Source: Clostridiales bacterium | GTDB lineage: Bacteria > Bacillota > Clostridia > Christensenellales > DUVY01 | Assembly (NCBI GenBank): GCA_031263605.1 | Contig: JAISFM010000153.1 | Location: 1-15,709 of the forward strand | Direction: 5' to 3' | DNA: 15,709 nt | Shown: positions 1 to 15,709 of the stretch, in pieces | How the letters are laid out: the number at the start of each line of letters is the position of its first letter | Numbering within the stretch: position 1 is the first letter of the stretch | Program-made: the position numbers and the translations under genes | Notes under the pieces: model-generated | What the model was told of the DNA's origin: nothing | Database searches by the model: none | The model's input: only the letters and a program-made list of their open reading frames with translations

Positions 1-1
1 C

Positions 2-976
2 GGCGTACTCGCCCTGTCCGTCGGCGCGGTCTTTTTGAACGCGGCGATCCCCGCCGACGCGGCGGCGGGCGGCTACGCGTGGTCGGAAAGCGCGGCGTTC
101 GCCCCCGATTTAGGGCCGTCGGCCGAAATGGGGGAGGATGGGCTGCGAATTCTGATCCTCACCGACCAACATTATACGCGCGTGTTCGGCGACGGCAAAA
201 CCGACCGCCTCGCGGACGCTTTGATACGGGACGAGCGGCCGGATTTGATTTTGCTGCTGGGCGACCAATGCTTTACGCCGTTCAACCGTTCCGCTTATAA
301 ACGCCTTATCGCGTTTATGGACGCGCGGAAAATCCCATGGGCGGCGATCTTCGGCAACCACGACGAGCAGGGCAAAGCGACAAAAAACCTGTTGGCGGAC
401 ATGCTGTCGAAATCCGAATATTGTTTGTTCCGGTACGGGCCGAATAATATCGGCGGCGCGGGCAATTACTTTGTCCGTTTGACGAGCGGCGGGCGGGACG
501 TCCACACCCTTTATTTTTTGGATTCCACGGTTAAAAAGGACGGGCATTACCAGCCGCCGACCGAGGGGCAGGTCCGTTGGTACGAATGGGCGGTACGCGG
601 CATGGCAGCCGAGGCGGGCGGGGTCGTCCCCTCTACGCTGCTGATCCATATCCCGCTGCCCGAATACGCGGCCGCATACGACGCGGCGGCGGCAAACGGG
701 GGCGTCGTTTACGGGCAGCGGAGGGAAAAGGAATGCGCGTCCGACGTCAATTCCGGCCTGTTTGAAAAGATCGGGGGTTTAGGCTCGACGAAAGGCGTCT
801 TTTGCGGCCACGACCATGTCAACGATTATTCGGTGATGCACGAGGGGGTTCGGCTGACTTACGCGCTGTCGTCGGGATTCGGCTCCTACGGCGACAGAAA
901 CGTCAAGGGCGGGACGGTTTTGACGGTGCGCCCCGACGGGGCGACGGAACAGGCACAGGTCTTTTTTAAAGGGTAG
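2..976 (+). CDS. Calcineurin-like metallophosphoesterase, 5'-partial. The reading frame is open to the window start, and the N-terminal hydrophobic stretch GVLALSVGAVFL suggests a signal or TM anchor.
   Basis: Metallophosphoesterase motifs are present in order: ILTDQHY (D-x-H), LLGDQ (GD), GNHDE (GNH[DE]) and GHDHVND (GH-x-H). The frame is open from nt 2, so the listed M at 35 is a TTG inside a longer frame. Confidence 0.75.
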   Translation, partial: GVLALSVGAVFLNAAIPADAAAGGYAWSESAAFAPDLGPSAEMGEDGLRILILTDQHYTRVFGDGKTDRLADALIRDERPDLILLLGDQCFTPFNRSAYKRLIAFMDARKIPWAAIFGNHDEQGKATKNLLADMLSKSEYCLFRYGPNNIGGAGNYFVRLTSGGRDVHTLYFLDSTVKKDGHYQPPTEGQVRWYEWAVRGMAAEAGGVVPSTLLIHIPLPEYAAAYDAAAANGGVVYGQRREKECASDVNSGLFEKIGGLGSTKGVFCGHDHVNDYSVMHEGVRLTYALSSGFGSYGDRNVKGGTVLTVRPDGATEQAQVFFKG

Positions 977-1018
977 GAAACCGCGATTAAGGCTATCCGC
1001 AAAAAGCGCGCCCATATT

Positions 1019-1180
1019 AGAACCTGTATTCACAGAACGAAACACATCTTTTCGGGTCTTTTCGCGCCCGTCCGCGTTCTTTTTCCTCGTCGTAGCGTTG
1101 CTGCGGCTTCGGAAAAACGCCTTGACGGACACAAAAACCCCTCAAAAATATGTTGTTTCTTATCTGTGAATACAGGTTCT
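1019..1180. repeat. Perfect 18-bp inverted repeat (agaacctgtattcacaga at 1019-1036; tctgtgaatacaggttct at 1163-1180) flanking ~125 bp. Each arm contains a GAAC-N4-ATTC near-Cheo-box motif.
   Basis: Exact reverse-complement match read directly from the sequence. It lies between the phosphoesterase stop and the next CDS and encloses a TTGACG -35-like hexamer at 1122-1127. Confidence 0.6.
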
Positions 1181-1201
1181 TAAACGGAAAGGCGGTCGGC
1201 G

Positions 1202-2074
1202 TTGACACAAAGGTATGCCGTAGTACCGTCCTGTCGCGCGGGGACAATCAACGGTTGCCTGTGCGGTATCGATATGTATTTTTCAAATAAAGCAAATGGG
1301 ACAAACCCGTTCCCGCAAAATGGAAAACAGGGGGAAAGCAGGGTTGAACTTGTTATAGCGGATAGCGCGGAATACAAGGAAACGACTTGCAAAAATTTTT
1401 ACTTTTGCTTCAAGGTAAGCAAGCAAAGCGACGGGTGGCAGTTCCGCGCAATGGACTACGTCGAATATAACGCGGCGCTTGGCAGGCAGGTCGTTTATAC
1501 GGGAGATATAAAGGACTACGAGGAAGCGAAAGAAACGTATAGAGGGCATAGCGTATGCGACCCGTTTTTAAGGCCGTACGAGCCCGCGGTTTTGGTACAC
1601 AGCACAACGCCGAACGGCTATACGCAAATCATAAAGGACGGCGCGTTAAAGTCGTGGAACAGAATCAAAAATGAAAACCGTATCGGCGAAGAAAATCCCA
1701 TAGGGAGGTTGTTGGGCGACCCCGAGGATTTCAGGGAATATGTTATGCTTGGGGGGCTTGGGTTTTGGAGCGAAATAGTGGTAAGTTCCAAACAAAAAGG
1801 ATATATTTGCATGGACGCGGATTGCGAATATACGGCGGGCGCGAGATTTTATTTTGACGCGTTAACGCTGATAAAAGAAAATTTACTTGTCCGCGACGGA
1901 ATGCATTATAAAGTGAAAGGCGAATTGCCGTTGAGGTACGCGCTGTTTTGCGCCGCGGCGGGGAATATTATTATAAGCGGCAAGATCACCCCAAGGGCTT
2001 TTGCGAGCGCGGCCGATGAAGCGTTCGCGCAAACGGAAAAGGCGGCAAATCTTTTTTCATATCGTCAAAAATAA
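1202..2074 (+). CDS. Hypothetical protein, 290 aa. It may have an ADP-ribosyltransferase-like fold, suggested by the LVHSTT...I..DGALKS, RFYFD and KGELPL spacing (H..Y..E), but this is unproven. A TTG start with a GGAAAGG RBS is favoured; ATG 1274 is the alternative start.
   Basis: Long ORF with GC3-rich codon usage. The convergent NUDIX gene ends 11 nt away. No confident family assignment can be made from sequence alone. Confidence 0.55.
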   Translation: MTQRYAVVPSCRAGTINGCLCGIDMYFSNKANGTNPFPQNGKQGESRVELVIADSAEYKETTCKNFYFCFKVSKQSDGWQFRAMDYVEYNAALGRQVVYTGDIKDYEEAKETYRGHSVCDPFLRPYEPAVLVHSTTPNGYTQIIKDGALKSWNRIKNENRIGEENPIGRLLGDPEDFREYVMLGGLGFWSEIVVSSKQKGYICMDADCEYTAGARFYFDALTLIKENLLVRDGMHYKVKGELPLRYALFCAAAGNIIISGKITPRAFASAADEAFAQTEKAANLFSYRQK

Positions 2075-2085
2075 TCATATAACCC

Positions 2086-2559
2086 TTATTCCTTACTTAT
2101 AAAATGCTCTATGCTATCCGACATGCTTTCTATTTTATCCTTTATAAAAGCGGGGTAAATTGTTAAATTTTTTATTTCGTTTATCGTTCGCCACTCTAAC
2201 AAGACTTTGCAATTATCTTTGTGCGATTCAAAATAATGATCGGGCAAATCGCCGTCGTTTTTTAATTTGATTAAATAATAGAACGCTACCGTATGCGCGT
2301 CTTTTTTGCCCCGTGTCCAAAAAATCTCCTCAACCCAAACGAGGCGGTTTACTATAATATCCGCGCCCGTTTCTTCTTTGTATTCTCTTATAAGCGCTTC
2401 TTCGGACGTTTCGCCCACTTTAACGTGCCCTCCGGGCAAAGCATACTCGTTCCCGCCCTTTTCTCTTTGAACGAAAATCTTATCGCCCCTTATGAGTACG
2501 CCCGCAGTCCTGAAACTGCAAACGCCGCGTTCGTCCGAAAACAGCCAATCCCTTTCCAT
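2086..2559 (-). CDS. NUDIX hydrolase
   Basis: Nudix box GGHVKVGETSEEALIREYKEETG matches GX5EX7REUXEEXGU. Length is 157 aa, typical for the family. Confidence 0.85.
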   Translation of the reverse strand: MERDWLFSDERGVCSFRTAGVLIRGDKIFVQREKGGNEYALPGGHVKVGETSEEALIREYKEETGADIIVNRLVWVEEIFWTRGKKDAHTVAFYYLIKLKNDGDLPDHYFESHKDNCKVLLEWRTINEIKNLTIYPAFIKDKIESMSDSIEHFISKE

Positions 2560-2671
2560 TTTGTCAGTTTACCATAAACCGACGCAAAAATCAAACCAAA
2601 TGTACGCCCCCCACCAAACGCGAGCGTTAAATAAAGGTATAAAACGGGTGTTAAATCCTCATAATAGACTT

Positions 2672-2728
2672 GTTGCGGAATTAAAAGGCGAGCGGAATTG
2701 CGATGGATTTTGCGGCAAACAAAGATAA
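2672..2728. repeat. Dispersed repeat R2, copy 1 (gttgcggaattaaaaggcgagcggaattgcg..gattttgcggcaaac). Copy 2 is at 4375-4427.
   Basis: The two copies are ~90% identical over ~55 nt. Confidence 0.6.
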
Positions 2729-2873
2729 AAATTGATGATTGCAACAACGCTGCTATCGAAATTTTTATCAAAGTTTGCCACAAAAAGACGCGCAAGGCCG
2801 CCGCAAGTTAATTTCGCAACAAGTCTAATAAGAGAAAGCGTTCAACGCTTTTTTACCGGAGGAGATTTTAACG

Positions 2874-3182
2874 GTGAAAGATTTACGGTGTTCTTTGGAC
2901 AACTGCTCGCACAACAAGGGGTTTATGTGCCGCGCGCGGCATATTCTGGTGACGGAGGAAGCGGACTGCGCGTCCTACAAACCCGAATTCGAGCGGGAAA
3001 GCGACGACAACATCATGTTCGAGGCGGGCATGGAGGGCTTTTCCCAGACGCTGGACGGCCCGAAGATTCATTGTTCCGCCGACAGTTGCGTTTTCAACAA
3101 ATCGGAAAAATGCGAGGCCAACGGCGTCAGCGTTTTGAGCGAGGCGCGGGAACCGGTTTGCGCCACGTTTGCGTTGAAATAG
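2874..3182 (+). CDS. DUF1540 domain protein (two Cys-rich repeats), GTG start
   Basis: GGAGGAG RBS about 9 nt upstream of the GTG. Duplicated C-x-x-C-x..C pattern (LDNCSHNKGFMC and HCSADSCVFNKSEKC) is typical of Firmicutes DUF1540. A rho-independent terminator follows. Confidence 0.7.
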   Translation: MKDLRCSLDNCSHNKGFMCRARHILVTEEADCASYKPEFERESDDNIMFEAGMEGFSQTLDGPKIHCSADSCVFNKSEKCEANGVSVLSEAREPVCATFALK

Positions 3183-3284
3183 GACGCCCCGCGCTTGCTG
3201 CCGCGAGGCGGCGGATAGAAAAACAGCAGAACTTGCGGCGGCCTTTCGCCTTTTATTTTCGCAAGGGGCCTGTGTATAGTTTAA

Positions 3285-3318
3285 TCGGACGGTTTATTTT
3301 GTGCGCCGTCCGATTTTT
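3285..3318 (+). terminator. Rho-independent terminator (tcggacgg-loop-ccgtccga + TTTTT). A second ccggaccgg + T7 hairpin lies at 3324-3345.
   Basis: 8-bp perfect stem followed by a T-run, downstream of the DUF1540 CDS. Confidence 0.65.
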
Positions 3319-3397
3319 CCGTTTGAAGCCGGACCGGTTTTTTTATCGCGCTTGCCTTTTGACGGGCATAGCGCGAGAAAAAGGCCCGTTTAATCAT

Positions 3398-4015
3398 TTA
3401 GCGGTTTCCGGTTCGGGGCCTTTGATAGTTCGGGTTTTTTATCTTGATCCACGCCTCGGCGCGCCGCCCGGGGAAATACTGCCCGTCCGACCGTTTGGCG
3501 ACAATCCCTTCTAAATTTTCCCGCGCGGCCGCTTGGAACAACGCTTTGCCCGCCGACGGGAAAACGTCGGTCAATTCGATATTGGCGAAATTCGCGCCGG
3601 CGAATAACCTTTCCAATACCTTGCGCCGCTCTTGCCAAGGCCGCTCTGTCAGGGTTTTGCCGTCCGACGCCAAAAGATCGAAAACGGCATAGCGGACGGG
3701 GGTTTCCTTTAAAAACCGCGCGGACGGTTTTTCGACCCGGTCGCGTTTTAGCAAACGATAGAAATCGGGCCGTCCGTCCGCGTTCAGCGCGATAATTTCG
3801 CCGTCCAAAACAACTTTGCGGTTTAAGTTTTTTAATTCGGCGGCGATTTCGGTATAGGTATTCGTTCGCCCGTGCCCCCGGCGGTTGACAAGGCGCGCGT
3901 CCCCGTCCCCGCAATAGGCCAGCATCCTCACGCCGTCGAATTTCAATTCAAAAACATAATCAGGGCTGTCGAACGCTTTTTCCGCCCTCGACAGCAGCAT
4001 CGGTTTAAATTCCAT
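3398..4015 (-). CDS. ATP-dependent DNA ligase, nucleotidyltransferase domain only (205 aa). It ends immediately after motif V. There is no OB domain and no recognisable SD, so it may be a truncated remnant or pseudogene.
   Basis: Motif I is KFDGVR (KxDGxR). FDLL (III), EGIVAK (IV) and WIKIK (V) are in the canonical order. The reverse complement of 4016-4035 shows no GGAGG. Confidence 0.65.
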   Translation of the reverse strand: MEFKPMLLSRAEKAFDSPDYVFELKFDGVRMLAYCGDGDARLVNRRGHGRTNTYTEIAAELKNLNRKVVLDGEIIALNADGRPDFYRLLKRDRVEKPSARFLKETPVRYAVFDLLASDGKTLTERPWQERRKVLERLFAGANFANIELTDVFPSAGKALFQAAARENLEGIVAKRSDGQYFPGRRAEAWIKIKNPNYQRPRTGNR

Positions 4016-4254
4016 AGGGGGAAGCGGAGTACCGCGGCGCGACGGATTTCATTTCTATAACAGTATGCCACACTTTTCCAAAATTACAGCCTTTTTTATA
4101 AAGCGGCGAAACTTCTTTGTATGAACTTTCGACTTTATTTGCGGTAAAACGCAATCGGTTTAATCAAATGCGCTTATTCAAGAGAACGAGCGGCGGCGGG
4201 AAGTATTGAAAACCGCGTTGCTCATGAACACGGCTCGGCCTTGCGCGGAGGACA

Positions 4255-4350
4255 GCGATTAGCGTCCAGTGTTGCCAATCTCTGTATAAAAATGTGCGTT
4301 TCGTGTTTTGTAGAGATTGCCGCGTCGCGCTGCGCGCTCCTCGCAATGAC
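4255..4350. repeat. R1 palindromic element, copy a. The right arm is gtagagattgccgcgtcgcgctgcgcgctcctcgcaatgac (4310-4350); the left arm is degenerate.
   Basis: The right arm is shared with copies at 4489-4530, 4540-4559 (partial), 5345-5386 and 12401-12441. The central tataaaaa..gcgtttcgtgtttt is shared with the 12326-12441 copy. Confidence 0.65.
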
Positions 4351-4374
4351 TTCGGCCGTTGCGCTCGCAACAGA

Positions 4375-4427
4375 GTTGCAGCGGAATTAAAAGGCGGGCG
4401 GAATTGCGCCGGATTTTTGCGGCAAAC
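4375..4427. repeat. Dispersed repeat R2, copy 2
   Basis: Matches 2672-2728. Confidence 0.6.
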
Positions 4428-4488
4428 CGAATGACAGAGGGCAGCGCGTTCGGAATGAGAGAGAAAAGCGCGGGGCGTTCCGGTGGTT

Positions 4489-4559
4489 GGTAGAGATTGC
4501 CGCGTCGCGCTTCGCGCTCCTCGCAATGACAACGGGGCGTTTGCGCTCCTCGCAATGAC
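4489..4559. repeat. R1 right-arm copy (4489-4530) plus a partial tandem right-arm fragment (4540-4559)
   Basis: ggtagagattgccgcgtcgcgcttcgcgctcctcgcaatgac, followed by gtttgcgctcctcgcaatgac. Confidence 0.65.
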
Positions 4560-4660
4560 CCCGTATTCATTTCGCTGCAAGTCTAATGACCGGTAATAGT
4601 TTGTACACTCCCCACCGTAAAACACTGGCGTAAAATAAAGTAATATGATATACTATTGCC

Positions 4661-4800
4661 ATTAAACGACATTTTTCTCATGTTGACCCGTCAAGGCGGG
4701 TCTATAAGAAGAAAACAATCCGGCTCCAAGCGGAAAATCGGACAGAGCACATAAAAGAATGTTCGTACCGGATCGATACCCCGCGGCTTGCGCGTTGACG
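4661..4800 (+). ncRNA. R3, a conserved ~140-nt intergenic element, copy 1. The second copy is at 15365-15506. It is either a candidate structured leader/small RNA or a dispersed repeat.
   Basis: Two same-orientation copies at roughly 80% identity. One stem, tccgN/tcgga, shows a G-U to A-U change between copies. An internal gacccg-tcaagg-cgggtc hairpin is present in copy 1. Both copies end with a TTGAC(G/A) hexamer. Confidence 0.35.
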
Positions 4801-4868
4801 TTCGCAGAGCCCGTCCCCCGATTGGACGTTACCAAACAAAAATAGAGTACATAAGGAGAATACATACA

Positions 4869-5066
4869 ATGGCAACGGCAACCCCTATTCATGTGACGCC
4901 CCGTCCCGACGGGAAATGGCAGGTCATCAGAGGCGGCGGCGAAAAAGCGTCGGCCGTGACCGACACCCAAGCCGAAGCGATCGAAATCGCGAAAGGGTAC
5001 TCCCACAACGACGGCGCGCAGGTCATCGTCCACGGCCGCGGCGGCAAAATCCGCAAAAGTTGGTAA
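4869..5066 (+). CDS. DUF2188 family small protein (65 aa)
   Basis: AGGAGA RBS 7 nt upstream of the ATG. The sequence HVTPRPDGKWQVIRGGGEKASAVTDTQAEAIEIAKGYSHNDGAQVIVHGRGGKIRKSW matches the DUF2188 pattern (HV.P..DG.W.V...G..RA....T.AEAI..A......g..v.iHg.DGkI). Confidence 0.7.
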   Translation: MATATPIHVTPRPDGKWQVIRGGGEKASAVTDTQAEAIEIAKGYSHNDGAQVIVHGRGGKIRKSW

Positions 5067-5191
5067 GAAAGGCTTGATAGTATAGCCCCCCCTTTCCGGA
5101 AACCCGTCCAAACCGGCGGGTCTTTTTGCATGGCACGGCGGCACGGGGGAAGTGAGAATCGAGAAATGTTGGAATTTAGTGGTTAGTGATT

Positions 5192-5327
5192 AGTGTCGGT
5201 CGGGGGATGTTTGCGCGGGGAAACCACCCCGTAGCCTGTCGGCGGCATCCCTCCGAGGGAGGGGAATAGAGAAGTGAGAATTGAAAATTGAAAATTGAGA
5301 AGTGTCGGTCGGGGGATGTTTGCGCGC
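5192..5327. repeat. Direct 26-mer repeat agtgtcggtcgggggatgtttgcgcg (5192-5217 and 5301-5327) flanking purine-rich (gaaaatt)n microsatellite-like sequence
   Basis: Exact duplication read from the sequence. Confidence 0.6.
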
Positions 5328-5344
5328 GGGGCGTTCCTGTGTTT

Positions 5345-5386
5345 GGTAGAGATTGCCGCGTCGCGCTTTGCGCTCCTCGCAATGAC
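5345..5386. repeat. R1 right-arm copy
   Basis: ggtagagattgccgcgtcgcgctttgcgctcctcgcaatgac. Confidence 0.65.
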
Positions 5387-5408
5387 GAAGCGTTCCTGTG
5401 TTTGTTTG

Positions 5409-5480
5409 CTTACCGTTTATCTTTTACTTCTTACCTCTTACCTTGTTATCTTTACACCTTTCCCTCTCCCCTTTTCTCCC
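5409..5480 (+). repeat. ~72-nt pyrimidine (CT)-rich low-complexity tract
   Basis: cttaccgtttatcttttacttcttacctcttaccttgttatctttacacctttccctctccccttttctccc. Strong strand asymmetry. It mirrors the purine-rich tracts at 5147-5190 and 5269-5300. Confidence 0.55.
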
Positions 5481-5522
5481 AAATTCTCAATTAAAAAATA
5501 TTTCGGTACCTGCGCAAAAACA

Positions 5523-5575
5523 GTTGACAAAGTATTTAGGTATCTGTTATAATATAGTTAGGTACCGATAAATAG
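5523..5575 (+). promoter_or_regulatory. Sigma-A-type promoter with an overlapping inverted repeat that is a likely MarR operator. -35 is TTGACA at 5523-5528, spacer is 17 bp, and the extended -10 is TGtTATAAT at 5546-5554. The repeat is atttaggta...taggtgcctaaat.
   Basis: Canonical hexamers with correct spacing, about 50 nt upstream of the marR-family CDS. The inverted repeat tatttaggta / ataggtgcctaaata brackets the -10. Confidence 0.65.
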
Positions 5576-5604
5576 GTGCCTAAATAAAAAGGAGGGACAT
5601 TATT

Positions 5605-6294
5605 ATGTCTAAACAAACTAAGGAACTGTACGAAAAACTGATGCGGCTGCAACGGATTTTGCGCCGCTTCCAATTCCACACCAAAATCGCCAACGGGCCC
5701 ATGAGCGACACGGCGCAAGGGCAGGGCAGGGTCATGGCTATCCTGAAAATGCGCCCCGAAATAAGTGTGGGCGACCTGGCCTATTTGTTGGGGATACGCG
5801 CGTCCTCGCTGAACGAACTCCTCAACCGGCTGGAAAAGGGCGGCTATATCACCCGGACGGCCTCGGAGGAGGACAAGCGCGTCGTCATCGTGCGCCTGAC
5901 CGAAAAGGGCAAAAACGAGGAACTGCCCGACACCGGCGTCGAATCCATGTTCGATTGCCTGAACGAGGGCGAACGCAAAACCCTTGGGGAATACCTCGAC
6001 CGGATTTTGGCCGCGCTGAAGGACAAGGTGGGCGACGAGCGCGACGATTTCGACCTGATGAAGGCCTTGCGGCAACGCAAGGGCGAACAATTCGGGCGCG
6101 ACTTCGAGCGTTTCGGCAGAGGCGTAGAACGGTTCGGCGAGGACTTTGAGCGCAAAATGCGCGGGTTCTTCGACGGCTTTCACGGGGGAGAGGATGCCGA
6201 TTGCGCGGAGGATCCCGACGACGGCGCAGAGGCCGGCGAAAAGCGCGGCGATAACGACGGCGAAGGGCAGGACGACGGCGGCAAAGTGGATTAA
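5605..6294 (+). CDS. MarR family transcriptional regulator with a C-terminal acidic low-complexity extension containing FGRDFERFG / VERFGEDFER repeats
   Basis: AAGGAGGG RBS. The winged-HTH core is GDLAYLLGIRASSLNELLNRLEKGGYITR...DKRVVIVRLTEKG. The last ~80 aa are D/E/G/R-rich. Confidence 0.8.
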   Translation: MSKQTKELYEKLMRLQRILRRFQFHTKIANGPMSDTAQGQGRVMAILKMRPEISVGDLAYLLGIRASSLNELLNRLEKGGYITRTASEEDKRVVIVRLTEKGKNEELPDTGVESMFDCLNEGERKTLGEYLDRILAALKDKVGDERDDFDLMKALRQRKGEQFGRDFERFGRGVERFGEDFERKMRGFFDGFHGGEDADCAEDPDDGAEAGEKRGDNDGEGQDDGGKVD

Positions 6295-6317
6295 GGTTTT
6301 TTGAAGGGGGGGGCGGC

Positions 6318-6543
6318 ATGAGCGGGGCTGTAATGGCGCGGAAAAAATCCCGCGCTGTCCCGCATGCTGCCGATGACCTATTGCTTGGATTTGTGCCGCG
6401 CGGTCGTTTGCGCGGGGGCGCCGGAATACGCCGACGTAGTACTGTTCGACCCGTGGGTCAATTTCGCCGCGATAGCGGGCTTGACGGCGGTGTTTTTGGT
6501 TTTAGGCGCGTTCTTTTTTGCGAGGGCGGCAAAGAAGAAATAG
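6318..6543 (+). pseudogene. Small membrane protein gene interrupted by an apparent +1 frameshift at an A6 run (6342-6347). ATG 6318 has a strong GAAGGGGGGGG RBS but runs into a Gly/Arg-rich non-coding-looking frame. The +1 frame (6334-6543) encodes ...MLPMTYCLDLCRAVVCAGAPEYADVVLFDPWVNFAAIAGLTAVFLVLGAFFFARAAKKK, with GC3-rich, hydrophobic, coding-like codon usage.
   Basis: RBS position and codon bias (GC3) were compared between the two frames. A homopolymer lies at the frame junction. The 59-aa +1-frame ORF falls below the ORF-track cutoff. Confidence 0.4.
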
Positions 6544-6593
6544 TAATTTTGCGATAAACGGATCGGACGGCCGATAAAACCCGTTTCGCGCGT

Positions 6594-6622
6594 TTGCCGA
6601 AACAAAAAAAATGTGGTATAAT
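6594..6622 (+). promoter_or_regulatory. Promoter: -35 TTGCCG (6594-6599), 17-bp spacer, extended -10 TGgTATAAT (6614-6622)
   Basis: Canonical spacing. It is followed about 25 nt later by a terminator-like hairpin, and the tRNA gene lies ~120 nt downstream. Confidence 0.5.
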
Positions 6623-6645
6623 TTATGCGTCGGTTTGCAAGGCGG

Positions 6646-6684
6646 CACGCGCCGTTCGATGAGGACCGGCGCGTAAATTTTTTT
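6646..6684 (+). terminator. Terminator-like hairpin (gcacgcgccg...cggcgcgt) followed by aaaTTTTTTT
   Basis: 8-9 bp GC stem plus T7 run. It could terminate the marR/small-ORF transcript, or define a ~55-nt transcript from the 6594-6622 promoter. Confidence 0.5.
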
Positions 6685-6741
6685 AACGGGCGTTTTCTTA
6701 ACGTATGCCCGCCGAAAAAAACAAGCGCGCAAATCTTTTAT

Positions 6742-6816
6742 TGGGGTGTAGCCAAGCGGTAAGGCACGGGACTTTGACTCCCGCATTCGTAGGTTCAAAT
6801 CCTCCCACCCCAGCCA
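6742..6816 (+). tRNA. tRNA-Gln (anticodon TTG)
   Basis: Cloverleaf folded by hand. Acceptor tggggtg/cacccca. Anticodon stem cggga/tcccg with loop cTTTGac (U33, A37). T-loop ttcaaat. Discriminator g plus encoded CCA. There is one T-stem mismatch and a 3-bp D-stem. Confidence 0.8.
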
Positions 6817-6930
6817 GATTGATCAAGCGAAACCCGGTTGCAAACCGAGCGAAACGCCCAGTTCAAGCGATATGCGGAAATGCGGAAATATGAGTTGTCC
6901 CTAACCTCTTTGGGGCCGTTGCGGGATGGA

Positions 6931-7920
6931 TTATTTTTGCGGCGTATGCATAAGCCGGAGTTGTTTTGCCAACCGTTCTTTGATTTGGCCTACAAAGCCT
7001 TGCGGGCTTAGGACTTTTACGGTGGGGCCGAAAGACAGTATCCGAATGAGCAATTCCGTTTCATCCGCAATATCGTAAGAGAGTTGGCAGGTATAAATAC
7101 CGCGATCGGGGTCATATTCGGTTTTGCGGTCAAAAGAGGCGAATTGCAACAGGAAACGTTCCAACGCATTCCGCTCCTTCGTGATTTCAAGCGTTATCGG
7201 CGGATTGGCATTCGGTTCTGTGAACAATTTGCGCACGATTTCCGGCGGCGCGCGGTGCGGCAAGCCCGACGGCTCAACCGAAACGATTCTGCCGAGATTT
7301 AAGGTTACTTTATTCAATTTTTGCGTTTTGGCGTTGAATGCGGCGCACAGCAGGCGGAATTTATCGTTAAGAGATGAATAACTTAATTTGAACGGGTGAT
7401 AGGCGCGTTGCGACCGCCCGACCCTTTCGCTGTGATAAACGATTGCGACGGGATACTTGTTTTTGCAGGCTTTTAGCAGTTCACGGAAGTTGGCGATATA
7501 AGCCGGGTCGCCGTAAGGGTCTCCGTCAAGGTGGCGGTCAACGGAAATAAAATCGCCCGCGTCAAAGGCGGGGGCGACGCCGCTTAACGCCCGCGCCAGC
7601 GTCGCCAGAGTTTCATCGCTTAAAAACAACCTTATGCGCGGGTCGGACAATAACGCTTTCAGCCACGATAATTCAAGTTGCGTCAGCGGCCGGATCGGCT
7701 GCGCGTCCAATTTTGAATAGTATAAATCGCCGCGCTTTTCCAGAAAGTTCCAGTCGCCGTCCAAAAGTTCGGGCAACAGGTGGAATGCCGTCTCGGAAAA
7801 ACCGTGTTCGCTTACGACGGCGTCGATATCTTTTTTGGAGACGCCGCCGCCGGCGCGCTTAACAATACGCGAAACTATGCCGTAGTAGCAGCCGTACAGT
7901 TCGGAAAACAGTTTACTCAT
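6931..7920 (-). CDS. WYL domain-containing protein, 329 aa (PafC-like partner). A WYL-like core (FRLLCAAF...LNLGRIVSVEP) is followed by a WCX-like C-terminus (ELLIRILSFGPTVKVLSPQGFVGQIKERL). Start at ATG 7920 with a GGGAGGAGG RBS, overlapping the upstream gene's stop by 8 nt.
   Basis: The C-terminal ILSFGP.V.VL.P motif is characteristic of WYL/WCX regulators. The N-terminus is paralogous to the upstream gene (MSKLFSEL vs MAEFSEL). The ORF-track M at 8007 lacks an RBS, so internal M30 with a strong SD is chosen. Confidence 0.65.
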   Translation of the reverse strand: MSKLFSELYGCYYGIVSRIVKRAGGGVSKKDIDAVVSEHGFSETAFHLLPELLDGDWNFLEKRGDLYYSKLDAQPIRPLTQLELSWLKALLSDPRIRLFLSDETLATLARALSGVAPAFDAGDFISVDRHLDGDPYGDPAYIANFRELLKACKNKYPVAIVYHSERVGRSQRAYHPFKLSYSSLNDKFRLLCAAFNAKTQKLNKVTLNLGRIVSVEPSGLPHRAPPEIVRKLFTEPNANPPITLEITKERNALERFLLQFASFDRKTEYDPDRGIYTCQLSYDIADETELLIRILSFGPTVKVLSPQGFVGQIKERLAKQLRLMHTPQK

Positions 7921-9145
7921 CGCCCGCCTCCTCCCGTATCCCGTACATCTCGGCCATGCGGCGGATATCGGCGGCCAGTTTTTTTTCAAGCCGGTCGGTC
8001 GATTCAAAAGATATAAGTCTGCCGATAAAAGTTTTTACCCACGGCATCGCTTCGTTAGCGTCGAATATATCCTTGGAAAACTTAAAAGTATTGTCGCCGA
8101 CGCGCTCGAACGCGCCGCCGCGCCCTTCCTTGTTTATCCTGCTTATAATATGCTTTTCACGGTTCTCGTCGATGCGCAGGGTCATAGAAAACCCCCTTTC
8201 GTTCCTTGAATCGCCGTCGAATGAAACGCCCCAGACCCTGCCGATGTTTCGGGAGAGGGATTCCTGTATTTCCATATAGTTTTCGACCGGTTCTAAGGCC
8301 GCGACGGATTTGATTGCGTCGAGGCGGTAGGTTGAAAACCTGCGGGAGGCGGGGAGGTACGCGCAAAGGTAGCGGCGGCCGCTCCAAAAACTGCACAGGA
8401 TTTTTGCGGGCACGACTCTGTTTTTTACCGGTTTCCCGCTTTTTGCGCCGACGAGTACGGCCTCGATTTCTTTATGTTCGCGCAGGGCGTCCAGAATATC
8501 GAAAAGGATTCCGTCTTCAAGCGTGTGCGCTATGTAATGGTGCTTGAACACGAATAAATCGTTTTCACAGCCGGTATTGTCCAAGATATAGTCGCCGATT
8601 ATGCCCAAGGCGCCGCTTTGGAAAAATTTGACGGCGTCCAAGATTTCGTCGTCTAAATTTACGGTGTTTTTTGATAGGCTGTAACGGAACGCTTTGCCGT
8701 TCTTTTCTTTGGTCAGAATGCCCAATCCCGCGTACTCGGCGCACTTGCCGCGCACGGTTTGCAGGTCAAAGAAGTTGCCGCTTTTAGCCGATATTTCATC
8801 GGTCAATTCGTCCGCCGACTTATCGCCGGTTTGCAACGCGTCCAAAATGTAAAAGTGCAGCATAATATCGTTGCCTGTGAAACTCTTGCTTTTCCACGCC
8901 GCGAATAAAGGGTTGGCGGGGATTTTTCCGCAATCCGCGGAAACGAACGAAACCTTACTGCCGCCGGCATAAGCCCATTTGAAGTTTTCGCCTAAATAAC
9001 TTTCGCAGCGGCGTTTTTCGTTATCGTATGTGCGGGCGGATTTCAATGAAAAATCATCGCGCGCCTTAAACCCGTATATGTAAAAGTCGCGCATAAAGTC
9101 TCTGATTTTATTGAAGTTTTTAATGAGTTCCGAAAATTCCGCCAT
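7913..9145 (-). CDS. WYL domain-containing protein, 410 aa (PafB-like partner). WYL motif: PAKILCSFWSGRRYLCAYLPASRRFSTYRLDAIKSV. C-terminus: MPWVKTFIGRLISFESTDRLEKKL.
   Basis: Start at ATG 9145 (GAGGT RBS), chosen over the ORF-track start at 9262. WYL consensus is wYLvay...r..R.frLdRI. It is translationally coupled (8-nt overlap) to the downstream WYL paralog. Confidence 0.65.
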   Translation of the reverse strand: MAEFSELIKNFNKIRDFMRDFYIYGFKARDDFSLKSARTYDNEKRRCESYLGENFKWAYAGGSKVSFVSADCGKIPANPLFAAWKSKSFTGNDIMLHFYILDALQTGDKSADELTDEISAKSGNFFDLQTVRGKCAEYAGLGILTKEKNGKAFRYSLSKNTVNLDDEILDAVKFFQSGALGIIGDYILDNTGCENDLFVFKHHYIAHTLEDGILFDILDALREHKEIEAVLVGAKSGKPVKNRVVPAKILCSFWSGRRYLCAYLPASRRFSTYRLDAIKSVAALEPVENYMEIQESLSRNIGRVWGVSFDGDSRNERGFSMTLRIDENREKHIISRINKEGRGGAFERVGDNTFKFSKDIFDANEAMPWVKTFIGRLISFESTDRLEKKLAADIRRMAEMYGIREEAGDE

Positions 9146-9214
9146 AGCGTACAACCTCGAACTATGCGTACATATTGTATCAAAAAAACGCGCGCAAGTC
9201 AAAGTAACGGAAGG

Positions 9215-9270
9215 CTCGCAAACTTTTTTATACGCAAAACCGTGTTTTTCGGGTTTTCGCAAACTTTTCT
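9215..9270. promoter_or_regulatory. Divergent intergenic region with direct repeats, a candidate operator for the WYL pair or the rtcB promoter. The repeats are ctcgcaaactttttta (9215-9230) and ttcgcaaacttttct (9256-9270), plus cgcaaaac at 9233-9240.
   Basis: Repeats are spaced ~41 bp apart (about four helical turns) between the WYL-B start (9145) and the rtcB start (9342). TTGATA and TATAAT-like hexamers are present at 9291-9312. Confidence 0.4.
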
Positions 9271-9341
9271 ATTCGGTAATTATAGATCGGGCTTGATATA
9301 ATGGCGGTATAATCAAAACGATCAAACGGAGGGCAAAAGCA

Positions 9342-10574
9342 ATGTTCACGGTAAAAAACAAAAAAATGAAGTTTCCGATTAAGGCTTGGCTTAAAAACAG
9401 AAGCCAAACGGAAGAGGGGTGTTTGGAGCAGGCCATGCGCCTTGCCGAGATGCCGTTTTTACATAAATGGGTCGCCCTTATGCCCGACGCGCATGTCGGA
9501 ATGGGAATGCCTATCGGCGGCGTTATCGCTGCGAAAGGCGTTGTAATCCCGAACGCGGTCGGCGTCGATATCGGGTGCGGCATGGCTTATGCGGGGACGG
9601 ATATCAGGGTTGCGGAGGTACGGGGAATCGCCACAGGCAACGGGCCGTTCATGCAGGCCCTTGTGGGGGATATACTCCGCAACATTCCGGTCGGCTTTAA
9701 CCGCCATAAGACAAAACAGGCTTGCGCCGCTTTGGACAAGGCGGCCGCCGAGGCGGATAAATACGCGGCGAACCCCGAACTTGCCCGGGAGATAGAAAAC
9801 GGATACTATCAAGCCGGAACGTTGGGCGGCGGCAATCATTTTATCGAAATTCAGGAATCCGACGACGGATTTTTGGGAATCATGATCCATTCGGGCAGCC
9901 GCAACTTCGGAAAGCAAATATGCGACTATTATCATAAAGCCGCCCGCGCGCTCAACGAAAAGTGGTACGCGCCTATTCCCGACGAATGGCGGCTGGCGTT
10001 CTTGCCGATCGACAGCAAGGAAGGGAAACAATATATCGACTGGATGAATCTTGCGCTTGACTTTGCCTATGAAAACCGCGCGTTGATGTTGAAGGCGACG
10101 CAAAACATACTGGACAGGATGATGCAAAAATACGCGCATGCCGACTATAAGTATACGGACGAGATTAACTGCCACCACAATTACGCCGCTATCGAGCATC
10201 ATTATGACGCGAACGTCTGGGTTCACCGTAAGGGCGCGACAAGGGCGAGAGCGGGCGAGAGGGCTGTAATCCCCGGAGCGATGGGCTCTTACAGTTATAT
10301 CGTCGAGGGATTAGGGAATGCGGAAAGTTTTTGTTCGAGTTCTCACGGCGCGGGCAGGCGGTATTCCCGTAAGGGCGCGACGGAAGCGTTTACGGCCGAA
10401 CAGGTACTGCGCGACTTAAAGGGGCAAGGCGTTGTGTTGGGCAAAAACAACAAAGCCGACGTCGCCGAAGAAAGCCGCTTCGCGTACAAGGACATAGACG
10501 AAGTTATGAGCAATCAAAAAGACCTCGTTAAAGCCGTAACGCGCTTGAAAACCGTGGGCGTCGTAAAGGGCTGA
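9342..10574 (+). CDS. rtcB: RNA ligase RtcB (3'-phosphate/5'-OH RNA-splicing ligase), 410 aa
   Basis: GGAGGG RBS. Hallmark segments: PDAHVGMGMPIGGV, GVDIGCGM, GGGNHFIEIQ, HSGSRNFG, CHHNYA, and SSHGAGR containing the nucleophilic His. Confidence 0.9.
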   Translation: MFTVKNKKMKFPIKAWLKNRSQTEEGCLEQAMRLAEMPFLHKWVALMPDAHVGMGMPIGGVIAAKGVVIPNAVGVDIGCGMAYAGTDIRVAEVRGIATGNGPFMQALVGDILRNIPVGFNRHKTKQACAALDKAAAEADKYAANPELAREIENGYYQAGTLGGGNHFIEIQESDDGFLGIMIHSGSRNFGKQICDYYHKAARALNEKWYAPIPDEWRLAFLPIDSKEGKQYIDWMNLALDFAYENRALMLKATQNILDRMMQKYAHADYKYTDEINCHHNYAAIEHHYDANVWVHRKGATRARAGERAVIPGAMGSYSYIVEGLGNAESFCSSSHGAGRRYSRKGATEAFTAEQVLRDLKGQGVVLGKNNKADVAEESRFAYKDIDEVMSNQKDLVKAVTRLKTVGVVKG

Positions 10575-10599
10575 CAAAGCGTACTAAGGGCTTTAAAAC

Positions 10600-10760
10600 C
10601 CTAAAATACATCTGTTATTATCCTATACGGACGGTTTCTATGCCGTCGTGGTGCCCTTCGTCTCTGACCGTCGGGTATGCCGGATAGTAATAGGCCCCCG
10701 CGGTTGGGATTACCGCTCCGAGACAGTATGCGGGTTCGATTCCCGCGCCAAGTAATTGGA
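10600..10760 (+). ncRNA. Candidate tRNA-like/Y-RNA-like (YrlA-type) non-coding RNA downstream of rtcB. It contains a canonical T-arm gcggg-TTCGATT-cccgc (10730-10746) and a plausible anticodon-like hairpin gcggt-tgggatt-accgc (10700-10716). No complete cloverleaf or acceptor stem could be folded.
   Basis: A T-arm consensus (GGTTCGATTCC) sits in a 500-nt gene-free region immediately 3' of rtcB. The minus-strand ORF 10618..10926 translates to ...GAGIEPA..., the classic artefact of reading a tRNA T-arm in reverse. Module boundaries are uncertain. Confidence 0.35.
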
Positions 10761-11080
10761 TGTTGGCAACAGAAAGCGGCCTGATAAGCCACAGTATTTG
10801 AAACTGTTCAAGGAAAACCGGATTTGAAGCAAGGGCTTCCGGCGCGTTCGCCAAAGCGGGCAATGCCCGTAGCGGCGATGCGCGCGGCGGCTTTCTTGTC
10901 CGCGGCGCGGGGATACCGTTCGGCAAACCTTAAACCCATAACGCTTTTTACGAAAGGCGCACGCCGGATAAGGCCGCCCGAACTCAACCGCCGCCCCACA
11001 AAAAAGGCGCGGAAGCCTTTGCGGAAAATCTTATTCAAACACAAAAACAACAAAAAAACAAATTTAGGAGAAGCGGAGAA

Positions 11081-12184
11081 ATGAAAATCATCATCCATCA
11101 AAACGAGCGCGGTTTCTTATTCAAGAACGGTACATACAAGAGGATGCTGCAACCCGGCAAAAACAAGGTAAATACTTTTTTAGGCGAGACCTTTGTGCGC
11201 GTCGGTTTGGACAAACCGGTTAAGGTCGCCGGTACGGATACGGAGATTTTAATGCGGGACGCGGAGTTTGCCGCAAGCGTGTTAAAGGTTGACGTCCCCG
11301 ACGGCTGTTTCGGCGCGGTTTTCAAGGACAACTGCATCAAGGACATCTATAAGGCGGGTAGTCATGTCTTTTTCAACCTCTACGGCAACCTGTCTTTCAA
11401 ATTGATCGACATTTCCAAGGTGGAGGTTGAGGACCTGACCCCTTCGCAGATTGACAGCCTGCCGAAAGGCCTTTACAAAAAGATTGTCGTTGCCGAGGGC
11501 GAGGTGGGTTTGTTAAATCTTGACGGTAAGTTTGTCCGTGAACTGAAAGCGGGCGCGTACTGCTTTTGGGATGCTTATACCGCCGTAACTTGCGAGAAGG
11601 TCGATTTGCGCTCTCAGGAACTGGAAATTAACGGTCAAGAGATTTTGACCGCCGATAAGGTATCTTTGCGCGTAAACTTTATCGCGAACTACCGCGTCAC
11701 GGACGCCGTTAAAATCACCGGAGAGGTCAAGAACTACAAGGAGCGCATCTATACGGTTACGCAACTGGCTTTGCGCGAGTATATCGGCAAGTTCCGTTTC
11801 GACGAACTTTTGGAACAGAAAGAGAATATCGCGTCAAGCGTTTTGACCCAACTTCAAGCAAAGTTCGGCGAATATTGCGTTGAGTTTACGGGCGCGGGCT
11901 TAAAGGACATCGTCCTGCCCGGCGAGATTCGGGACATCATGAACACCGTTCTGATTGCCGAGAAAAACGCTCAAGCCAACGTTATCGCCCGTCGCGAGGA
12001 GGTCGCGTCCACCCGGAGTTTGCTTAACACGGCCAAACTTTTGGACGAAAACGCCACGCTTTACAGGTTAAAGGAAATGGAATATTTAGAAAAAATCTGC
12101 GACAAGGTCGGCACAATCTCCGTCGGCGGCGGCAGCCTCTTAACCGAACTTCAAAAAATCGTCGGCGCGCCCCGGGCTAAATAG
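11081..12184 (+). CDS. SPFH/band-7 (stomatin/prohibitin/flotillin-like) domain protein, 367 aa
   Basis: AGGAGAAGCGGAGAA RBS. SPFH-like core: LREYIGKFRFDELLEQKENI...IVLPGEIRDIMNTVLIAEKNAQANVIARREE. Confidence 0.6.
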   Translation: MKIIIHQNERGFLFKNGTYKRMLQPGKNKVNTFLGETFVRVGLDKPVKVAGTDTEILMRDAEFAASVLKVDVPDGCFGAVFKDNCIKDIYKAGSHVFFNLYGNLSFKLIDISKVEVEDLTPSQIDSLPKGLYKKIVVAEGEVGLLNLDGKFVRELKAGAYCFWDAYTAVTCEKVDLRSQELEINGQEILTADKVSLRVNFIANYRVTDAVKITGEVKNYKERIYTVTQLALREYIGKFRFDELLEQKENIASSVLTQLQAKFGEYCVEFTGAGLKDIVLPGEIRDIMNTVLIAEKNAQANVIARREEVASTRSLLNTAKLLDENATLYRLKEMEYLEKICDKVGTISVGGGSLLTELQKIVGAPRAK

Positions 12185-12331
12185 GCTTGCGGCGAAAATG
12201 AATCACCCTGCGGCAAGACCGCGAGGAATTTACCCGGAGAGATTAAAAGGTAAGCGGAAAGACGCCCAAAGGCCGCCCGCGAAAATGTCCGCGCCGCGAG
12301 GTCGGGAGTGGACAAATAGCGATGATACTGG

Positions 12332-12441
12332 GTCATCGCGAGGAGCGAACGCAGTGAGCGACGAAGCAATCTCTATATAAAAAGGCGCGTTTCGTGTTTT
12401 GTAGAGATTGCCGCGTCGCGCGTCGCGCTCCTCGCAATGAC
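12332..12441. repeat. R1 element, complete inverted-repeat copy. Left arm gtcatcgcgaggagcgaacgcagtgagcgacgaagcaatctcta; central tataaaaaggcgcgtttcgtgtttt; right arm gtagagattgccgcgtcgcgcgtcgcgctcctcgcaatgac. It is followed by the R4 module gtttgtacaccactcccgtgagg (12466-12510; compare 4598-4625).
   Basis: The arms are reverse complements of each other over ~40 nt. Same family as 4255-4350 and others. Confidence 0.7.
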
Positions 12442-12521
12442 TTGCCGTGTTTACAATCAACGCGGTTTGTACACCACTCCCGTGAGGTTAACAGTTTCTA
12501 CACCCGCGAGGTTAAAATCGT

Positions 12522-12550
12522 TTGACGGCGGGCGAATTTTAGTATATAAT
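12522..12550 (+). promoter_or_regulatory. Promoter for the rtcB2-prfH operon: -35 TTGACG (12522-12527), 17-bp spacer, -10 TATAAT (12545-12550)
   Basis: Canonical hexamers with correct spacing. A leader ORF and terminator follow. Confidence 0.6.
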
Positions 12551-12580
12551 ATTTATATCCTGCAAACGGAGGGTCTTATC

Positions 12581-12616
12581 ATGCGTGTGCAAAATTTGGA
12601 AAATTTAATAGTTTAG
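12581..12616 (+). CDS. 11-codon leader ORF (MRVQNLENLIV) with a strong GGAGGG RBS 7 nt upstream
   Basis: Perfect SD and spacing, sited between the promoter and an intrinsic terminator. Speculative as a regulatory leader peptide. Confidence 0.35.
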   Translation: MRVQNLENLIV

Positions 12617-12642
12617 AACGGTAAAATCGTACTCTTGATAGG

Positions 12643-12671
12643 AGCCGCGGTTTTTCGCCGCGGCTTTTTTA
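12643..12671 (+). terminator. Intrinsic terminator (agccgcgg-tttttcg-ccgcggct + T6) in the leader of the rtcB2-prfH operon. The 3' half ccgcggcttt is repeated at ~12718-12730 (ccgccgcggctttggcg), and a second hairpin cggcttg...caagccgTTTTcat lies at ~12698-12751, consistent with alternative attenuator structures.
   Basis: 8-bp perfect GC stem plus T-run. The duplicated 3' strand was read directly. Confidence 0.6.
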
Positions 12672-12776
12672 ATGTCTAAAACGGGAATATTCCTTTTTAC
12701 GGCTTGTCTGTTAATCCGCCGCGGCTTTGGCGATTTTTAGGCAAGCCGTTTTCATATGTCAATAAAAAAGGAATTT

Positions 12777-13850
12777 ATGAATACAAATAACAAATTGACT
12801 ATCGTCTCGGACGATAAAAACTGGATGGAGGGCAGCGCGGTAAATCAAGCCCGTGAGGTTTGCAATCTTGACGGGGTTCAAGCCGTGTTCGCTATGCCCG
12901 ACCTTCACGCGGGCAAAACGCCCGTAGGGGTAGTCGTCATCACAAAGGGCAAAATCTACCCTCATTTAATCGGCTCGGATATCGGTTGCGGAATGAGTAT
13001 ATTCTCGACCGGCGTCGAGAGCAAAAGAATCAAAACGGACAGGTGGGTTAGCCGCCTTAACACGATCAAAACCTTGGCGGCGGTTCCGAATAGCGAATAC
13101 CGTTTCGATTGCCCGATACCGGATTTCGGAAGCATAGGCTCCGGCAACCATTTCGCCGAGTTTCAAGCAATCCACGAGGTCTTTGACGCGGGCGGTTTGG
13201 CGGCTCTGGCAATGGACAAATCCGAACTTTTTATGACCGTTCACAGTGGATCGAGAAGTTACGGGAGTAAAATCTTGCAAGAGTTTAACGACCGCAACGG
13301 CTACGCCGCGGACGGCAAAGAGGCAAAAGGATATCTGGAAAAACACGGCGACGCTCTTTTTTGGGCGGCAAAGAACAGGTATGAGTCGGCAAAGAAGTTA
13401 ATCGATTACTTGGGCTTTTCGCAAGCGGTAGAGCGCAAACTGGAATGCGGCCATAATTTTTTGGAGCGGTCCGGCGGCTTGTATTATCACCGCAAGGGAG
13501 TTGTGTCCGCTCAAACCGGCGCAGTGCTTATCGCGGGTTCGAGAGGGACGCTCAGTTACATCGTAAGGCCGACGGCTAAATGCGCGGAGTACGGTTACAG
13601 TTTGGCGCACGGTAGCGGCAGGAAATGGGCGCGCAGTATGTGTAAGCCCCGCATTCGGGAAAAGTACACCTTGGAAACAATCAAGCGGAACAAGTTCGGC
13701 GGCCAACTGGTTTGCCACGATTACGGTTTGCTGTTCGAGGAAGCGCCGGACGCGTACAAGAATGTGGACGTTATTATTGCCGTATTGGAACGGTACGGCA
13801 TGATTGAGCGCGTCGCCGCCCTCAAACCTGTGCTTACTTTTAAGGGTTAG
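12777..13850 (+). CDS. rtcB2: RtcB-family RNA ligase paralog (release factor H-coupled RtcB2), 357 aa. ATG 12777 with an AAGGA RBS is preferred to ATG 12756.
   Basis: RtcB motifs: MPDLHAGKTPVGVVV, GSDIGCGM, GSGNHFAEFQ, HSGSRSYG, CGHNF, and AHGSGRK containing the nucleophilic His. It sits immediately upstream of prfH. Confidence 0.85.
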   Translation: MNTNNKLTIVSDDKNWMEGSAVNQAREVCNLDGVQAVFAMPDLHAGKTPVGVVVITKGKIYPHLIGSDIGCGMSIFSTGVESKRIKTDRWVSRLNTIKTLAAVPNSEYRFDCPIPDFGSIGSGNHFAEFQAIHEVFDAGGLAALAMDKSELFMTVHSGSRSYGSKILQEFNDRNGYAADGKEAKGYLEKHGDALFWAAKNRYESAKKLIDYLGFSQAVERKLECGHNFLERSGGLYYHRKGVVSAQTGAVLIAGSRGTLSYIVRPTAKCAEYGYSLAHGSGRKWARSMCKPRIREKYTLETIKRNKFGGQLVCHDYGLLFEEAPDAYKNVDVIIAVLERYGMIERVAALKPVLTFKG

Positions 13851-13864
13851 GGGGGGAGGAGCGT

Positions 13865-14476
13865 ATGTTATACCACATAACGGCGGGGCGCGGCCCTGCG
13901 GAATGCGAACTTGCGGTCGGAAGGTTTCTGGCCGTTTTGGCCGCCGAGACGGACGTTGAGGTTTTGGCGAAGGCGGAAGGGCGGTACGCGGGCTGCCTGA
14001 AATCCGCGCTTGTGAGGGCGGGCATAAACGGCCCGCCCTTGCAAGGCACGGTGCAATGGATATGCAGAAGCCCGTTCCGCCCTAACCACAAGAGAAAGAA
14101 TTGGTTTATCGGCGTTAACCGAATGGACGAGCCGAAAGATTGCGGTTATGAAATCGGCGGCGGCGGCGGCGTGGTTTTTCAGACCTTCGGCGCGAGCGGC
14201 AAGGGCGGGCAGCACGTAAACAAAACGGAATCCGCCGTCCGCGCCATCCATATCGCAACGGGGCTTACGGCGACCGCAAGCGGCGAGCGCAGCCAACATC
14301 AGAACAAGAAAACCGCCGTGGAGCGGTTGAATGAGTTGCTTCGGCAACGGGAGGACAGCCGGGATCTTTCCGAAAAGGGCGCGCTCTTTTTCAACCATAA
14401 TAACCTGTCCCGCGGCAGCCCCGCGCGGATATACGAGGGTATCGGCTTTAAGCGGATTACAGGAGATACAACATGA
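13865..14476 (+). CDS. prfH: Peptide chain release factor H (PrfH): a short RF homolog with the GGQ motif, lacking the codon-recognition domain 1. 203 aa.
   Basis: GGAGGAG RBS. SGKGGQHVNKTESAVRAIHIATG is the class-I RF peptidyl-hydrolase GGQ loop. The ~200 aa size and rtcB paralog adjacency match the RtcB2-PrfH module. Confidence 0.85.
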   Translation: MLYHITAGRGPAECELAVGRFLAVLAAETDVEVLAKAEGRYAGCLKSALVRAGINGPPLQGTVQWICRSPFRPNHKRKNWFIGVNRMDEPKDCGYEIGGGGGVVFQTFGASGKGGQHVNKTESAVRAIHIATGLTATASGERSQHQNKKTAVERLNELLRQREDSRDLSEKGALFFNHNNLSRGSPARIYEGIGFKRITGDTT

Positions 14477-15354
14477 GGATTATTTCAAATTTTAAGGACT
14501 ACTACGACTTTGCGGGCTTTGCCGCGCGTGACGGCGATTATAGGGAAACCGTATACTTGCGCAAGCCCGCGTTAAAAGTAACGGACGTGCCGCAGGAATA
14601 TGCCGACGCCAATCCTCAAAATTATTACGGCGGCGGCTTGGACGCGGTTACATCGAAGTGGTGGACGAAAAACAAAAAGGTATTTTCTTTGCCCGATACG
14701 CCCGGCGGCGCGCGGCCGGGCTGCCTTTTTGTATGCGGTAAAGCCTATCCGTTTTTATTCCTGCGCGGGGCGGCTCGAATCGGCGCGGACGGTAAAGGCG
14801 GGCAAATTAGGTTTTCAAAGTATTTTAACGACGCTATCAAAGACAGTATCGCTAAAAAGCGGGAAAAGCATAATTGGGAGCGCGATAGAAAAGACGAGGA
14901 CGAATTCAATTTTTTTAGAGTTTATTATTCTATGCGTGAATTTTTTGAGGACGCGACGGCCGAAAAGCATACCGTTTATTATTCCCGACGGTATAGATCG
15001 GATAATTTAGAGCGCGACCTAACGCGATTCTTTGACTTTTATGAGGGCAAAGATTTTACCGAGTTGCATTTGCGTTTGGATTGCCCGATTTTCCTTACGC
15101 TTTTTCAGGAAAGCGGAGTTAGGCGGGGCGATTTACGGCGCGAATACGAATTTGTTTTAAATCCGAACCTCTATGAATTTGATTTCGCAAGGGTTATGAG
15201 CGGCGATATTTTAGCGCAGGAACTGGATATGTTTTTAGGGAACGCGCTTGTCAAGGACAGTATGCCGCTTTCATACCAGTCCGATATCGATAAACTGACG
15301 GCATACGGTTTCGACGCCGTAACGTCGTTTCGGACTATAAAAGACAAGAAATAG
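14473..15354 (+). CDS. Hypothetical protein, 293 aa. Its start overlaps the prfH stop (ATGA), making it the third gene of the rtcB2-prfH operon.
   Basis: The 4-nt overlap implies translational coupling. GC3-rich coding-like usage. No recognisable motif. Confidence 0.6.
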   Translation: MRIISNFKDYYDFAGFAARDGDYRETVYLRKPALKVTDVPQEYADANPQNYYGGGLDAVTSKWWTKNKKVFSLPDTPGGARPGCLFVCGKAYPFLFLRGAARIGADGKGGQIRFSKYFNDAIKDSIAKKREKHNWERDRKDEDEFNFFRVYYSMREFFEDATAEKHTVYYSRRYRSDNLERDLTRFFDFYEGKDFTELHLRLDCPIFLTLFQESGVRRGDLRREYEFVLNPNLYEFDFARVMSGDILAQELDMFLGNALVKDSMPLSYQSDIDKLTAYGFDAVTSFRTIKDKK

Positions 15355-15364
15355 CCCGCCTCAT

Positions 15365-15506
15365 TTAAACGGACATTTTTCTCATGTTTGCCCGTCAAGA
15401 AAGCCCAATCAGAAGAAAATAGTCCGACTTCAAGCGGAAACATCGGACAGAGTAGAAAGAAAAATGCCCGTATCGGGTCGATATCTCGCGGCTTGCCGCG
15501 TTGACA
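15365..15506 (+). ncRNA. R3 conserved element, copy 2, beginning 11 nt after the operon stop. It is followed by a perfect GC hairpin ccccgccg-cttg-cggcgggg at 15541-15560.
   Basis: Aligns with 4661-4800 over its whole length. Confidence 0.35.
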
Positions 15507-15627
15507 GATTAAACTATACCACTCTTAACCTACATGATGCCCCGCCGCTTGCGGCGGGGCGGGTGCCCCTTCGATCGGCCGCGGGAATAAAAACATTAGT
15601 TTCTTTCAGAAACTTGCGTTCAAACGC

Positions 15628-15690
15628 TTGACAAGGAGGGGAGCGATGTGGTAGTATATACAGGCTGTCTTTAAAAGGCAGTTGTTTTTT
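15628..15690 (+). promoter_or_regulatory. Promoter-like TTGACA (15628-15633) with an 18-bp spacer and TAGTAT (15652-15657), followed by a short hairpin plus T-run (15662-15690) at the window edge
   Basis: Hexamer match only. The downstream context is cut off by the window end. Confidence 0.3.
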
Positions 15691-15709
15691 GCACTTTTTA
15701 GGGCGTTGG

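Follow-up and report, generated by a model that had tools for sequence, protein, structure and literature searches.

A modular, hairpin-forming intergenic repeat in a Clostridia genome, probably of the REPIN/BOX/MITE-like kind

The 15,709-nt (15.7-kb) stretch of Clostridiales DNA analysed here, termed the window, carries between its genes two similar sequences of ~140 nt. This raises the question of what the element, termed R3, might be. An earlier note had proposed a structured RNA or a promoter-bearing cassette. We consider it slightly more probable than not that R3 represents a family of intergenic repeats, restricted to one lineage, which are modular and hairpin-forming, REPIN/BOX/MITE-like, and co-transcribed as UTR hairpins.

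Two full-length copies and their settings

The two copies are as follows, together with a sequence that adjoins the first.

4661..4800, plus strand: copy A, full-length (blastn, MAFFT, nhmmer; covariance model 65 bits)
15364..15506, plus strand: copy B, full-length (blastn, MAFFT, nhmmer; covariance model 79.7 bits)
4644..4654, plus strand: putative extended -10 promoter-like motif TATGATATACT (TRTGnTATAcT), by direct reading

The copies are real and co-linear, as had been claimed, and are 81% identical over 141 nt. By blastn, 4662-4799 aligns with 15365-15505 at 80.85% identity in 141 columns (E-values 3.7e-31 and 4.3e-29 in two runs), and a MAFFT alignment is also co-linear, with two 1-nt indels. 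The blocks described as invariant, AAGCGGAAA(-/C)ATCGGACAGAG and CGCGGCTTG(-/C)CGCGTTGAC, are found, and sequence and alignment alike bear out the UCCGG/UCCGA ... UCGGA difference between copies.

The settings are also those given in the earlier note. Copy A ends 69 nt upstream of a DUF2188 gene (4869-5066; Pfam E 1e-20) and is predicted to lie inside its 5′ UTR. Copy B begins 10 nt beyond the stop codon (15352-15354) of orf3, the third gene of the rtcB2-prfH-orf3 operon, whose genes are named in sources 'release factor H-coupled RctB family protein' and 'peptide chain release factor H'. The motif TATGATATACT would set a transcription start at ~4661, the first base of copy A; a consensus promoter scan that requires a -35 element makes no call at 4644-4654.

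Modular architecture

The R3 unit consists, in order, of an ATTAAAC head, a hairpin (H1), a conserved linker, a second hairpin (H3), an optional 35-nt module and a GATTAAACTATAC tail. The parts located in copies A and B are:

4667..4722, plus strand: H1 of copy A (fold z-score -2.26; 7 of 200 shuffles fold as well)
15370..15426, plus strand: H1 of copy B (-15.2 kcal/mol, z-score -3.26, 0 of 200 shuffles as stable)
15422..15448, plus strand: stem region of the earlier note, GUCCGA-N15-UCGGAC (alignments, direct reading)
15507..15519, plus strand: 13-nt terminal motif GATTAAACTATAC, common to copies B and C
4820..4832, plus strand: diverged terminal motif of copy A, GATTGGACGTTAC versus GATTAAACTATAC (alignments, direct reading)

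H1 is the main feature of R3 and had been missed previously. It is an imperfect hairpin of ~60 nt with the arms 5′ CGGAC-AUUUUUCU ... AGAAAAU-GUCCG 3′. The outer stem of copy A is degenerate (CG..A / U..CG), with inner stems UUUUCU/AGAAAA and GACCCGU/GCGGGUC; copy B has CGGAC/GUCCG, a 2x2 internal loop, UUUUCU/AGAAAA and weak inner pairs. The tip holds an invariant CCCGUCAA within sequence that otherwise varies between copies, and it is self-complementary in three of them: GACCCG/CGGGUC in A, UCGCGCU/AGCGCGA plus UGCC/GGCA in C, and GACGG/CCGUC in E. The tip of B has weak inner pairs only.

The 27-nt linker block (15422..15448 in B) is the most conserved part of the element, almost invariant across A, B and C, and ends in a second CGGAC; direct reading finds this motif four times in R3, in alternating orientation. 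The optional 35-nt module forms a CUUG-loop hairpin. Copy A comprises the head, H1, the linker plus H3, and the 35-nt 3′ module with its CGCG/CGCG hairpin and TTGACG. A CUUG-like hairpin recurs after copy B (A 121-138 versus 15536-15553, 89% over 18 nt, E 0.077). The terminal motif repeats ATTAAAC, which is present at the 5′ edge of every window copy.

The element is modular: copy C lacks the 35-nt module, a 19-nt insertion separates copy A from its diverged terminal motif, and fragment D consists of the 5′ half only.

Further copies

Four further sequences were collected in the window and in related genomes.

3274..3395, minus strand: copy C (blastn E 5.5e-10; nhmmer E 2.5e-27)
6681..6735, plus strand: fragment D, 5′ half only (nhmmer E 0.045 and 0.0019; covariance model E 0.024-0.087)
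L017:11341-11407, in a related genome: copy E, diverged (nhmmer E 3e-6 before it joined the profile)
L020:4546-4610, in a more distant relative: copy F, marginal (nhmmer E 0.008)

Copy C has the head, H1, the linker, a perfect 9-bp H3 and the terminal motif (3286..3274). It begins 2 nt past the stop codon of a ligase-like gene and precedes a shared terminator hairpin at ~3226-3260, between convergent genes. Fragment D, ~77% identical to copy C by manual count on the alignment, lies inside the leader of tRNA-Gln (6742-6816); it has no H1, and its fold z-score is +0.14. Copy C, fragment D and the 13-nt tail, which lies past the 3′ end formerly assigned to the element, are additions to the earlier note. 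Copy E follows tRNA-Arg and is beside a membrane sensor, both of them unrelated genes; copy F adjoins prs.

R3 settings thus vary: after protein genes, before a protein gene, and before and after tRNAs. Each of the five confident copies (A to E) points in the direction of the nearest gene, and B, C and E start 2-10 nt past the 3′ end of the upstream gene. The three good window copies, A, B and C, are all beside RNA-repair genes.

Can these sites be explained at the DNA level? R3 might be a cassette that carries an outward promoter, with TTGAC as the -35 element, or an operator array in which CGGAC/GTCCG half-sites are read by the local WYL/WCX or MarR regulators. TTGAC(G/A) does stand at the end of copies A and B, as had been reported, the four alternating CGGAC motifs would suit an operator, and regulator genes are nearby. 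The promoter claim nevertheless fails on spacing: no -10 element follows 16-18 nt past TTGAC in either copy, and the promoter scan calls nothing at the 3′ end of A or B. In addition, the 35-nt module that carries TTGAC is missing from copies C and E; copies B and C are downstream of genes, with C between convergent genes where there is nothing for an operator to regulate; and the rtcB promoter region beside the WYL genes (9263-9341) has no such motif. A DNA-level cassette is consequently very improbable.

Copies A and B are also direct repeats that bracket 10.7 kb, and could be looked at as attL/attR-type ends of an integrated island with RNA-repair genes and tRNA-Gln; the contact of D and E with tRNA genes would fit. 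However, no integrase or recombinase was found between A and B, the copies are 81% identical with a longest exact block of ~17 nt and no identical core, the inverted copy C is outside the bracket, and relatives have copies at unrelated loci. These points effectively refute an att site, the least probable of the explanations. An integron attC/att site was rejected as well: the ends of R3 are direct rather than complementary, the longest A/B match is ~17 nt, and an integrase is lacking.

Presence, absence and dispersal

The spacer between the DUF1540 and ligase-like genes is 215 nt in the window, with copy C, versus 89 nt in the related genome (L017), where copy C is absent and the spacer holds a terminator hairpin only. 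The site of copy C therefore shows a presence/absence polymorphism, with flanks too diverged for an exact empty site to be defined; the difference may stem from a loss in L017 and not from a gain in the window. In a strain variant (L018), three of five differences over 1442 nt fall inside the 122-nt copy C.

The varied settings, together with the absence of copy C in a relative, suit a dispersed repeat family more than they would a dedicated sRNA gene. The idea of paralogous sRNA genes, each transcribed independently into a small regulatory RNA, has in its favour that copy A begins exactly where TATGATATACT would start transcription, and that R3 has several hairpins and a conserved, single-stranded-looking linker. 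On the other hand, the promoter-like motif is at copy A only, B and C abut upstream stop codons without a promoter, none of the copies has a U-run after a terminal hairpin, and Rfam has no match. Copy A runs straight into the DUF2188 ribosome-binding site, and is thus more simply a 5′ UTR. We regard separate sRNA genes as improbable.

The copy count is 3.5 in the 15.7-kb window and one in 12.5 kb of L017. That R3 is a family scattered between genes in a termite-gut-type Clostridia genome and a relative is an extrapolation, as 'dispersed' and 'multi-copy' extend these 15.7 kb plus 12.5 kb; four to six copies were collected in all. The same organism has also been assembled independently from short reads (L001); that sequence begins within another repeat family and breaks off 31 nt into copy B. 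Near-identical copies elsewhere would lead to such a break, but so would low coverage at this point. The same contig has at least one other palindromic repeat family, and the genome is thus repeat-prone; the other family in the window, D1, starts GTAGAGATTGC. No match to R3 was found in plasmid, phage, genome or metagenome collections.

The flanks show the same 7-8 nt motif in every window copy, and the next nucleotides, TATAC, are common to B and C. Since the motif is constant between copies, it would be part of the element or a fixed target. No target-site duplication of variable sequence was seen at the R3 copies and there is no transposase in the window or the loci; mobility is therefore putative.

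Folding, strand and coding potential

H1 alone folds with z-scores from -2.3 to -5.7 in A, B, C and E. The values for B (-3.3), C (-5.2) and E (-5.7) are matched by none of 200 shuffles, and H1 of copy C reaches -29.7 kcal/mol (z-score -5.21). Whole elements on the sense strand have z-scores of only -0.6 to -1.1. In 12 of the 13 segments compared, the antisense fold equals or exceeds the sense fold in stability, and thus folding singles out no RNA strand.

In the six-sequence alignment of H1, 75% of cells are paired and two pairs are changed on both sides. Paired changes that preserve H1 are A-U to G-U or G-C (column 8/60) and A-U to C-G (column 10/58). It should be added that 67 of 500 shuffles reach the observed covariation score and slid controls are similar, so that covariation among these six sequences is not significant.

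The stem described in the earlier note, GUCCGR ... UCGGAC, can form in all copies, but as an alternative pairing only: for its 5′ strand it borrows the 3′ arm of H1, here paired with the downstream UCGGAC, and H1 dominates the local fold. A single G-U to A-U change is its sole variation.

R3 is non-coding: its most conserved block contains 1-nt indels, so that no reading frame stays in register from copy to copy, and peptides from all six frames gave no match at E up to 10. The comparison with Rfam that had been called for yields no family match for copies A and B even at E 10, with noise of 8-15 bits alone; the only gathering-score match in the whole window is tRNA-Gln. Of the proposed structured RNA, what stands is a conserved, non-coding intergenic sequence with structure potential. 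R3 is not demonstrated to be a regulatory RNA or a promoter.

R3 might still be a cis-acting structured RNA in the UTRs of stress or RNA-repair genes, acting as a stabiliser, a processing site or a switch. The four motifs, CGGAC(1), GUCCG(2), CGGAC(3) and GYYCG(4), allow two sets of pairings, 1:2 plus 3:4 and 1:4 plus 2:3, which would exclude each other. Both folds are minimum-energy structures, in different copies: copy B folded whole adopts 1:4 plus 2:3, and B's H1 alone and copy C adopt 1:2 plus 3:4. The co-orientation of A to E with the adjacent genes, the closeness of B, C and E to upstream 3′ ends, the start of copy A at a predicted transcription start, the near-invariant linker, the few paired changes in H1 and the flanking RNA-repair genes are all consistent with such an RNA. 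Against it are covariation no better than the shuffled or slid controls, the stable antisense folds, the modest whole-element z-scores and the lack of an Rfam match. Moreover, in five related rtcB2-prfH-orf3 loci the sequence that follows the orf3 orthologue has no R3, the neighbours of E (tRNA-Arg, sensor) and F (prs) are unrelated, and the orthologous site in L017 lacks copy C. On balance, a cis-acting RNA is possible, if rather unlikely.

A stronger form, that R3 is an undescribed two-fold-switching cis-regulatory RNA, placed by the cell in the UTRs of RNA-damage-response genes and beside tRNA genes, appears doubtful. If it were true, the switch would couple expression or transcript stability of rtcB2-prfH-orf3, the ligase-like gene and DUF2188 to RNA damage or RNA-end chemistry.

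Proposed explanation

The repeat-family reading may be outlined as follows. R3 would be a small non-autonomous repeat, with copies gained or lost at differing intergenic sites in this genome and its relatives, which ride passively in the UTRs of flanking genes. The DUF2188 mRNA would begin with copy A, the 3′ UTRs of rtcB2-prfH-orf3 and of the ligase-like gene would contain B and C, respectively, and E would trail tRNA-Arg. The likeliest consequence for the host would be structured transcript ends, whose hairpins would hinder exonucleases or serve as marks for processing. What the analysis shows is a repeat family with its modules and its hairpin, which has varied settings, differs in presence between genomes and lacks coding potential; that copies move, and by what mechanism, that they are transcribed and that they affect RNA stability is what we infer here.

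A neutral repeat would not require the degree of conservation seen in the 27-nt linker. This and the co-orientation of five copies with the nearest gene hint at selection on a transcript. Perhaps the position of the window copies beside RNA-repair genes also could reflect function rather than chance.

Comparison with known repeat systems

Small bacterial repeats have been reviewed (PMC3184786), and R3 appears most like the selfish or co-opted palindromic repeats of other bacteria. REPINs, or REP doublets, were described by Bertels and Rainey (PMC3116915, PMC3337134); their spacers differ between copies yet are self-pairing (PMC3337134). Like REPINs, R3 is non-coding and intergenic, and its copies often directly follow a gene or separate convergent genes. 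It too forms a long imperfect hairpin whose arms are conserved, with a spacer that varies yet still self-pairs. It is likewise lineage-specific, without target-site duplication, and accompanies other repeat families. The differences are several. The long hairpin of a REPIN is made of two short REP palindromes in inverted orientation, whereas by direct reading the R3 arms CGGACAUUUUUCU and AGAAAAUAGUCCG have no internal palindrome. There is no terminal GTAG or CGTC tag (tag criterion, PMC3733652): GTAG occurs nowhere in R3, and CGTC only in the tip motif CCCGTCAA, which is not terminal. A RAYT (HUH-Y1) transposase was not found in the window or loci, R3 has extra 3′ modules (linker, H3, H4 and tail), and REPINs are described mainly in Proteobacteria whereas the host of R3 belongs to Clostridia.

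The GTAG- and CGTC-tagged REPs (Di Nocera et al. 2013, PMC3733652) are palindromic, for the most part follow coding regions, are plausibly transcribed and often form composite structures, and R3 resembles them in this. Their units are 20-40 bp, with stems of 6-13 bp, loops of 2-5 nt and a terminal tag (PMC3733652); R3 has instead an H1 of ~60 nt, a tip of 20-30 nt and no terminal tag. The other window family, D1, is closer to this class than R3 is.

BOX elements of Streptococcus pneumoniae and bcr repeats of the Bacillus cereus group are Firmicute intergenic repeats of ~100-200 nt. Their modules are present, absent or repeated, are predicted to fold and are co-transcribed with neighbours, with no fixed function. 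R3 resembles them as a modular Firmicute intergenic element with predicted folds. No sequence similarity to BOX or bcr was found, and R3 has neither the defined A-B-C module order of BOX nor the TTTAT duplication of bcr1.

MITEs with terminal inverted repeats include Correia/NEMIS and RUP. Like MITEs, R3 is short (~110-155 nt), with inverted repeats as outer arms, copies near the ends of genes and a presence that varies among related genomes. Unlike MITEs, it has no variable target-site duplication and no known parent insertion sequence, its inverted repeat closes only the 5′ 60 nt (H1) rather than the whole element, and its edges are the direct, not inverted, repeats ATTAAAC ... GATTAAAC.

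Copies of R3 and their genomic setting

The intergenic element R3 was described in an earlier note as two co-linear copies, here A and B. Their alignment agrees with that description, showing 80.85% identity over 141 columns with two single-base indels (E 4e-29 to 4e-31 against the window), and the invariant blocks quoted at the time and the UCCGG/UCCGA difference are found in both. Their positions are also as first described. The count of two is not borne out, as R3 is a family that includes copy C and a partial copy D in the window, and copies E and F in relatives.

Copies of R3
A: 4661-4800, full length; 3′ end 69 nt ahead of the DUF2188 gene (4869-5066, Pfam E 1e-20)
B: 15364-15506, full length; begins 10 nt past the stop of orf3, the third gene of rtcB2-prfH-orf3
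C: 3395..3274, minus strand, from a sensitive self-search of the window; starts 2 nt past the stop of the ATP-dependent-ligase-domain gene (3398-4015, minus strand), between this gene and a hairpin terminator shared with the convergent DUF1540 gene
D: 6681-6735, weaker partial copy, 5′ half only, in the tRNA-Gln leader
E: 11341-11407 of related genome L017, diverged; nhmmer E 3e-6 prior to joining the profile; directly 3′ of tRNA-Arg(ACG), ahead of a membrane-sensor ORF
F: in the more distant relative L020, marginal (nhmmer E 0.008); between a hexapeptide-repeat transferase gene, glmU-like by our own reading, and prs

The window is an entire contig of a Clostridiales bacterium MAG (locus tags LBL66_, proteins MDR1093504-MDR1093517), and its first gene is incomplete, extending past the contig start. 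Genome L017 (GCA_026001225.1) was reached via a DUF1540 protein >90% identical to that of the window. The DUF1540 and ligase genes are convergent there too; the spacer between them is only 89 nt, with a single perfect hairpin and no copy C.

Copies A-E each run in the direction of the gene closest to them. B, C and E lie right against the 3′ end of the gene upstream, and an extended -10 motif (TATGATATACT, 4644-4654), found by direct reading of the sequence, predicts a transcription start exactly at the first base of A; a promoter scan that requires a -35 finds nothing at 4644-4654. Both the co-orientation and these positions favour a role at the transcript level, as would be expected if R3 were a dedicated cis-regulatory RNA.

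Structure of the element

The dominant feature of R3, unnoticed in the earlier note, is a 5′ imperfect hairpin of ~60 nt (H1) with arms 5′ CGGAC-AUUUUUCU and 3′ AGAAAAU-GUCCG. Compared with dinucleotide shuffles, H1 has z-scores of -2.3 (A), -3.3 (B), -5.2 (C) and -5.7 (E), and none of 200 shuffles folds as well for B, C or E. A short second hairpin (H3) lies beyond a near-invariant 27-nt linker.

Hairpin stems and tip motif of R3
H1, copy A: outer stem eroded
H1, copy B: 5 + 6 bp around a 2x2 internal loop
H1, copy C: CGGGCC/GGUCCG + UUUUU/AAAAA + UCGCGCU/AGCGCGA + UGCC/GGCA
H1, copy E: perfect, 15-16 bp
H3, copy A: CGGACA/UGUUCG
H3, copy B: CGGACA/UGCCCG, one mismatch
H3, copy C: perfect, 9 bp
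Tip motif (G/A)CCCGUCAA: 4687-4695, 15390-15398 and 3364-3356 (minus strand)

In the H1 tip CCCGUCAA is invariant and the remaining sequence varies between copies. The tip is self-pairing in A, C and E, with weak inner pairs only in B. REPIN spacers have been described likewise as variable between copies and self-pairing (PMC3337134).

The linker after H1 has the highest conservation in R3 and reads GUCCGR-CUUCAARCGGAAA(N)A-UCGGAC. Only A and B have a 35-nt module, which includes a CGCGG-CUUG-CCGCG hairpin and TTGAC, and a look-alike of the CUUG hairpin occurs again 40 nt past B (weak match, E 0.077). Copy C consists of the first 109 nt of R3 followed by GATTAAACTATAC, the same 13 nt found 3′ of B, and has no 3′ module. 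The element edges form a direct repeat, ATTAAAC at the 5′ end and GATTAAAC(TATAC) at the 3′ end. Given the absence of the module from C and the recurring CUUG hairpin, R3 looks modular.

Evidence for and against a functional RNA

The stem proposed in the earlier note, GUCCGR/UCGGAC, can pair in every copy; the R position is A-U in copy B and G-U in copies A, C and E. This stem competes with H1. GUCCG is also the 3′ arm of H1, and therefore the proposed stem is only an alternative to a stronger helix. There are four alternating segments, CGGAC(1), GUCCG(2), CGGAC(3) and GYYCG(4), which pair as 1:2 + 3:4 or 1:4 + 2:3, and both pairings occur as minimum-energy folds in different copies. It should be pointed out that any alternating inverted repeats pair two ways; thus two folds alone do not show a switch.

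Over six sequences, 75% of cells are paired and two pairs have changed on both sides, but 67 of 500 shuffles reach the covariation score, and at this sample size it cannot be told apart from controls. Whole-element z-scores for the sense strand are only -0.6 to -1.1, and in 12 of 13 compared segments the antisense strand folds at least as well, so that the G-U pairs favour neither strand overall. The evidence for R3 as an RNA is equivocal, and a dedicated cis-regulatory RNA seems rather unlikely.

Other candidate identities

A small protein is rejected, as 1-base indels in the core put A in a different frame from B and C, and a six-frame peptide query from R3 finds no protein at E up to 10. 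The suggestion of a promoter-bearing cassette, made because both copies end in TTGAC, fails: no -10 occurs at usable spacing after TTGAC, and C and E are without the TTGAC module. A template/variable repeat pair of a DGR is rejected since the window has no reverse transcriptase and, by our own reading of the alignment, differences between A and B are not confined to adenines. An attC site and an att site are rejected as well: the ends of R3 are direct rather than complementary repeats, the longest exact match of A and B is ~17 nt, and no integrase lies between them.

The tip motif contains an 8-mer that resembles the universally conserved 1400 region of 16S rRNA (GCCCGUCA), which adjoins the RtcB2/PrfH repair site. 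A decoding-site mimic is rejected: one common 8-mer is the chance expectation for an element of 130 nt and an rRNA of 1.5 kb, and GCCCGUCA lacks a helix-44-like pairing with the AGUCCG segment.

Distribution, copy number and turnover

Rfam, to which the earlier note had pointed for comparison, gives zero matches for A or B even at E 10. Plasmid and phage collections have no R3 match by blastn, and a 25-nt core pattern has none in the viral contig collection. The pattern AAGCGGAAAN{0,1}ATCGGACAGAG has two chance matches among genome contigs, pattern only, in one Bacteroidota and one Verrucomicrobia MAG; GTCCGATN{0,1}TTTCCGYTTGRAG has eight among metagenome contigs, each confined to ~21-25 nt around the pattern. 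Other R3 copies translated by gene callers would be expected to match the six-frame peptide query mentioned above, a chimera that joins every open frame from A, B and C; among 5.8 billion proteins it has zero matches at E up to 10.

Closer to the source, five contigs with orf3 homologues (~60% identity) have no R3 by blastn, nhmmer or covariance model, and an Ldh-anchored contig of the same organism (L019) has no copy. The covariance model with filters off finds no new copy in the window and L017, nor do a sequence profile and structure-aware model find further copies in ~105 kb of related DNA. Judged from sequence, R3 appears to be without a match outside this lineage in the collections searched.

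The same organism has a short-read assembly, L001, which is identical to window 12424-15394; it starts in a copy of D1, a separate repeat family of the contig, and ends 31 nt into B. L018, a strain variant sequenced in the same run, is 99.65% identical, with five differences in 1442 nt, three of which fall in C (window 3334, 3338, 3347). By our own reading, two of these three changes bring C closer to A or B at the position concerned. The changes in C could represent gene conversion between copies or assembly mixing. The break in B, the changes in C and the presence of D1 are indirect signs of multi-copy status and turnover of R3.

Other repeats of the contig

D1 is unrelated to R3. It starts GTAGAGATTGC, and its core begins GTAGAGATTGCCGCGTCGCGC...CGCGCTCCTCGCAATGAC. 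Across all 77 nt, copies share 64-94% identity with the reference copy, and in the conserved core ~85-95%.

D1 repeats
4276-4352, 4456-4532, 5312-5388 and 12367-12443: D1 copies
12332-12380: inverted partner, forming an inverted doublet at 12332-12441

In its leading GTAG and its doublet, D1 is reminiscent of GTAG-tagged REPs/REPINs. D1 alongside R3 points to a genome rich in palindromic intergenic repeats.

Two imperfect palindromes of ~160-180 nt (2658-2834 and 1019-1180) are 72-73% self-complementary, and an arm of the former occurs again at 4364-4417 (blastn, 86% identity over 59 nt). These three sites are further intergenic repeats of the contig.

The RNA-repair neighbourhood

The window encodes two RtcB paralogues, PrfH, a 205-aa ligase adenylation-domain protein, a Nudix protein and a metallophosphatase, and is an RNA-repair neighbourhood. 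Two adjacent WYL/WCX regulators (divergent from rtcB), slipin, a MarR regulator, DUF2188 and DUF1540 are also present. Orf3 matches no Pfam domain, and homologues are few, with 15 detectable; at the loci of four of these (P0001, P0003, P0006, P0008) the homologue is 3′ of rtcB2-prfH.

The 500-nt spacer after rtcB (10575-11080) has a perfect tRNA-like T-arm (GCGGGTTCGATTCCCGC, 10730-10746) amid GC-rich hairpins. ARAGORN and Rfam make no call there; the best Rfam match is Pseudomon-groES, sub-threshold and on the other strand. The spacer could encode a tRNA-like or Y-RNA-like RtcB partner, or be a tRNA remnant.

rtcB2 is preceded by a promoter close to consensus (TTGACG-17-TATAAT, 12522-12550), then by an ORF of 11 codons behind a good ribosome-binding site (12581-12616, MRVQNLENLIV), and lastly by a hairpin with T-run (12644-12671) ~85 nt before the start. 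On sequence grounds, 12522-12671 looks like a candidate leader-peptide attenuator of the ribosome-repair operon. Near the contig end, a strong promoter-like site (TTGACA-18-TAGTAT with TG) in 15628-15709 is directly followed by a hairpin and T-run (15663-15690), and may specify a short leader or small RNA. We know of no description of RNA-level control for the rtcB2-prfH operon.

Comparison with known repeat families

On balance we lean towards R3 being a lineage-restricted, modular, hairpin-forming intergenic repeat that behaves like REPINs, BOX elements or MITEs and is co-transcribed as UTR hairpins. Small palindromic repeats have been catalogued mostly in Proteobacteria and a few Firmicutes. 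If this reading is true, it gives a little-sampled Clostridia lineage of the termite-gut type a small palindromic repeat family, accounts for assembly breaks in these MAGs, and cautions annotators that R3 copies are not sRNA genes or promoters. It would carry greater weight if R3 sets the ends or stability of host RNA-repair transcripts.

R3 differs from canonical REPs/REPINs in that its arms lack the REP palindrome and its ends carry neither a GTAG nor a CGTC tag. It is unlike MITEs in having a non-terminal inverted repeat and in showing no target-site duplication that varies between copies. As it departs from the defining features of both groups, R3 is best placed as a new family of a known kind, outside the named families.

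Follow-up and report, generated by a model that had tools for sequence, protein, structure and literature searches.

A conserved pair of WYL-domain proteins and a 22-base promoter box predicted to control an RNA-repair operon in Clostridia

Introduction

The closest structural matches of the proteins studied here are the wHTH-WYL-WCX regulators PafBC of actinobacteria, DriD of Caulobacter, CapW, and BrxR. PafBC is the product of two adjacent genes and has a DNA repair regulon; one of its HTHs sits on DNA while the other contacts sigma, and a non-palindromic promoter motif replaces a proper −35 element. The DriD homodimer recognizes a symmetric site, and single-stranded DNA (ssDNA) activates it; its sites overlap the missing −35 and keep a constant distance to the −10. 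CapW and BrxR are homodimeric repressors with palindromic sites, encoded beside the genes that they control (CBASS or BREX). RNA repair is controlled by a protein of unrelated fold, RtcR of Proteobacteria, which joins a CARF sensor domain for nucleic-acid-derived ligands to a sigma-54 AAA+ domain and is encoded divergently from an RNA ligase operon with a sigma-54 promoter. To our knowledge, the induction of RtcB-type repair is understood for proteobacterial RtcR only, and we know of no obvious equivalent in Firmicutes. A repair system made up of RtcB, a Band-7 protein, and b7a-tRNA was reportedly predicted by Burroughs and Aravind in 2016.

Here, we analyzed a stretch of 15,709 nucleotides from a Clostridiales bacterium (the window), in which rtcB lies divergent from two overlapping genes, designated A and B. 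A first-pass annotation of this DNA had described control of RNA repair by a WYL pair as plausible unreported wiring. That was too strong, since WYL regulators of RNA repair have been predicted in print: CARF/WYL factors that sense cyclic-phosphate RNAs are described there as regulating RNA-repair pathways (PMC9503650; 2022, Aravind lab), with Burroughs & Aravind 2016 given as the reference on WYL transcription factors. In the literature on WYL together with RtcB or RNA repair, we found no experimental study, and most matches merely cite Makarova 2014. A and B form a new family within a known type of regulator; the kind of system is not new. The 22-base control site is newly defined, and A and B most likely switch on the repair operon through it.

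Results

Coordinates of the genes, domains, and control elements are collected in Table 1. Both start codons are supported, since homologue alignments of A and of B begin at residue 1; Shine-Dalgarno-like GAGG and GGAGG precede the two start codons. As the first-pass annotation had noted, the ATG of B falls 8 nt within the end of A, and the two genes are divergent from rtcB across a spacer of 196 bp (9146 to 9341). The stop-in-start overlap suggests coupled translation of A and B. The same annotation remarked that the cluster abuts tRNA-Gln. This adjacency is incidental, because unrelated genes follow B at other loci, and tRNA-Gln was rejected as a component of the system for lack of conservation.

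Table 1. Features of the A/B-rtcB locus (nucleotide positions are those of the window; protein features are given as residues)
Feature	Position	Strand	Description
tRNA-Gln	6742-6816	plus	
Gene B	6931..7920	minus	329 aa, MSKLFSEL...; ATG 7920, stop 6931-6933
B domain layout	residues 3-69, 81-111, 158-217, 242-325		Predicted winged helix; linker helices; WYL; WCX, ILSFGPTVKVLSP
A/B overlap	7913..7920	minus	ATGAGTAA; 8 nt; stop codon of A inside start of B
Gene A	7913..9145	minus	410 aa, MAEFSEL...; ATG 9145, stop 7913-7915
A domain layout	residues 1-90, ~91-157, ~225-286, ~319-400		Conserved N-terminal region; predicted winged helix (then helical linker); WYL; WCX
Putative A/B promoter	9174..9202	minus	TTGACT, 17-nt spacer, TGaTACAAT
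Distal box	9215..9236	plus	CTCGCAAACTTTTTTATACGCA; exactly 41 bp from proximal box
Proximal box	9256..9277	plus	TTCGCAAACTTTTCTATTCGGT; predicted operator, about −53 to −32 of rtcB promoter
Predicted rtcB −10 hexamer	9297..9302	plus	TATAAT; 19 nt past proximal box
rtcB Shine-Dalgarno	9328-9333	plus	GGAGGG
rtcB	9342..10574	plus	410 aa, canonical RNA 3'-phosphate/5'-OH ligase; Pfam RtcB E 2.6e-114
tRNA-like/YrlA-like ncRNA (candidate b7a-tRNA)	10621..10791	plus	Structured; T-arm 10730-10746; D-arm degenerate here
SPFH/Band-7 gene	11081..12184	plus	367 aa, predicted scaffold; Pfam Band_7 E 4e-32

Profile searches placed a WYL domain in each protein. The Pfam WYL model matched A over residues 214 to 281 (E = 1.4e-5, over the gathering score); B stayed under the cutoff for WYL (16.1 bits) and close to it for WCX (residues 274 to 319; 22.6 bits, cutoff 23.9), and the PADLOC WYL model matched both A (5.5e-10) and B (8.5e-14). 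Neither Pfam nor NCBIfam supplied a family name for A or B. The evidence for winged helices is at the fold level only, since no Pfam HTH model matched either N terminus: the AF2 models of A and B each contain an H-H-H-beta-beta unit at the positions given in Table 1. PDB sequence searches with A and B, by single sequence and by profile, returned marginal matches only, and fold comparison was needed. In Foldseek, the full-length models of both proteins align with DriD, PafBC, CapW, and BrxR. These are the best matches of A, with DriD first, for a model whose first 100 residues are poorly modelled; the model of B (pLDDT 85) matched PafBC (9fnd_Y; E = 1.2e-12) and DriD (TM ~0.55). The WYL core that the first-pass annotation saw in each protein is thus borne out by Pfam (A), PADLOC (both), hhalign, and the folds. 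Its claim that both proteins end in an ILSFGP-type motif holds for B, where the motif is complete (IRILSFGPTVKVLSP), but A keeps just a remnant, GRLISFEST. A WCX fold is present in both, recognized in A at the fold level only and in B also by the near-cutoff Pfam score and the ILSFGP motif. By their predicted folds, A and B are wHTH-WYL-WCX regulators.

The two proteins are more distant from each other than PafB is from PafC, which are close paralogues. BLASTP of A against B was not significant (E = 0.32), and in a profile-profile comparison (hhalign) the WYL domains alone align (E = 7e-5, probability 63%), by which sequence measure A and B are distant paralogues only. An F-S-E-[LI] motif is nevertheless common to the N termini of both families and near-invariant in each, in agreement with the similar N termini reported at first pass. 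Of the PafBC-like paralogy proposed there, the coupled pair and a distant relationship stand and the closeness does not. As in PafBC, two wHTH-WYL-WCX genes are adjacent. Unlike PafBC, A has an extra conserved region of 90 residues at its N terminus, the hosts are Clostridia with no proteasome/Pup locus, and the predicted regulon is RNA repair.

The unit under control appears to be larger than rtcB, and is predicted to comprise RtcB, a tRNA-like RNA, and a Band-7 protein. The Band-7 gene is a conserved partner in 20 loci. Between rtcB and band7, every gap contains one to four T-loop motifs, and Rfam tRNA and YrlA models match in related loci, although ARAGORN found no tRNA in any of these gaps. 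For the ncRNA of the window, Rfam returned a 17-nt T-arm match and nothing more, and comparative alignment was needed; in that alignment the structure covaries, with compensatory changes in 23 of 32 pairs. Both Pfam families are present with the ncRNA in the gap between them, and the order of rtcB, tRNA-like RNA, and Band-7 gene is that of the RtcB/Band-7/b7a-tRNA system, from which the window differs in the degenerate D-arm of its RNA. Outside this finding, the window holds a second module, RtcB2-PrfH ribosome repair, in which a release_rtcB-type RtcB is next to PrfH (TIGR03073, 330 bits; TIGR03072, 184 bits; each over its cutoff).

The A/B pair is kept across ~80 Clostridia genomes. B follows A at ~76 of 80 genome loci, mostly at a distance of ≤ ~20 nt, and at most loci the pair adjoins RNA-repair genes (rtcB, Band-7, or DUF2828-vWA). 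Two types of neighborhood recur, one with rtcB, the tRNA-like RNA, and the SPFH/Band-7 protein and the other with a DUF2828-vWA protein. Might the adjacency to rtcB be coincidental, with the pair regulating something elsewhere in the genome? RtcB is indeed missing within 8 kb at some pair loci (for example, L031, L084, and L085). Coincidence is contradicted, however, by the linkage of pair and rtcB in ~80 genomes and >100 metagenome loci, across Clostridia families, unrelated surroundings, and several gene orders, and we give it almost no credence. No regulator gene besides the pair is conserved at these loci, and none of the ORFs in the window has a CARF or sigma-54 AAA+ domain. A and B resemble RtcR as functional analogues, in being divergent from an RNA ligase operon and in carrying a sensor domain for nucleic-acid-derived ligands, but share neither of its domains, and the promoter here is a sigma-70-like extended −10.

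The spacer contains a conserved 22-nt asymmetric box with the consensus TTCGCAA(A)CTTTTTTnAAATGAT, which includes the direct cgcaaac repeats already recognized by the first-pass annotation. Within the two boxes of the window, 19-nt repeat copies (9216 to 9234 and 9257 to 9275) lie 41 bp apart. Repeat statistics within the window alone were not compelling; we accept the repeats as a real site because conservation across loci is decisive. The box was found in at least 60 of ~80 loci, and the 41-bp box spacing recurs in five related loci. One half, TTCGCAAC, is invariant and the other is clade-dependent. Box orientation tracks the repair genes, even where these sit downstream of B or apart from A. 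In the window, no box was found upstream of band7 or rtcB2. Treating the box itself as a sigma-70 −35/−10 pair was rejected, given a half-to-half spacing of just ~8 nt.

The −10 was assigned from the positional consensus of 87 box-anchored sequences. The distance from box to extended −10 (TGnTAnnnT) is fixed across loci, and the sequence at −35, ATGATT, resembles TTGACA poorly. The box has the same site architecture as that of DriD, whereas the site here is asymmetric and the subunits are two different proteins. Like the PafBC motif, the box is non-palindromic and stands in place of a proper −35, although at about −52 to −31 it lies further upstream than the PafBC motif at −26. Its asymmetry is as would be expected for a PafBC-like heterodimer.

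The reverse test started from 108 metagenome loci chosen on the box alone. Gene A was present at 65 of the 72 with enough sequence, and a repair gene lay ≤1.2 kb downstream of the box at 85 of 96 loci. These counts bear on whether A and B are regulators at all, or RNA-binding repair accessories like WYL1 with Cas13d, the box being another factor's site or a mere promoter element. Structural matches of A and B include WYL1 (6oaw), and the first 90 residues of A, strongly conserved and basic, have no assigned fold. An accessory role sits poorly with the winged helices and complete regulator architecture of both proteins, as it does with the presence of the pair at 90% of box-selected loci with no other conserved regulator gene, and we consider such a role very unlikely.

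A second question is the sign of regulation. In many loci the −35 regions of the two divergent promoters both overlap with the box, a placement that would suit a repressor: bound there, it would silence its own promoter along with that of the repair genes until a ligand releases it, as CapW and BrxR do with the same fold. Since a TGn extended −10 could permit activator-independent transcription, a repressor might just as well use the box. Yet the −35 is poor, and a strictly fixed box-to-−10 distance has been described as the hallmark of DriD, an activator; we judge repression somewhat unlikely and prefer activation. CapW and BrxR also differ from A and B in being homodimers at palindromic sites and in controlling systems other than RNA repair.

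Discussion

We think it probable that A and B together form a heteromeric, ligand-gated transcription factor that binds the box and, much as DriD or PafBC do, activates the repair operon. The domain architecture, the conservation of the pair, and the box with its fixed promoter position and orientation are demonstrated here; we infer box binding by A and B, their heterodimer, activation over repression, and the ligand. Two different wHTH-WYL-WCX proteins, made by coupled synthesis, would act jointly, with their winged helices binding the 22-bp box. The box overlaps the −35 position of the promoter predicted to drive rtcB, the tRNA-like ncRNA, and the Band-7 gene, and in other clades the same box would drive a DUF2828-vWA gene. 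By analogy with DriD and PafBC, a nucleic-acid-type ligand at WYL/WCX may free or reposition the winged helices, and the ligand-bound factor would then assist RNA polymerase in binding a promoter with an extended −10 and a poor −35. Because in many loci the divergent promoter of the pair itself overlaps with this site, we also propose autoregulation. Counting against the overall reading, the pair is not adjacent at a few box-bearing rtcB loci (L091, L100, and L154).

The same pair and box might respond to ssDNA, from DNA damage or phage attack, with RNA repair induced within that response and not by RNA damage itself. The closest structural matches, PafBC, DriD, and CapW, each have a WYL domain that binds ssDNA, and every characterized wHTH-WYL-WCX regulator takes ssDNA as its signal. 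According to the title of PMC9879122, the RtcR-controlled operon of Salmonella is also SOS-induced. On the other hand, the regulon found here consists of RNA-repair components only, and sensing of RNA fragments that carry cyclic ends has been predicted for WYL factors. Neither A nor B, moreover, has the complete RxxR arginine pair on which PafB depends for ssDNA binding. In A, the equivalent of PafB R211 is the invariant R274 and that of R214 is absent; in B, the first RxxR position is an invariant N208 and the second is R211. Unlike in PafBC, the arginines are thus split between the two proteins, and because each WYL domain has one of the two required for PafBC ssDNA binding, the ligand chemistry may differ. 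We regard an ssDNA signal as doubtful and slightly favor damaged-RNA fragments.

More specifically, and as a tentative proposal, A and B could be a direct sensor of damaged RNA, which would give the WYL transcription factors their first RNA sensor and RtcR-CARF a Gram-positive counterpart. The ligands might be tRNA or rRNA fragments with 2',3'-cyclic phosphate or, alternatively, the operon's own tRNA-like RNA, cleaved and serving as a sentinel. The split arginines of the two WYL domains could form one composite RNA-binding tunnel. If the ligand is RNA, damaged RNA would join ssDNA and nucleotides in the known chemistry of WYL sensors, and CARF and WYL regulators would have converged on the control of RNA repair. 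The locus is a compact candidate in which two small proteins and a 22-bp site, fixed in its position within the promoter, would govern three products: ligase, tRNA-like RNA, and SPFH scaffold.

The box could be used for regulon mapping in gut Clostridia and for finding more repair components. Two additional box-linked proteins, of 547 aa (L027) and 724 aa (L161), had no Pfam match. Candidate components beside the box include proteins of unknown family; DUF2828-vWA proteins, for which DUF2828 offered no usable literature and no PDB sequence relative; and a topoisomerase III-like gene.

Conservation of the WYL pair with RNA-repair genes

The contig, 15.7 kb long and derived from a Clostridiales MAG, carries two overlapping minus-strand genes, A and B, whose products are each 100% identical to NCBI entries titled "WYL domain-containing protein." The genes have the octamer ATGAGTAA in common at their overlap, and Shine-Dalgarno sequences are present for both. 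Several ORFs near the metallophosphoesterase, ligase-domain, and MarR ORFs had no family match.

Features of the contig, in forward-strand coordinates
Feature	Position	Strand	Remarks
Metallophosphoesterase ORF	35-976	+	
ATP-dependent DNA/RNA ligase adenylation domain	3398-4015	-	Short ORF, 205 aa
MarR-family regulator ORF	5605-6294	+	Long acidic C-terminal tail
tRNA-Gln	6742-6816		
Gene B	ATG 7920 to stop 6931	-	329 aa
Gene A	ATG 9145 to stop 7913	-	410 aa
Promoter-like site of A/B	9202-9174		TTGACT-17-TGaTACAAT; just past distal box copy
Distal box copy	9215-9236		
Proximal box copy	9256-9277		Exactly 41 bp from distal copy
TATAAT hexamer	9297-9302		19 nt after proximal box copy
rtcB	9342-10574	+	Pfam RtcB, E = 2.6e-114; divergent from gene A, 196-bp spacer
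Noncoding gap	Between rtcB and Band-7 gene		506 nt
tRNA-like/YrlA-like ncRNA	About 10621-10791	+	T-arm 10730-10746; D-arm degenerate
SPFH/Band-7 gene	11081-12184		3′ of rtcB
Second repair module	12756-15354	+	RtcB2 (TIGR03073, release_rtcB type), PrfH (TIGR03072), 293-aa ORF; beyond Band-7

A homologue scan with one genome per species yielded 80 loci, mainly from Lachnospiraceae, Anaerocolumna, Clostridium, and Eubacterium, plus Dielma and one Phascolarctobacterium. In about 76 of these loci, B came immediately 3′ of A, mostly no more than 20 nt away. The order of neighboring genes differed between clades: the nearest relatives, in which A is 48% or more identical, read Band7<, RtcB<, A>, B>; in Lachnospiraceae, a 514-aa DUF2828+DUF7788 (vWA) protein lies between RtcB and A or alone adjoins A; and in a third group, A> and B> are followed by Band7 or DUF2828> and then RtcB>. 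Since the remaining surrounding genes were unrelated between loci, the conserved unit is the WYL pair plus RNA-repair genes, and the association with rtcB proposed in the first-pass annotation is borne out.

Identity and fold of A and B

Profile searches upheld the WYL identity proposed from the window in part: A attained the Pfam WYL gathering score and a single PADLOC WYL model matched both proteins (A, 5.5e-10; B, 8.5e-14), but B fell just under the WCX cutoff and also under the WYL cutoff, and HTH models matched neither. AlphaFold2 models, built on 48 (A) and 50 (B) homologues, had pLDDT values of 69.5 and 85.4, respectively. B was modeled as a winged helix (residues 3 to 69), a helical linker, a WYL barrel (158 to 217), and WCX (242 to 325), and A as a confident winged helix (∼91 to 157), a linker, WYL (225 to 286), and WCX (319 to 400). 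Residues 1 to 90 of A (8876-9145, minus strand) were modeled with pLDDT below 50; they are the best-conserved part of the protein (mean top-residue frequency, 0.82 versus 0.57 to 0.69 elsewhere), are rich in invariant arginines, lysines, and aromatic residues, and have no separate equivalent module in B. Foldseek against the PDB returned full-length matches to DriD, PafBC, CapW, BrxR, and WYL1 for A and B alike (A versus DriD, E = 6.5e-10; B versus RNA-polymerase-bound PafBC, E = 1.2e-12; B versus DriD, TM about 0.55). A and B belong to the wHTH-WYL-WCX class.

The two had also been called paralogous. Their WYL domains align by hhalign (E = 7e-5), but the rest does not and BLASTP between them was not significant; they are distant paralogues only. 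In contrast, PafB and PafC are described as close homologues. A and B are not PafBC orthologues, and they are unrelated to RtcR.

A 22-nt box marks the repair promoter

The cgcaaac repeats seen earlier in the A-rtcB spacer turned out to be part of a conserved, operator-like 22-nt element (the box), which in the orientation of these repair genes reads TTCGCAA(A)CTTTTTT[G/T/A]AAATGAT. One half, TTCGCAAC, is invariant, and the other is clade dependent (AAATGAT, ATTCGAT, ATACGC, or CCAAGAT). The box lies 5′ of A in 60 loci and elsewhere only where the repair genes are: when RtcB, DUF2828, or Band-7 is placed 3′ of B or apart from A (L038, L061, L064, and L071 to L080), the box shifts and inverts along with it and is therefore a property of the repair promoter, not of gene A. 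Box-anchored comparison of 87 distinct sequences showed an extended −10 (TGnTAnnnT) at a constant distance 3′; the box thus spans about −52 to −31, and ATGATT occupies the place of a −35 hexamer. The 41-bp spacing between the two copies of the window recurs in five related loci. The Lachnospiraceae box also overlaps the −35 region of gene A's own promoter.

In a reverse test, metagenomes were scanned with the 22-mer alone and 108 loci were inspected. Among the 72 loci whose upstream sequence reached 1.5 kb or more, 65 encoded A; among the 96 that extended 700 nt or more downstream, 85 had RtcB, DUF2828, or Band-7 starting no more than 1.2 kb away in the box direction. Exceptions were chance box matches within unrelated genes and a few true rtcB promoters without the adjacent pair.

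Extra box copies in L043 (3464-3476, 5788-5800, and about 7799) have a topoisomerase III-like gene behind them in the same direction, as also in L044 and L045, which suggests that this gene is in the regulon of some species. In L027, the gene after a box encodes a 547-aa protein (5881-7524, minus strand) whose first ∼20 residues resemble the RtcB N terminus, with no Pfam match beyond them. The RtcB2-PrfH module of the window lacks a box and has its own sigma-70-like promoter (12522-12550). The ATG of its 293-aa ORF overlaps the prfH stop codon (14473-14476); this ORF had zero matches in the family libraries searched and no homologue adjoining PrfH in L063 or L086.

Proposed mechanism and ligand

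A and B have the architecture of ligand-gated WYL transcription factors, and their predicted site is conserved, asymmetric, and fixed in position, overlapping a weak −35. What is published on their nearest relatives agrees with this. DriD recruits RNA polymerase, and its target sites, set at an invariable distance from the −10, overlap the absent −35. PafBC recognizes a nonpalindromic motif, with one HTH on the DNA and the other contacting sigma domain 4, and binds ssDNA in a tunnel spanning both WYL domains. From this architecture, the site geometry, and the behavior of DriD and PafBC, we infer that A and B probably form one heteromeric factor that would bind the box, activate the repair promoter when ligand bound, and autoregulate A/B through the shared site. 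A repressor of the CapW or BrxR type, both of which are among the structural matches, is a serious alternative to such a ligand-activated heteromer.

Of the RxxR arginines R211/R214 that are essential in PafB and serve ssDNA binding there, A keeps the first alone (R274; site 274 to 277) and B the second alone (R211; site 208 to 211), its first position being an invariant N208; each pattern (R...x versus N...R) is conserved across its family. This split of the arginines could reflect a single composite site or a ligand other than ssDNA. If the ligand were damaged RNA, the finding, of moderate interest as it stands, would gain in interest.

WYL control of RNA repair had been put forward as unreported, but the general idea is already in print: a passage of PMC9503650, citing Burroughs and Aravind (2016), gives WYL factors as predicted regulators of RNA-repair pathways. 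No experimental work on a WYL regulator of RNA repair was found in the literature searched. As far as could be checked, the obligate two-gene pair, the box with its promoter geometry, and the exchange of partner, Band-7 or DUF2828-vWA, with the control unchanged go beyond the accessible literature.

A tRNA-like RNA in the proposed regulated unit

Every rtcB-band7 gap contained one to four T-loop motifs (GGTTCGAnTCC), and Rfam searches of related loci gave tRNA or YrlA-like matches there. A ten-locus alignment revealed a conserved fold with compensatory changes at 23 of 32 pairs; its elements run as two hairpins, a variable arm, a T-arm, a short hairpin, and a D-arm-like GGTTAGCTCAGTGGTAAAGC, permuted in the same manner as YrlA. 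The ncRNA of the window is probably the predicted, never validated "b7a-tRNA," the "band 7-associated tRNA" placed beside RtcB and Band-7 by Burroughs and Aravind in the excerpt quoted in bioRxiv 10.1101/312249. The stretch separating this ncRNA from the Band-7 gene (10817-10933, minus strand) is 65% G+C and unusually structured; its sub-threshold Rfam match to Pseudomon-groES (28.7 bits versus a gathering score of 50) is probably due to chance.

In the gaps of L013, L022, L018, and L051, as many as four tRNA-like elements stand in tandem; one of them (L013, 6170-6232) reached 40 bits with the Rfam tRNA model and has a truncated anticodon arm. In L061 (10245-10437) and about 34 Lachnospiraceae loci (e.g., L036, L046, and L078), the tRNA-like RNA driven by the same box carries a long insertion in its anticodon region. 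The 514-aa DUF2828+DUF7788 protein follows this RNA, with or without RtcB, and in these loci seems to take the place of Band-7 as partner.

Follow-up and report, generated by a model that had tools for sequence, protein, structure and literature searches.

The T-arm that lies downstream of rtcB in this clostridial DNA is best read as one arm of a circularly permuted tRNA-like module. To judge from sequence comparison, that module is embedded in a conserved, structured noncoding RNA of 0.4–1.4 kb that fills the gap between rtcB and a gene for an SPFH/Band-7 protein. We consider it likely, with real room for doubt, that this whole reading is correct and that the RNA serves as a cofactor or scaffold of an RtcB repair module.

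RtcB repair operons are widespread, and it matters how they locate what they repair and what part is played by the scaffold proteins and RNAs that go with them. The present analysis supplies a model with module boundaries, four compensated helices, tRNA tertiary signatures, a strict link to SPFH genes and two further conserved domains.

The rtcB–SPFH locus

The window (the whole stretch of DNA that was analysed, 15,709 nt) has the following features around the element.

6742–6816: tRNA-Gln, the sole ARAGORN call in the window
6931–8007 and 7913–9262, minus strand: two WYL-domain ORFs, divergent from rtcB
9342–10574, plus strand: rtcB, RNA 3'-phosphate ligase (Pfam RtcB, E=2.6e-114, 383 bits)
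10575–11080, plus strand: rtcB–SPFH gap, candidate large structured noncoding RNA (506 nt)
10592–10621, plus strand: weak promoter-like site from a consensus scan (TTTAAA/TTAAAA, 17–18 nt spacer, TG-n-TATTAT)
11081–12184, plus strand: SPFH/Band-7 (stomatin-family) gene (Pfam Band_7, E=4e-32)
12756–13850: rtcB2, a second ligase gene, 3' of the SPFH gene
13865–14476: prfH, a release-factor-H gene, with rtcB2 3' of the SPFH gene

With the rtcB stop at 10574 and the SPFH gene starting at 11081, the gene-free gap is 506 nt long, in keeping with the region of about 500 nt given in a first-pass annotation of this DNA. No ORF inside the gap is conserved between the window and the related locus L003, and ORF lengths in the gaps of relatives are unremarkable. 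L003 also has WYL-domain ORFs divergent from rtcB. An A/T-rich, TATA-like box recurs in relatives at the 5' side of the first conserved domain. A second assembly (L001) has a gap identical to that of the window (506/506), which argues against local misassembly; since both may derive from one organism or sample, the identity does not count as independent confirmation. By sequence, the SPFH gene product has stomatin, QmcA and HflK relatives in the PDB, and such relatives assemble as 16- to 26-subunit complexes. PADLOC recognised none of RtcB, SPFH and PrfH as a component of a defence system.

The first-pass annotation had described a T-arm about 130 nt after the rtcB stop, next to a hairpin with a 5-bp stem and a 7-nt loop. 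Both are there. The T-arm is perfect (GCGGG-UUCGAUU-CCCGC, 10730–10746; 5-bp stem, TΨC-type loop), is not part of any repeat within the window, and is a single observation where 0.017 would be expected per window by chance (first-order Markov resampling). It begins 156 nt after the stop; the distance of about 130 nt suits the adjacent hairpin (GCGGT-TGGGATT-ACCGC, 10700–10716). Equally sound was the judgement that this is not an ordinary tRNA: there is no cloverleaf, and ARAGORN calls no tRNA at the element. The Rfam search that had been proposed for the window copy returned neither a tRNA nor a YrlA match in 10540–11100, at the gathering threshold or even at E≤10. The minimum free energy fold of 10575–10780, computed from the single sequence, is not better than those of shuffled sequences (z=−1.1), so thermodynamics alone is uninformative here. 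The window sequence by itself cannot say what the element is.

Two candidates on the opposite strand were set aside. A Pseudomon-groES match on the minus strand (10817–10933; 28.7 bits against a gathering score of 50) was judged a chance match of G+C-rich hairpins. A terminator-like site on the minus strand (10792–10776) is the reverse complement of a conserved plus-strand hairpin region, and was rejected because its G-U pairs exist on the minus strand only and no minus-strand gene ends there. The comparative signal is all on the plus strand.

A circularly permuted tRNA-like module

The identity of the element emerges from its relatives. We fetched 80 genome loci encoding close relatives of RtcB, all from Clostridia and mostly from Lachnospiraceae. 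Most of them have a perfect T-arm 130–290 nt past the rtcB stop, on the same strand and with differing stem sequences, and almost none of these elements is called a tRNA by ARAGORN. Around the T-arm one order of parts recurs. A closing stem of 4–5 bp is followed by a 5-nt variable loop (usually GUGUC or UUGUC) and the T-arm; directly after the T-arm comes a self-complementary, acceptor-like hairpin of 4–12 bp, often with a GNRA cap; then follow UA, a canonical D-arm (GCUM-AGNGGUA-KAGC), an A and, last, the closing stem's 3' strand. Such a module is a tRNA in circular permutation: a loop closes its acceptor stem, and what would be the 'anticodon stem' leads out into the remainder of the RNA.

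Pairing in the module is strongly supported by compensatory change. In the 47 distinct modules that could be parsed, pairing reaches 95% in the acceptor-like stem and 80% in the closing stem, where shuffles give 49% and 47%, respectively. In an alignment of 34 sequences made with MAFFT (A2), 94.7% of the cells form pairs as against 66.1% in shuffles, and both sides have changed in 15 of the 18 pairs. None of 500 shuffles reached the covariation score of A2 (0.662 versus 0.164), and slid controls gave at most 0.17. The tertiary signature of tRNA is present as well: the relatives have the T-arm consensus GGUUCRAnUCC, the D-arm residues A14, R15, G18 and G19, U8-A9 and the R15:Y48 pair. This last, the Levitt pair, covaries: 41 modules have G15:C48 and 4 have A15:U48.

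A covariance model built from the 34-sequence alignment (R1) finds complete modules, at 50–80 bits, in 52 genome loci and in 36 metagenome loci from a separately fetched set, all in the same place. Across the family a single RNA has one to four tRNA-like units in tandem. Only loci with two T-arms contain a cloverleaf-like stretch (D1-hairpin-T2) with weak Rfam tRNA scores of 29–40 bits.

The copy in the window is made up as follows.

10700–10716, plus strand: hairpin GCGGU-UGGGAUU-ACCGC, apparently clade-specific, outside the module
10722–10764, plus strand: permuted tRNA-like module lacking the D-arm (alignment with L002; R1)
10722–10725 with 10761–10764, plus strand: closing stem, GACA with UGUU
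10726–10729, plus strand: V loop
10730–10746, plus strand: T-arm
10748–10759, plus strand: acceptor-like hairpin CCAA-GUAA-UUGG, with a GNRA loop

When this copy is aligned with its relatives, the 18–19 nt that make up UA and the D-arm are precisely absent between 10760 and 10761. The D-arm is kept by the three closest relatives, L002, L082 and L094 (84%, 85% and 82% RtcB identity to the window, respectively), and by every other complete module parsed; no other D-arm-less variant was seen among the loci examined, and metagenome contigs scanned for the exact pattern of the T-arm and acceptor-like hairpin of the window gave no match. R1 matches the T-arm and the acceptor-like hairpin of the window copy and skips the D-arm, and it is because of the missing D-arm that the score is just 17.9 bits (E=3e-4). 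There is no anticodon arm within the window module. That no cloverleaf could be folded thus has two causes, the circularly permuted order of the domains and the loss of the UA and D-arm segment.

Because it has no D-arm, the window copy is unable to make the tRNA elbow by which the mimic is defined in its relatives, and it may be non-functional. It retains the T-arm and acceptor 'minihelix' and all the scaffold domains described below, and could be either a reduced but working variant or a module in an early stage of decay. Either way, this natural deletion offers a means of learning whether the tRNA elbow is required.

The hairpin at 10700–10716 is a separate matter. It is present in L002 (same loop, one compensatory pair change) and in L082, and absent from L094 and from more distant relatives, a distribution that suggests an insertion specific to this clade. 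Its loop has neither U33 nor R37, and so is not anticodon-like.

The RNA around the module

The module is not all that is conserved. In 76 distinct homologous intergenic regions, 413–1399 nt long, conserved blocks occur along the whole length of the gap. Their counterparts in the window, outside the module, are these.

10630–10647, plus strand: hairpin P1 of the 5' domain, GACGG (10630–10634) with CCGUC (10643–10647)
10648–10683, plus strand: 5' domain after P1, beginning with GUGG (10648–10651; consensus GCGG)
10652–10656 with 10673–10677, plus strand: closing pairs of P2, UGCC(C) with (G)GGUA
10680–10683, plus strand: CCGG (CC(G/A) in the family), separated from P2 by a 2-nt bulge, U-G
10778–10790, plus strand: hairpin GGC-CUGAUAA-GCC, with an anticodon-loop-like 7-nt loop
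10791–10807, plus strand: hairpin ACAGU-AUUUGAA-ACUGU
10907–10991, plus strand: 3' domain, closed by helix K (10907–10910 with 10988–10991)
10911–10917 opposite 10984–10987, plus strand: conserved internal loop, GGAUACC opposite UCAA
10918–10923 with 10978–10983, plus strand: helix H
10942–10948 with 10953–10959, plus strand: hairpin enclosed by H, loop UACG
10991–11012, plus strand: terminal hairpin (10991–10996 with 11006–11012), followed by a U-containing tail and the SPFH ribosome-binding site

By inspection of the alignment, 52 relatives also have a hairpin where P1 lies in the 5' domain, and its stem sequence differs among them. Pairing is 98% for the closing pairs of P2, and these covary: U-A is replaced by C-G in 7 sequences and C-G by A-U in 5, so that UGCC/GGUA is found changed to CGCA/UGUG. 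For the two flanking G-C pairs it is 100%.

The two hairpins that follow the module in the window are conserved in L002, L082 and L094, where the loop of the first reads CUGUUAA, CUGUAAA and CUGUCAC, respectively. Hairpins with 7-nt loops of the CUGUNAA type occur in 29 of the 76 regions (7.1 ± 2.6 in shuffles). On the 3' side of the module, the RNAs continue with one to three further T-arm units or hairpins and then with GGAUACCG, which is near-invariant (68 of 76 regions). Around it, helices K and H with at least 8 bp in all and a 4-nt 3' strand can be formed in 47 of these 68 regions, compared with 13.3 ± 2.7 in shuffles, and the 4-nt strand opposite GGAUACC is UNAA in 40 of the 47. The sequences of K and H vary widely between lineages (26 distinct K strands). 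Ensemble folding leaves GGAUACC mostly unpaired and pairs the G that follows it. Hairpins of the form CCCCRC...GYGYGG were seen by inspection at the place of the terminal hairpin in L002, L003, L006, L009, L016, L084, L085 and L087. The 5' domain and the GGAUACC/UNAA loop are candidate sites of protein binding or tertiary contact. None of these parts of the larger RNA is matched by an Rfam family in the regions searched.

A long-range pairing between GGUAU(N)CC on the 5' side and GGAUACC on the 3' side, also drawn as a three-way junction, was dropped for lack of covariation: the 5' motif varies while GGAUACC is invariant, and the 5' motif pairs locally while GGAUACC lies unpaired in the internal loop between K and H.

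The element and the SPFH gene go together. The 80 genome rtcB loci comprise 50 with both, one with the element at a contig end, 29 with neither and none with SPFH alone, and in the 50 the SPFH gene is directly downstream of the element. In a set of 160 loci the partners are mutually exclusive: an SPFH protein in 83, a DUF2828/DUF7788 protein in 14 and a RING-family protein in 2. The module is downstream of the partner gene in two loci (L010 and L011), and in viral contigs it is found near homologues of DUF2828, RING-family and RtcB proteins. The DUF2828 protein, searched by sequence against the PDB, did not match Ro60. Cultured gut Clostridia are among the carriers of the element, for example [Clostridium] asparagiforme DSM 15981 (L023), Anaerocolumna xylanovorans DSM 12503 (L016), Enterocloster citroniae DSM 19261 (L031), Eisenbergiella porci (L029) and Petralouisia muris (L051).

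Possible functions and known systems

We propose that the RNA is probably a stable transcript that acts in trans, as cofactor or scaffold of the RtcB repair module. A tRNA-recognising protein, either RtcB itself or a tRNA-processing or -modifying enzyme, would use the L-shaped tRNA mimic as its handle, and the SPFH oligomer would attach to the 5' domain and the GGAUACC/UNAA loop, in parallel with the tethering of Ro60 to an effector by Y RNA. Binding to SPFH or RtcB we infer purely from gene linkage. Burroughs and Aravind share the cofactor or scaffold reading, according to the summary of their work in 10.1101/312249. A bolder version, which we put forward tentatively and would not yet bet on, is that the gap encodes an uncatalogued class of ornate RNA of 0.4–1.4 kb, with one to four tRNA mimics, the GGAUACC/UNAA loop and often mimics of GUN anticodon loops, which assembles with a cytosolic SPFH cage and RtcB into an RNA-repair ribonucleoprotein, a counterpart of Ro60-Y RNA. 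If a particle of RNA, SPFH oligomer and RtcB does exist, it would join Ro60-Y RNA as a second repair machine built on an RNA scaffold.

Several other readings have to be weighed against a trans-acting cofactor or scaffold. The strongest of them, which we nevertheless regard as unlikely, is that the RNA is a cis-acting leader of the SPFH gene, a structured element that senses a protein or RNA signal and controls read-through or translation. The conserved RNA invariably stops shortly ahead of the SPFH ribosome-binding site and abuts the SPFH start in every locus; it never occurs with rtcB alone; a terminal hairpin and U-containing tail precede the SPFH start in several lineages; and in the window, by inspection, the 3' strand of K can alternatively pair with a downstream GGCGCGG. 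Against it, the module lies downstream of its partner gene in L010 and L011, and near other partners in viral contigs. No plus-strand terminator was found by a scan of 9000–11300, and Rfam gave no riboswitch or T-box match at E≤10 in the gaps of the window and L006 or at the gathering threshold in 12 relatives. Moreover, 0.4–1.4 kb with one to four tRNA-like units is far above the typical size of a leader.

We give somewhat less credence to the idea that toxins which target tRNAs are met by the RNA as a decoy, bait or damage sensor. The tRNA mimic and the anticodon-loop-like hairpins would draw in ribotoxins, or would be cut and re-ligated by RtcB, and would thereby protect tRNAs or signal damage to the WYL regulators. 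The excess of CUGUNAA loops fits; these correspond to GUN-type anticodon loops (Asn, Asp, Tyr, His). The GUN group is the queuosine family of tRNAs and the target of colicin E5. [quoted passage not shown] Yet only 38% of the regions have such hairpins, whose position varies; in the window the loop reads CUGAUAA and is carried by a stem of 3 bp, and the conserved module has no anticodon loop. A decoy would also leave the invariant 5' domain and the GGAUACC/UNAA loop unexplained.

The first-pass annotation leaned towards a Y RNA or YrlA-like RNA, and part of that view holds: the element is a tRNA mimic linked to rtcB, and its relatives have the tRNA-like topology of YrlA. Membership of the YrlA/Y RNA family did not hold up in the tests run. 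YrlA RNAs were defined by Chen et al. (2014) by a tRNA-like domain, a GNCGAAN0-1G motif and a position within 4 kb of the Ro60 gene, the motif, near the YrlA 5' end, being the putative binding site of Ro60/Rsr (PMC4201824). A bona fide YrlA-type Y RNA would bind a Ro60/Rsr ring encoded at another place in the genome and tether it to an effector, as happens in Salmonella and Mycobacterium. In favour of this are the shared topology (T-arm, closed acceptor-like hairpin, D-arm and a closing stem leading on into the remainder of the RNA), a tertiary-pair signature in common and an rtcB linkage recalling the rsr-yrlBA-rtcBA operon. The YrlA domain order is found in the relatives; the window has the closing stem, T-arm and acceptor-like hairpin and no D-arm. 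Against it, the Rfam YrlA model (RF02553) reaches 30 bits on the complete modules of L006, far from its gathering score of 69, and aligns at model positions 22–89 only. These positions are exactly the tRNA-like core, which in L006 runs T, acceptor-like hairpin, D, whereas the Ro-binding stem (positions 1–21 and 90–114) never aligned, and the window itself has no match. The Ro60 motif is absent from the window gap and occurs in 6 of 76 regions, where 5.8 are expected by chance. No TROVE/Ro60 domain was found by Pfam among the 14 longest ORFs of the 15.7-kb window. The partner is invariably SPFH instead, and the loci with DUF2828, possibly a Ro-like partner, never have SPFH. On this balance we think a true Y RNA improbable, a little more so than a decoy.

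Least probable, and rejected here, is the other suggestion of the first-pass annotation, a decayed tRNA gene or former att site with no function of its own: the window copy does have neither D-arm nor anticodon arm, and neither ARAGORN nor Rfam makes a call, but the comparative data contradict this reading, with the element at one syntenic position across about 90 loci, compensatory substitutions in each of its four helices, flanking scaffold domains conserved in the window, no integrase or repeat flanking the element there, and a permuted order with a self-complementary acceptor-like hairpin that cannot arise by simple decay of one tRNA.

How, then, does the predicted cofactor or scaffold RNA compare with known systems? 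Its relatives share with canonical tRNA the T-arm, the D-arm, U8-A9 and R15:Y48; they differ in their permuted order, in having no anticodon arm and in having no free acceptor end, and the window copy differs further in its missing D-arm. Large bacterial RNAs such as ROOL, GOLLD, raiA and OLE resemble it in being several hundred nucleotides long, with many covarying helices and conserved internal loops. Some of these large ornate noncoding RNAs occur near tRNAs. The present RNA differs in being tied to one gene pair, and no such RNA was matched by Rfam, whether in 12 relatives searched at the gathering threshold or in two intergenic regions searched at E≤10.

The closest match in gene context comes from comparative genomics. 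As summarised by Wang et al. [quoted passage not shown] The b7a-tRNA is likewise tRNA-like, lies beside rtcB and a Band-7/SPFH gene and is predicted from comparative genomics only; here, too, a tRNA-like noncoding element sits between rtcB and an SPFH gene. The summary says that the b7a-tRNA 'strongly resembles an authentic tRNA', whereas the conserved unit here is permuted and lies inside a much longer RNA, and the window copy has no D-arm. Since the comparison is with a secondary summary, the name may denote the permuted module or the D1-hairpin-T2 stretch, and the extent of overlap is uncertain. No b7a-tRNA family was among the Rfam results, and the element itself is absent from Rfam. We file the element in this predicted Band-7-associated class because the linkage to rtcB and SPFH is reproduced and sharpened here; as the class had already been predicted by comparative genomics, the element is not categorically new. 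What goes beyond the descriptions that we could find, as far as we checked, is the larger RNA with its 5' domain and GGAUACC/UNAA loop, and the loss of the D-arm in the window.

The closest structurally characterised relative is YrlA, even though by the tests run the element does not appear to belong to the YrlA/Y RNA family. The two have in common a permuted tRNA-like domain with a closed acceptor stem and no free CCA end, conserved T and D loops, a covarying Levitt pair and a link to rtcB. They differ in scale and in company: the present RNA is 4–10 times longer, has up to four modules in tandem and has SPFH as its partner instead of rsr.

Anticodon-loop-like hairpins and the closest relative

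Hairpins with the 7-nt loop CUGUNAA recur between rtcB and the SPFH gene. They are present in 29 of the 76 distinct intergenic regions, as against 7.1 ± 2.6 in shuffled sequences, and their loops resemble anticodon loops (carriers include the RtcB-relative loci L002, L082, L094, L015, L016, L039, L044, L057 and L087). Anticodons of the form GUN (Asn, Asp, Tyr and His) make up the queuosine and colicin E5 target family. The window has its own version of this hairpin type:

10778-10790, plus strand: hairpin with loop CUGAUAA on a 3-bp stem

The closest relative of the window locus is L082 (RtcB identity 85%). Its region 1503-2120 retains the 5′ domain of the larger RNA and a complete module; beyond the second hairpin the sequence diverges. 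The near-invariant 3′-domain motif GGAUACCG was not found in the 620 nt read 3′ of rtcB, and the L082 locus looks rearranged or disrupted.

Partner genes other than SPFH

Related RNAs also accompany other genes. At L070, two tRNA-like RNAs (positions 4140-4380) with the order D...T score 17–23 bits with R1, the covariance model of the permuted module. Both precede the gene for a 521-residue DUF2828/DUF7788 protein (4445-6010), and together with it they form an alternative arrangement, upstream of rtcB. Homologues of this protein are encoded in L022, L027, L033, L036 and nine metagenome loci; among 160 loci, none was found to combine SPFH with the DUF2828/DUF7788 arrangement.

Loci L010 and L011 present a further arrangement, in which complete modules (T-arm, acceptor-like hairpin, D-arm) score 64–65 bits:

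L010, 9538-9610: complete module
L011, 9542-9614: complete module

In each case the module lies ∼40 nt 3′ of a 724-residue ORF, itself downstream of rtcB, that matches the MXAN_6230/SCO0854 RING-domain family at a score under the family cut-off. These two loci lack the SPFH gene and both the 5′ and 3′ scaffold domains.

We also searched IMG/VR for a T-loop with a D-arm after it, which gave 132 pattern matches. In 17 of these, a hairpin of 4–11 bp closes the interval between the two, as in the permuted module. These 17 loci fall within the viral contigs L173–L267 (for example L208, L227, L175, L225 and L184), and some have a neighbouring gene whose product is homologous to RtcB, to the DUF2828 protein or to the RING-family protein. 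The remaining matches look like ordinary tandem tRNA genes.

Repeats and further genes in the window

Two repeated sequences occur in the window:

4276-4352, 4456-4532, 5312-5388 and 12367-12443: 77-nt repeat family, 64–94% identity
4668-4791 and 15372-15496: ∼125-nt segment in two copies, ∼80% identity

The 77-nt copies contain internal inverted repeats, are dispersed through intergenic DNA and look like a small repetitive extragenic element. The ∼125-nt copies, 10.7 kb apart, each sit at the end of a minus-strand ORF.

The window also carries these genes:

7913-9262, minus strand: first WYL-domain ORF
6931-8007, minus strand: second WYL-domain ORF, also matching WCX
3398-4015, minus strand: 205-residue ORF with an ATP-dependent DNA/RNA ligase domain
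35-976, plus strand: calcineurin-like metallophosphoesterase ORF
12756-13850, plus strand: rtcB2, second RNA ligase gene (TIGR03073, 330 bits; cut-off 272)
13865-14476, plus strand: prfH, release-factor-H gene (TIGR03072, 184 bits; cut-off 167)

The two WYL-domain ORFs are divergent from rtcB, recur as a pair in L003 and are likely regulators of the rtcB operon. The ligase-domain and metallophosphoesterase ORFs may represent more nucleic-acid end-healing and sealing genes in this neighbourhood. Together, rtcB2 and prfH encode the RtcB2–PrfH ribosome-repair pair. They begin ∼0.6 kb downstream of the SPFH gene, so that the window carries two distinct RtcB repair modules next to each other.

Follow-up and report, generated by a model that had tools for sequence, protein, structure and literature searches.

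A predicted gut-Clostridia form of the RtcB2–PrfH pair with a coupled third gene and a conserved leader

What might a ribosome rescue/repair pair gain from a third gene and a structured leader? The question is raised by positions 12522-15354 of a 15,709-nt stretch of Clostridiales DNA, called the window here. The RtcB2–PrfH pair at the core of this region is already known. Baranov et al. 2006 (PMC1586002) were the first to point out the operon, which is described as a rescue/repair system in E. coli (PMC9304027, PMC9223846, PMC13166195); EcPrfH and CgPrfH release peptides from ribosomes whose 16S rRNA has been cut at the decoding centre (PMC9304027, PMC12829566). What appears to be new is orf3, which follows prfH, and a leader composed of a uORF and a terminator; text searches of PrfH and release-factor papers, including prfH paired with leader or uORF, found no mention of either. 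Sequence comparisons indicate that 12522-15354 is a rare gut-Clostridia form of the pair, extended by a conserved, coupled third gene and a leader.

The pair and its coupled third gene

The coding part of the region consists of three genes.

12777-13850, + strand: rtcB2, PrfH-associated RtcB-family RNA ligase, 357 aa (Pfam RtcB, 2.9e-56)
13865-14476, + strand: prfH, release-factor homolog H, 203 aa (TIGR03072; Pfam RF-1, 1.4e-21)
14473-15354, + strand: orf3, 293 aa, PHROG 4243-like, its ATG overlapping the prfH TGA as ATGA

RtcB2 scores 330.1 bits against NCBIfam TIGR03073 'release_rtcB' (cut-off 271.8) and falls slightly below the cut-off of NF007153 (401 against 407); the HGSGR motif was read directly in its sequence. 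The genome has a separate housekeeping RtcB as well, a second, canonical RtcB located in the same window (9342-10574, 410 aa, Pfam 383 bits). Translation starts at ATG 12777, behind an SD (AAGGA, 12768-72) that is kept in homologous loci; the first ATG, at 12756, was ruled out by conservation favouring 12777. PrfH scores 183.7 bits against TIGR03072 over residues 1-192 (cut-off 166.65) and contains the GGQ motif (GKGGQHVNKTESAVR). It has neither domain 1 nor a C-terminal tail, and Pfam RF-1 spans residues 105-167 only. The gene begins (13865) directly downstream of the rtcB2 end (13850) on the same strand, with an SD, GGGGGGAGGAG, in between. Both proteins thus exceed the cut-offs of the PrfH-associated families, in agreement with the RtcB2-PrfH module call of the preliminary description, and by family membership we infer that the window pair would release peptide and re-ligate 16S rRNA. 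The arrangement is that of E. coli, where an RtcB paralog lies directly 5′ of a domain-1-less GGQ homolog to which it is translationally linked, and the 203-aa PrfH resembles the tail-less EcPrfH type (PMC12829566). In contrast to the E. coli operon, which is described as two genes, the window has orf3 overlapping the prfH stop and a conserved uORF-terminator leader, and its repair function is predicted from the genes themselves.

A GGAG sequence is located 8 nt upstream of the orf3 ATG. The preliminary description had proposed that orf3 starts inside the prfH stop codon and is co-translated with the pair, and the overlap recurs as ATGA or GTGA, with an internal SD each time, in 6 independent cassettes. 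It had also staked the existence of a unit longer than two genes, in advance, on a gene-neighbourhood survey of the orf3–prfH linkage; orf3 homologs were found 3′ of prfH in 8 distinct cassettes with differing flanks. The order leader–rtcB2–prfH–orf3 is common to at least 7 further metagenomic contigs with unrelated flanks (L001/L002, L003/L004/L016, L009, L010, L017, L019, L020), and one more copy, L018, is decayed. Because the cassette recurs with unrelated flanks, the three-gene unit is real. The leader is seen in 5 intact cassettes and in L018. Every cassette comes from a narrow set of metagenomes. Amino acid identity to cassette homologs is 69–84% for RtcB2 and 69–80% for PrfH. At 35–60%, against 69–84% for its partners, orf3 evolves faster than any other cassette gene, and its GC content is 0.467 as against 0.52–0.59.

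The orf3 family and its phage relatives

The preliminary description had found no recognisable domain in orf3. This stands for Pfam, NCBIfam and PADLOC. A match to PHROG 4243 was found, however, at 2.6e-11, and 14 of 15 close family members match that profile too (best, 1.2e-22). At E ≤ 1e-3 the family has 7,804 cluster representatives, overwhelmingly phage-borne. By profile similarity, then, orf3 is a member of a very large, uncharacterised, phage-borne family and not an orphan. Among 176 distant members, every position with conservation of ≥85% is kept in orf3. These members, drawn from thousands of phage clusters, share about 20 near-invariant polar and aromatic positions, and the family-invariant polar residues are all present in orf3: S5, D9, Y10, Y11, D12, R30, C88 and N230, and further along Q249, E250, D271, D281, S285 and R287.

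No match to PDB sequences and no nuclease-like fold was detected for orf3. TPR, Pol-beta NTase and Zn-ribbon domains gave no Pfam or NCBIfam match to orf3, even at E ≤ 10 and with 65 family members. ATP-grasp enzymes (Ddl, RimK, LysX and graspetide ligases) were compared with orf3, and sequence gave no support for kinship: the matches of the 65 members include no ATP-grasp Pfam family, PDB sequences gave no match, and the invariant positions, judged by eye, do not show the ATP/Mg-binding signature. Burroughs & Aravind 2019 (PMC6514570) list four types of accessory gene for RFH-RtcB pairs: TPR, Pol-beta-superfamily NTase, Zn-ribbon plus charged-helix, and charged helical protein. The cassette resembles the accretions described there, in which the two-gene core sporadically gains operonic genes in a manner typical of counter-conflict systems; orf3 fits none of the four types, since Pfam and NCBIfam show no sign of TPR, NTase or Zn-ribbon in it, and it belongs to the separate, phage-rich PHROG 4243 family.

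Outside the cassettes, the closest relatives of orf3 are P0011, found with DUF503, P0017, found with DUF2795, and the standalone P0010 (L087). None adjoins prfH, and an orf3-type protein therefore does not need RtcB2-PrfH. In one sister clade the orf3 homolog is coupled to the upstream DUF503 gene (97 aa) by a 4-nt overlap, and in another the small upstream gene is DUF2795 (74 aa); a DUF503 protein was found associated with ribosomes under tetracycline stress (PMC7157823). Among phages, a tRNA or tmRNA gene lies within 6 kb of the orf3 homolog in 22 of 60 IMG/VR loci, a count without a matched background control. Seven of these 22 carry tmRNA, and many of the loci with tmRNA and RlaP represent a single phage lineage. 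In phages DLP_6 and Phosso the homolog is inside tRNA arrays. Nearby genes in other phage loci include RtcB (L024), a ligase-like ORF (L030), a GGQ-like ORF (L058) and, in 5 loci, RlaP; no recurrent or universal partner gene was found among 68 phage loci. Such settings recall known RNA-repair modules: T4 Pnk/Rnl1, Pnkp-Hen1, and the combination of RtcB and RlaP (Burroughs & Aravind 2016, cited by PMC6514570). The association is partial, with repair enzymes at few loci, and orf3 itself showed no resemblance to the kinases, phosphatases, ligases, methyltransferases or NTases of those modules.

The leader upstream of rtcB2

A canonical promoter, an 11-codon ORF with an SD and an intrinsic terminator had been reported ahead of the genes. 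All are present and conserved in related loci, within a longer series of elements.

12476-12515, + strand: two direct repeats, ACnCCCGyGAGGTTAA, 24 nt apart and abutting the −35 (repeat search)
12522-12550, + strand: promoter of sigma-70/SigA type, TTGACG-17 nt-TATAAT (11/12 consensus match)
12568-12572 and 12581-12616, + strand: SD GGAGG and 11-codon uORF MRVQNLENLIV, stop TAG (conserved)
12618-12630, + strand: H1, a small hairpin directly 3′ of the uORF stop (by eye; weak)
12640-12670, + strand, stem from 12644: terminator T1, GCCGCGG-N7-CCGCGGC-T6, with an A-rich 5′ flank (folding)
12683-12698, + strand: H2, GGGAAT/ATTCC and a U-run (a hairpin in all leaders, with differing stems)
12699-12752, + strand: H3, a long hairpin with a covarying 12-pair stem, followed by a U-run
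12764-12776, + strand: rtcB2 RBS, AAAAAGGAATTT, with predicted sequestration by an anti-SD at 12690-12698

Both the −35 and the −10 are unchanged in L001, L003 and L009, and L018 has them too. The direct repeats are a possible UP element or operator, and 'GGTTAAAnnGTTTGAC' lies 5′ of the −35 in L001 and L010 as well. The SD, spacing and length of the uORF are identical in L001, L003, L009 and L010, and the L018 version is 3 codons longer. Besides MRVQNLENLIV, the encoded peptides are MRVTNLEKLII, MRVQNLKELNI, MRVTNLRKLNI and MRATNLENLTV. The Leu9 codon varies among UUA, CUA, CUG and UUG, with further synonymous swaps CGU/CGC, AAU/AAC and UUG/UUA, and these changes show selection on the peptide.

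T1 appears in both MFE and centroid folds, though not in a simple terminator scan, and is found in 6/6 leaders with a compensatory G-C/A-U change (U-A in L010). H1 stems, identified by eye at the same place, differ per locus (ACG/CGU, CGG/CCG, CGGU/ACCG, CGGA/UCCG) and were not recovered by RNAalifold. The H2 3′ arm and its U-run constitute the predicted anti-SD for rtcB2: in the RNAalifold consensus, UUCCUUUUU pairs with the rtcB SD region (columns 155-164 with 252-261, 3 compensatory pairs). In H3, 7 of the 12 stem pairs are changed on both sides among 5 loci, and its apical loop carries GCGGC, which repeats the 5′ arm of T1; this loop motif covaries with T1 (G in the window, A elsewhere). 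Overall, 11 of 49 consensus pairs show compensatory changes, with H3 and the anti-SD helix accounting for most, and mean leader nucleotide identity is 0.69 versus 0.41–0.52 at third codon positions of the adjoining genes. The leader pattern was not found in genome and metagenome collections beyond the cassettes, and the covariation therefore draws on 5–6 sequences only. No Rfam family matches the leader.

The preliminary description had called this leader an attenuator. Leaders of the erm/cat/vmlR type sense translation stress through ribosome-dependent regulation by a leader peptide. The E. coli toiL-topAI uORF provides another case of such sensing (PMC12121999). As in these systems, an SD-preceded, conserved uORF lies 5′ of a conditionally expressed operon tied to translation stress, here followed by a terminator and a predicted occluded SD, and a short uORF under selection ahead of an intrinsic terminator has the architecture of an attenuator. 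SD-preceded uORFs, conserved in frame and length, also lie 5′ of rtcB2-prfH in E. coli K-12 and 3 Ralstonia species. In contrast to the known leaders, that of the window, described from its sequence, has no identifiable mutually exclusive antiterminator. Constrained MFE folding of 5 leaders with a ribosome at the AUG, codon 6 or the stop (15 states; thermodynamic prediction only) found no antiterminator tied to uORF ribosome position, and no anti-anti-SD pairing tied to uORF occupancy was identified. T1 was kept in 5/5 free folds and 14/15 ribosome-occupied states, the exception being L009 at codon 6, and alternatives to it arose only when its 5′ arm was artificially blocked. A kinetic or nascent-peptide mechanism could still operate. 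The distance from uORF stop to T1 stem is 26–33 nt and therefore too long for direct steric interference. Thus the promoter, uORF and terminator of the attenuator call are upheld by conservation, and because no antiterminator competing with T1 was found, the term describes an architecture and not a demonstrated switch. Predicted occlusion of the rtcB SD is a second control layer, overlooked earlier.

A proposed explanation and its rivals

We favour, with a probability of about 0.55 for the explanation as a whole, a single unit in which RtcB2–PrfH performs repair, orf3 is an accessory enzyme and the leader reports translation status. A SigA promoter, the translated uORF, T1, a structured spacer and rtcB2-prfH-orf3 would form one transcription unit. 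The mini-gene and terminator probably hold the operon off until it is needed, by premature termination at T1 and, as a second layer, by hiding the rtcB2 SD inside the H3 base helix. Through its conserved uORF peptide the leader would report translation status: when uORF ribosomes stall or fail at damaged decoding centres, read-through would increase and/or the SD would be freed. [quoted passage not shown] A third, stoichiometrically co-translated component, orf3 may have been recruited from a family found mostly in large phages; because it keeps all family-invariant polar residues, we infer that it is an active enzyme that works on some universal part of the translation machinery. Within the cassette it would most likely act in an accessory capacity, on ribosomes that are damaged or rescued or on their RNA ends, before or alongside RtcB2 sealing.

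The preliminary description had suggested a specificity factor or a toxin/antitoxin-like component, but an enzyme with a universal substrate now seems likelier than either, because homologs stand alone, the 68 phage loci have no universal partner and the invariants across 176 members are enzyme-like. If orf3 were an RNA- or ribosome-damaging toxin, with RtcB2-PrfH as antidote or reset in a reversible growth-arrest or abortive-infection-like cassette, its phage relatives would attack host translation and the phage tRNA arrays in which some lie would compensate. A toxin/antidote idea was raised earlier for the prfH operon (Baranov et al. 2006, PMC1586002), and it accords with the gene order and 4-nt overlaps, which are like those of antitoxin-toxin pairs, the small DUF503 or DUF2795 gene upstream in sister clades, the very tight insulation of the operon by T1, H3 and predicted SD occlusion, and the faster evolution of orf3. 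We nevertheless consider it quite unlikely: P0010/L087 stands without an upstream partner, no partner recurs in the 68 phage loci, PADLOC and fold comparisons detected neither a defence match nor a nuclease, and phage homologs beside RtcB, ligase or RlaP fit repair better than damage. Given the standalone homolog, the lack of a recurrent phage partner and no PADLOC match, orf3 was not assigned to type II toxin-antitoxin systems. It is very unlikely, too, that orf3 is a non-catalytic factor that neutralises a ribotoxin or targets RtcB2-PrfH to a lesion. Rapid evolution and co-translation with PrfH would suit such a role, and scaffolding and RNA-binding accessories are known around RFH-RtcB pairs (PMC6514570), but the near-invariant positions fit a site for a universal ligand and not a toxin-specific interface. 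Moreover, typical immunity proteins are much smaller than the 293 aa of orf3. The same low standing is given to a phage-derived passenger that has no functional tie to ribosome repair, having entered 3′ of prfH in a single lineage and travelled with the cassette from there. Its phage-borne family, lower GC, other contexts in sister clades and the narrow metagenome set would all be expected of a passenger; yet overlap and internal SD are maintained despite 35% identity (P0014) and wholly changed flanks, reading frame and every invariant residue are preserved, and L018 lost the cassette whole, as one unit.

The leader invites its own alternative, in which it is no translation-sensing attenuator: promoter, uORF and T1 would be a micro-gene of their own, for the 11-aa peptide or a short sRNA, and T1, H2 and H3 would simply insulate the operon, itself expressed by constitutive leak or through a trans-acting factor binding repeated CRCGG motifs. 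This is possible, if doubtful. It would account for the persistence of T1 in constrained folds without an antiterminator, the long stop-to-stem distance, the missing Rfam match and the three copies of CRCGG(C/U) (one 5′ of the uORF SD, one within the 5′ arm of T1 and one in the loop of H3), whose covariation is expected of a shared binding site or alternative pairing. Against it, no conserved promoter-like element lies between T1 and rtcB2, so that the operon must be read through T1; peptide-level conservation of a uORF directly 5′ of a terminator is a hallmark of ribosome-dependent leaders; and SD-preceded uORFs recur 5′ of the unrelated proteobacterial operons.

Returning to the repair unit with a translation-reporting leader, its broadest form holds jointly that the PHROG-4243 family is a so far unrecognised translation-machinery repair/counter-defence enzyme and that the uORFs are ribosome-damage sensors, which we regard as rather unlikely. 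If true, PHROG-4243 proteins would supply a third step, for example one that heals the ends of, re-modifies or remodels rRNA, tRNA or ribosomes damaged by nucleases, and would serve thousands of large phages as well as the window cassette, and leader peptides in Clostridia, E. coli and Ralstonia would sense ribosome damage directly and switch repair on.

The rtcB2-prfH-orf3 cassette and its neighbourhood

Three co-directional genes, encoding an RtcB-family protein and proteins of 203 and 293 aa, were recognized from the ORF map and the raw sequence of the window, a MAG contig labelled Clostridiales bacterium.

Genes of the cassette
Start ATG at 12777, + strand: rtcB2; Pfam RtcB, 2.9e-56; NCBIfam TIGR03073, 330 bits vs a cut-off of 271.8
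13865-14476, + strand: prfH, 203 aa; TIGR03072 equivalog, 183.7 vs 166.65; RF-1 GGQ domain
14473-15354, + strand: orf3, 293 aa; ATG within the ATGA that holds the prfH stop; GGAG 8 nt upstream

The TIGR03073 and TIGR03072 cut-offs are both passed, which bears out the RtcB2-PrfH module named in the preliminary description. The rtcB2 start at ATG 12777, with AAGGA before it, is conserved across homologous loci, while the in-frame upstream ATG at 12756 is not. To our knowledge, RtcB2-PrfH is the only known repair system for ribotoxin-cut ribosomes, and essentially no work has addressed how it is regulated or which accessory factors it has. The core of the cassette is this known module, to which orf3 and the leader are additions. 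Accessory genes reported to occur sporadically around RFH-RtcB encode TPR proteins, Pol-beta NTases, a Zn-ribbon plus charged-helix type and a charged helical protein (Burroughs & Aravind, PMC6514570); orf3 differs from all four.

Close relatives of orf3 are scarce, with only ~18 among the 5.8 billion proteins searched. Homologs P0002-P0006 and P0008 (55–60% identity to orf3) and P0014 (35%) are each encoded directly 3′ of rtcB-prfH, and the contigs of orf3 homologs yielded cassettes, besides that of the window, at L001/L002, L003/L004/L005/L016, L009, L010, L017, L019 and L020. The flanks are unrelated in every locus and include NAD-salvage, GmrSD plus primase-like, RsgA, LeuA, GntR/ABC and VWA genes. 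The overlap between the prfH stop and the orf3 start is ATGA or GTGA in six cassettes, and in L010 a 244-nt gap separates the two genes. The idea that orf3 homologs are never linked to prfH fails because they directly follow rtcB-prfH in these loci, and the earlier proposal of a third gene coupled within the operon is sustained by this recurrence amid unrelated flanks. We regard the identity of the module as solid, and likewise the conserved coupling of its third gene. The cassette is rare, being confined to a handful of metagenomic contigs.

Across cassettes, identity to the window proteins is 69–84% for RtcB2 and 69–80% for PrfH, but only 35–60% for orf3, and the GC content of orf3 is 0.467 as against 0.52–0.59 for its cassette partners. 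A decayed copy, L018, retains the leader and the first 25 rtcB codons fused to the middle of orf3. L020 carries an extra 93-aa ORF (278-559) between prfH and orf3 that overlaps the orf3 start; its product is very basic and Cys-rich (CDYGCEHC...C), has no Pfam or PHROG match, and may belong to the Zn-ribbon/charged accessory type of Burroughs & Aravind. In the AT-rich cassette of L010 (327-620 and 2090-2788), RtcB has an N/K-rich low-complexity N-terminal extension, and PrfH has a ~28-aa internal duplication near the segment preceding GGQ (VIFQTF...GVIFQTF).

A second, canonical RtcB (410 aa, Pfam 383 bits) is encoded in the window at 9342-10574, divergent from two WYL/WCX-domain genes on the minus strand (7913-9262 and 6931-8007), and 6931-10574 looks like a separate WYL-regulated RNA-repair locus. 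The neighbourhood at 35-4015 is rich in nucleic-acid repair genes.

Other genes of the window
35-976: metallophosphoesterase
2086-2559, minus strand: NUDIX gene
3398-4015, minus strand: minimal ATP-dependent DNA/RNA ligase domain protein, 205 aa
6742-6816: tRNA-Gln(TTG)

An SPFH/Band-7 gene (11081-12184, Pfam 4.1e-32) lies directly upstream of the cassette and is not conserved there in other loci. Between it and the cassette promoter, a long imperfect inverted repeat (12332-12441; arms GTCATCGCGAGGAGCG / CGCTCCTCGCAATGAC plus inner 34-nt arms) resembles a REP/MITE-type element, and a related motif, CTCGCAATGAC, also occurs in the unrelated contig L015. A further motif, AATGAATCnCCC..GGCAAGACC..GG...ACCCGGAGAGATTAAAA, is common to window 12198-12250, upstream of the cassette, and to 4810-4930 of contig L007, where it precedes a DUF503-orf3-homolog pair; a repeat dispersed through these Clostridia genomes is one possible explanation.

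A conserved leader with a short ORF

The cassette is preceded by the following elements.

Leader elements
12522-12550, + strand: promoter, TTGACG-17-TATAAT, matching 11/12 consensus positions
12568-72, + strand: Shine-Dalgarno (SD) sequence of the uORF, GGAGG
12581-12616, + strand: uORF of 11 codons, MRVQNLENLIV
12644-12670, + strand: terminator T1, GC-rich hairpin ending in U6

L001, L003, L009 and L018 conserve all of these elements as well as two additional hairpins (H2 and H3); in L010, conservation extends only through the terminator. Pairwise nucleotide identity averages 0.69 in the leader, compared with third-codon-position identities of 0.52, 0.50 and 0.41 for rtcB2, prfH and orf3; the leader, though non-coding, is therefore strongly constrained. 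Searches of genome and metagenome contig collections recovered the leader only in the same cassettes, plus chance matches in L013 and L015. Rfam (E ≤ 1, whole window) has no family for it, giving only a sub-threshold, terminator-like BSnc120 match (23 bits vs GA 114). A vague resemblance to 16S h44/h45 in the window is not conserved in other loci, and we rejected mimicry of these helices.

The uORF peptides are MRVQNLENLIV, MRVTNLEKLII, MRVQNLKELNI, MRVTNLRKLNI and MRATNLENLTV, with the variant MRTTKLEILII(LKR) in L018. Leu9 is specified by four different codons, and synonymous substitutions occur at Arg2, Asn5 and Leu6, so that it is the peptide that is under selection. Since the Leu9 codons are read by different isoacceptors, what is selected is the amino acid, and tRNA-specific codon sensing was discarded as a mechanism.

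RNAalifold predicted 49 pairs from five leaders, and in 11 of these both sides vary. One compensatory pair lies in T1, where L010 shows a third pair type, and 7/12 pairs of H3 (12699-12749) are compensatory. In a predicted closing helix, UUCCUUUUU (12690-98) base-pairs with AAAAAGGAA (12764-72), the region of the rtcB2 SD, and H2 (12683-93) is predicted to compete for this anti-SD segment. The 5′ arm of T1 is copied in the H3 loop and covaries with T1, being G in the window and A elsewhere.

The leader-peptide attenuator of the preliminary description is conserved in its architecture, but no classical antiterminator emerged from constrained folding when the ribosome was placed on the AUG, codon 6 or the stop of the uORF. 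T1 was kept in the MFE structure in 14/15 ribosome-constrained folds, and the uORF stop lies 26–33 nt before the T1 stem. Read-through of that stop into T1 was rejected, as the in-frame extension reaches T1 in the window only and not in L001 or L003. A switch by a nascent-peptide or kinetic mechanism, or by a trans-acting factor, is possible, and we infer a sensing role for the leader with moderate-to-low confidence.

Short upstream ORFs also precede other rtcB2-prfH operons. The remnant operon ykfJ-prfH of E. coli K-12 follows an AAGGAGG-N7-ATG uORF encoding MTNPLSMTLCRPFQD (L088 2226-2290; E. coli K-12 253225-253289). Three Ralstonia species (L089 1700-1765, L094 and L095) have AGGAGG-N8/9-ATG and a uORF of 14 codons that keeps its frame and length; where its peptides, MRYTVPPLCGPRLG, MRHLAFPFAGPCLG and MQHAVSLLCRPRLG, are conserved at the C terminus, the codons have changed synonymously. 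The E. coli and Ralstonia uORFs (14–15 codons) have a common L-C-(G/R)-P motif and are unannotated in their records. By simple criteria, Skermanella and the Klebsiella IncC plasmid copy have no such uORF. A search of three PrfH papers (PMC12829566, PMC9223846 and PMC1586002) with regulatory and extra-gene terms, and a library search on prfH with leader, uORF or attenuation, turned up no mention of a leader.

The orf3 family and its conserved residues

The preliminary description had found no recognisable domain in orf3. This holds for Pfam, NCBIfam and PADLOC, none of which matches the protein, but 14/15 close relatives match PHROG 4243, a function-unassigned family. An exhaustive profile search returned 7,804 cluster representatives (about 7,800 clusters at 50% identity) with E ≤ 1e-3, of which 5,969 have E ≤ 1e-10. 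The 150 best-listed members are all single-domain proteins of about 145–305 aa. Phage members, all annotated as hypothetical, include Salmonella phage Arash gp52c and proteins of T4-like Rhizobium RHph phages and the Ralstonia jumbo phage RsoM2USA, with further hypothetical members in Aeromonas, Acidovorax and Cellulophaga phages.

Near-invariant residues in 176 distant members are M1, I3, S5, D9, Y10, Y11, D12, R30, C88, G89, P205, N230, L233, Q249, E250, D271, G279, F280, D281, S285, F286 and R287, all retained by the window orf3. To judge from the alignment, this pattern resembles an active site or a site of ligand binding, not an interface specific to one toxin. An AlphaFold model built from a 65-sequence alignment is usable (pLDDT 79.5, pTM 0.79); an earlier model from 15 sequences (pLDDT 54) was too poor for use. 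Foldseek searches of the predicted structure gave no informative match in the PDB, and BFVD yielded no matches other than uncharacterised phage proteins of the same family. A likeness to ATP-grasp is a lead, not an assignment of membership. We make no claim of a release-factor-like motif for the GK(G/S/A)GQ loop (GKGGQ in the window, 14785-14808; orf3 residues ~105-112), which is not strictly GGQ; GKGGQ is probably coincidental, because the loop is of low confidence and the sequence is absent from P0014 and the phage members.

Genomic contexts of orf3 relatives and the role of the cassette

Phage homologs recur near genes for tRNA and RNA repair. The homolog is embedded in a tRNA gene array in both Stenotrophomonas phage DLP_6 and Sinorhizobium jumbo phage Phosso, and tRNA or tmRNA genes occur ≤6 kb from the homolog in 22/60 IMG/VR loci, a proportion that has no matched background rate. 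Seven of these 22 (L040, L045, L048, L054, L066, L070 and L073) have a phage tmRNA, which precedes the orf3-family gene by 1–5 kb. Five loci also encode RlaP (PF10127, an "RNA repair pathway" nucleotidyltransferase) about 2.8 kb upstream of the homolog; several of the tmRNA and RlaP loci represent one lineage. Downstream of the homolog lie an RtcB gene in L024 (2.4 kb away) and a ligase-like ORF in L030 (300 nt away), and L058 has a GGQ-like ORF nearby. No universal partner gene was found in the phage loci scanned, and a 124-aa phage neighbour, taken at first for a Pth2-like peptidyl-tRNA hydrolase, could not be confirmed as one. The proximity to tRNA, tmRNA and RNA-repair genes is suggestive only; tmRNA, RlaP and orf3-family genes may form a phage "translation rescue/repair" cluster.

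Bacterial sister clades include P0010-P0012 (46–49% identity), which does not adjoin prfH. In L007/L008 the homolog is coupled to a DUF503 gene by a 4-nt overlap, and in L007 the pair is preceded, at a distance of 340 nt, by an RNase P RNA gene (4305-4756; Rfam RF00010, 250.9 bits). A Streptomyces DUF503 protein was reported among ribosome-associated proteins enriched under tetracycline stress (PMC7157823). P0017 is preceded by a DUF2795 gene, and P0010 lacks an upstream partner.

The phage and sister-clade contexts argue against an obligate toxin-antidote relationship and point to a function of the orf3 family on the translation apparatus for which RtcB2-PrfH is not strictly required. With moderate-to-low confidence, we infer that orf3 is an accessory enzyme acting on damaged translation machinery. 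The family ranks among the larger phage protein families that are uncharacterised, and a function for orf3 would annotate thousands of phage genes; it could bring to light a new step of RNA or ribosome repair or of phage counter-defence. Taken with the E. coli and Ralstonia uORFs, the leader suggests control of ribosome-repair operons through leader translation, which would be a natural means of sensing ribosome damage.

Follow-up and report, generated by a model that had tools for sequence, protein, structure and literature searches.

The locus analysed here raises the question of how the expression of a ribosome repair operon is controlled. No system other than RtcB2-PrfH is known to rescue and re-ligate ribosomes that have been cut in the decoding centre, and the publications consulted on this system leave aside expression control and damage sensing (PMC9304027, PMC9223846). 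Regulation data on the operon were found for Pseudomonas aeruginosa alone, where work on it concerned its part in regulating an efflux pump. The window, the whole 15,709-nucleotide stretch of Clostridiales DNA that was analysed, carries rtcB2 and prfH downstream of a region (12522-12776) that a sequence-only reading had described as an attenuator-like leader. According to that reading, alternative RNA structures governed by ribosome behaviour on a short leader ORF (uORF) would regulate the repair operon.

Organisation of the leader and the operon

The region and the genes that follow it contain these features:

12522-12550, plus strand: sigma-70/SigA-type promoter (TTGACG, 17-nt spacer, TATAAT)
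12568-12573, plus strand: GGAGGG, the Shine-Dalgarno (SD) sequence that serves the leader ORF and lies 7 nt 5' of its ATG
12581-12616, plus strand: predicted uORF, 11 codons and TAG, peptide MRVQNLENLIV
12617-12630, plus strand: post-stop motif AACGGTAAAATCGT with a small 5-bp hairpin (ACGGU/AUCGU)
12640-12670, plus strand: predicted intrinsic terminator T1, GC stem of 8-12 bp, U-rich loop and T6
12679-12698, plus strand: palindromic SD-mimic/anti-SD hairpin, AAACGGGAATAT / ATATTCCTTTTT
12699-12752, plus strand: hairpin H2, a second terminator-like element with a lower stem of 11-18 bp followed by UUUU
12717-12726, plus strand: GCCRCGG, which repeats the T1 5' arm at the apex of H2 and is complementary to the 3' arm of T1
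12717-12732, plus strand: apical mini-hairpin of H2, CGCCGCGGCTTTGGCG
12765-12779, plus strand: conserved block of the rtcB2 ribosome-binding region, AAAAAGGAAT and the ATG at 12777
12777-13850, plus strand: rtcB2, release-factor-H-coupled RNA ligase and first gene of the operon (Pfam RtcB, E = 2.6e-56)
13865-14476, plus strand: prfH, peptide chain release factor H (TIGR03072 release_prfH, Pfam RF-1)
14473-15354, plus strand: third operon gene, 293 aa, overlapping the prfH stop

The identity of the regulated genes is established. RtcB2 scored 330 bits against TIGR03073 release_rtcB (cut-off 271.8) and 400 bits against PRK09588, just under the cut-off of 407, while PrfH reached 183.7 bits against TIGR03072 (cut-off 166.65). 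RtcB2 has some 1,800 homologues. Translation of rtcB2 starts at the ATG at 12777 and not at the first in-frame ATG at 12756, as translation from 12777 gives the full RtcB match. The third gene has no match in Pfam, NCBIfam or PDB; its homologues lie 3' of prfH in loci L002, L004 and L008 and are absent from many others. The window's other rtcB gene (9342-10574) adjoins WYL-domain genes.

Promoter and uORF are present as the sequence-only reading had claimed. The promoter hexamers, TTGACG at 12522-12527 and TATAAT at 12545-12550, match the consensus at 11 of 12 positions, and the uORF extends from the ATG at 12581 to the TAG at 12614-12616. This promoter is the sole promoter-like site on the plus strand within 11900-13100, the same scan revealing no further plus-strand promoter between T1 and rtcB2. 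Transcription probably starts near 12557; for these organisms we infer the start site, termination at T1 and inducibility alike. Two other promoter candidates were rejected. An internal one in the 5' arm of H2 (TATAAT in L004) has a poor -35 element and no match in the scan, and the word reflects stem pairing, while a minus-strand candidate from the scan (12762-12733) is not kept in relatives. No tRNA or tmRNA was found in the leader region. Rfam 15 gave no match to the leader at gathering thresholds, the best sub-threshold hit scoring 23 bits against a required 114 and covering the terminator alone.

Conservation of the cassette across Clostridial loci

We compared 12 distinct Clostridial rtcB2-prfH loci, namely the window and eleven other genomes, in which RtcB2 is 49-100% identical and the upstream genes are unrelated. 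Promoter, SD, a uORF of 10-12 codons and a terminator occur in all 12. In six loci with RtcB2 identities of 74-84%, both promoter hexamers, GGAGG and ATCATGCGTG are preserved, as are T1, H2 and the position of the stop. The six more distant loci (49-65% identity), which include the cultured isolates Clostridium formicaceticum (CP020559; leader at 2237-2500 of locus L214) and Petroclostridium sp. X23 (CP124862), retain the architecture with diverged sequence; the promoter is recognisable in 12/12 leaders, its hexamers being invariant across the six close relatives.

A blind detector, which searched for an SD and ATG with a short ORF followed by a terminator, recovered all 12 Clostridial rtcB2-prfH loci compared with 5/80 distant rtcB loci (Fisher p = 2e-11). 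On the reverse strands of the distant loci it found none (0/80). This background set and the Gram-negative set discussed below came from a genome-contig search with an RtcB2 profile and comprise relatives of at most 42% identity among the matches listed. Searching metagenomes with the T1 pattern returned 120 matches, only two of which came from rtcB2 loci and merely duplicated L002 and L005; the remaining matches served as a specificity control, in which the detector responded to 1/118 unrelated terminators with the T1 stem. No second copy of the leader was present in the 1.3 Mb of DNA examined, and no relatives were found on viral contigs.

The sequence-only reading had counted lack of conservation of the leader ORF in related genomes among the outcomes that would speak against it, and this outcome did not occur. 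Across the 12 loci the SD, start, position, frame and length of the predicted uORF are kept while the upstream neighbours differ. Its length is exactly 11 codons in 10/12 leaders, with 10 and 12 codons in the remaining two, and no indels occur within it in any of the 12, compared with differences of up to 19 nt in the flanking spacers. GGAGG is invariant in the alignment of close relatives, the GGAG core and the ATG are 9-10 nt apart in every leader measured, and T1 follows the stop codon at 26-45 nt in 12/12. The use of four synonymous codons for Leu9 (TTA, CTA, TTG, CTG) also speaks for maintenance of the frame. The peptide itself is weakly conserved: codon differences among the leaders comprise 25 synonymous and 81 non-synonymous changes. 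A sequence-specific arrest peptide is thus not indicated. Directly after the stop, CGG(U/A)A(A/U/G)AA abuts the uORF in the nine type-A leaders, even in L090, L092 and L216, whose sequences are divergent, and the small hairpin of the post-stop motif is present in the minimum free energy (MFE) fold of the window. A possible second uORF starting from an invariant ATG 3' of T1 was dismissed, since its length varies between 2 and over 50 codons.

Together, these results establish the elements themselves, the conservation of the cassette with rtcB2-prfH and the maintenance of uORF frame and length, and they support the view that 12522-12776 is a dedicated cis-regulatory 5' leader of the rtcB2-prfH module.

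Terminator T1, hairpin H2 and the rtcB2 ribosome-binding site

The GC hairpin with a T6 run that had been reported after the leader ORF was confirmed. T1 starts 27 nt after the stop, its core stem pairs GCCGCGG (12644-12650) with CCGCGGC (12658-12664) and can be extended to 12 pairs from 12640, and T6 occupies 12665-12670. The hairpin has an energy of -16 to -18.5 kcal/mol, and the stem appears in both the MFE and the centroid fold. A predicted T1 was found in 12/12 leaders, with a compensatory G-C/A-U change at its fourth pair. The 234-nt leader as a whole folds with -67.7 kcal/mol (z = -2.7), and 2/200 shuffled sequences were equally stable.

H2 was likewise present, with arms at 12699-12716 and 12732-12749 and a TTTT run to 12752. 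The overlap with the rtcB2 ribosome-binding site that had been ascribed to it proved wrong, as AAGGA (12768-12772) lies outside the hairpin. H2 is seen in the six close leaders, and the RNAalifold consensus consists of T1 and H2 with four compensatory pairs, the lower stem of H2 having such pairs. U-tailed second hairpins of other sequence occur in L090, L092, L093 and L214. The H2 arms appear to resemble the 1492-1513 region of 16S rRNA and AGCCGCGGU the 530 loop, which we take to be a probable coincidence of short GC-rich words.

As judged from complementarity, the rtcB2 ribosome-binding site can be covered by a separate anti-SD, ATTCCTTTTT (12689-12698), and not by H2. The anti-SD is complementary to the SD region of rtcB2 (12765-12774) at 10/10 positions and could pair with it in place of its partner in the SD-mimic hairpin. 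Hairpins of the type AAAGGA...TCCTTT were found by folding in L002, L004 and L009 and by reading the sequence in L005 and L008, and CCUUUUU:AAAAGG pairing in the window, L005, L008, L093 and L215. Compared with shuffled sequences this signal is weak (p 0.03-0.5). The block AAAGGA...ATGAATAC is kept in the alignment of close relatives.

The sequence-only reading had also noted a duplicated strand. The duplication is real, CGCCGCGGCTTT occurring at both 12656-12667 and 12717-12728, with a spacing of 61 nt and not of about 55. Its interpretation as the T1 3' strand taking part in an alternative structure was not borne out, as in relatives it is the T1 5' arm that recurs at the H2 apex (CCACGG in 4/5 close relatives, CCGCGG in L005). 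This apex copy could form a 7-8-bp duplex with the T1 3' arm in each of the six close leaders (-11.5 to -19 kcal/mol; p 0.002-0.024 compared with shuffles). Because it lies downstream of the termination point, it is not a classical antiterminator of T1.

Folding with and without a ribosome on the leader

Folding with and without ribosome occupancy of the leader, the check that the sequence-only reading had suggested, did not displace T1, whose pair probability stayed at about 1 in most leaders. We placed a 28-nt ribosome footprint at every codon in equilibrium folding from the transcription start to T1. T1 retained a pair probability of 0.77-1.00 in 11/12 leaders; the exception was L093, with 0.41 when the footprint was at codon 1. 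A classical antiterminator 5' of T1 that works as an equilibrium RNA switch was therefore rejected on the basis of these foldings of 12 leaders. No conserved upstream antiterminator was found either.

The best candidate was the post-stop motif CGGUAAAA, which by eye can be paired over 8-9 bp (L004, L009) with the loop and 3' arm of T1; it was no better than shuffles in most leaders, being significant in 2/12 (L009 and L216), and was not accepted. For a relay in which a T1 3' arm set free would dock on the H2 apex and open H2 or the SD, blocking the T1 5' arm in nested folding left H2 and SD unchanged. Of the proposed alternative-structure attenuation, the cis-regulatory leader with its predicted uORF and terminator thus stands, whereas the switch is not supported by these foldings, in which T1 is predicted to form whatever the position of the ribosome.

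Possible mode of action and competing explanations

We consider it probable, though by no means certain, that 12522-12776 acts as a ribosome-sensing leader-peptide attenuator of the rtcB2-prfH repair operon. The input would be ribosome stalling, by analogy with PA5471.1-armZ-prfH of P. aeruginosa. On this model, the strong and probably constitutive promoter would initiate transcription, and the strong SD would load ribosomes that translate the 11-codon uORF. In healthy cells the majority of transcripts would stop at T1 as RNAs of about 115 nt, and those escaping T1 would encounter H2 and the anti-SD able to cover the rtcB2 ribosome-binding site. Basal rtcB2 expression would be low because both elements act on the escaping transcripts. 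Disturbed translation of the uORF, for instance by damaged decoding centres or by ribosome-targeting toxins and antibiotics, would relieve termination and allow RtcB2 and PrfH to be made. Rescue and repair of ribosomes by these proteins would then reset the switch and close a feedback loop. Such a leader would supply a compact translation-stress-responsive switch, and it may serve as a useful case of attenuation without a classical switch, in which no antiterminator is evident and a copy of a terminator arm is kept in a second hairpin.

Antitermination could instead depend on an RNA-binding protein or other trans-acting factor that captures GCCRCGG, found in the T1 5' arm and the H2 apex. T1 would then be constitutively strong and the uORF secondary, contributing for example to RNA stability or polymerase pausing. 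The T1 stem is indeed kept in sequence: GCCACGG occurs in 7/9 type-A leaders, down to 62% RtcB2 identity, the exceptions being GCCGCGG in the window and GCCACGC in L092. CCACGG/CCGTGG words also appear in T1 of L215 and T2 of L093 and L214, the second GCCRCGG copy is at the H2 apex in 6/6 close leaders, and the folding analyses found no switch made of RNA only. However, a trans-acting factor does not explain why 12 loci have kept a strong SD together with a frame of 11 codons. No candidate RNA-binding regulator is common to the loci, as their neighbours vary throughout and many lack the third gene, and the homologous operon for which there are experiments works through a leader peptide. We regard this explanation as unlikely. 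Even less probable in our view is that promoter, uORF and T1 form an independent transcription unit, a stand-alone small mRNA or sRNA of about 115 nt that would simply accompany the rtcB2 cassette, with rtcB2 expressed from unregulated leak-through and the anti-SD and H2 tuning translation or stability. The predicted formation of T1 under every condition tested would fit such a unit, and attenuator-derived RNAs with trans functions are known elsewhere, rnTrpL being one. Yet the unit always has the same orientation directly 5' of rtcB2, in 12 genomic contexts and nowhere else that was found, and rtcB2 has no separate promoter. A peptide of 11 poorly conserved residues probably has no function as a protein, and permanent silencing of a repair operon would be hard to justify biologically.

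A variant of the attenuator model would make the leader a sensor of stop-codon recognition and decoding fidelity, in which the signal is not stalling within the uORF: ribosomes with a damaged decoding centre would fail to terminate at the uORF stop and run on into the spacer or stay, melting or covering T1. The nucleotide 3' of the uORF stop is A or C in 12/12 leaders (nominal p = 1e-4), which in Escherichia coli is a weak termination context. The in-frame extension is open as far as T1 in 9/12 leaders, compared with 6/12 and 3/12 in the other frames, and the variant would account for the missing RNA antiterminator. The difference between frames is nevertheless not significant (p = 0.075) and the sequences are not independent; moreover, in L092, L216 and L093 another in-frame stop follows after 2-3 codons. 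The variant also requires tight coupling of ribosome and RNA polymerase, which is not the rule in Firmicutes, and it appears very improbable to us. It may further be speculated that the leader senses decoding-centre damage directly and not stalling in general. Ribosomes with 16S rRNA cut at the decoding site would miss the weak-context uORF stop and invade T1, whose 3' arm would dock on the H2 apex in a pseudoknot relay and let the polymerase pass the second terminator. We hold this version to be quite improbable. If true, it would together with the proteobacterial uORFs described below point to uORF-based self-diagnosis of ribosome integrity as a general, so far undescribed rule for rtcB2-prfH.

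Comparison with known systems

Ribosome-mediated attenuators of resistance genes are known from Firmicutes, where they control erm, cat and ABCF genes such as vmlR and lmo0919. A comparable uORF, toiL, acts in a Rho-dependent manner on topAI in E. coli (PMC12121999). In these systems, as would be the case for the Clostridial leader that we interpret as an attenuator, stress that targets the ribosome is sensed through a short uORF preceded by a strong SD, and the output is terminator read-through or unmasking of a ribosome-binding site. They differ in that an antiterminator or anti-sequestrator helix that overlaps the uORF can be demonstrated in the erm, cat and ABCF leaders and toiL relies on Rho, whereas neither helix was found in the Clostridial leader. 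The erm/cat/ABCF-type genes, moreover, protect the ribosome or modify the drug target, while rtcB2-prfH repairs ribosomes.

With the trp, his and leu attenuators the Clostridial leader shares the order of promoter, leader ORF, intrinsic terminator and structural genes, as well as a post-stop segment that could be covered by a terminating ribosome. The region 2:3 antiterminator of that class is not evident here, and because the 12 peptides contain no runs of regulatory codons, the leader does not sense an amino acid. The E. coli rtcBA operon is another case of an RtcB RNA-repair ligase controlled by damage to the translation apparatus, under RtcR and sigma-54. RtcR is a protein activator at a sigma-54 promoter, in contrast to the sigma-70-type promoter and cis-acting RNA leader of Clostridial rtcB2, and no RtcR-like gene adjoins rtcB2 in the window.

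The closest parallel is found in P. aeruginosa. PA5471 (ArmZ) belongs to the RtcB family (PRK09588/UPF0027 cluster) and is co-transcribed with the release-factor gene PA5470 (PMC3516279). Both genes are induced via PA5471.1, a leader of 13 codons that detects stalled ribosomes and thereby lifts termination; inducers are ribosome-targeting agents that act through ribosome stalling (PMC3516279, PMC12057347, PMC13041342). Since this homologous operon is under the control of a stalled-ribosome-sensing leader peptide, the attenuator reading has a direct precedent, and the idea that ribosome behaviour on a leader ORF regulates the repair operon has experimental backing in that organism. The two leaders have in common a short ORF (13 and 11 codons) 150-250 nt 5' of an RtcB-family gene co-transcribed with prfH, and terminator structures between ORF and gene. 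They belong to different phyla, and peptide and RNA are without sequence similarity: Pseudomonas-type leaders read MQQLIT.CR..., the PA5471.1 peptide itself having Q3 and F4, and the Clostridial peptides have nothing in common with the leaders of Pseudomonas, Leminorella and E. coli, among which ...TLCR... also occurs. Homology with PA5471.1 can for this reason not be claimed; judged by sequence, the Clostridial leader is an analogue and not a demonstrable homologue. It further differs from PA5471.1 in its tandem canonical U-tailed terminators and its anti-SD, and the 1:2/2:3/3:4 switch proposed for PA5471.1 is not detectable in it by folding. ArmZ has an additional role in P. aeruginosa as an anti-repressor for MexZ.

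Leader uORFs extend to other Gram-negative bacteria. Among the matches listed, they precede 16/28 rtcB2-prfH loci compared with 5/52 rtcB loci without prfH (p = 8e-6), and E. coli IAI39 carries an unannotated 15-codon uORF 5' of rtcB2-prfH (915-962 of locus L217). Other E. coli strains with the operon intact include ATCC 25922 and CFT073. Together with the Clostridial cassette, these uORFs of E. coli and other Proteobacteria suggest that damage is sensed by the ribosome itself as it translates a very small test ORF. By analogy, the Clostridial leader is most likely a Gram-positive ribosome-sensing leader-peptide attenuator of the kind already known from P. aeruginosa.

Gene context and anatomy of the leader

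The leader lies on a MAG contig of 15.7 kb that bears the annotation 'Clostridiales bacterium'. It precedes genes that NCBI curated models identify as release-factor-H-coupled RtcB (TIGR03073; rtcB2) and release factor H (TIGR03072; prfH), and all of its elements lie in the 592-nt gap in front of rtcB2, which starts at 12777 rather than 12756.

Genes, repeats and leader elements in the window
4276-4352, 4456-4532, 5312-5388 and 12332-12443: copies of a ~110-nt palindromic repeat
6931-8007 and 7913-9262, minus strand: two WYL + WCX domain genes, divergent to the first RtcB
9342-10574: first RtcB, canonical length (410 aa), farther upstream of the leader
11081-12184, plus strand: SPFH/Band-7 protein gene
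12522-12550, plus strand: promoter TTGACG-17-TATAAT, 11/12 consensus matches
12568-12573, plus strand: Shine-Dalgarno sequence (SD) GGAGGG
12581-12616, plus strand: leader ORF (uORF), 11 codons, ATG to TAG, MRVQNLENLIV
Immediately 3' of the uORF stop: small hairpin
12640-12670, plus strand: terminator T1, stem GCCGCGG/CCGCGGC of up to 12 bp, then T6
12679-12698, plus strand: SD-mimic/anti-SD hairpin
12689-12698, plus strand: anti-SD ATTCCTTTTT, perfect complement of the rtcB2 SD
12699-12749, plus strand: long hairpin H2, then UUUU
12765-12774, plus strand: rtcB2 SD AAAAAGGAAT
12777-13850, plus strand: rtcB2 (TIGR03073, 330 bits; cut-off 271.8)
13865-14476, plus strand: prfH (TIGR03072, 183.7 bits; cut-off 166.65)
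14473-15354, plus strand: 293-aa protein gene, start overlapping the prfH stop

On re-reading the sequence, the promoter, ribosome binding site, 11-codon ORF and terminator of the sequence-only reading hold in coordinates and description. Its second hairpin, said to overlap the rtcB2 ribosome binding site, is in fact clear of that site, which can instead be covered through complementarity to the anti-SD at 12689-12698. The leader promoter is the sole plus-strand promoter-like site between 11900 and 13100, and the folded leader RNA is more stable than shuffles (z = -2.7).

The 293-aa ORF has no match in Pfam, NCBIfam or PDB. Homologues occupy the same slot after prfH in three related loci (L002, L004, L008), and the protein is a candidate for an uncharacterised third member of the repair operon. 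As the first RtcB is paired with the divergent WYL/WCX genes, the two RtcB paralogues of the contig seem to be regulated in different ways.

Several repeats were observed. The ~110-nt imperfect palindromic interspersed repeat (GTCATTGCGAGGAGCG ... GTAGAGATTGCCGCGTCGCGC ... GCGCTCCTCGCAATGAC) is present in at least four copies, one of them shortly before the leader promoter. The repeat resembles REP/MITE-type elements and falls outside the conserved leader in alignment A1 of the close leaders. A 16-nt direct repeat (ACTCCCGTGAGGTTAA / ACACCCGCGAGGTTAA, 12476-12491 and 12500-12515, 24-nt spacing) adjoins the -35 hexamer; CCGCGAGG also occurs at 12219 and 12294. The repeat is absent from the relatives in A1 and might bind a protein or have arisen by local duplication. 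A direct repeat of 69 nt (81% identity, 4668-4736 and 15372-15440) lies at the 5' ends of the minus-strand ORFs 4662-5144 and 15171-15443, which are probably paralogous small genes.

Conservation across Clostridial rtcB2-prfH loci

DNA fetched around the closest RtcB2 homologues yielded a set of twelve different leaders, whose RtcB2 proteins share 49-100% identity with that of the window, from metagenomes and the isolates Petroclostridium sp. X23, Clostridium formicaceticum and one Faecalispora-type genome. Almost every locus has a gene of its own in front of the leader (radical-SAM, SdpI, aspartate kinase, CCA-adding enzyme, DegV and others), the Band-7 gene being common to the window and L009 only. 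The leader thus moves as one with rtcB2-prfH. In the six close leaders aligned in A1, both promoter hexamers, GGAGG, ATCATGCGTG, the stop position, T1, the ATG behind its U-run, H2 and the SD block are conserved or invariant. The six distant leaders have diverged in sequence, yet they keep the layout: a promoter of SigA type, an SD placed 9-10 nt ahead of the ATG and a U-tailed GC hairpin 26-45 nt past the uORF stop.

The leader ORF, whose lack of conservation would have spoken against the sequence-only reading, is kept in 12/12 related loci. It has 11 codons in ten leaders and 10 and 12 in the other two. The encoded peptides are MRVQNLENLIV, MRVTNLEKLII, MRVTNLRKLNI, MRVTYFWRPKT, MRVQNLKELNI and MRATYLEILTV, and MSEIKKGKSNID, MCATGKGNLII, MSGTILREFNI, MLVTNYEVNDN, MLVTNFEVENN and MLATRGSKIE. 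Across the ten 11-codon leaders the ORF contains no indels; by contrast, the stop-to-T1 spacer is 26-45 nt long, and 11-27 nt separate the inferred transcription start (TSS) from the SD. In the close set, Leu9 appears as TTA, CTA, TTG and CTG. Otherwise the peptide is loosely conserved (25 synonymous versus 81 non-synonymous codon differences), as is typical of leaders acting via ribosome position rather than a functional peptide. An amino-acid sensor was ruled out, since none of the twelve uORFs contains a run of a single codon.

Eight leaders (window, L002, L004, L005, L008, L009, L092, L216) all have an ATG 1-2 bases past the T1 U-run, at 12672-12674 in the window. It was rejected as the start of a conserved second uORF because the length of the ORF that it opens varies from 2 to more than 50 codons. 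In L009 (1906-3757), rtcB2 is frameshifted near codon 15 and prfH is split in two ORFs, while the leader is wholly intact; either the locus is decaying or the assembly is wrong here.

A blind detector (an SD and ATG opening 4-30 codons, with a terminator no more than 70 nt further on) was positive in 12/12 Clostridial leaders and in 5/80 distant rtcB loci (Fisher p = 2e-11), in 0/80 reverse strands of the latter, and in 1/118 unrelated metagenomic terminators bearing the T1 stem word. Full-length matches to a uORF-to-T1 profile occurred at rtcB2 loci only in 1.3 Mb of fetched DNA. Four prfH-less rtcB loci (L045, L046, L058, L077) also carry, within the 400 nt upstream of rtcB, an SD and ATG uORF of 10-12 codons (MRCARSIDFHQL, MLFSLGKSLI, MTHAASPAFTR and MPRTAICNLTTT) followed by a strong terminator. 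Leader-peptide control may thus extend to further RtcB genes.

RNA structure and possible switch mechanisms

The RNAalifold consensus of the six close leaders consists of T1 and H2, with four pairs preserved despite two-sided changes, such as a T1 pair that is G-C in the window and A-U in the others. L090, L092, L093 and L214 have a second U-tailed hairpin, unrelated in sequence; L215 and L216 have T1 alone. The duplication of the terminator's 3' strand noted from the sequence exists, but relatives carry a copy of the T1 5' arm (CCACGG in four of five close relatives) at the H2 apex. The duplicated word is palindromic (CCGCGG) only in the window, and there it therefore looks like a copy of the 3' arm. 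In each of the six close leaders the T1 3' arm could form a duplex of 7-8 bp with the H2 apex (-11.5 to -19 kcal/mol; individual p values versus shuffles, 0.002-0.024). Most leaders also contain a CCUUUUU word pairable with AAAAGG of the rtcB2 SD, weakly supported against shuffles.

Alternative-structure attenuation calls for an antiterminator that forms or not according to the ribosome. Leader segments running from the inferred TSS through the T1 tail were folded with a ribosome footprint of 28 nt placed at each P-site codon in turn. This check, proposed in the sequence-only reading, gave no support to such a mechanism: T1 pair probabilities lie between 0.77 and 1.00 in 11/12 leaders; in the exception, L093, a ribosome at the start codon lowers the value to 0.41. 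Among alternative partners for the T1 3' arm, the conserved post-stop motif CGGUAAAA is the strongest candidate; it pairs with the U-rich loop and the upper part of the arm, and it beats shuffles in L009 and L216 only. With the T1 5' arm blocked in nested folding, the 3' arm neither opens H2 nor frees the SD. The base 3' of the uORF stop is A or C in 12/12 leaders (nominal p = 1e-4). A sensor of stop codons or decoding fidelity is an improbable alternative. The corresponding model, in which the ribosome reads through the stop and enters T1, is weakly supported: the uORF frame is open far enough in 9/12 leaders, compared with 6/12 and 3/12 for the other frames, but the difference has p = 0.075 and three leaders have tandem stops. 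The link between ribosome state and T1 may be kinetic, pseudoknot-based, directly ribosome-borne or factor-requiring.

Factor-mediated antitermination at the conserved GCCRCGG words is a rather unlikely alternative, and there is little reason to favour promoter, uORF and T1 forming an independent short transcript. A ribosome-sensing leader-peptide attenuator is the best explanation and a reasonably probable one, and the sequence-only interpretation is partly supported: the element is a conserved leader-ORF/terminator, attenuator-like leader of rtcB2-prfH, but folding lends no support to the alternative-structure mechanism, and some structural details had been misread. The leader offers a testable answer to the question of how cells sense ribosome damage.

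Comparison with known systems and Gram-negative loci

No Rfam family matches the leader, and the literature consulted on rtcB2-prfH describes no leader for Firmicutes or E. coli. P. aeruginosa provides a direct precedent in function. Its PA5471 (ArmZ) belongs to the RtcB family (UPF0027/PRK09588), is co-transcribed with the release-factor-H gene PA5470 and is homologous to E. coli ykfJ-prfH; ribosome-targeting agents induce both genes through the 13-codon leader PA5471.1, ~250 bp upstream, on which ribosome stalling is proposed to remodel the RNA and block a 3:4 terminator (PMC3516279; PMC12057347; PMC13041342). Genomes with an RFH operon include P. aeruginosa (PMC1586002).

Distant loci for comparison came from a search of genome contigs with an RtcB2 profile. 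Among the matches listed, an SD and ATG ORF of 8-20 codons at -140 to -250 is present in 16/28 Gram-negative rtcB2-prfH loci, compared with 4/28 on their reverse strands and 5/52 prfH-less rtcB loci (p = 8e-6 against the latter). Gammaproteobacterial rtcB2-prfH loci contain unannotated uORFs of 13-15 codons with strong SDs, ~150-200 nt upstream in L016, L026, L019 and L028. Peptide families are MQQLITPCRTCLV and MQQLITLCRSRLV in Pseudomonas-type genomes, MQQVQHITLCRRIQG in Leminorella and MTNT.RSFAGL.R in Pseudoalteromonas. E. coli IAI39 (NC_011750.1, L217 915-962) has an unannotated 15-codon uORF, MTNPLSMTLCRPFQD, preceded by AAGGAGG and 112 nt upstream of rtcB2; the motif [IM]T[LP]CR is common to the E. 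coli, Leminorella and second Pseudomonas-type (MQQLITLCRSRLV) peptides. Leader uORFs thus appear to be a general property of the rtcB2-prfH repair operon, which strengthens a functional reading of the Clostridial uORF.

The window's leader is thus a Gram-positive analogue of a known kind, the PA5471.1-type leader. Both systems place a leader peptide upstream of RtcB-family and release-factor-H genes, whereas their peptide and RNA sequences are unrelated, so that the likeness is one of arrangement and homology is not demonstrable.

Follow-up and report, generated by a model that had tools for sequence, protein, structure and literature searches.

The window, which is the whole 15,709-nt stretch of DNA analysed here, carries towards its end a cassette of three genes in the order rtcB2, prfH and orf3, preceded by a conserved control region and followed by a terminator-like hairpin and a copy of a dispersed repeat. 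The features of the cassette are:

12522..12755, forward strand: conserved 5' control region of the cassette, from a promoter scan, an alignment of five cassettes and RNA folding
12522-12550, forward strand: promoter-like TTGACG-17-TATAAT, promoter scan score 11/12
12568-12573, forward strand: Shine-Dalgarno sequence GGAGGG, within the 5' control region
12581-12616, forward strand: leader ORF of 11 codons, MRVQNLENLIV*, its peptide conserved in the five-cassette alignment
about 12644-12670, forward strand: intrinsic terminator in the 5' control region, after the leader ORF
about 12699-12744, forward strand: second hairpin in the 5' control region, before rtcB2
12756..13850, forward strand: rtcB2, first gene of the cassette, a 364-aa release-factor-associated RtcB RNA ligase (TIGR03073 and Pfam RtcB)
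13865..14476, forward strand: prfH, encoding a release-factor homologue of 203 aa that carries a GGQ motif (TIGR03072 and Pfam RF-1)
14461..14465, forward strand: Shine-Dalgarno sequence AGGAG of orf3, 7 nt 5' of the ATG and within the 3' end of prfH
14473..15354, forward strand: orf3, 293 aa with an ATG start, from the ORF list and the matching translation
15354..15440, no strand assigned: 3' boundary of the cassette, a hairpin, a T-rich run and then a copy of repeat D2
15354-15374, no strand assigned: terminator-like site, a hairpin then a T-rich run, merging into the D2 copy
15372-15440, no strand assigned: copy of the dispersed repeat family D2 at the 3' end of the cassette, with similarity back to ~15362
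4668-4736, no strand assigned: other copy of D2, 81% identity with 15372-15440

Both upstream genes exceed the cut-offs of their curated families, as expected from the sequence-only reading that had named them, with PrfH scoring 183.7 bits (E = 2.9e-54, cut-off 166.65) against TIGR03072, peptide chain release factor H, and RtcB2 scoring 330 bits (E = 1.5e-98, cut-off 271.8) against TIGR03073. The third gene, orf3, is a genuine and conserved protein-coding gene, the 14 non-self homologues (E 1e-114 to 4e-7) and 6,405 profile representatives placing the open reading frame far beyond chance. The N-terminus of its product, MRIISNFKDYYD, is kept among the homologues from residue 1 on and this conservation fixes the start codon. 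The ATG at 14473 shares the nucleotides ATGA (14473-14476) with the TGA stop of prfH, and through this overlapping stop and start orf3 is translationally coupled to prfH, so that the synthesis of ORF3 would keep pace with that of PrfH.

The promoter, leader and terminator are found only 5' of rtcB2, a hairpin lies 3' of orf3, and no internal terminator was found within rtcB2-prfH-orf3; orf3 is thus assigned to the cassette transcription unit. As the third gene of what is probably a mobile rescue and repair cassette, it would be transcribed from the promoter and leader of the cassette itself. The stems of the 5' leader show compensatory changes in the alignment of five cassettes and the RNA fold has a z of -4.0. 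No Rfam family was found for the leader, and of 49 distant rtcB-prfH loci searched for a leader attenuator none proved to have one; the leader-peptide attenuator is probably specific to the clade of cassettes that carry orf3. The dispersed repeat that had been placed 11 nt after orf3 is real, with similarity that begins at ~15362, near that distance.

The product of orf3 had been described from the letters of the window as uncharacterised and as having no recognisable motif, and both descriptions hold, with zero matches when ORF3 was searched against Pfam, NCBIfam, PADLOC and PDB sequences, and neither a curated library (Pfam, NCBIfam, PADLOC) nor a solved structure that identifies it. A match to an unrelated housekeeping family, which would speak against a role in translation or RNA repair, was looked for and none was confident. 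The sole named library match is PHROG phrog_4243, annotated as "unknown function" (hmmscan E = 2.6e-11), which spans the C-terminal 63 residues of ORF3 and aligns with the end of the profile. A word-indexed search of 5.8 billion proteins matched 15 proteins to ORF3, none of them named, the self-match being a hypothetical protein in the annotation of a Clostridiales MAG, and with a broad family profile the word-indexed search gave only five further sequences. Run exhaustively against 1.84 billion cluster representatives, the profile gave the 6,405 at E <= 1e-3, with 2,766 family representatives at E <= 1e-10 and only 16 at E <= 1e-30. From these similarities ORF3 is assigned to an orphan, phage-rich family of phrog_4243 type. 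A literature search for phrog_4243 found nothing, and no paper was found that names or studies the family. Beyond the view of the sequence-only reading, the family is very large and mostly borne by large phages, and some of its members are without prfH.

Most members of the family are 220-270 aa in length. They are characterised by an N-terminal motif, M[RK]IIS.FKDYYD, which begins at residue 1, and a C-terminal motif, HGFD..SFRK, both of which are invariant or nearly so in a sample of 145 sequences. The universal core consists of M1, I3, S5, F7, D9, Y11, D12, R30, P205, N230-P231-x-L233 and Q249, with G279-F280-D281 and S285-F286-R287 in its C-terminal part. Within the family the invariant polar set is D9, Y11, D12, R30, N230, Q249, D271, D281, S285 and R287, with the invariant Asp, Arg, Gln and Asn surviving among sequences that are only about 25% identical, a pattern which would be that of a ligand-binding or active site. 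The median pI of the family is a mildly basic 8.6, and a basic tail at the C-terminus (...SFRK.K) is conserved. No informative Pfam family was found in the 145-sequence sample, and no relevant match when the family profile was compared with PDB chains.

The order rtcB2-prfH-orf3 is found in six independent cassettes (the window, L001, L010, L011, L004 and L182), the flanks of which are entirely different. ORF3 identity to the window is about 60% in L001, about 35-41% in L010, L011 and L004 and about 38% in L182. The coupling to PrfH that had been proposed from the window alone is upheld by these cassettes, with an [AG]TGA overlap of prfH and orf3 retained in five of the six (the window, L001, L010, L004 and L182) at ORF3 identities down to about 38-41%, and with purine-rich sites likewise preceding the overlap in L001, L010 and L004. 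In L011 the overlap is absent, a tandem repeat of ~83 nt being inserted at the junction of the two genes. GC content varies between 36% and 52% among the cassette loci, yet their RtcB2 proteins are 76-86% identical, which indicates horizontal transfer of the cassette. Divergence within the cassettes is always fastest in ORF3, at 39-62% identity compared with 71-83% for PrfH and 76-86% for RtcB2.

Carriage of the family gene is not always linked to prfH, which is not adjacent in three of the nine contexts of the window's clade. In L008 the family gene comes after a DUF503 gene, which its start overlaps, in L183 it follows a DnaE fragment and DUF2795, and in L184 it lies between a phosphoribosyltransferase and a cyclophilin. 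A solitary member of 246 aa is also found in an Ignavibacteria MAG amid housekeeping genes. Cellular genomes very rarely carry the family: the pattern used to scan 185,579 species representatives gave 3 loci, therefore repeated chance adjacency to prfH is implausible.

A second architecture, in which the family gene lies between rtcB2 and prfH, emerged from a metagenome scan with the PrfH of the window, which gave 80 loci at 34-47% identity. RtcB is directly 5' of prfH in 48 of the 80, with a gap of -6 to +44 nt in 34 of the 48 pairs, which is the two-gene norm. The family HMM matches five of the PrfH loci (L150, L157, L165, L168 and L178), where "middle" members of 198-232 aa fill an rtcB2-prfH gap of ~690-760 nt, with the gene in L150 overlapping both rtcB2 and prfH by 4 nt; this makes the family the most recurrent inserted gene among the 48 pairs sampled. 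The RtcB2 and PrfH of these five cassettes are only about 40% identical to those of the window. The "middle" proteins begin with the N-terminal motif of the family and retain the invariant Arg and Gln, P205, NPxL and, at the C-terminus, GFD..SFR, and are without the C-G-K hairpin motif, E250 and K90. Neighbour-joining trees of 74 sequences (225 columns, 40 bootstraps), in which the deep distances are saturated, recovered the "downstream" clade and the "middle" clade in 40/40 bootstraps each and grouped them together in 0/40. As the two clades never group, it appears that a phrog_4243-type gene was recruited twice independently into rtcB2-prfH operons, with which the trees are consistent.

Homologues in cultured phages, all annotated as hypothetical, are found in Ralstonia phage RsoM2USA, Stenotrophomonas phage DLP_6, Salmonella phage Arash and Sinorhizobium phage Phosso. 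In DLP_6 and Phosso the homologue is inside the tRNA array of the phage and in RsoM2USA it is 2.5 kb from an array of six tRNAs, with no tRNA found within 6 kb of it in Arash. A larger viral sample of 80 IMG/VR loci, mostly on contigs of 100-470 kb, was scanned by a 39-sequence subset. A tRNA lies within 2 kb of the homologue in 22/80, within 10 kb in 42/80 and on both sides in 13/80, counts that have no matched control, and the density of tRNA stays level around the 80 loci, at ~0.18 per kb. The proximity of tRNA is therefore treated as regional co-location only. A canonical-type RtcB is found 2-5 kb from the homologue in three of the 80 loci and PrfH near it in none of them, and clustering of the neighbours revealed no dominant partner, with the largest cluster present in 9/80. 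Recurrent annotated neighbours are a NadR-like NMNAT-NUDIX, an ATP-dependent ligase, radical SAM and RNR. Genes of NAD salvage recur near homologues in DLP_6, L001 and four viral loci, which could not be distinguished from the synteny of phage auxiliary regions; the family goes unmentioned in an NAD/ADPr virus survey. The solitary and phage members indicate that the family does not depend on PrfH or RtcB, with a target that must be common to very different hosts.

Structure prediction followed by a search for similar folds had been put forward as a check on the protein. With an alignment of 15 sequences AlphaFold gave a model of ORF3 with a pLDDT of 54, which is too poor for use, and with 145 sequences one with a pLDDT of 83.7 and a pTM of 0.81, an alpha+beta protein of about ten strands. 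Foldseek found no match to this model in the PDB (best E = 0.66), and in BFVD seven uncharacterised phage proteins match it at E <= 3e-5 (best 3e-12); no fold family is assigned to the protein.

Several classes of enzyme were compared with the family. In ATP-grasp enzymes ATP is held between the sheets of a RAGNYA domain and a kinase-like domain. Their defining features include a conserved Asp on the fourth strand of the kinase-like domain and an ExN motif with which the last of the conserved strands terminates (PMC4431377). At the candidate column for the strand-4 Asp, residue 203, the 145 sequences have D in 43, K in 39 and N in 29, and at the candidate ExN site N230 is 93% conserved whilst the position two before it is V, T or I, with E in only 11/145. 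Candidate basic residues for the ATP phosphates are R30, present in 100% of the 145 sequences, and K/R90, present in 83%, with K90 lost in the "middle" clade. The glycine-rich loop motif of ATP-grasp enzymes is absent from the family, no ATP-grasp Pfam match was found in the 145 members, the profile search of the PDB returned no chain of an ATP-grasp enzyme, and hhalign of the family against an authentic RimK profile gave 0.3% probability, with a template profile that is shallow. Canonical ATP-grasp membership was rejected, as the strand-4 Asp, the ExN Glu and profile similarity all fail, and ORF3 is at most ATP-grasp-like in general architecture and not a demonstrable member of the superfamily. 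The R2K clade (CDC123 / DUF4343 / R2K.3) was rejected with neither a match to PF07065 or PF14243 nor the pair of neighbouring lysines of RAGNYA strand 2 and loop found in the family. The covalent nucleotidyltransferases, that is RNA and DNA ligases and capping enzymes, were rejected as the motif I lysine (KxDG) is lacking; no lysine is invariant in the family, which excludes covalent Lys-NMP ligases such as RLIG1. Neither the signature hG[GS]...[DE]h[DE]h nor the fold of the Pol-beta-superfamily NTases (including RlaP) was found, and these were also rejected.

The repair of ribosomes by PrfH and RtcB2 was reportedly demonstrated only in 2022. The known system of rescue and repair is a two-gene operon in E. 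coli ATCC 25922 (PMC9304027, PMC9223846), which needs only its two proteins in vitro and in the published model of which the 70S splitting step is not assigned to any factor (PMC9304027). The published pathway being that of a two-gene operon (PMC9304027), the earlier description of orf3 as the gene about which least is understood in a locus for ribosome repair holds. The E. coli operon has the same first two genes, in the order rtcB2 then prfH and tightly spaced, whereas the cassette of the window adds a translationally coupled third gene and an upstream leader-peptide attenuator. It is apparent that rtcB2-prfH-orf3 is a new three-gene form of a known ribosome-repair system, formed around an orphan phage-type protein.

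Burroughs and Aravind described in 2019 accessory genes of RFH-RtcB systems, which encode a TPR protein, a NTase of the Pol-beta superfamily, a ZnR protein that has a charged helix and a charged-helical orphan (PMC6514570), and like orf3 these have gathered about a counter-conflict system with a core of two genes. Going by their description, orf3 differs from them in having no TPR, Pol-beta or Zn-ribbon signature, and whilst the charged-helical orphan is said to be without detectable homologues, ORF3 is alpha+beta and has thousands of them. The phage proteins of phrog_4243 are of the same family as ORF3 and have the N-terminal and C-terminal motifs in common with it. Members of the window's clade differ from the phage proteins in being bacterial, operon-coupled to prfH and ~50 residues longer, the extra length being due to charged helical insertions at roughly 104-150 and 213-218. 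No Pfam or HMM similarity links ORF3 to the ATP-grasp superfamily (Ddl, RimK, LysX, GshB, R2K/CDC123).

ORF3 is a strong candidate for a third component of the RtcB2-PrfH ribosome-repair pathway. As members of the family also occur alone, its activity is most likely autonomous and directed at a universally conserved target, and ORF3 would not be a dedicated subunit of PrfH or RtcB2. The presence of the family in phages of many hosts together with the invariant polar set points in the same direction, to an autonomous ligand-binding or catalytic site with a universal target. It is proposed, as a credible reading that is still somewhat short of probable, that ORF3 is an autonomous metal- or phosphate-binding factor that acts on the broken ends of rRNA or tRNA, its step lying between the release of the peptide (PrfH) and the resealing of the RNA (RtcB2). 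The putative metal- or phosphate-binding pocket would comprise D9-Y-Y-D12 after the first strand, R30, N230, Q249 and the C-terminal G-F-D...S-F-R, and would process or present the broken RNA end. Within the cassette the target would be the broken 3' end of 16S rRNA in the 30S subunit, with ORF3 acting once the peptide has been freed by PrfH, and either ahead of the resealing of the rRNA by RtcB2 or in the course of it; during phage infection it would be broken tRNA or rRNA. A role at RNA ends is favoured because the context points to the RNA of translation, that is rtcB2-prfH, the tRNA regions of phages, the occasional RtcB and DUF503. It is possible, if doubtful, that the phrog_4243-type family represents a new enzyme or RNA-binding fold acting on damaged translation machinery, which would provide bacteria with the missing third PrfH/RtcB2 factor and large phages with a widespread means of counter-defence that has so far gone unrecognised. 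The bacterial role of such a fold would be the dismantling of 70S, the retention of the 16S 3' fragment or the healing of ends at the decoding-centre break, whilst the phage role would be to keep the ribosomes and tRNAs of the host functional under attack by ribotoxins.

The main rival to a role at RNA ends is that ORF3 is a non-catalytic ribosome-binding factor, which would bind the damaged 70S or 30S, for example to split it, to prevent association or to clamp the cleaved 16S 3' fragment, and so give RtcB2 access once PrfH has acted. The 70S splitting step in the published pathway is without a factor (PMC9304027), the stop/start overlap with prfH implies roughly matched synthesis of the two proteins, the family is mildly basic (median pI 8.6) with its basic tail conserved, and phages of very different hosts require a universally conserved target, of which the ribosome is an example; with these points in its favour such a factor is unlikely rather than far-fetched. 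There is only a small chance that ORF3 is a highly divergent ligase or kinase of ATP-grasp type that modifies a ribosomal protein, PrfH or an RNA end. A precedent for such modification is RimK, which glutamylates ribosomal protein S6, and the residues and profile comparisons described above speak against canonical membership. An Archease-like cofactor of RtcB, which would speed the guanylylation or turnover of RtcB2 or widen its use of NTPs through a terminal acidic metal site, might explain why a "middle" gene is directly 3' of rtcB2 with a 4-nt overlap, why acidic residues are conserved at both termini (D9 and D12; D271 and D281) and why RtcB lies within 2-5 kb in three phage loci. Archease activates RtcB in archaea and eukaryotes, and as a small accessory encoded beside an RtcB ligase its role is possibly analogous, but it has no similarity to ORF3 in sequence or fold and most members of the family are not linked to RtcB. 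A cofactor of this kind is the least probable of the alternatives.

Two further explanations were considered. ORF3 may be an immunity-like anti-ribotoxin that binds and blocks a nuclease attacking the ribosome or tRNA, used by phage against the abortive-infection RNases of the host and in the cassette as a first line of protection. Its rate of evolution is about double that of RtcB2 and PrfH (39-62% as against 71-86% identity), in a family that is phage-rich, sporadic and horizontally mobile, and in cassette loci with a GC of 36% to 52%. However, immunity proteins co-vary with their toxins, whereas the motifs of this family are invariant over thousands of sequences at ~25% identity, and no toxin gene is consistently adjacent and no match was found in PADLOC; an anti-ribotoxin is improbable. 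The other explanation is that orf3 is a passenger, a phage-derived insertion that came to lie beside prfH without a role in ribosome repair. Most rtcB2-prfH operons are without orf3, prfH is missing from three of the nine contexts of the window's clade, and dispersed repeats do invade the region (D2 in the window and the tandem 83-nt repeats in L011). Against this, two gene orders are found in distantly related cassettes, each with overlapping stop and start codons, the linkage to prfH persists at ORF3 identities down to about 38-41%, and with only the 3 cellular loci among 185,579 species scanned repeated chance adjacency is hard to credit; a passenger is very improbable.

A factor on broken RNA ends thus remains the preferred reading of ORF3, and orf3 provides a direct and testable candidate for either the 70S disassembly step or the end-processing step in repair by PrfH and RtcB2. 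Disassembly of the 70S ribosome is needed for the ligase to reach the 30S subunit, a step that the two-protein pathway leaves unexplained. The conserved leader-peptide attenuator suggests in addition that the cassette senses the stalling of ribosomes, which would join the sensing of damage to its repair. For the family as a whole, finding its activity would give a function to a large block of viral dark matter and would probably reveal a new strategy by which phage protect translation.

The rtcB2-prfH-orf3 cassette is adjoined by a second RNA-repair module, which spans 6931-12184 of the window and joins a canonical RtcB to divergently transcribed WYL and WCX genes and an SPFH/Band-7 gene, a fragment resembling the latter being also found 5' of the cassette at L001, another locus with the same gene order. 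Further genes for nucleic-acid end-processing are found at 35-4015, and the entire window looks like a repair island.

Window 35-976, Metallophos
Window 2086-2559, minus strand, NUDIX
Window 3398-4015, minus strand, short ATP-dependent ligase of 204 aa, nucleotidyltransferase domain only
Window 6931-8007, minus strand, divergent, WCX-domain protein
Window 7913-9262, minus strand, divergent, WYL-domain protein
Window 9342-10574, full-length canonical RtcB
Window 11081-12184, SPFH/Band-7 protein

The gene modules of the window are flanked by several families of dispersed repeats, D1-D4, of 50-80 nt, with a single copy of D1 just 5' of the cassette promoter and a single copy of D2 just 3' of orf3. 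These look like REP- or MITE-like elements at module boundaries.

Window 4276-4352, 4456-4532, 5312-5388 and 12367-12443, repeat D1
Window 4668-4736 and 15372-15440, repeat D2
Window 2658-2711 and 4364-4417, a further pair of the D1-D4 set

Repeats of another kind are found at L011, which shares the gene order of the cassette, where three tandem copies of a ~83-nt repeat (~2790-3030) lie between prfH and the orf3 homologue P0008. Related copies also occur at the 3' end of that homologue, and explain its odd length of 386 aa and its repetitive C-terminus. Several operons also have small ORFs in the gap between rtcB and prfH, none of them named and each 61-96 aa long, which may be more uncharacterised accessory genes or annotation noise.

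L106 1809-2099, L107 3681-3971, L122 2463-2648, L175 3986-4210 and L011 1854-2105, small ORFs between rtcB and prfH

Elsewhere in the orf3 family the neighbours differ. Within one subclade a DUF503 (YlxP-like) gene replaces prfH as the start/stop-overlapped partner, and as DUF503 genes are commonly located in the nusA-infB region of Firmicutes, this partner would hint again at a link to translation. Phage homologues are found within or near tRNA gene arrays, and NAD+ salvage genes repeatedly lie near family members, including NadR-like NMNAT-NUDIX genes in four viral loci, a recurrence that may stem only from how phage auxiliary regions are arranged.

L008 5099-6243, start/stop overlap of a family member with a DUF503 gene, also found at L009
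L013 6001-6762, homologue in Stenotrophomonas phage DLP_6, within a tRNA array
L015 5983-6759, homologue in Sinorhizobium phage Phosso, within a tRNA array
L012 6001-6705, homologue in Ralstonia phage RsoM2USA, six-tRNA array 2.5 kb away
L001 9095-12957, NrtR-PncA-Prs-NAMPT set directly 3' of the cassette
L013 1-14, NAMPT of DLP_6, 6 kb 5' of the homologue
L024 5041-6150, example of the NMNAT-NUDIX genes
L100 10550-11248, further NAD+ salvage site near a family member

The cassette itself appears to be preceded by a leader-peptide attenuator, a region kept in all five cassettes compared and not found 5' of the 49 distant rtcB-prfH loci searched.

Window 12522-12755, attenuator 5' of rtcB2
Window 12581-12616, leader ORF of 11 codons, MRV[TQ]NL..L..*

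It consists of a promoter (TTGACx-17-TATAAT), the leader ORF with its Shine-Dalgarno GGAGG, an intrinsic terminator with compensatory stem changes across cassettes (GCCGCGG / GCCACGG / GCCTCGG) and a second hairpin immediately 5' of the rtcB2 ATG. The region has an RNA fold z-score of -4.0 and matches no Rfam family. These features suggest that ribosome stalling on the leader would induce the repair operon.
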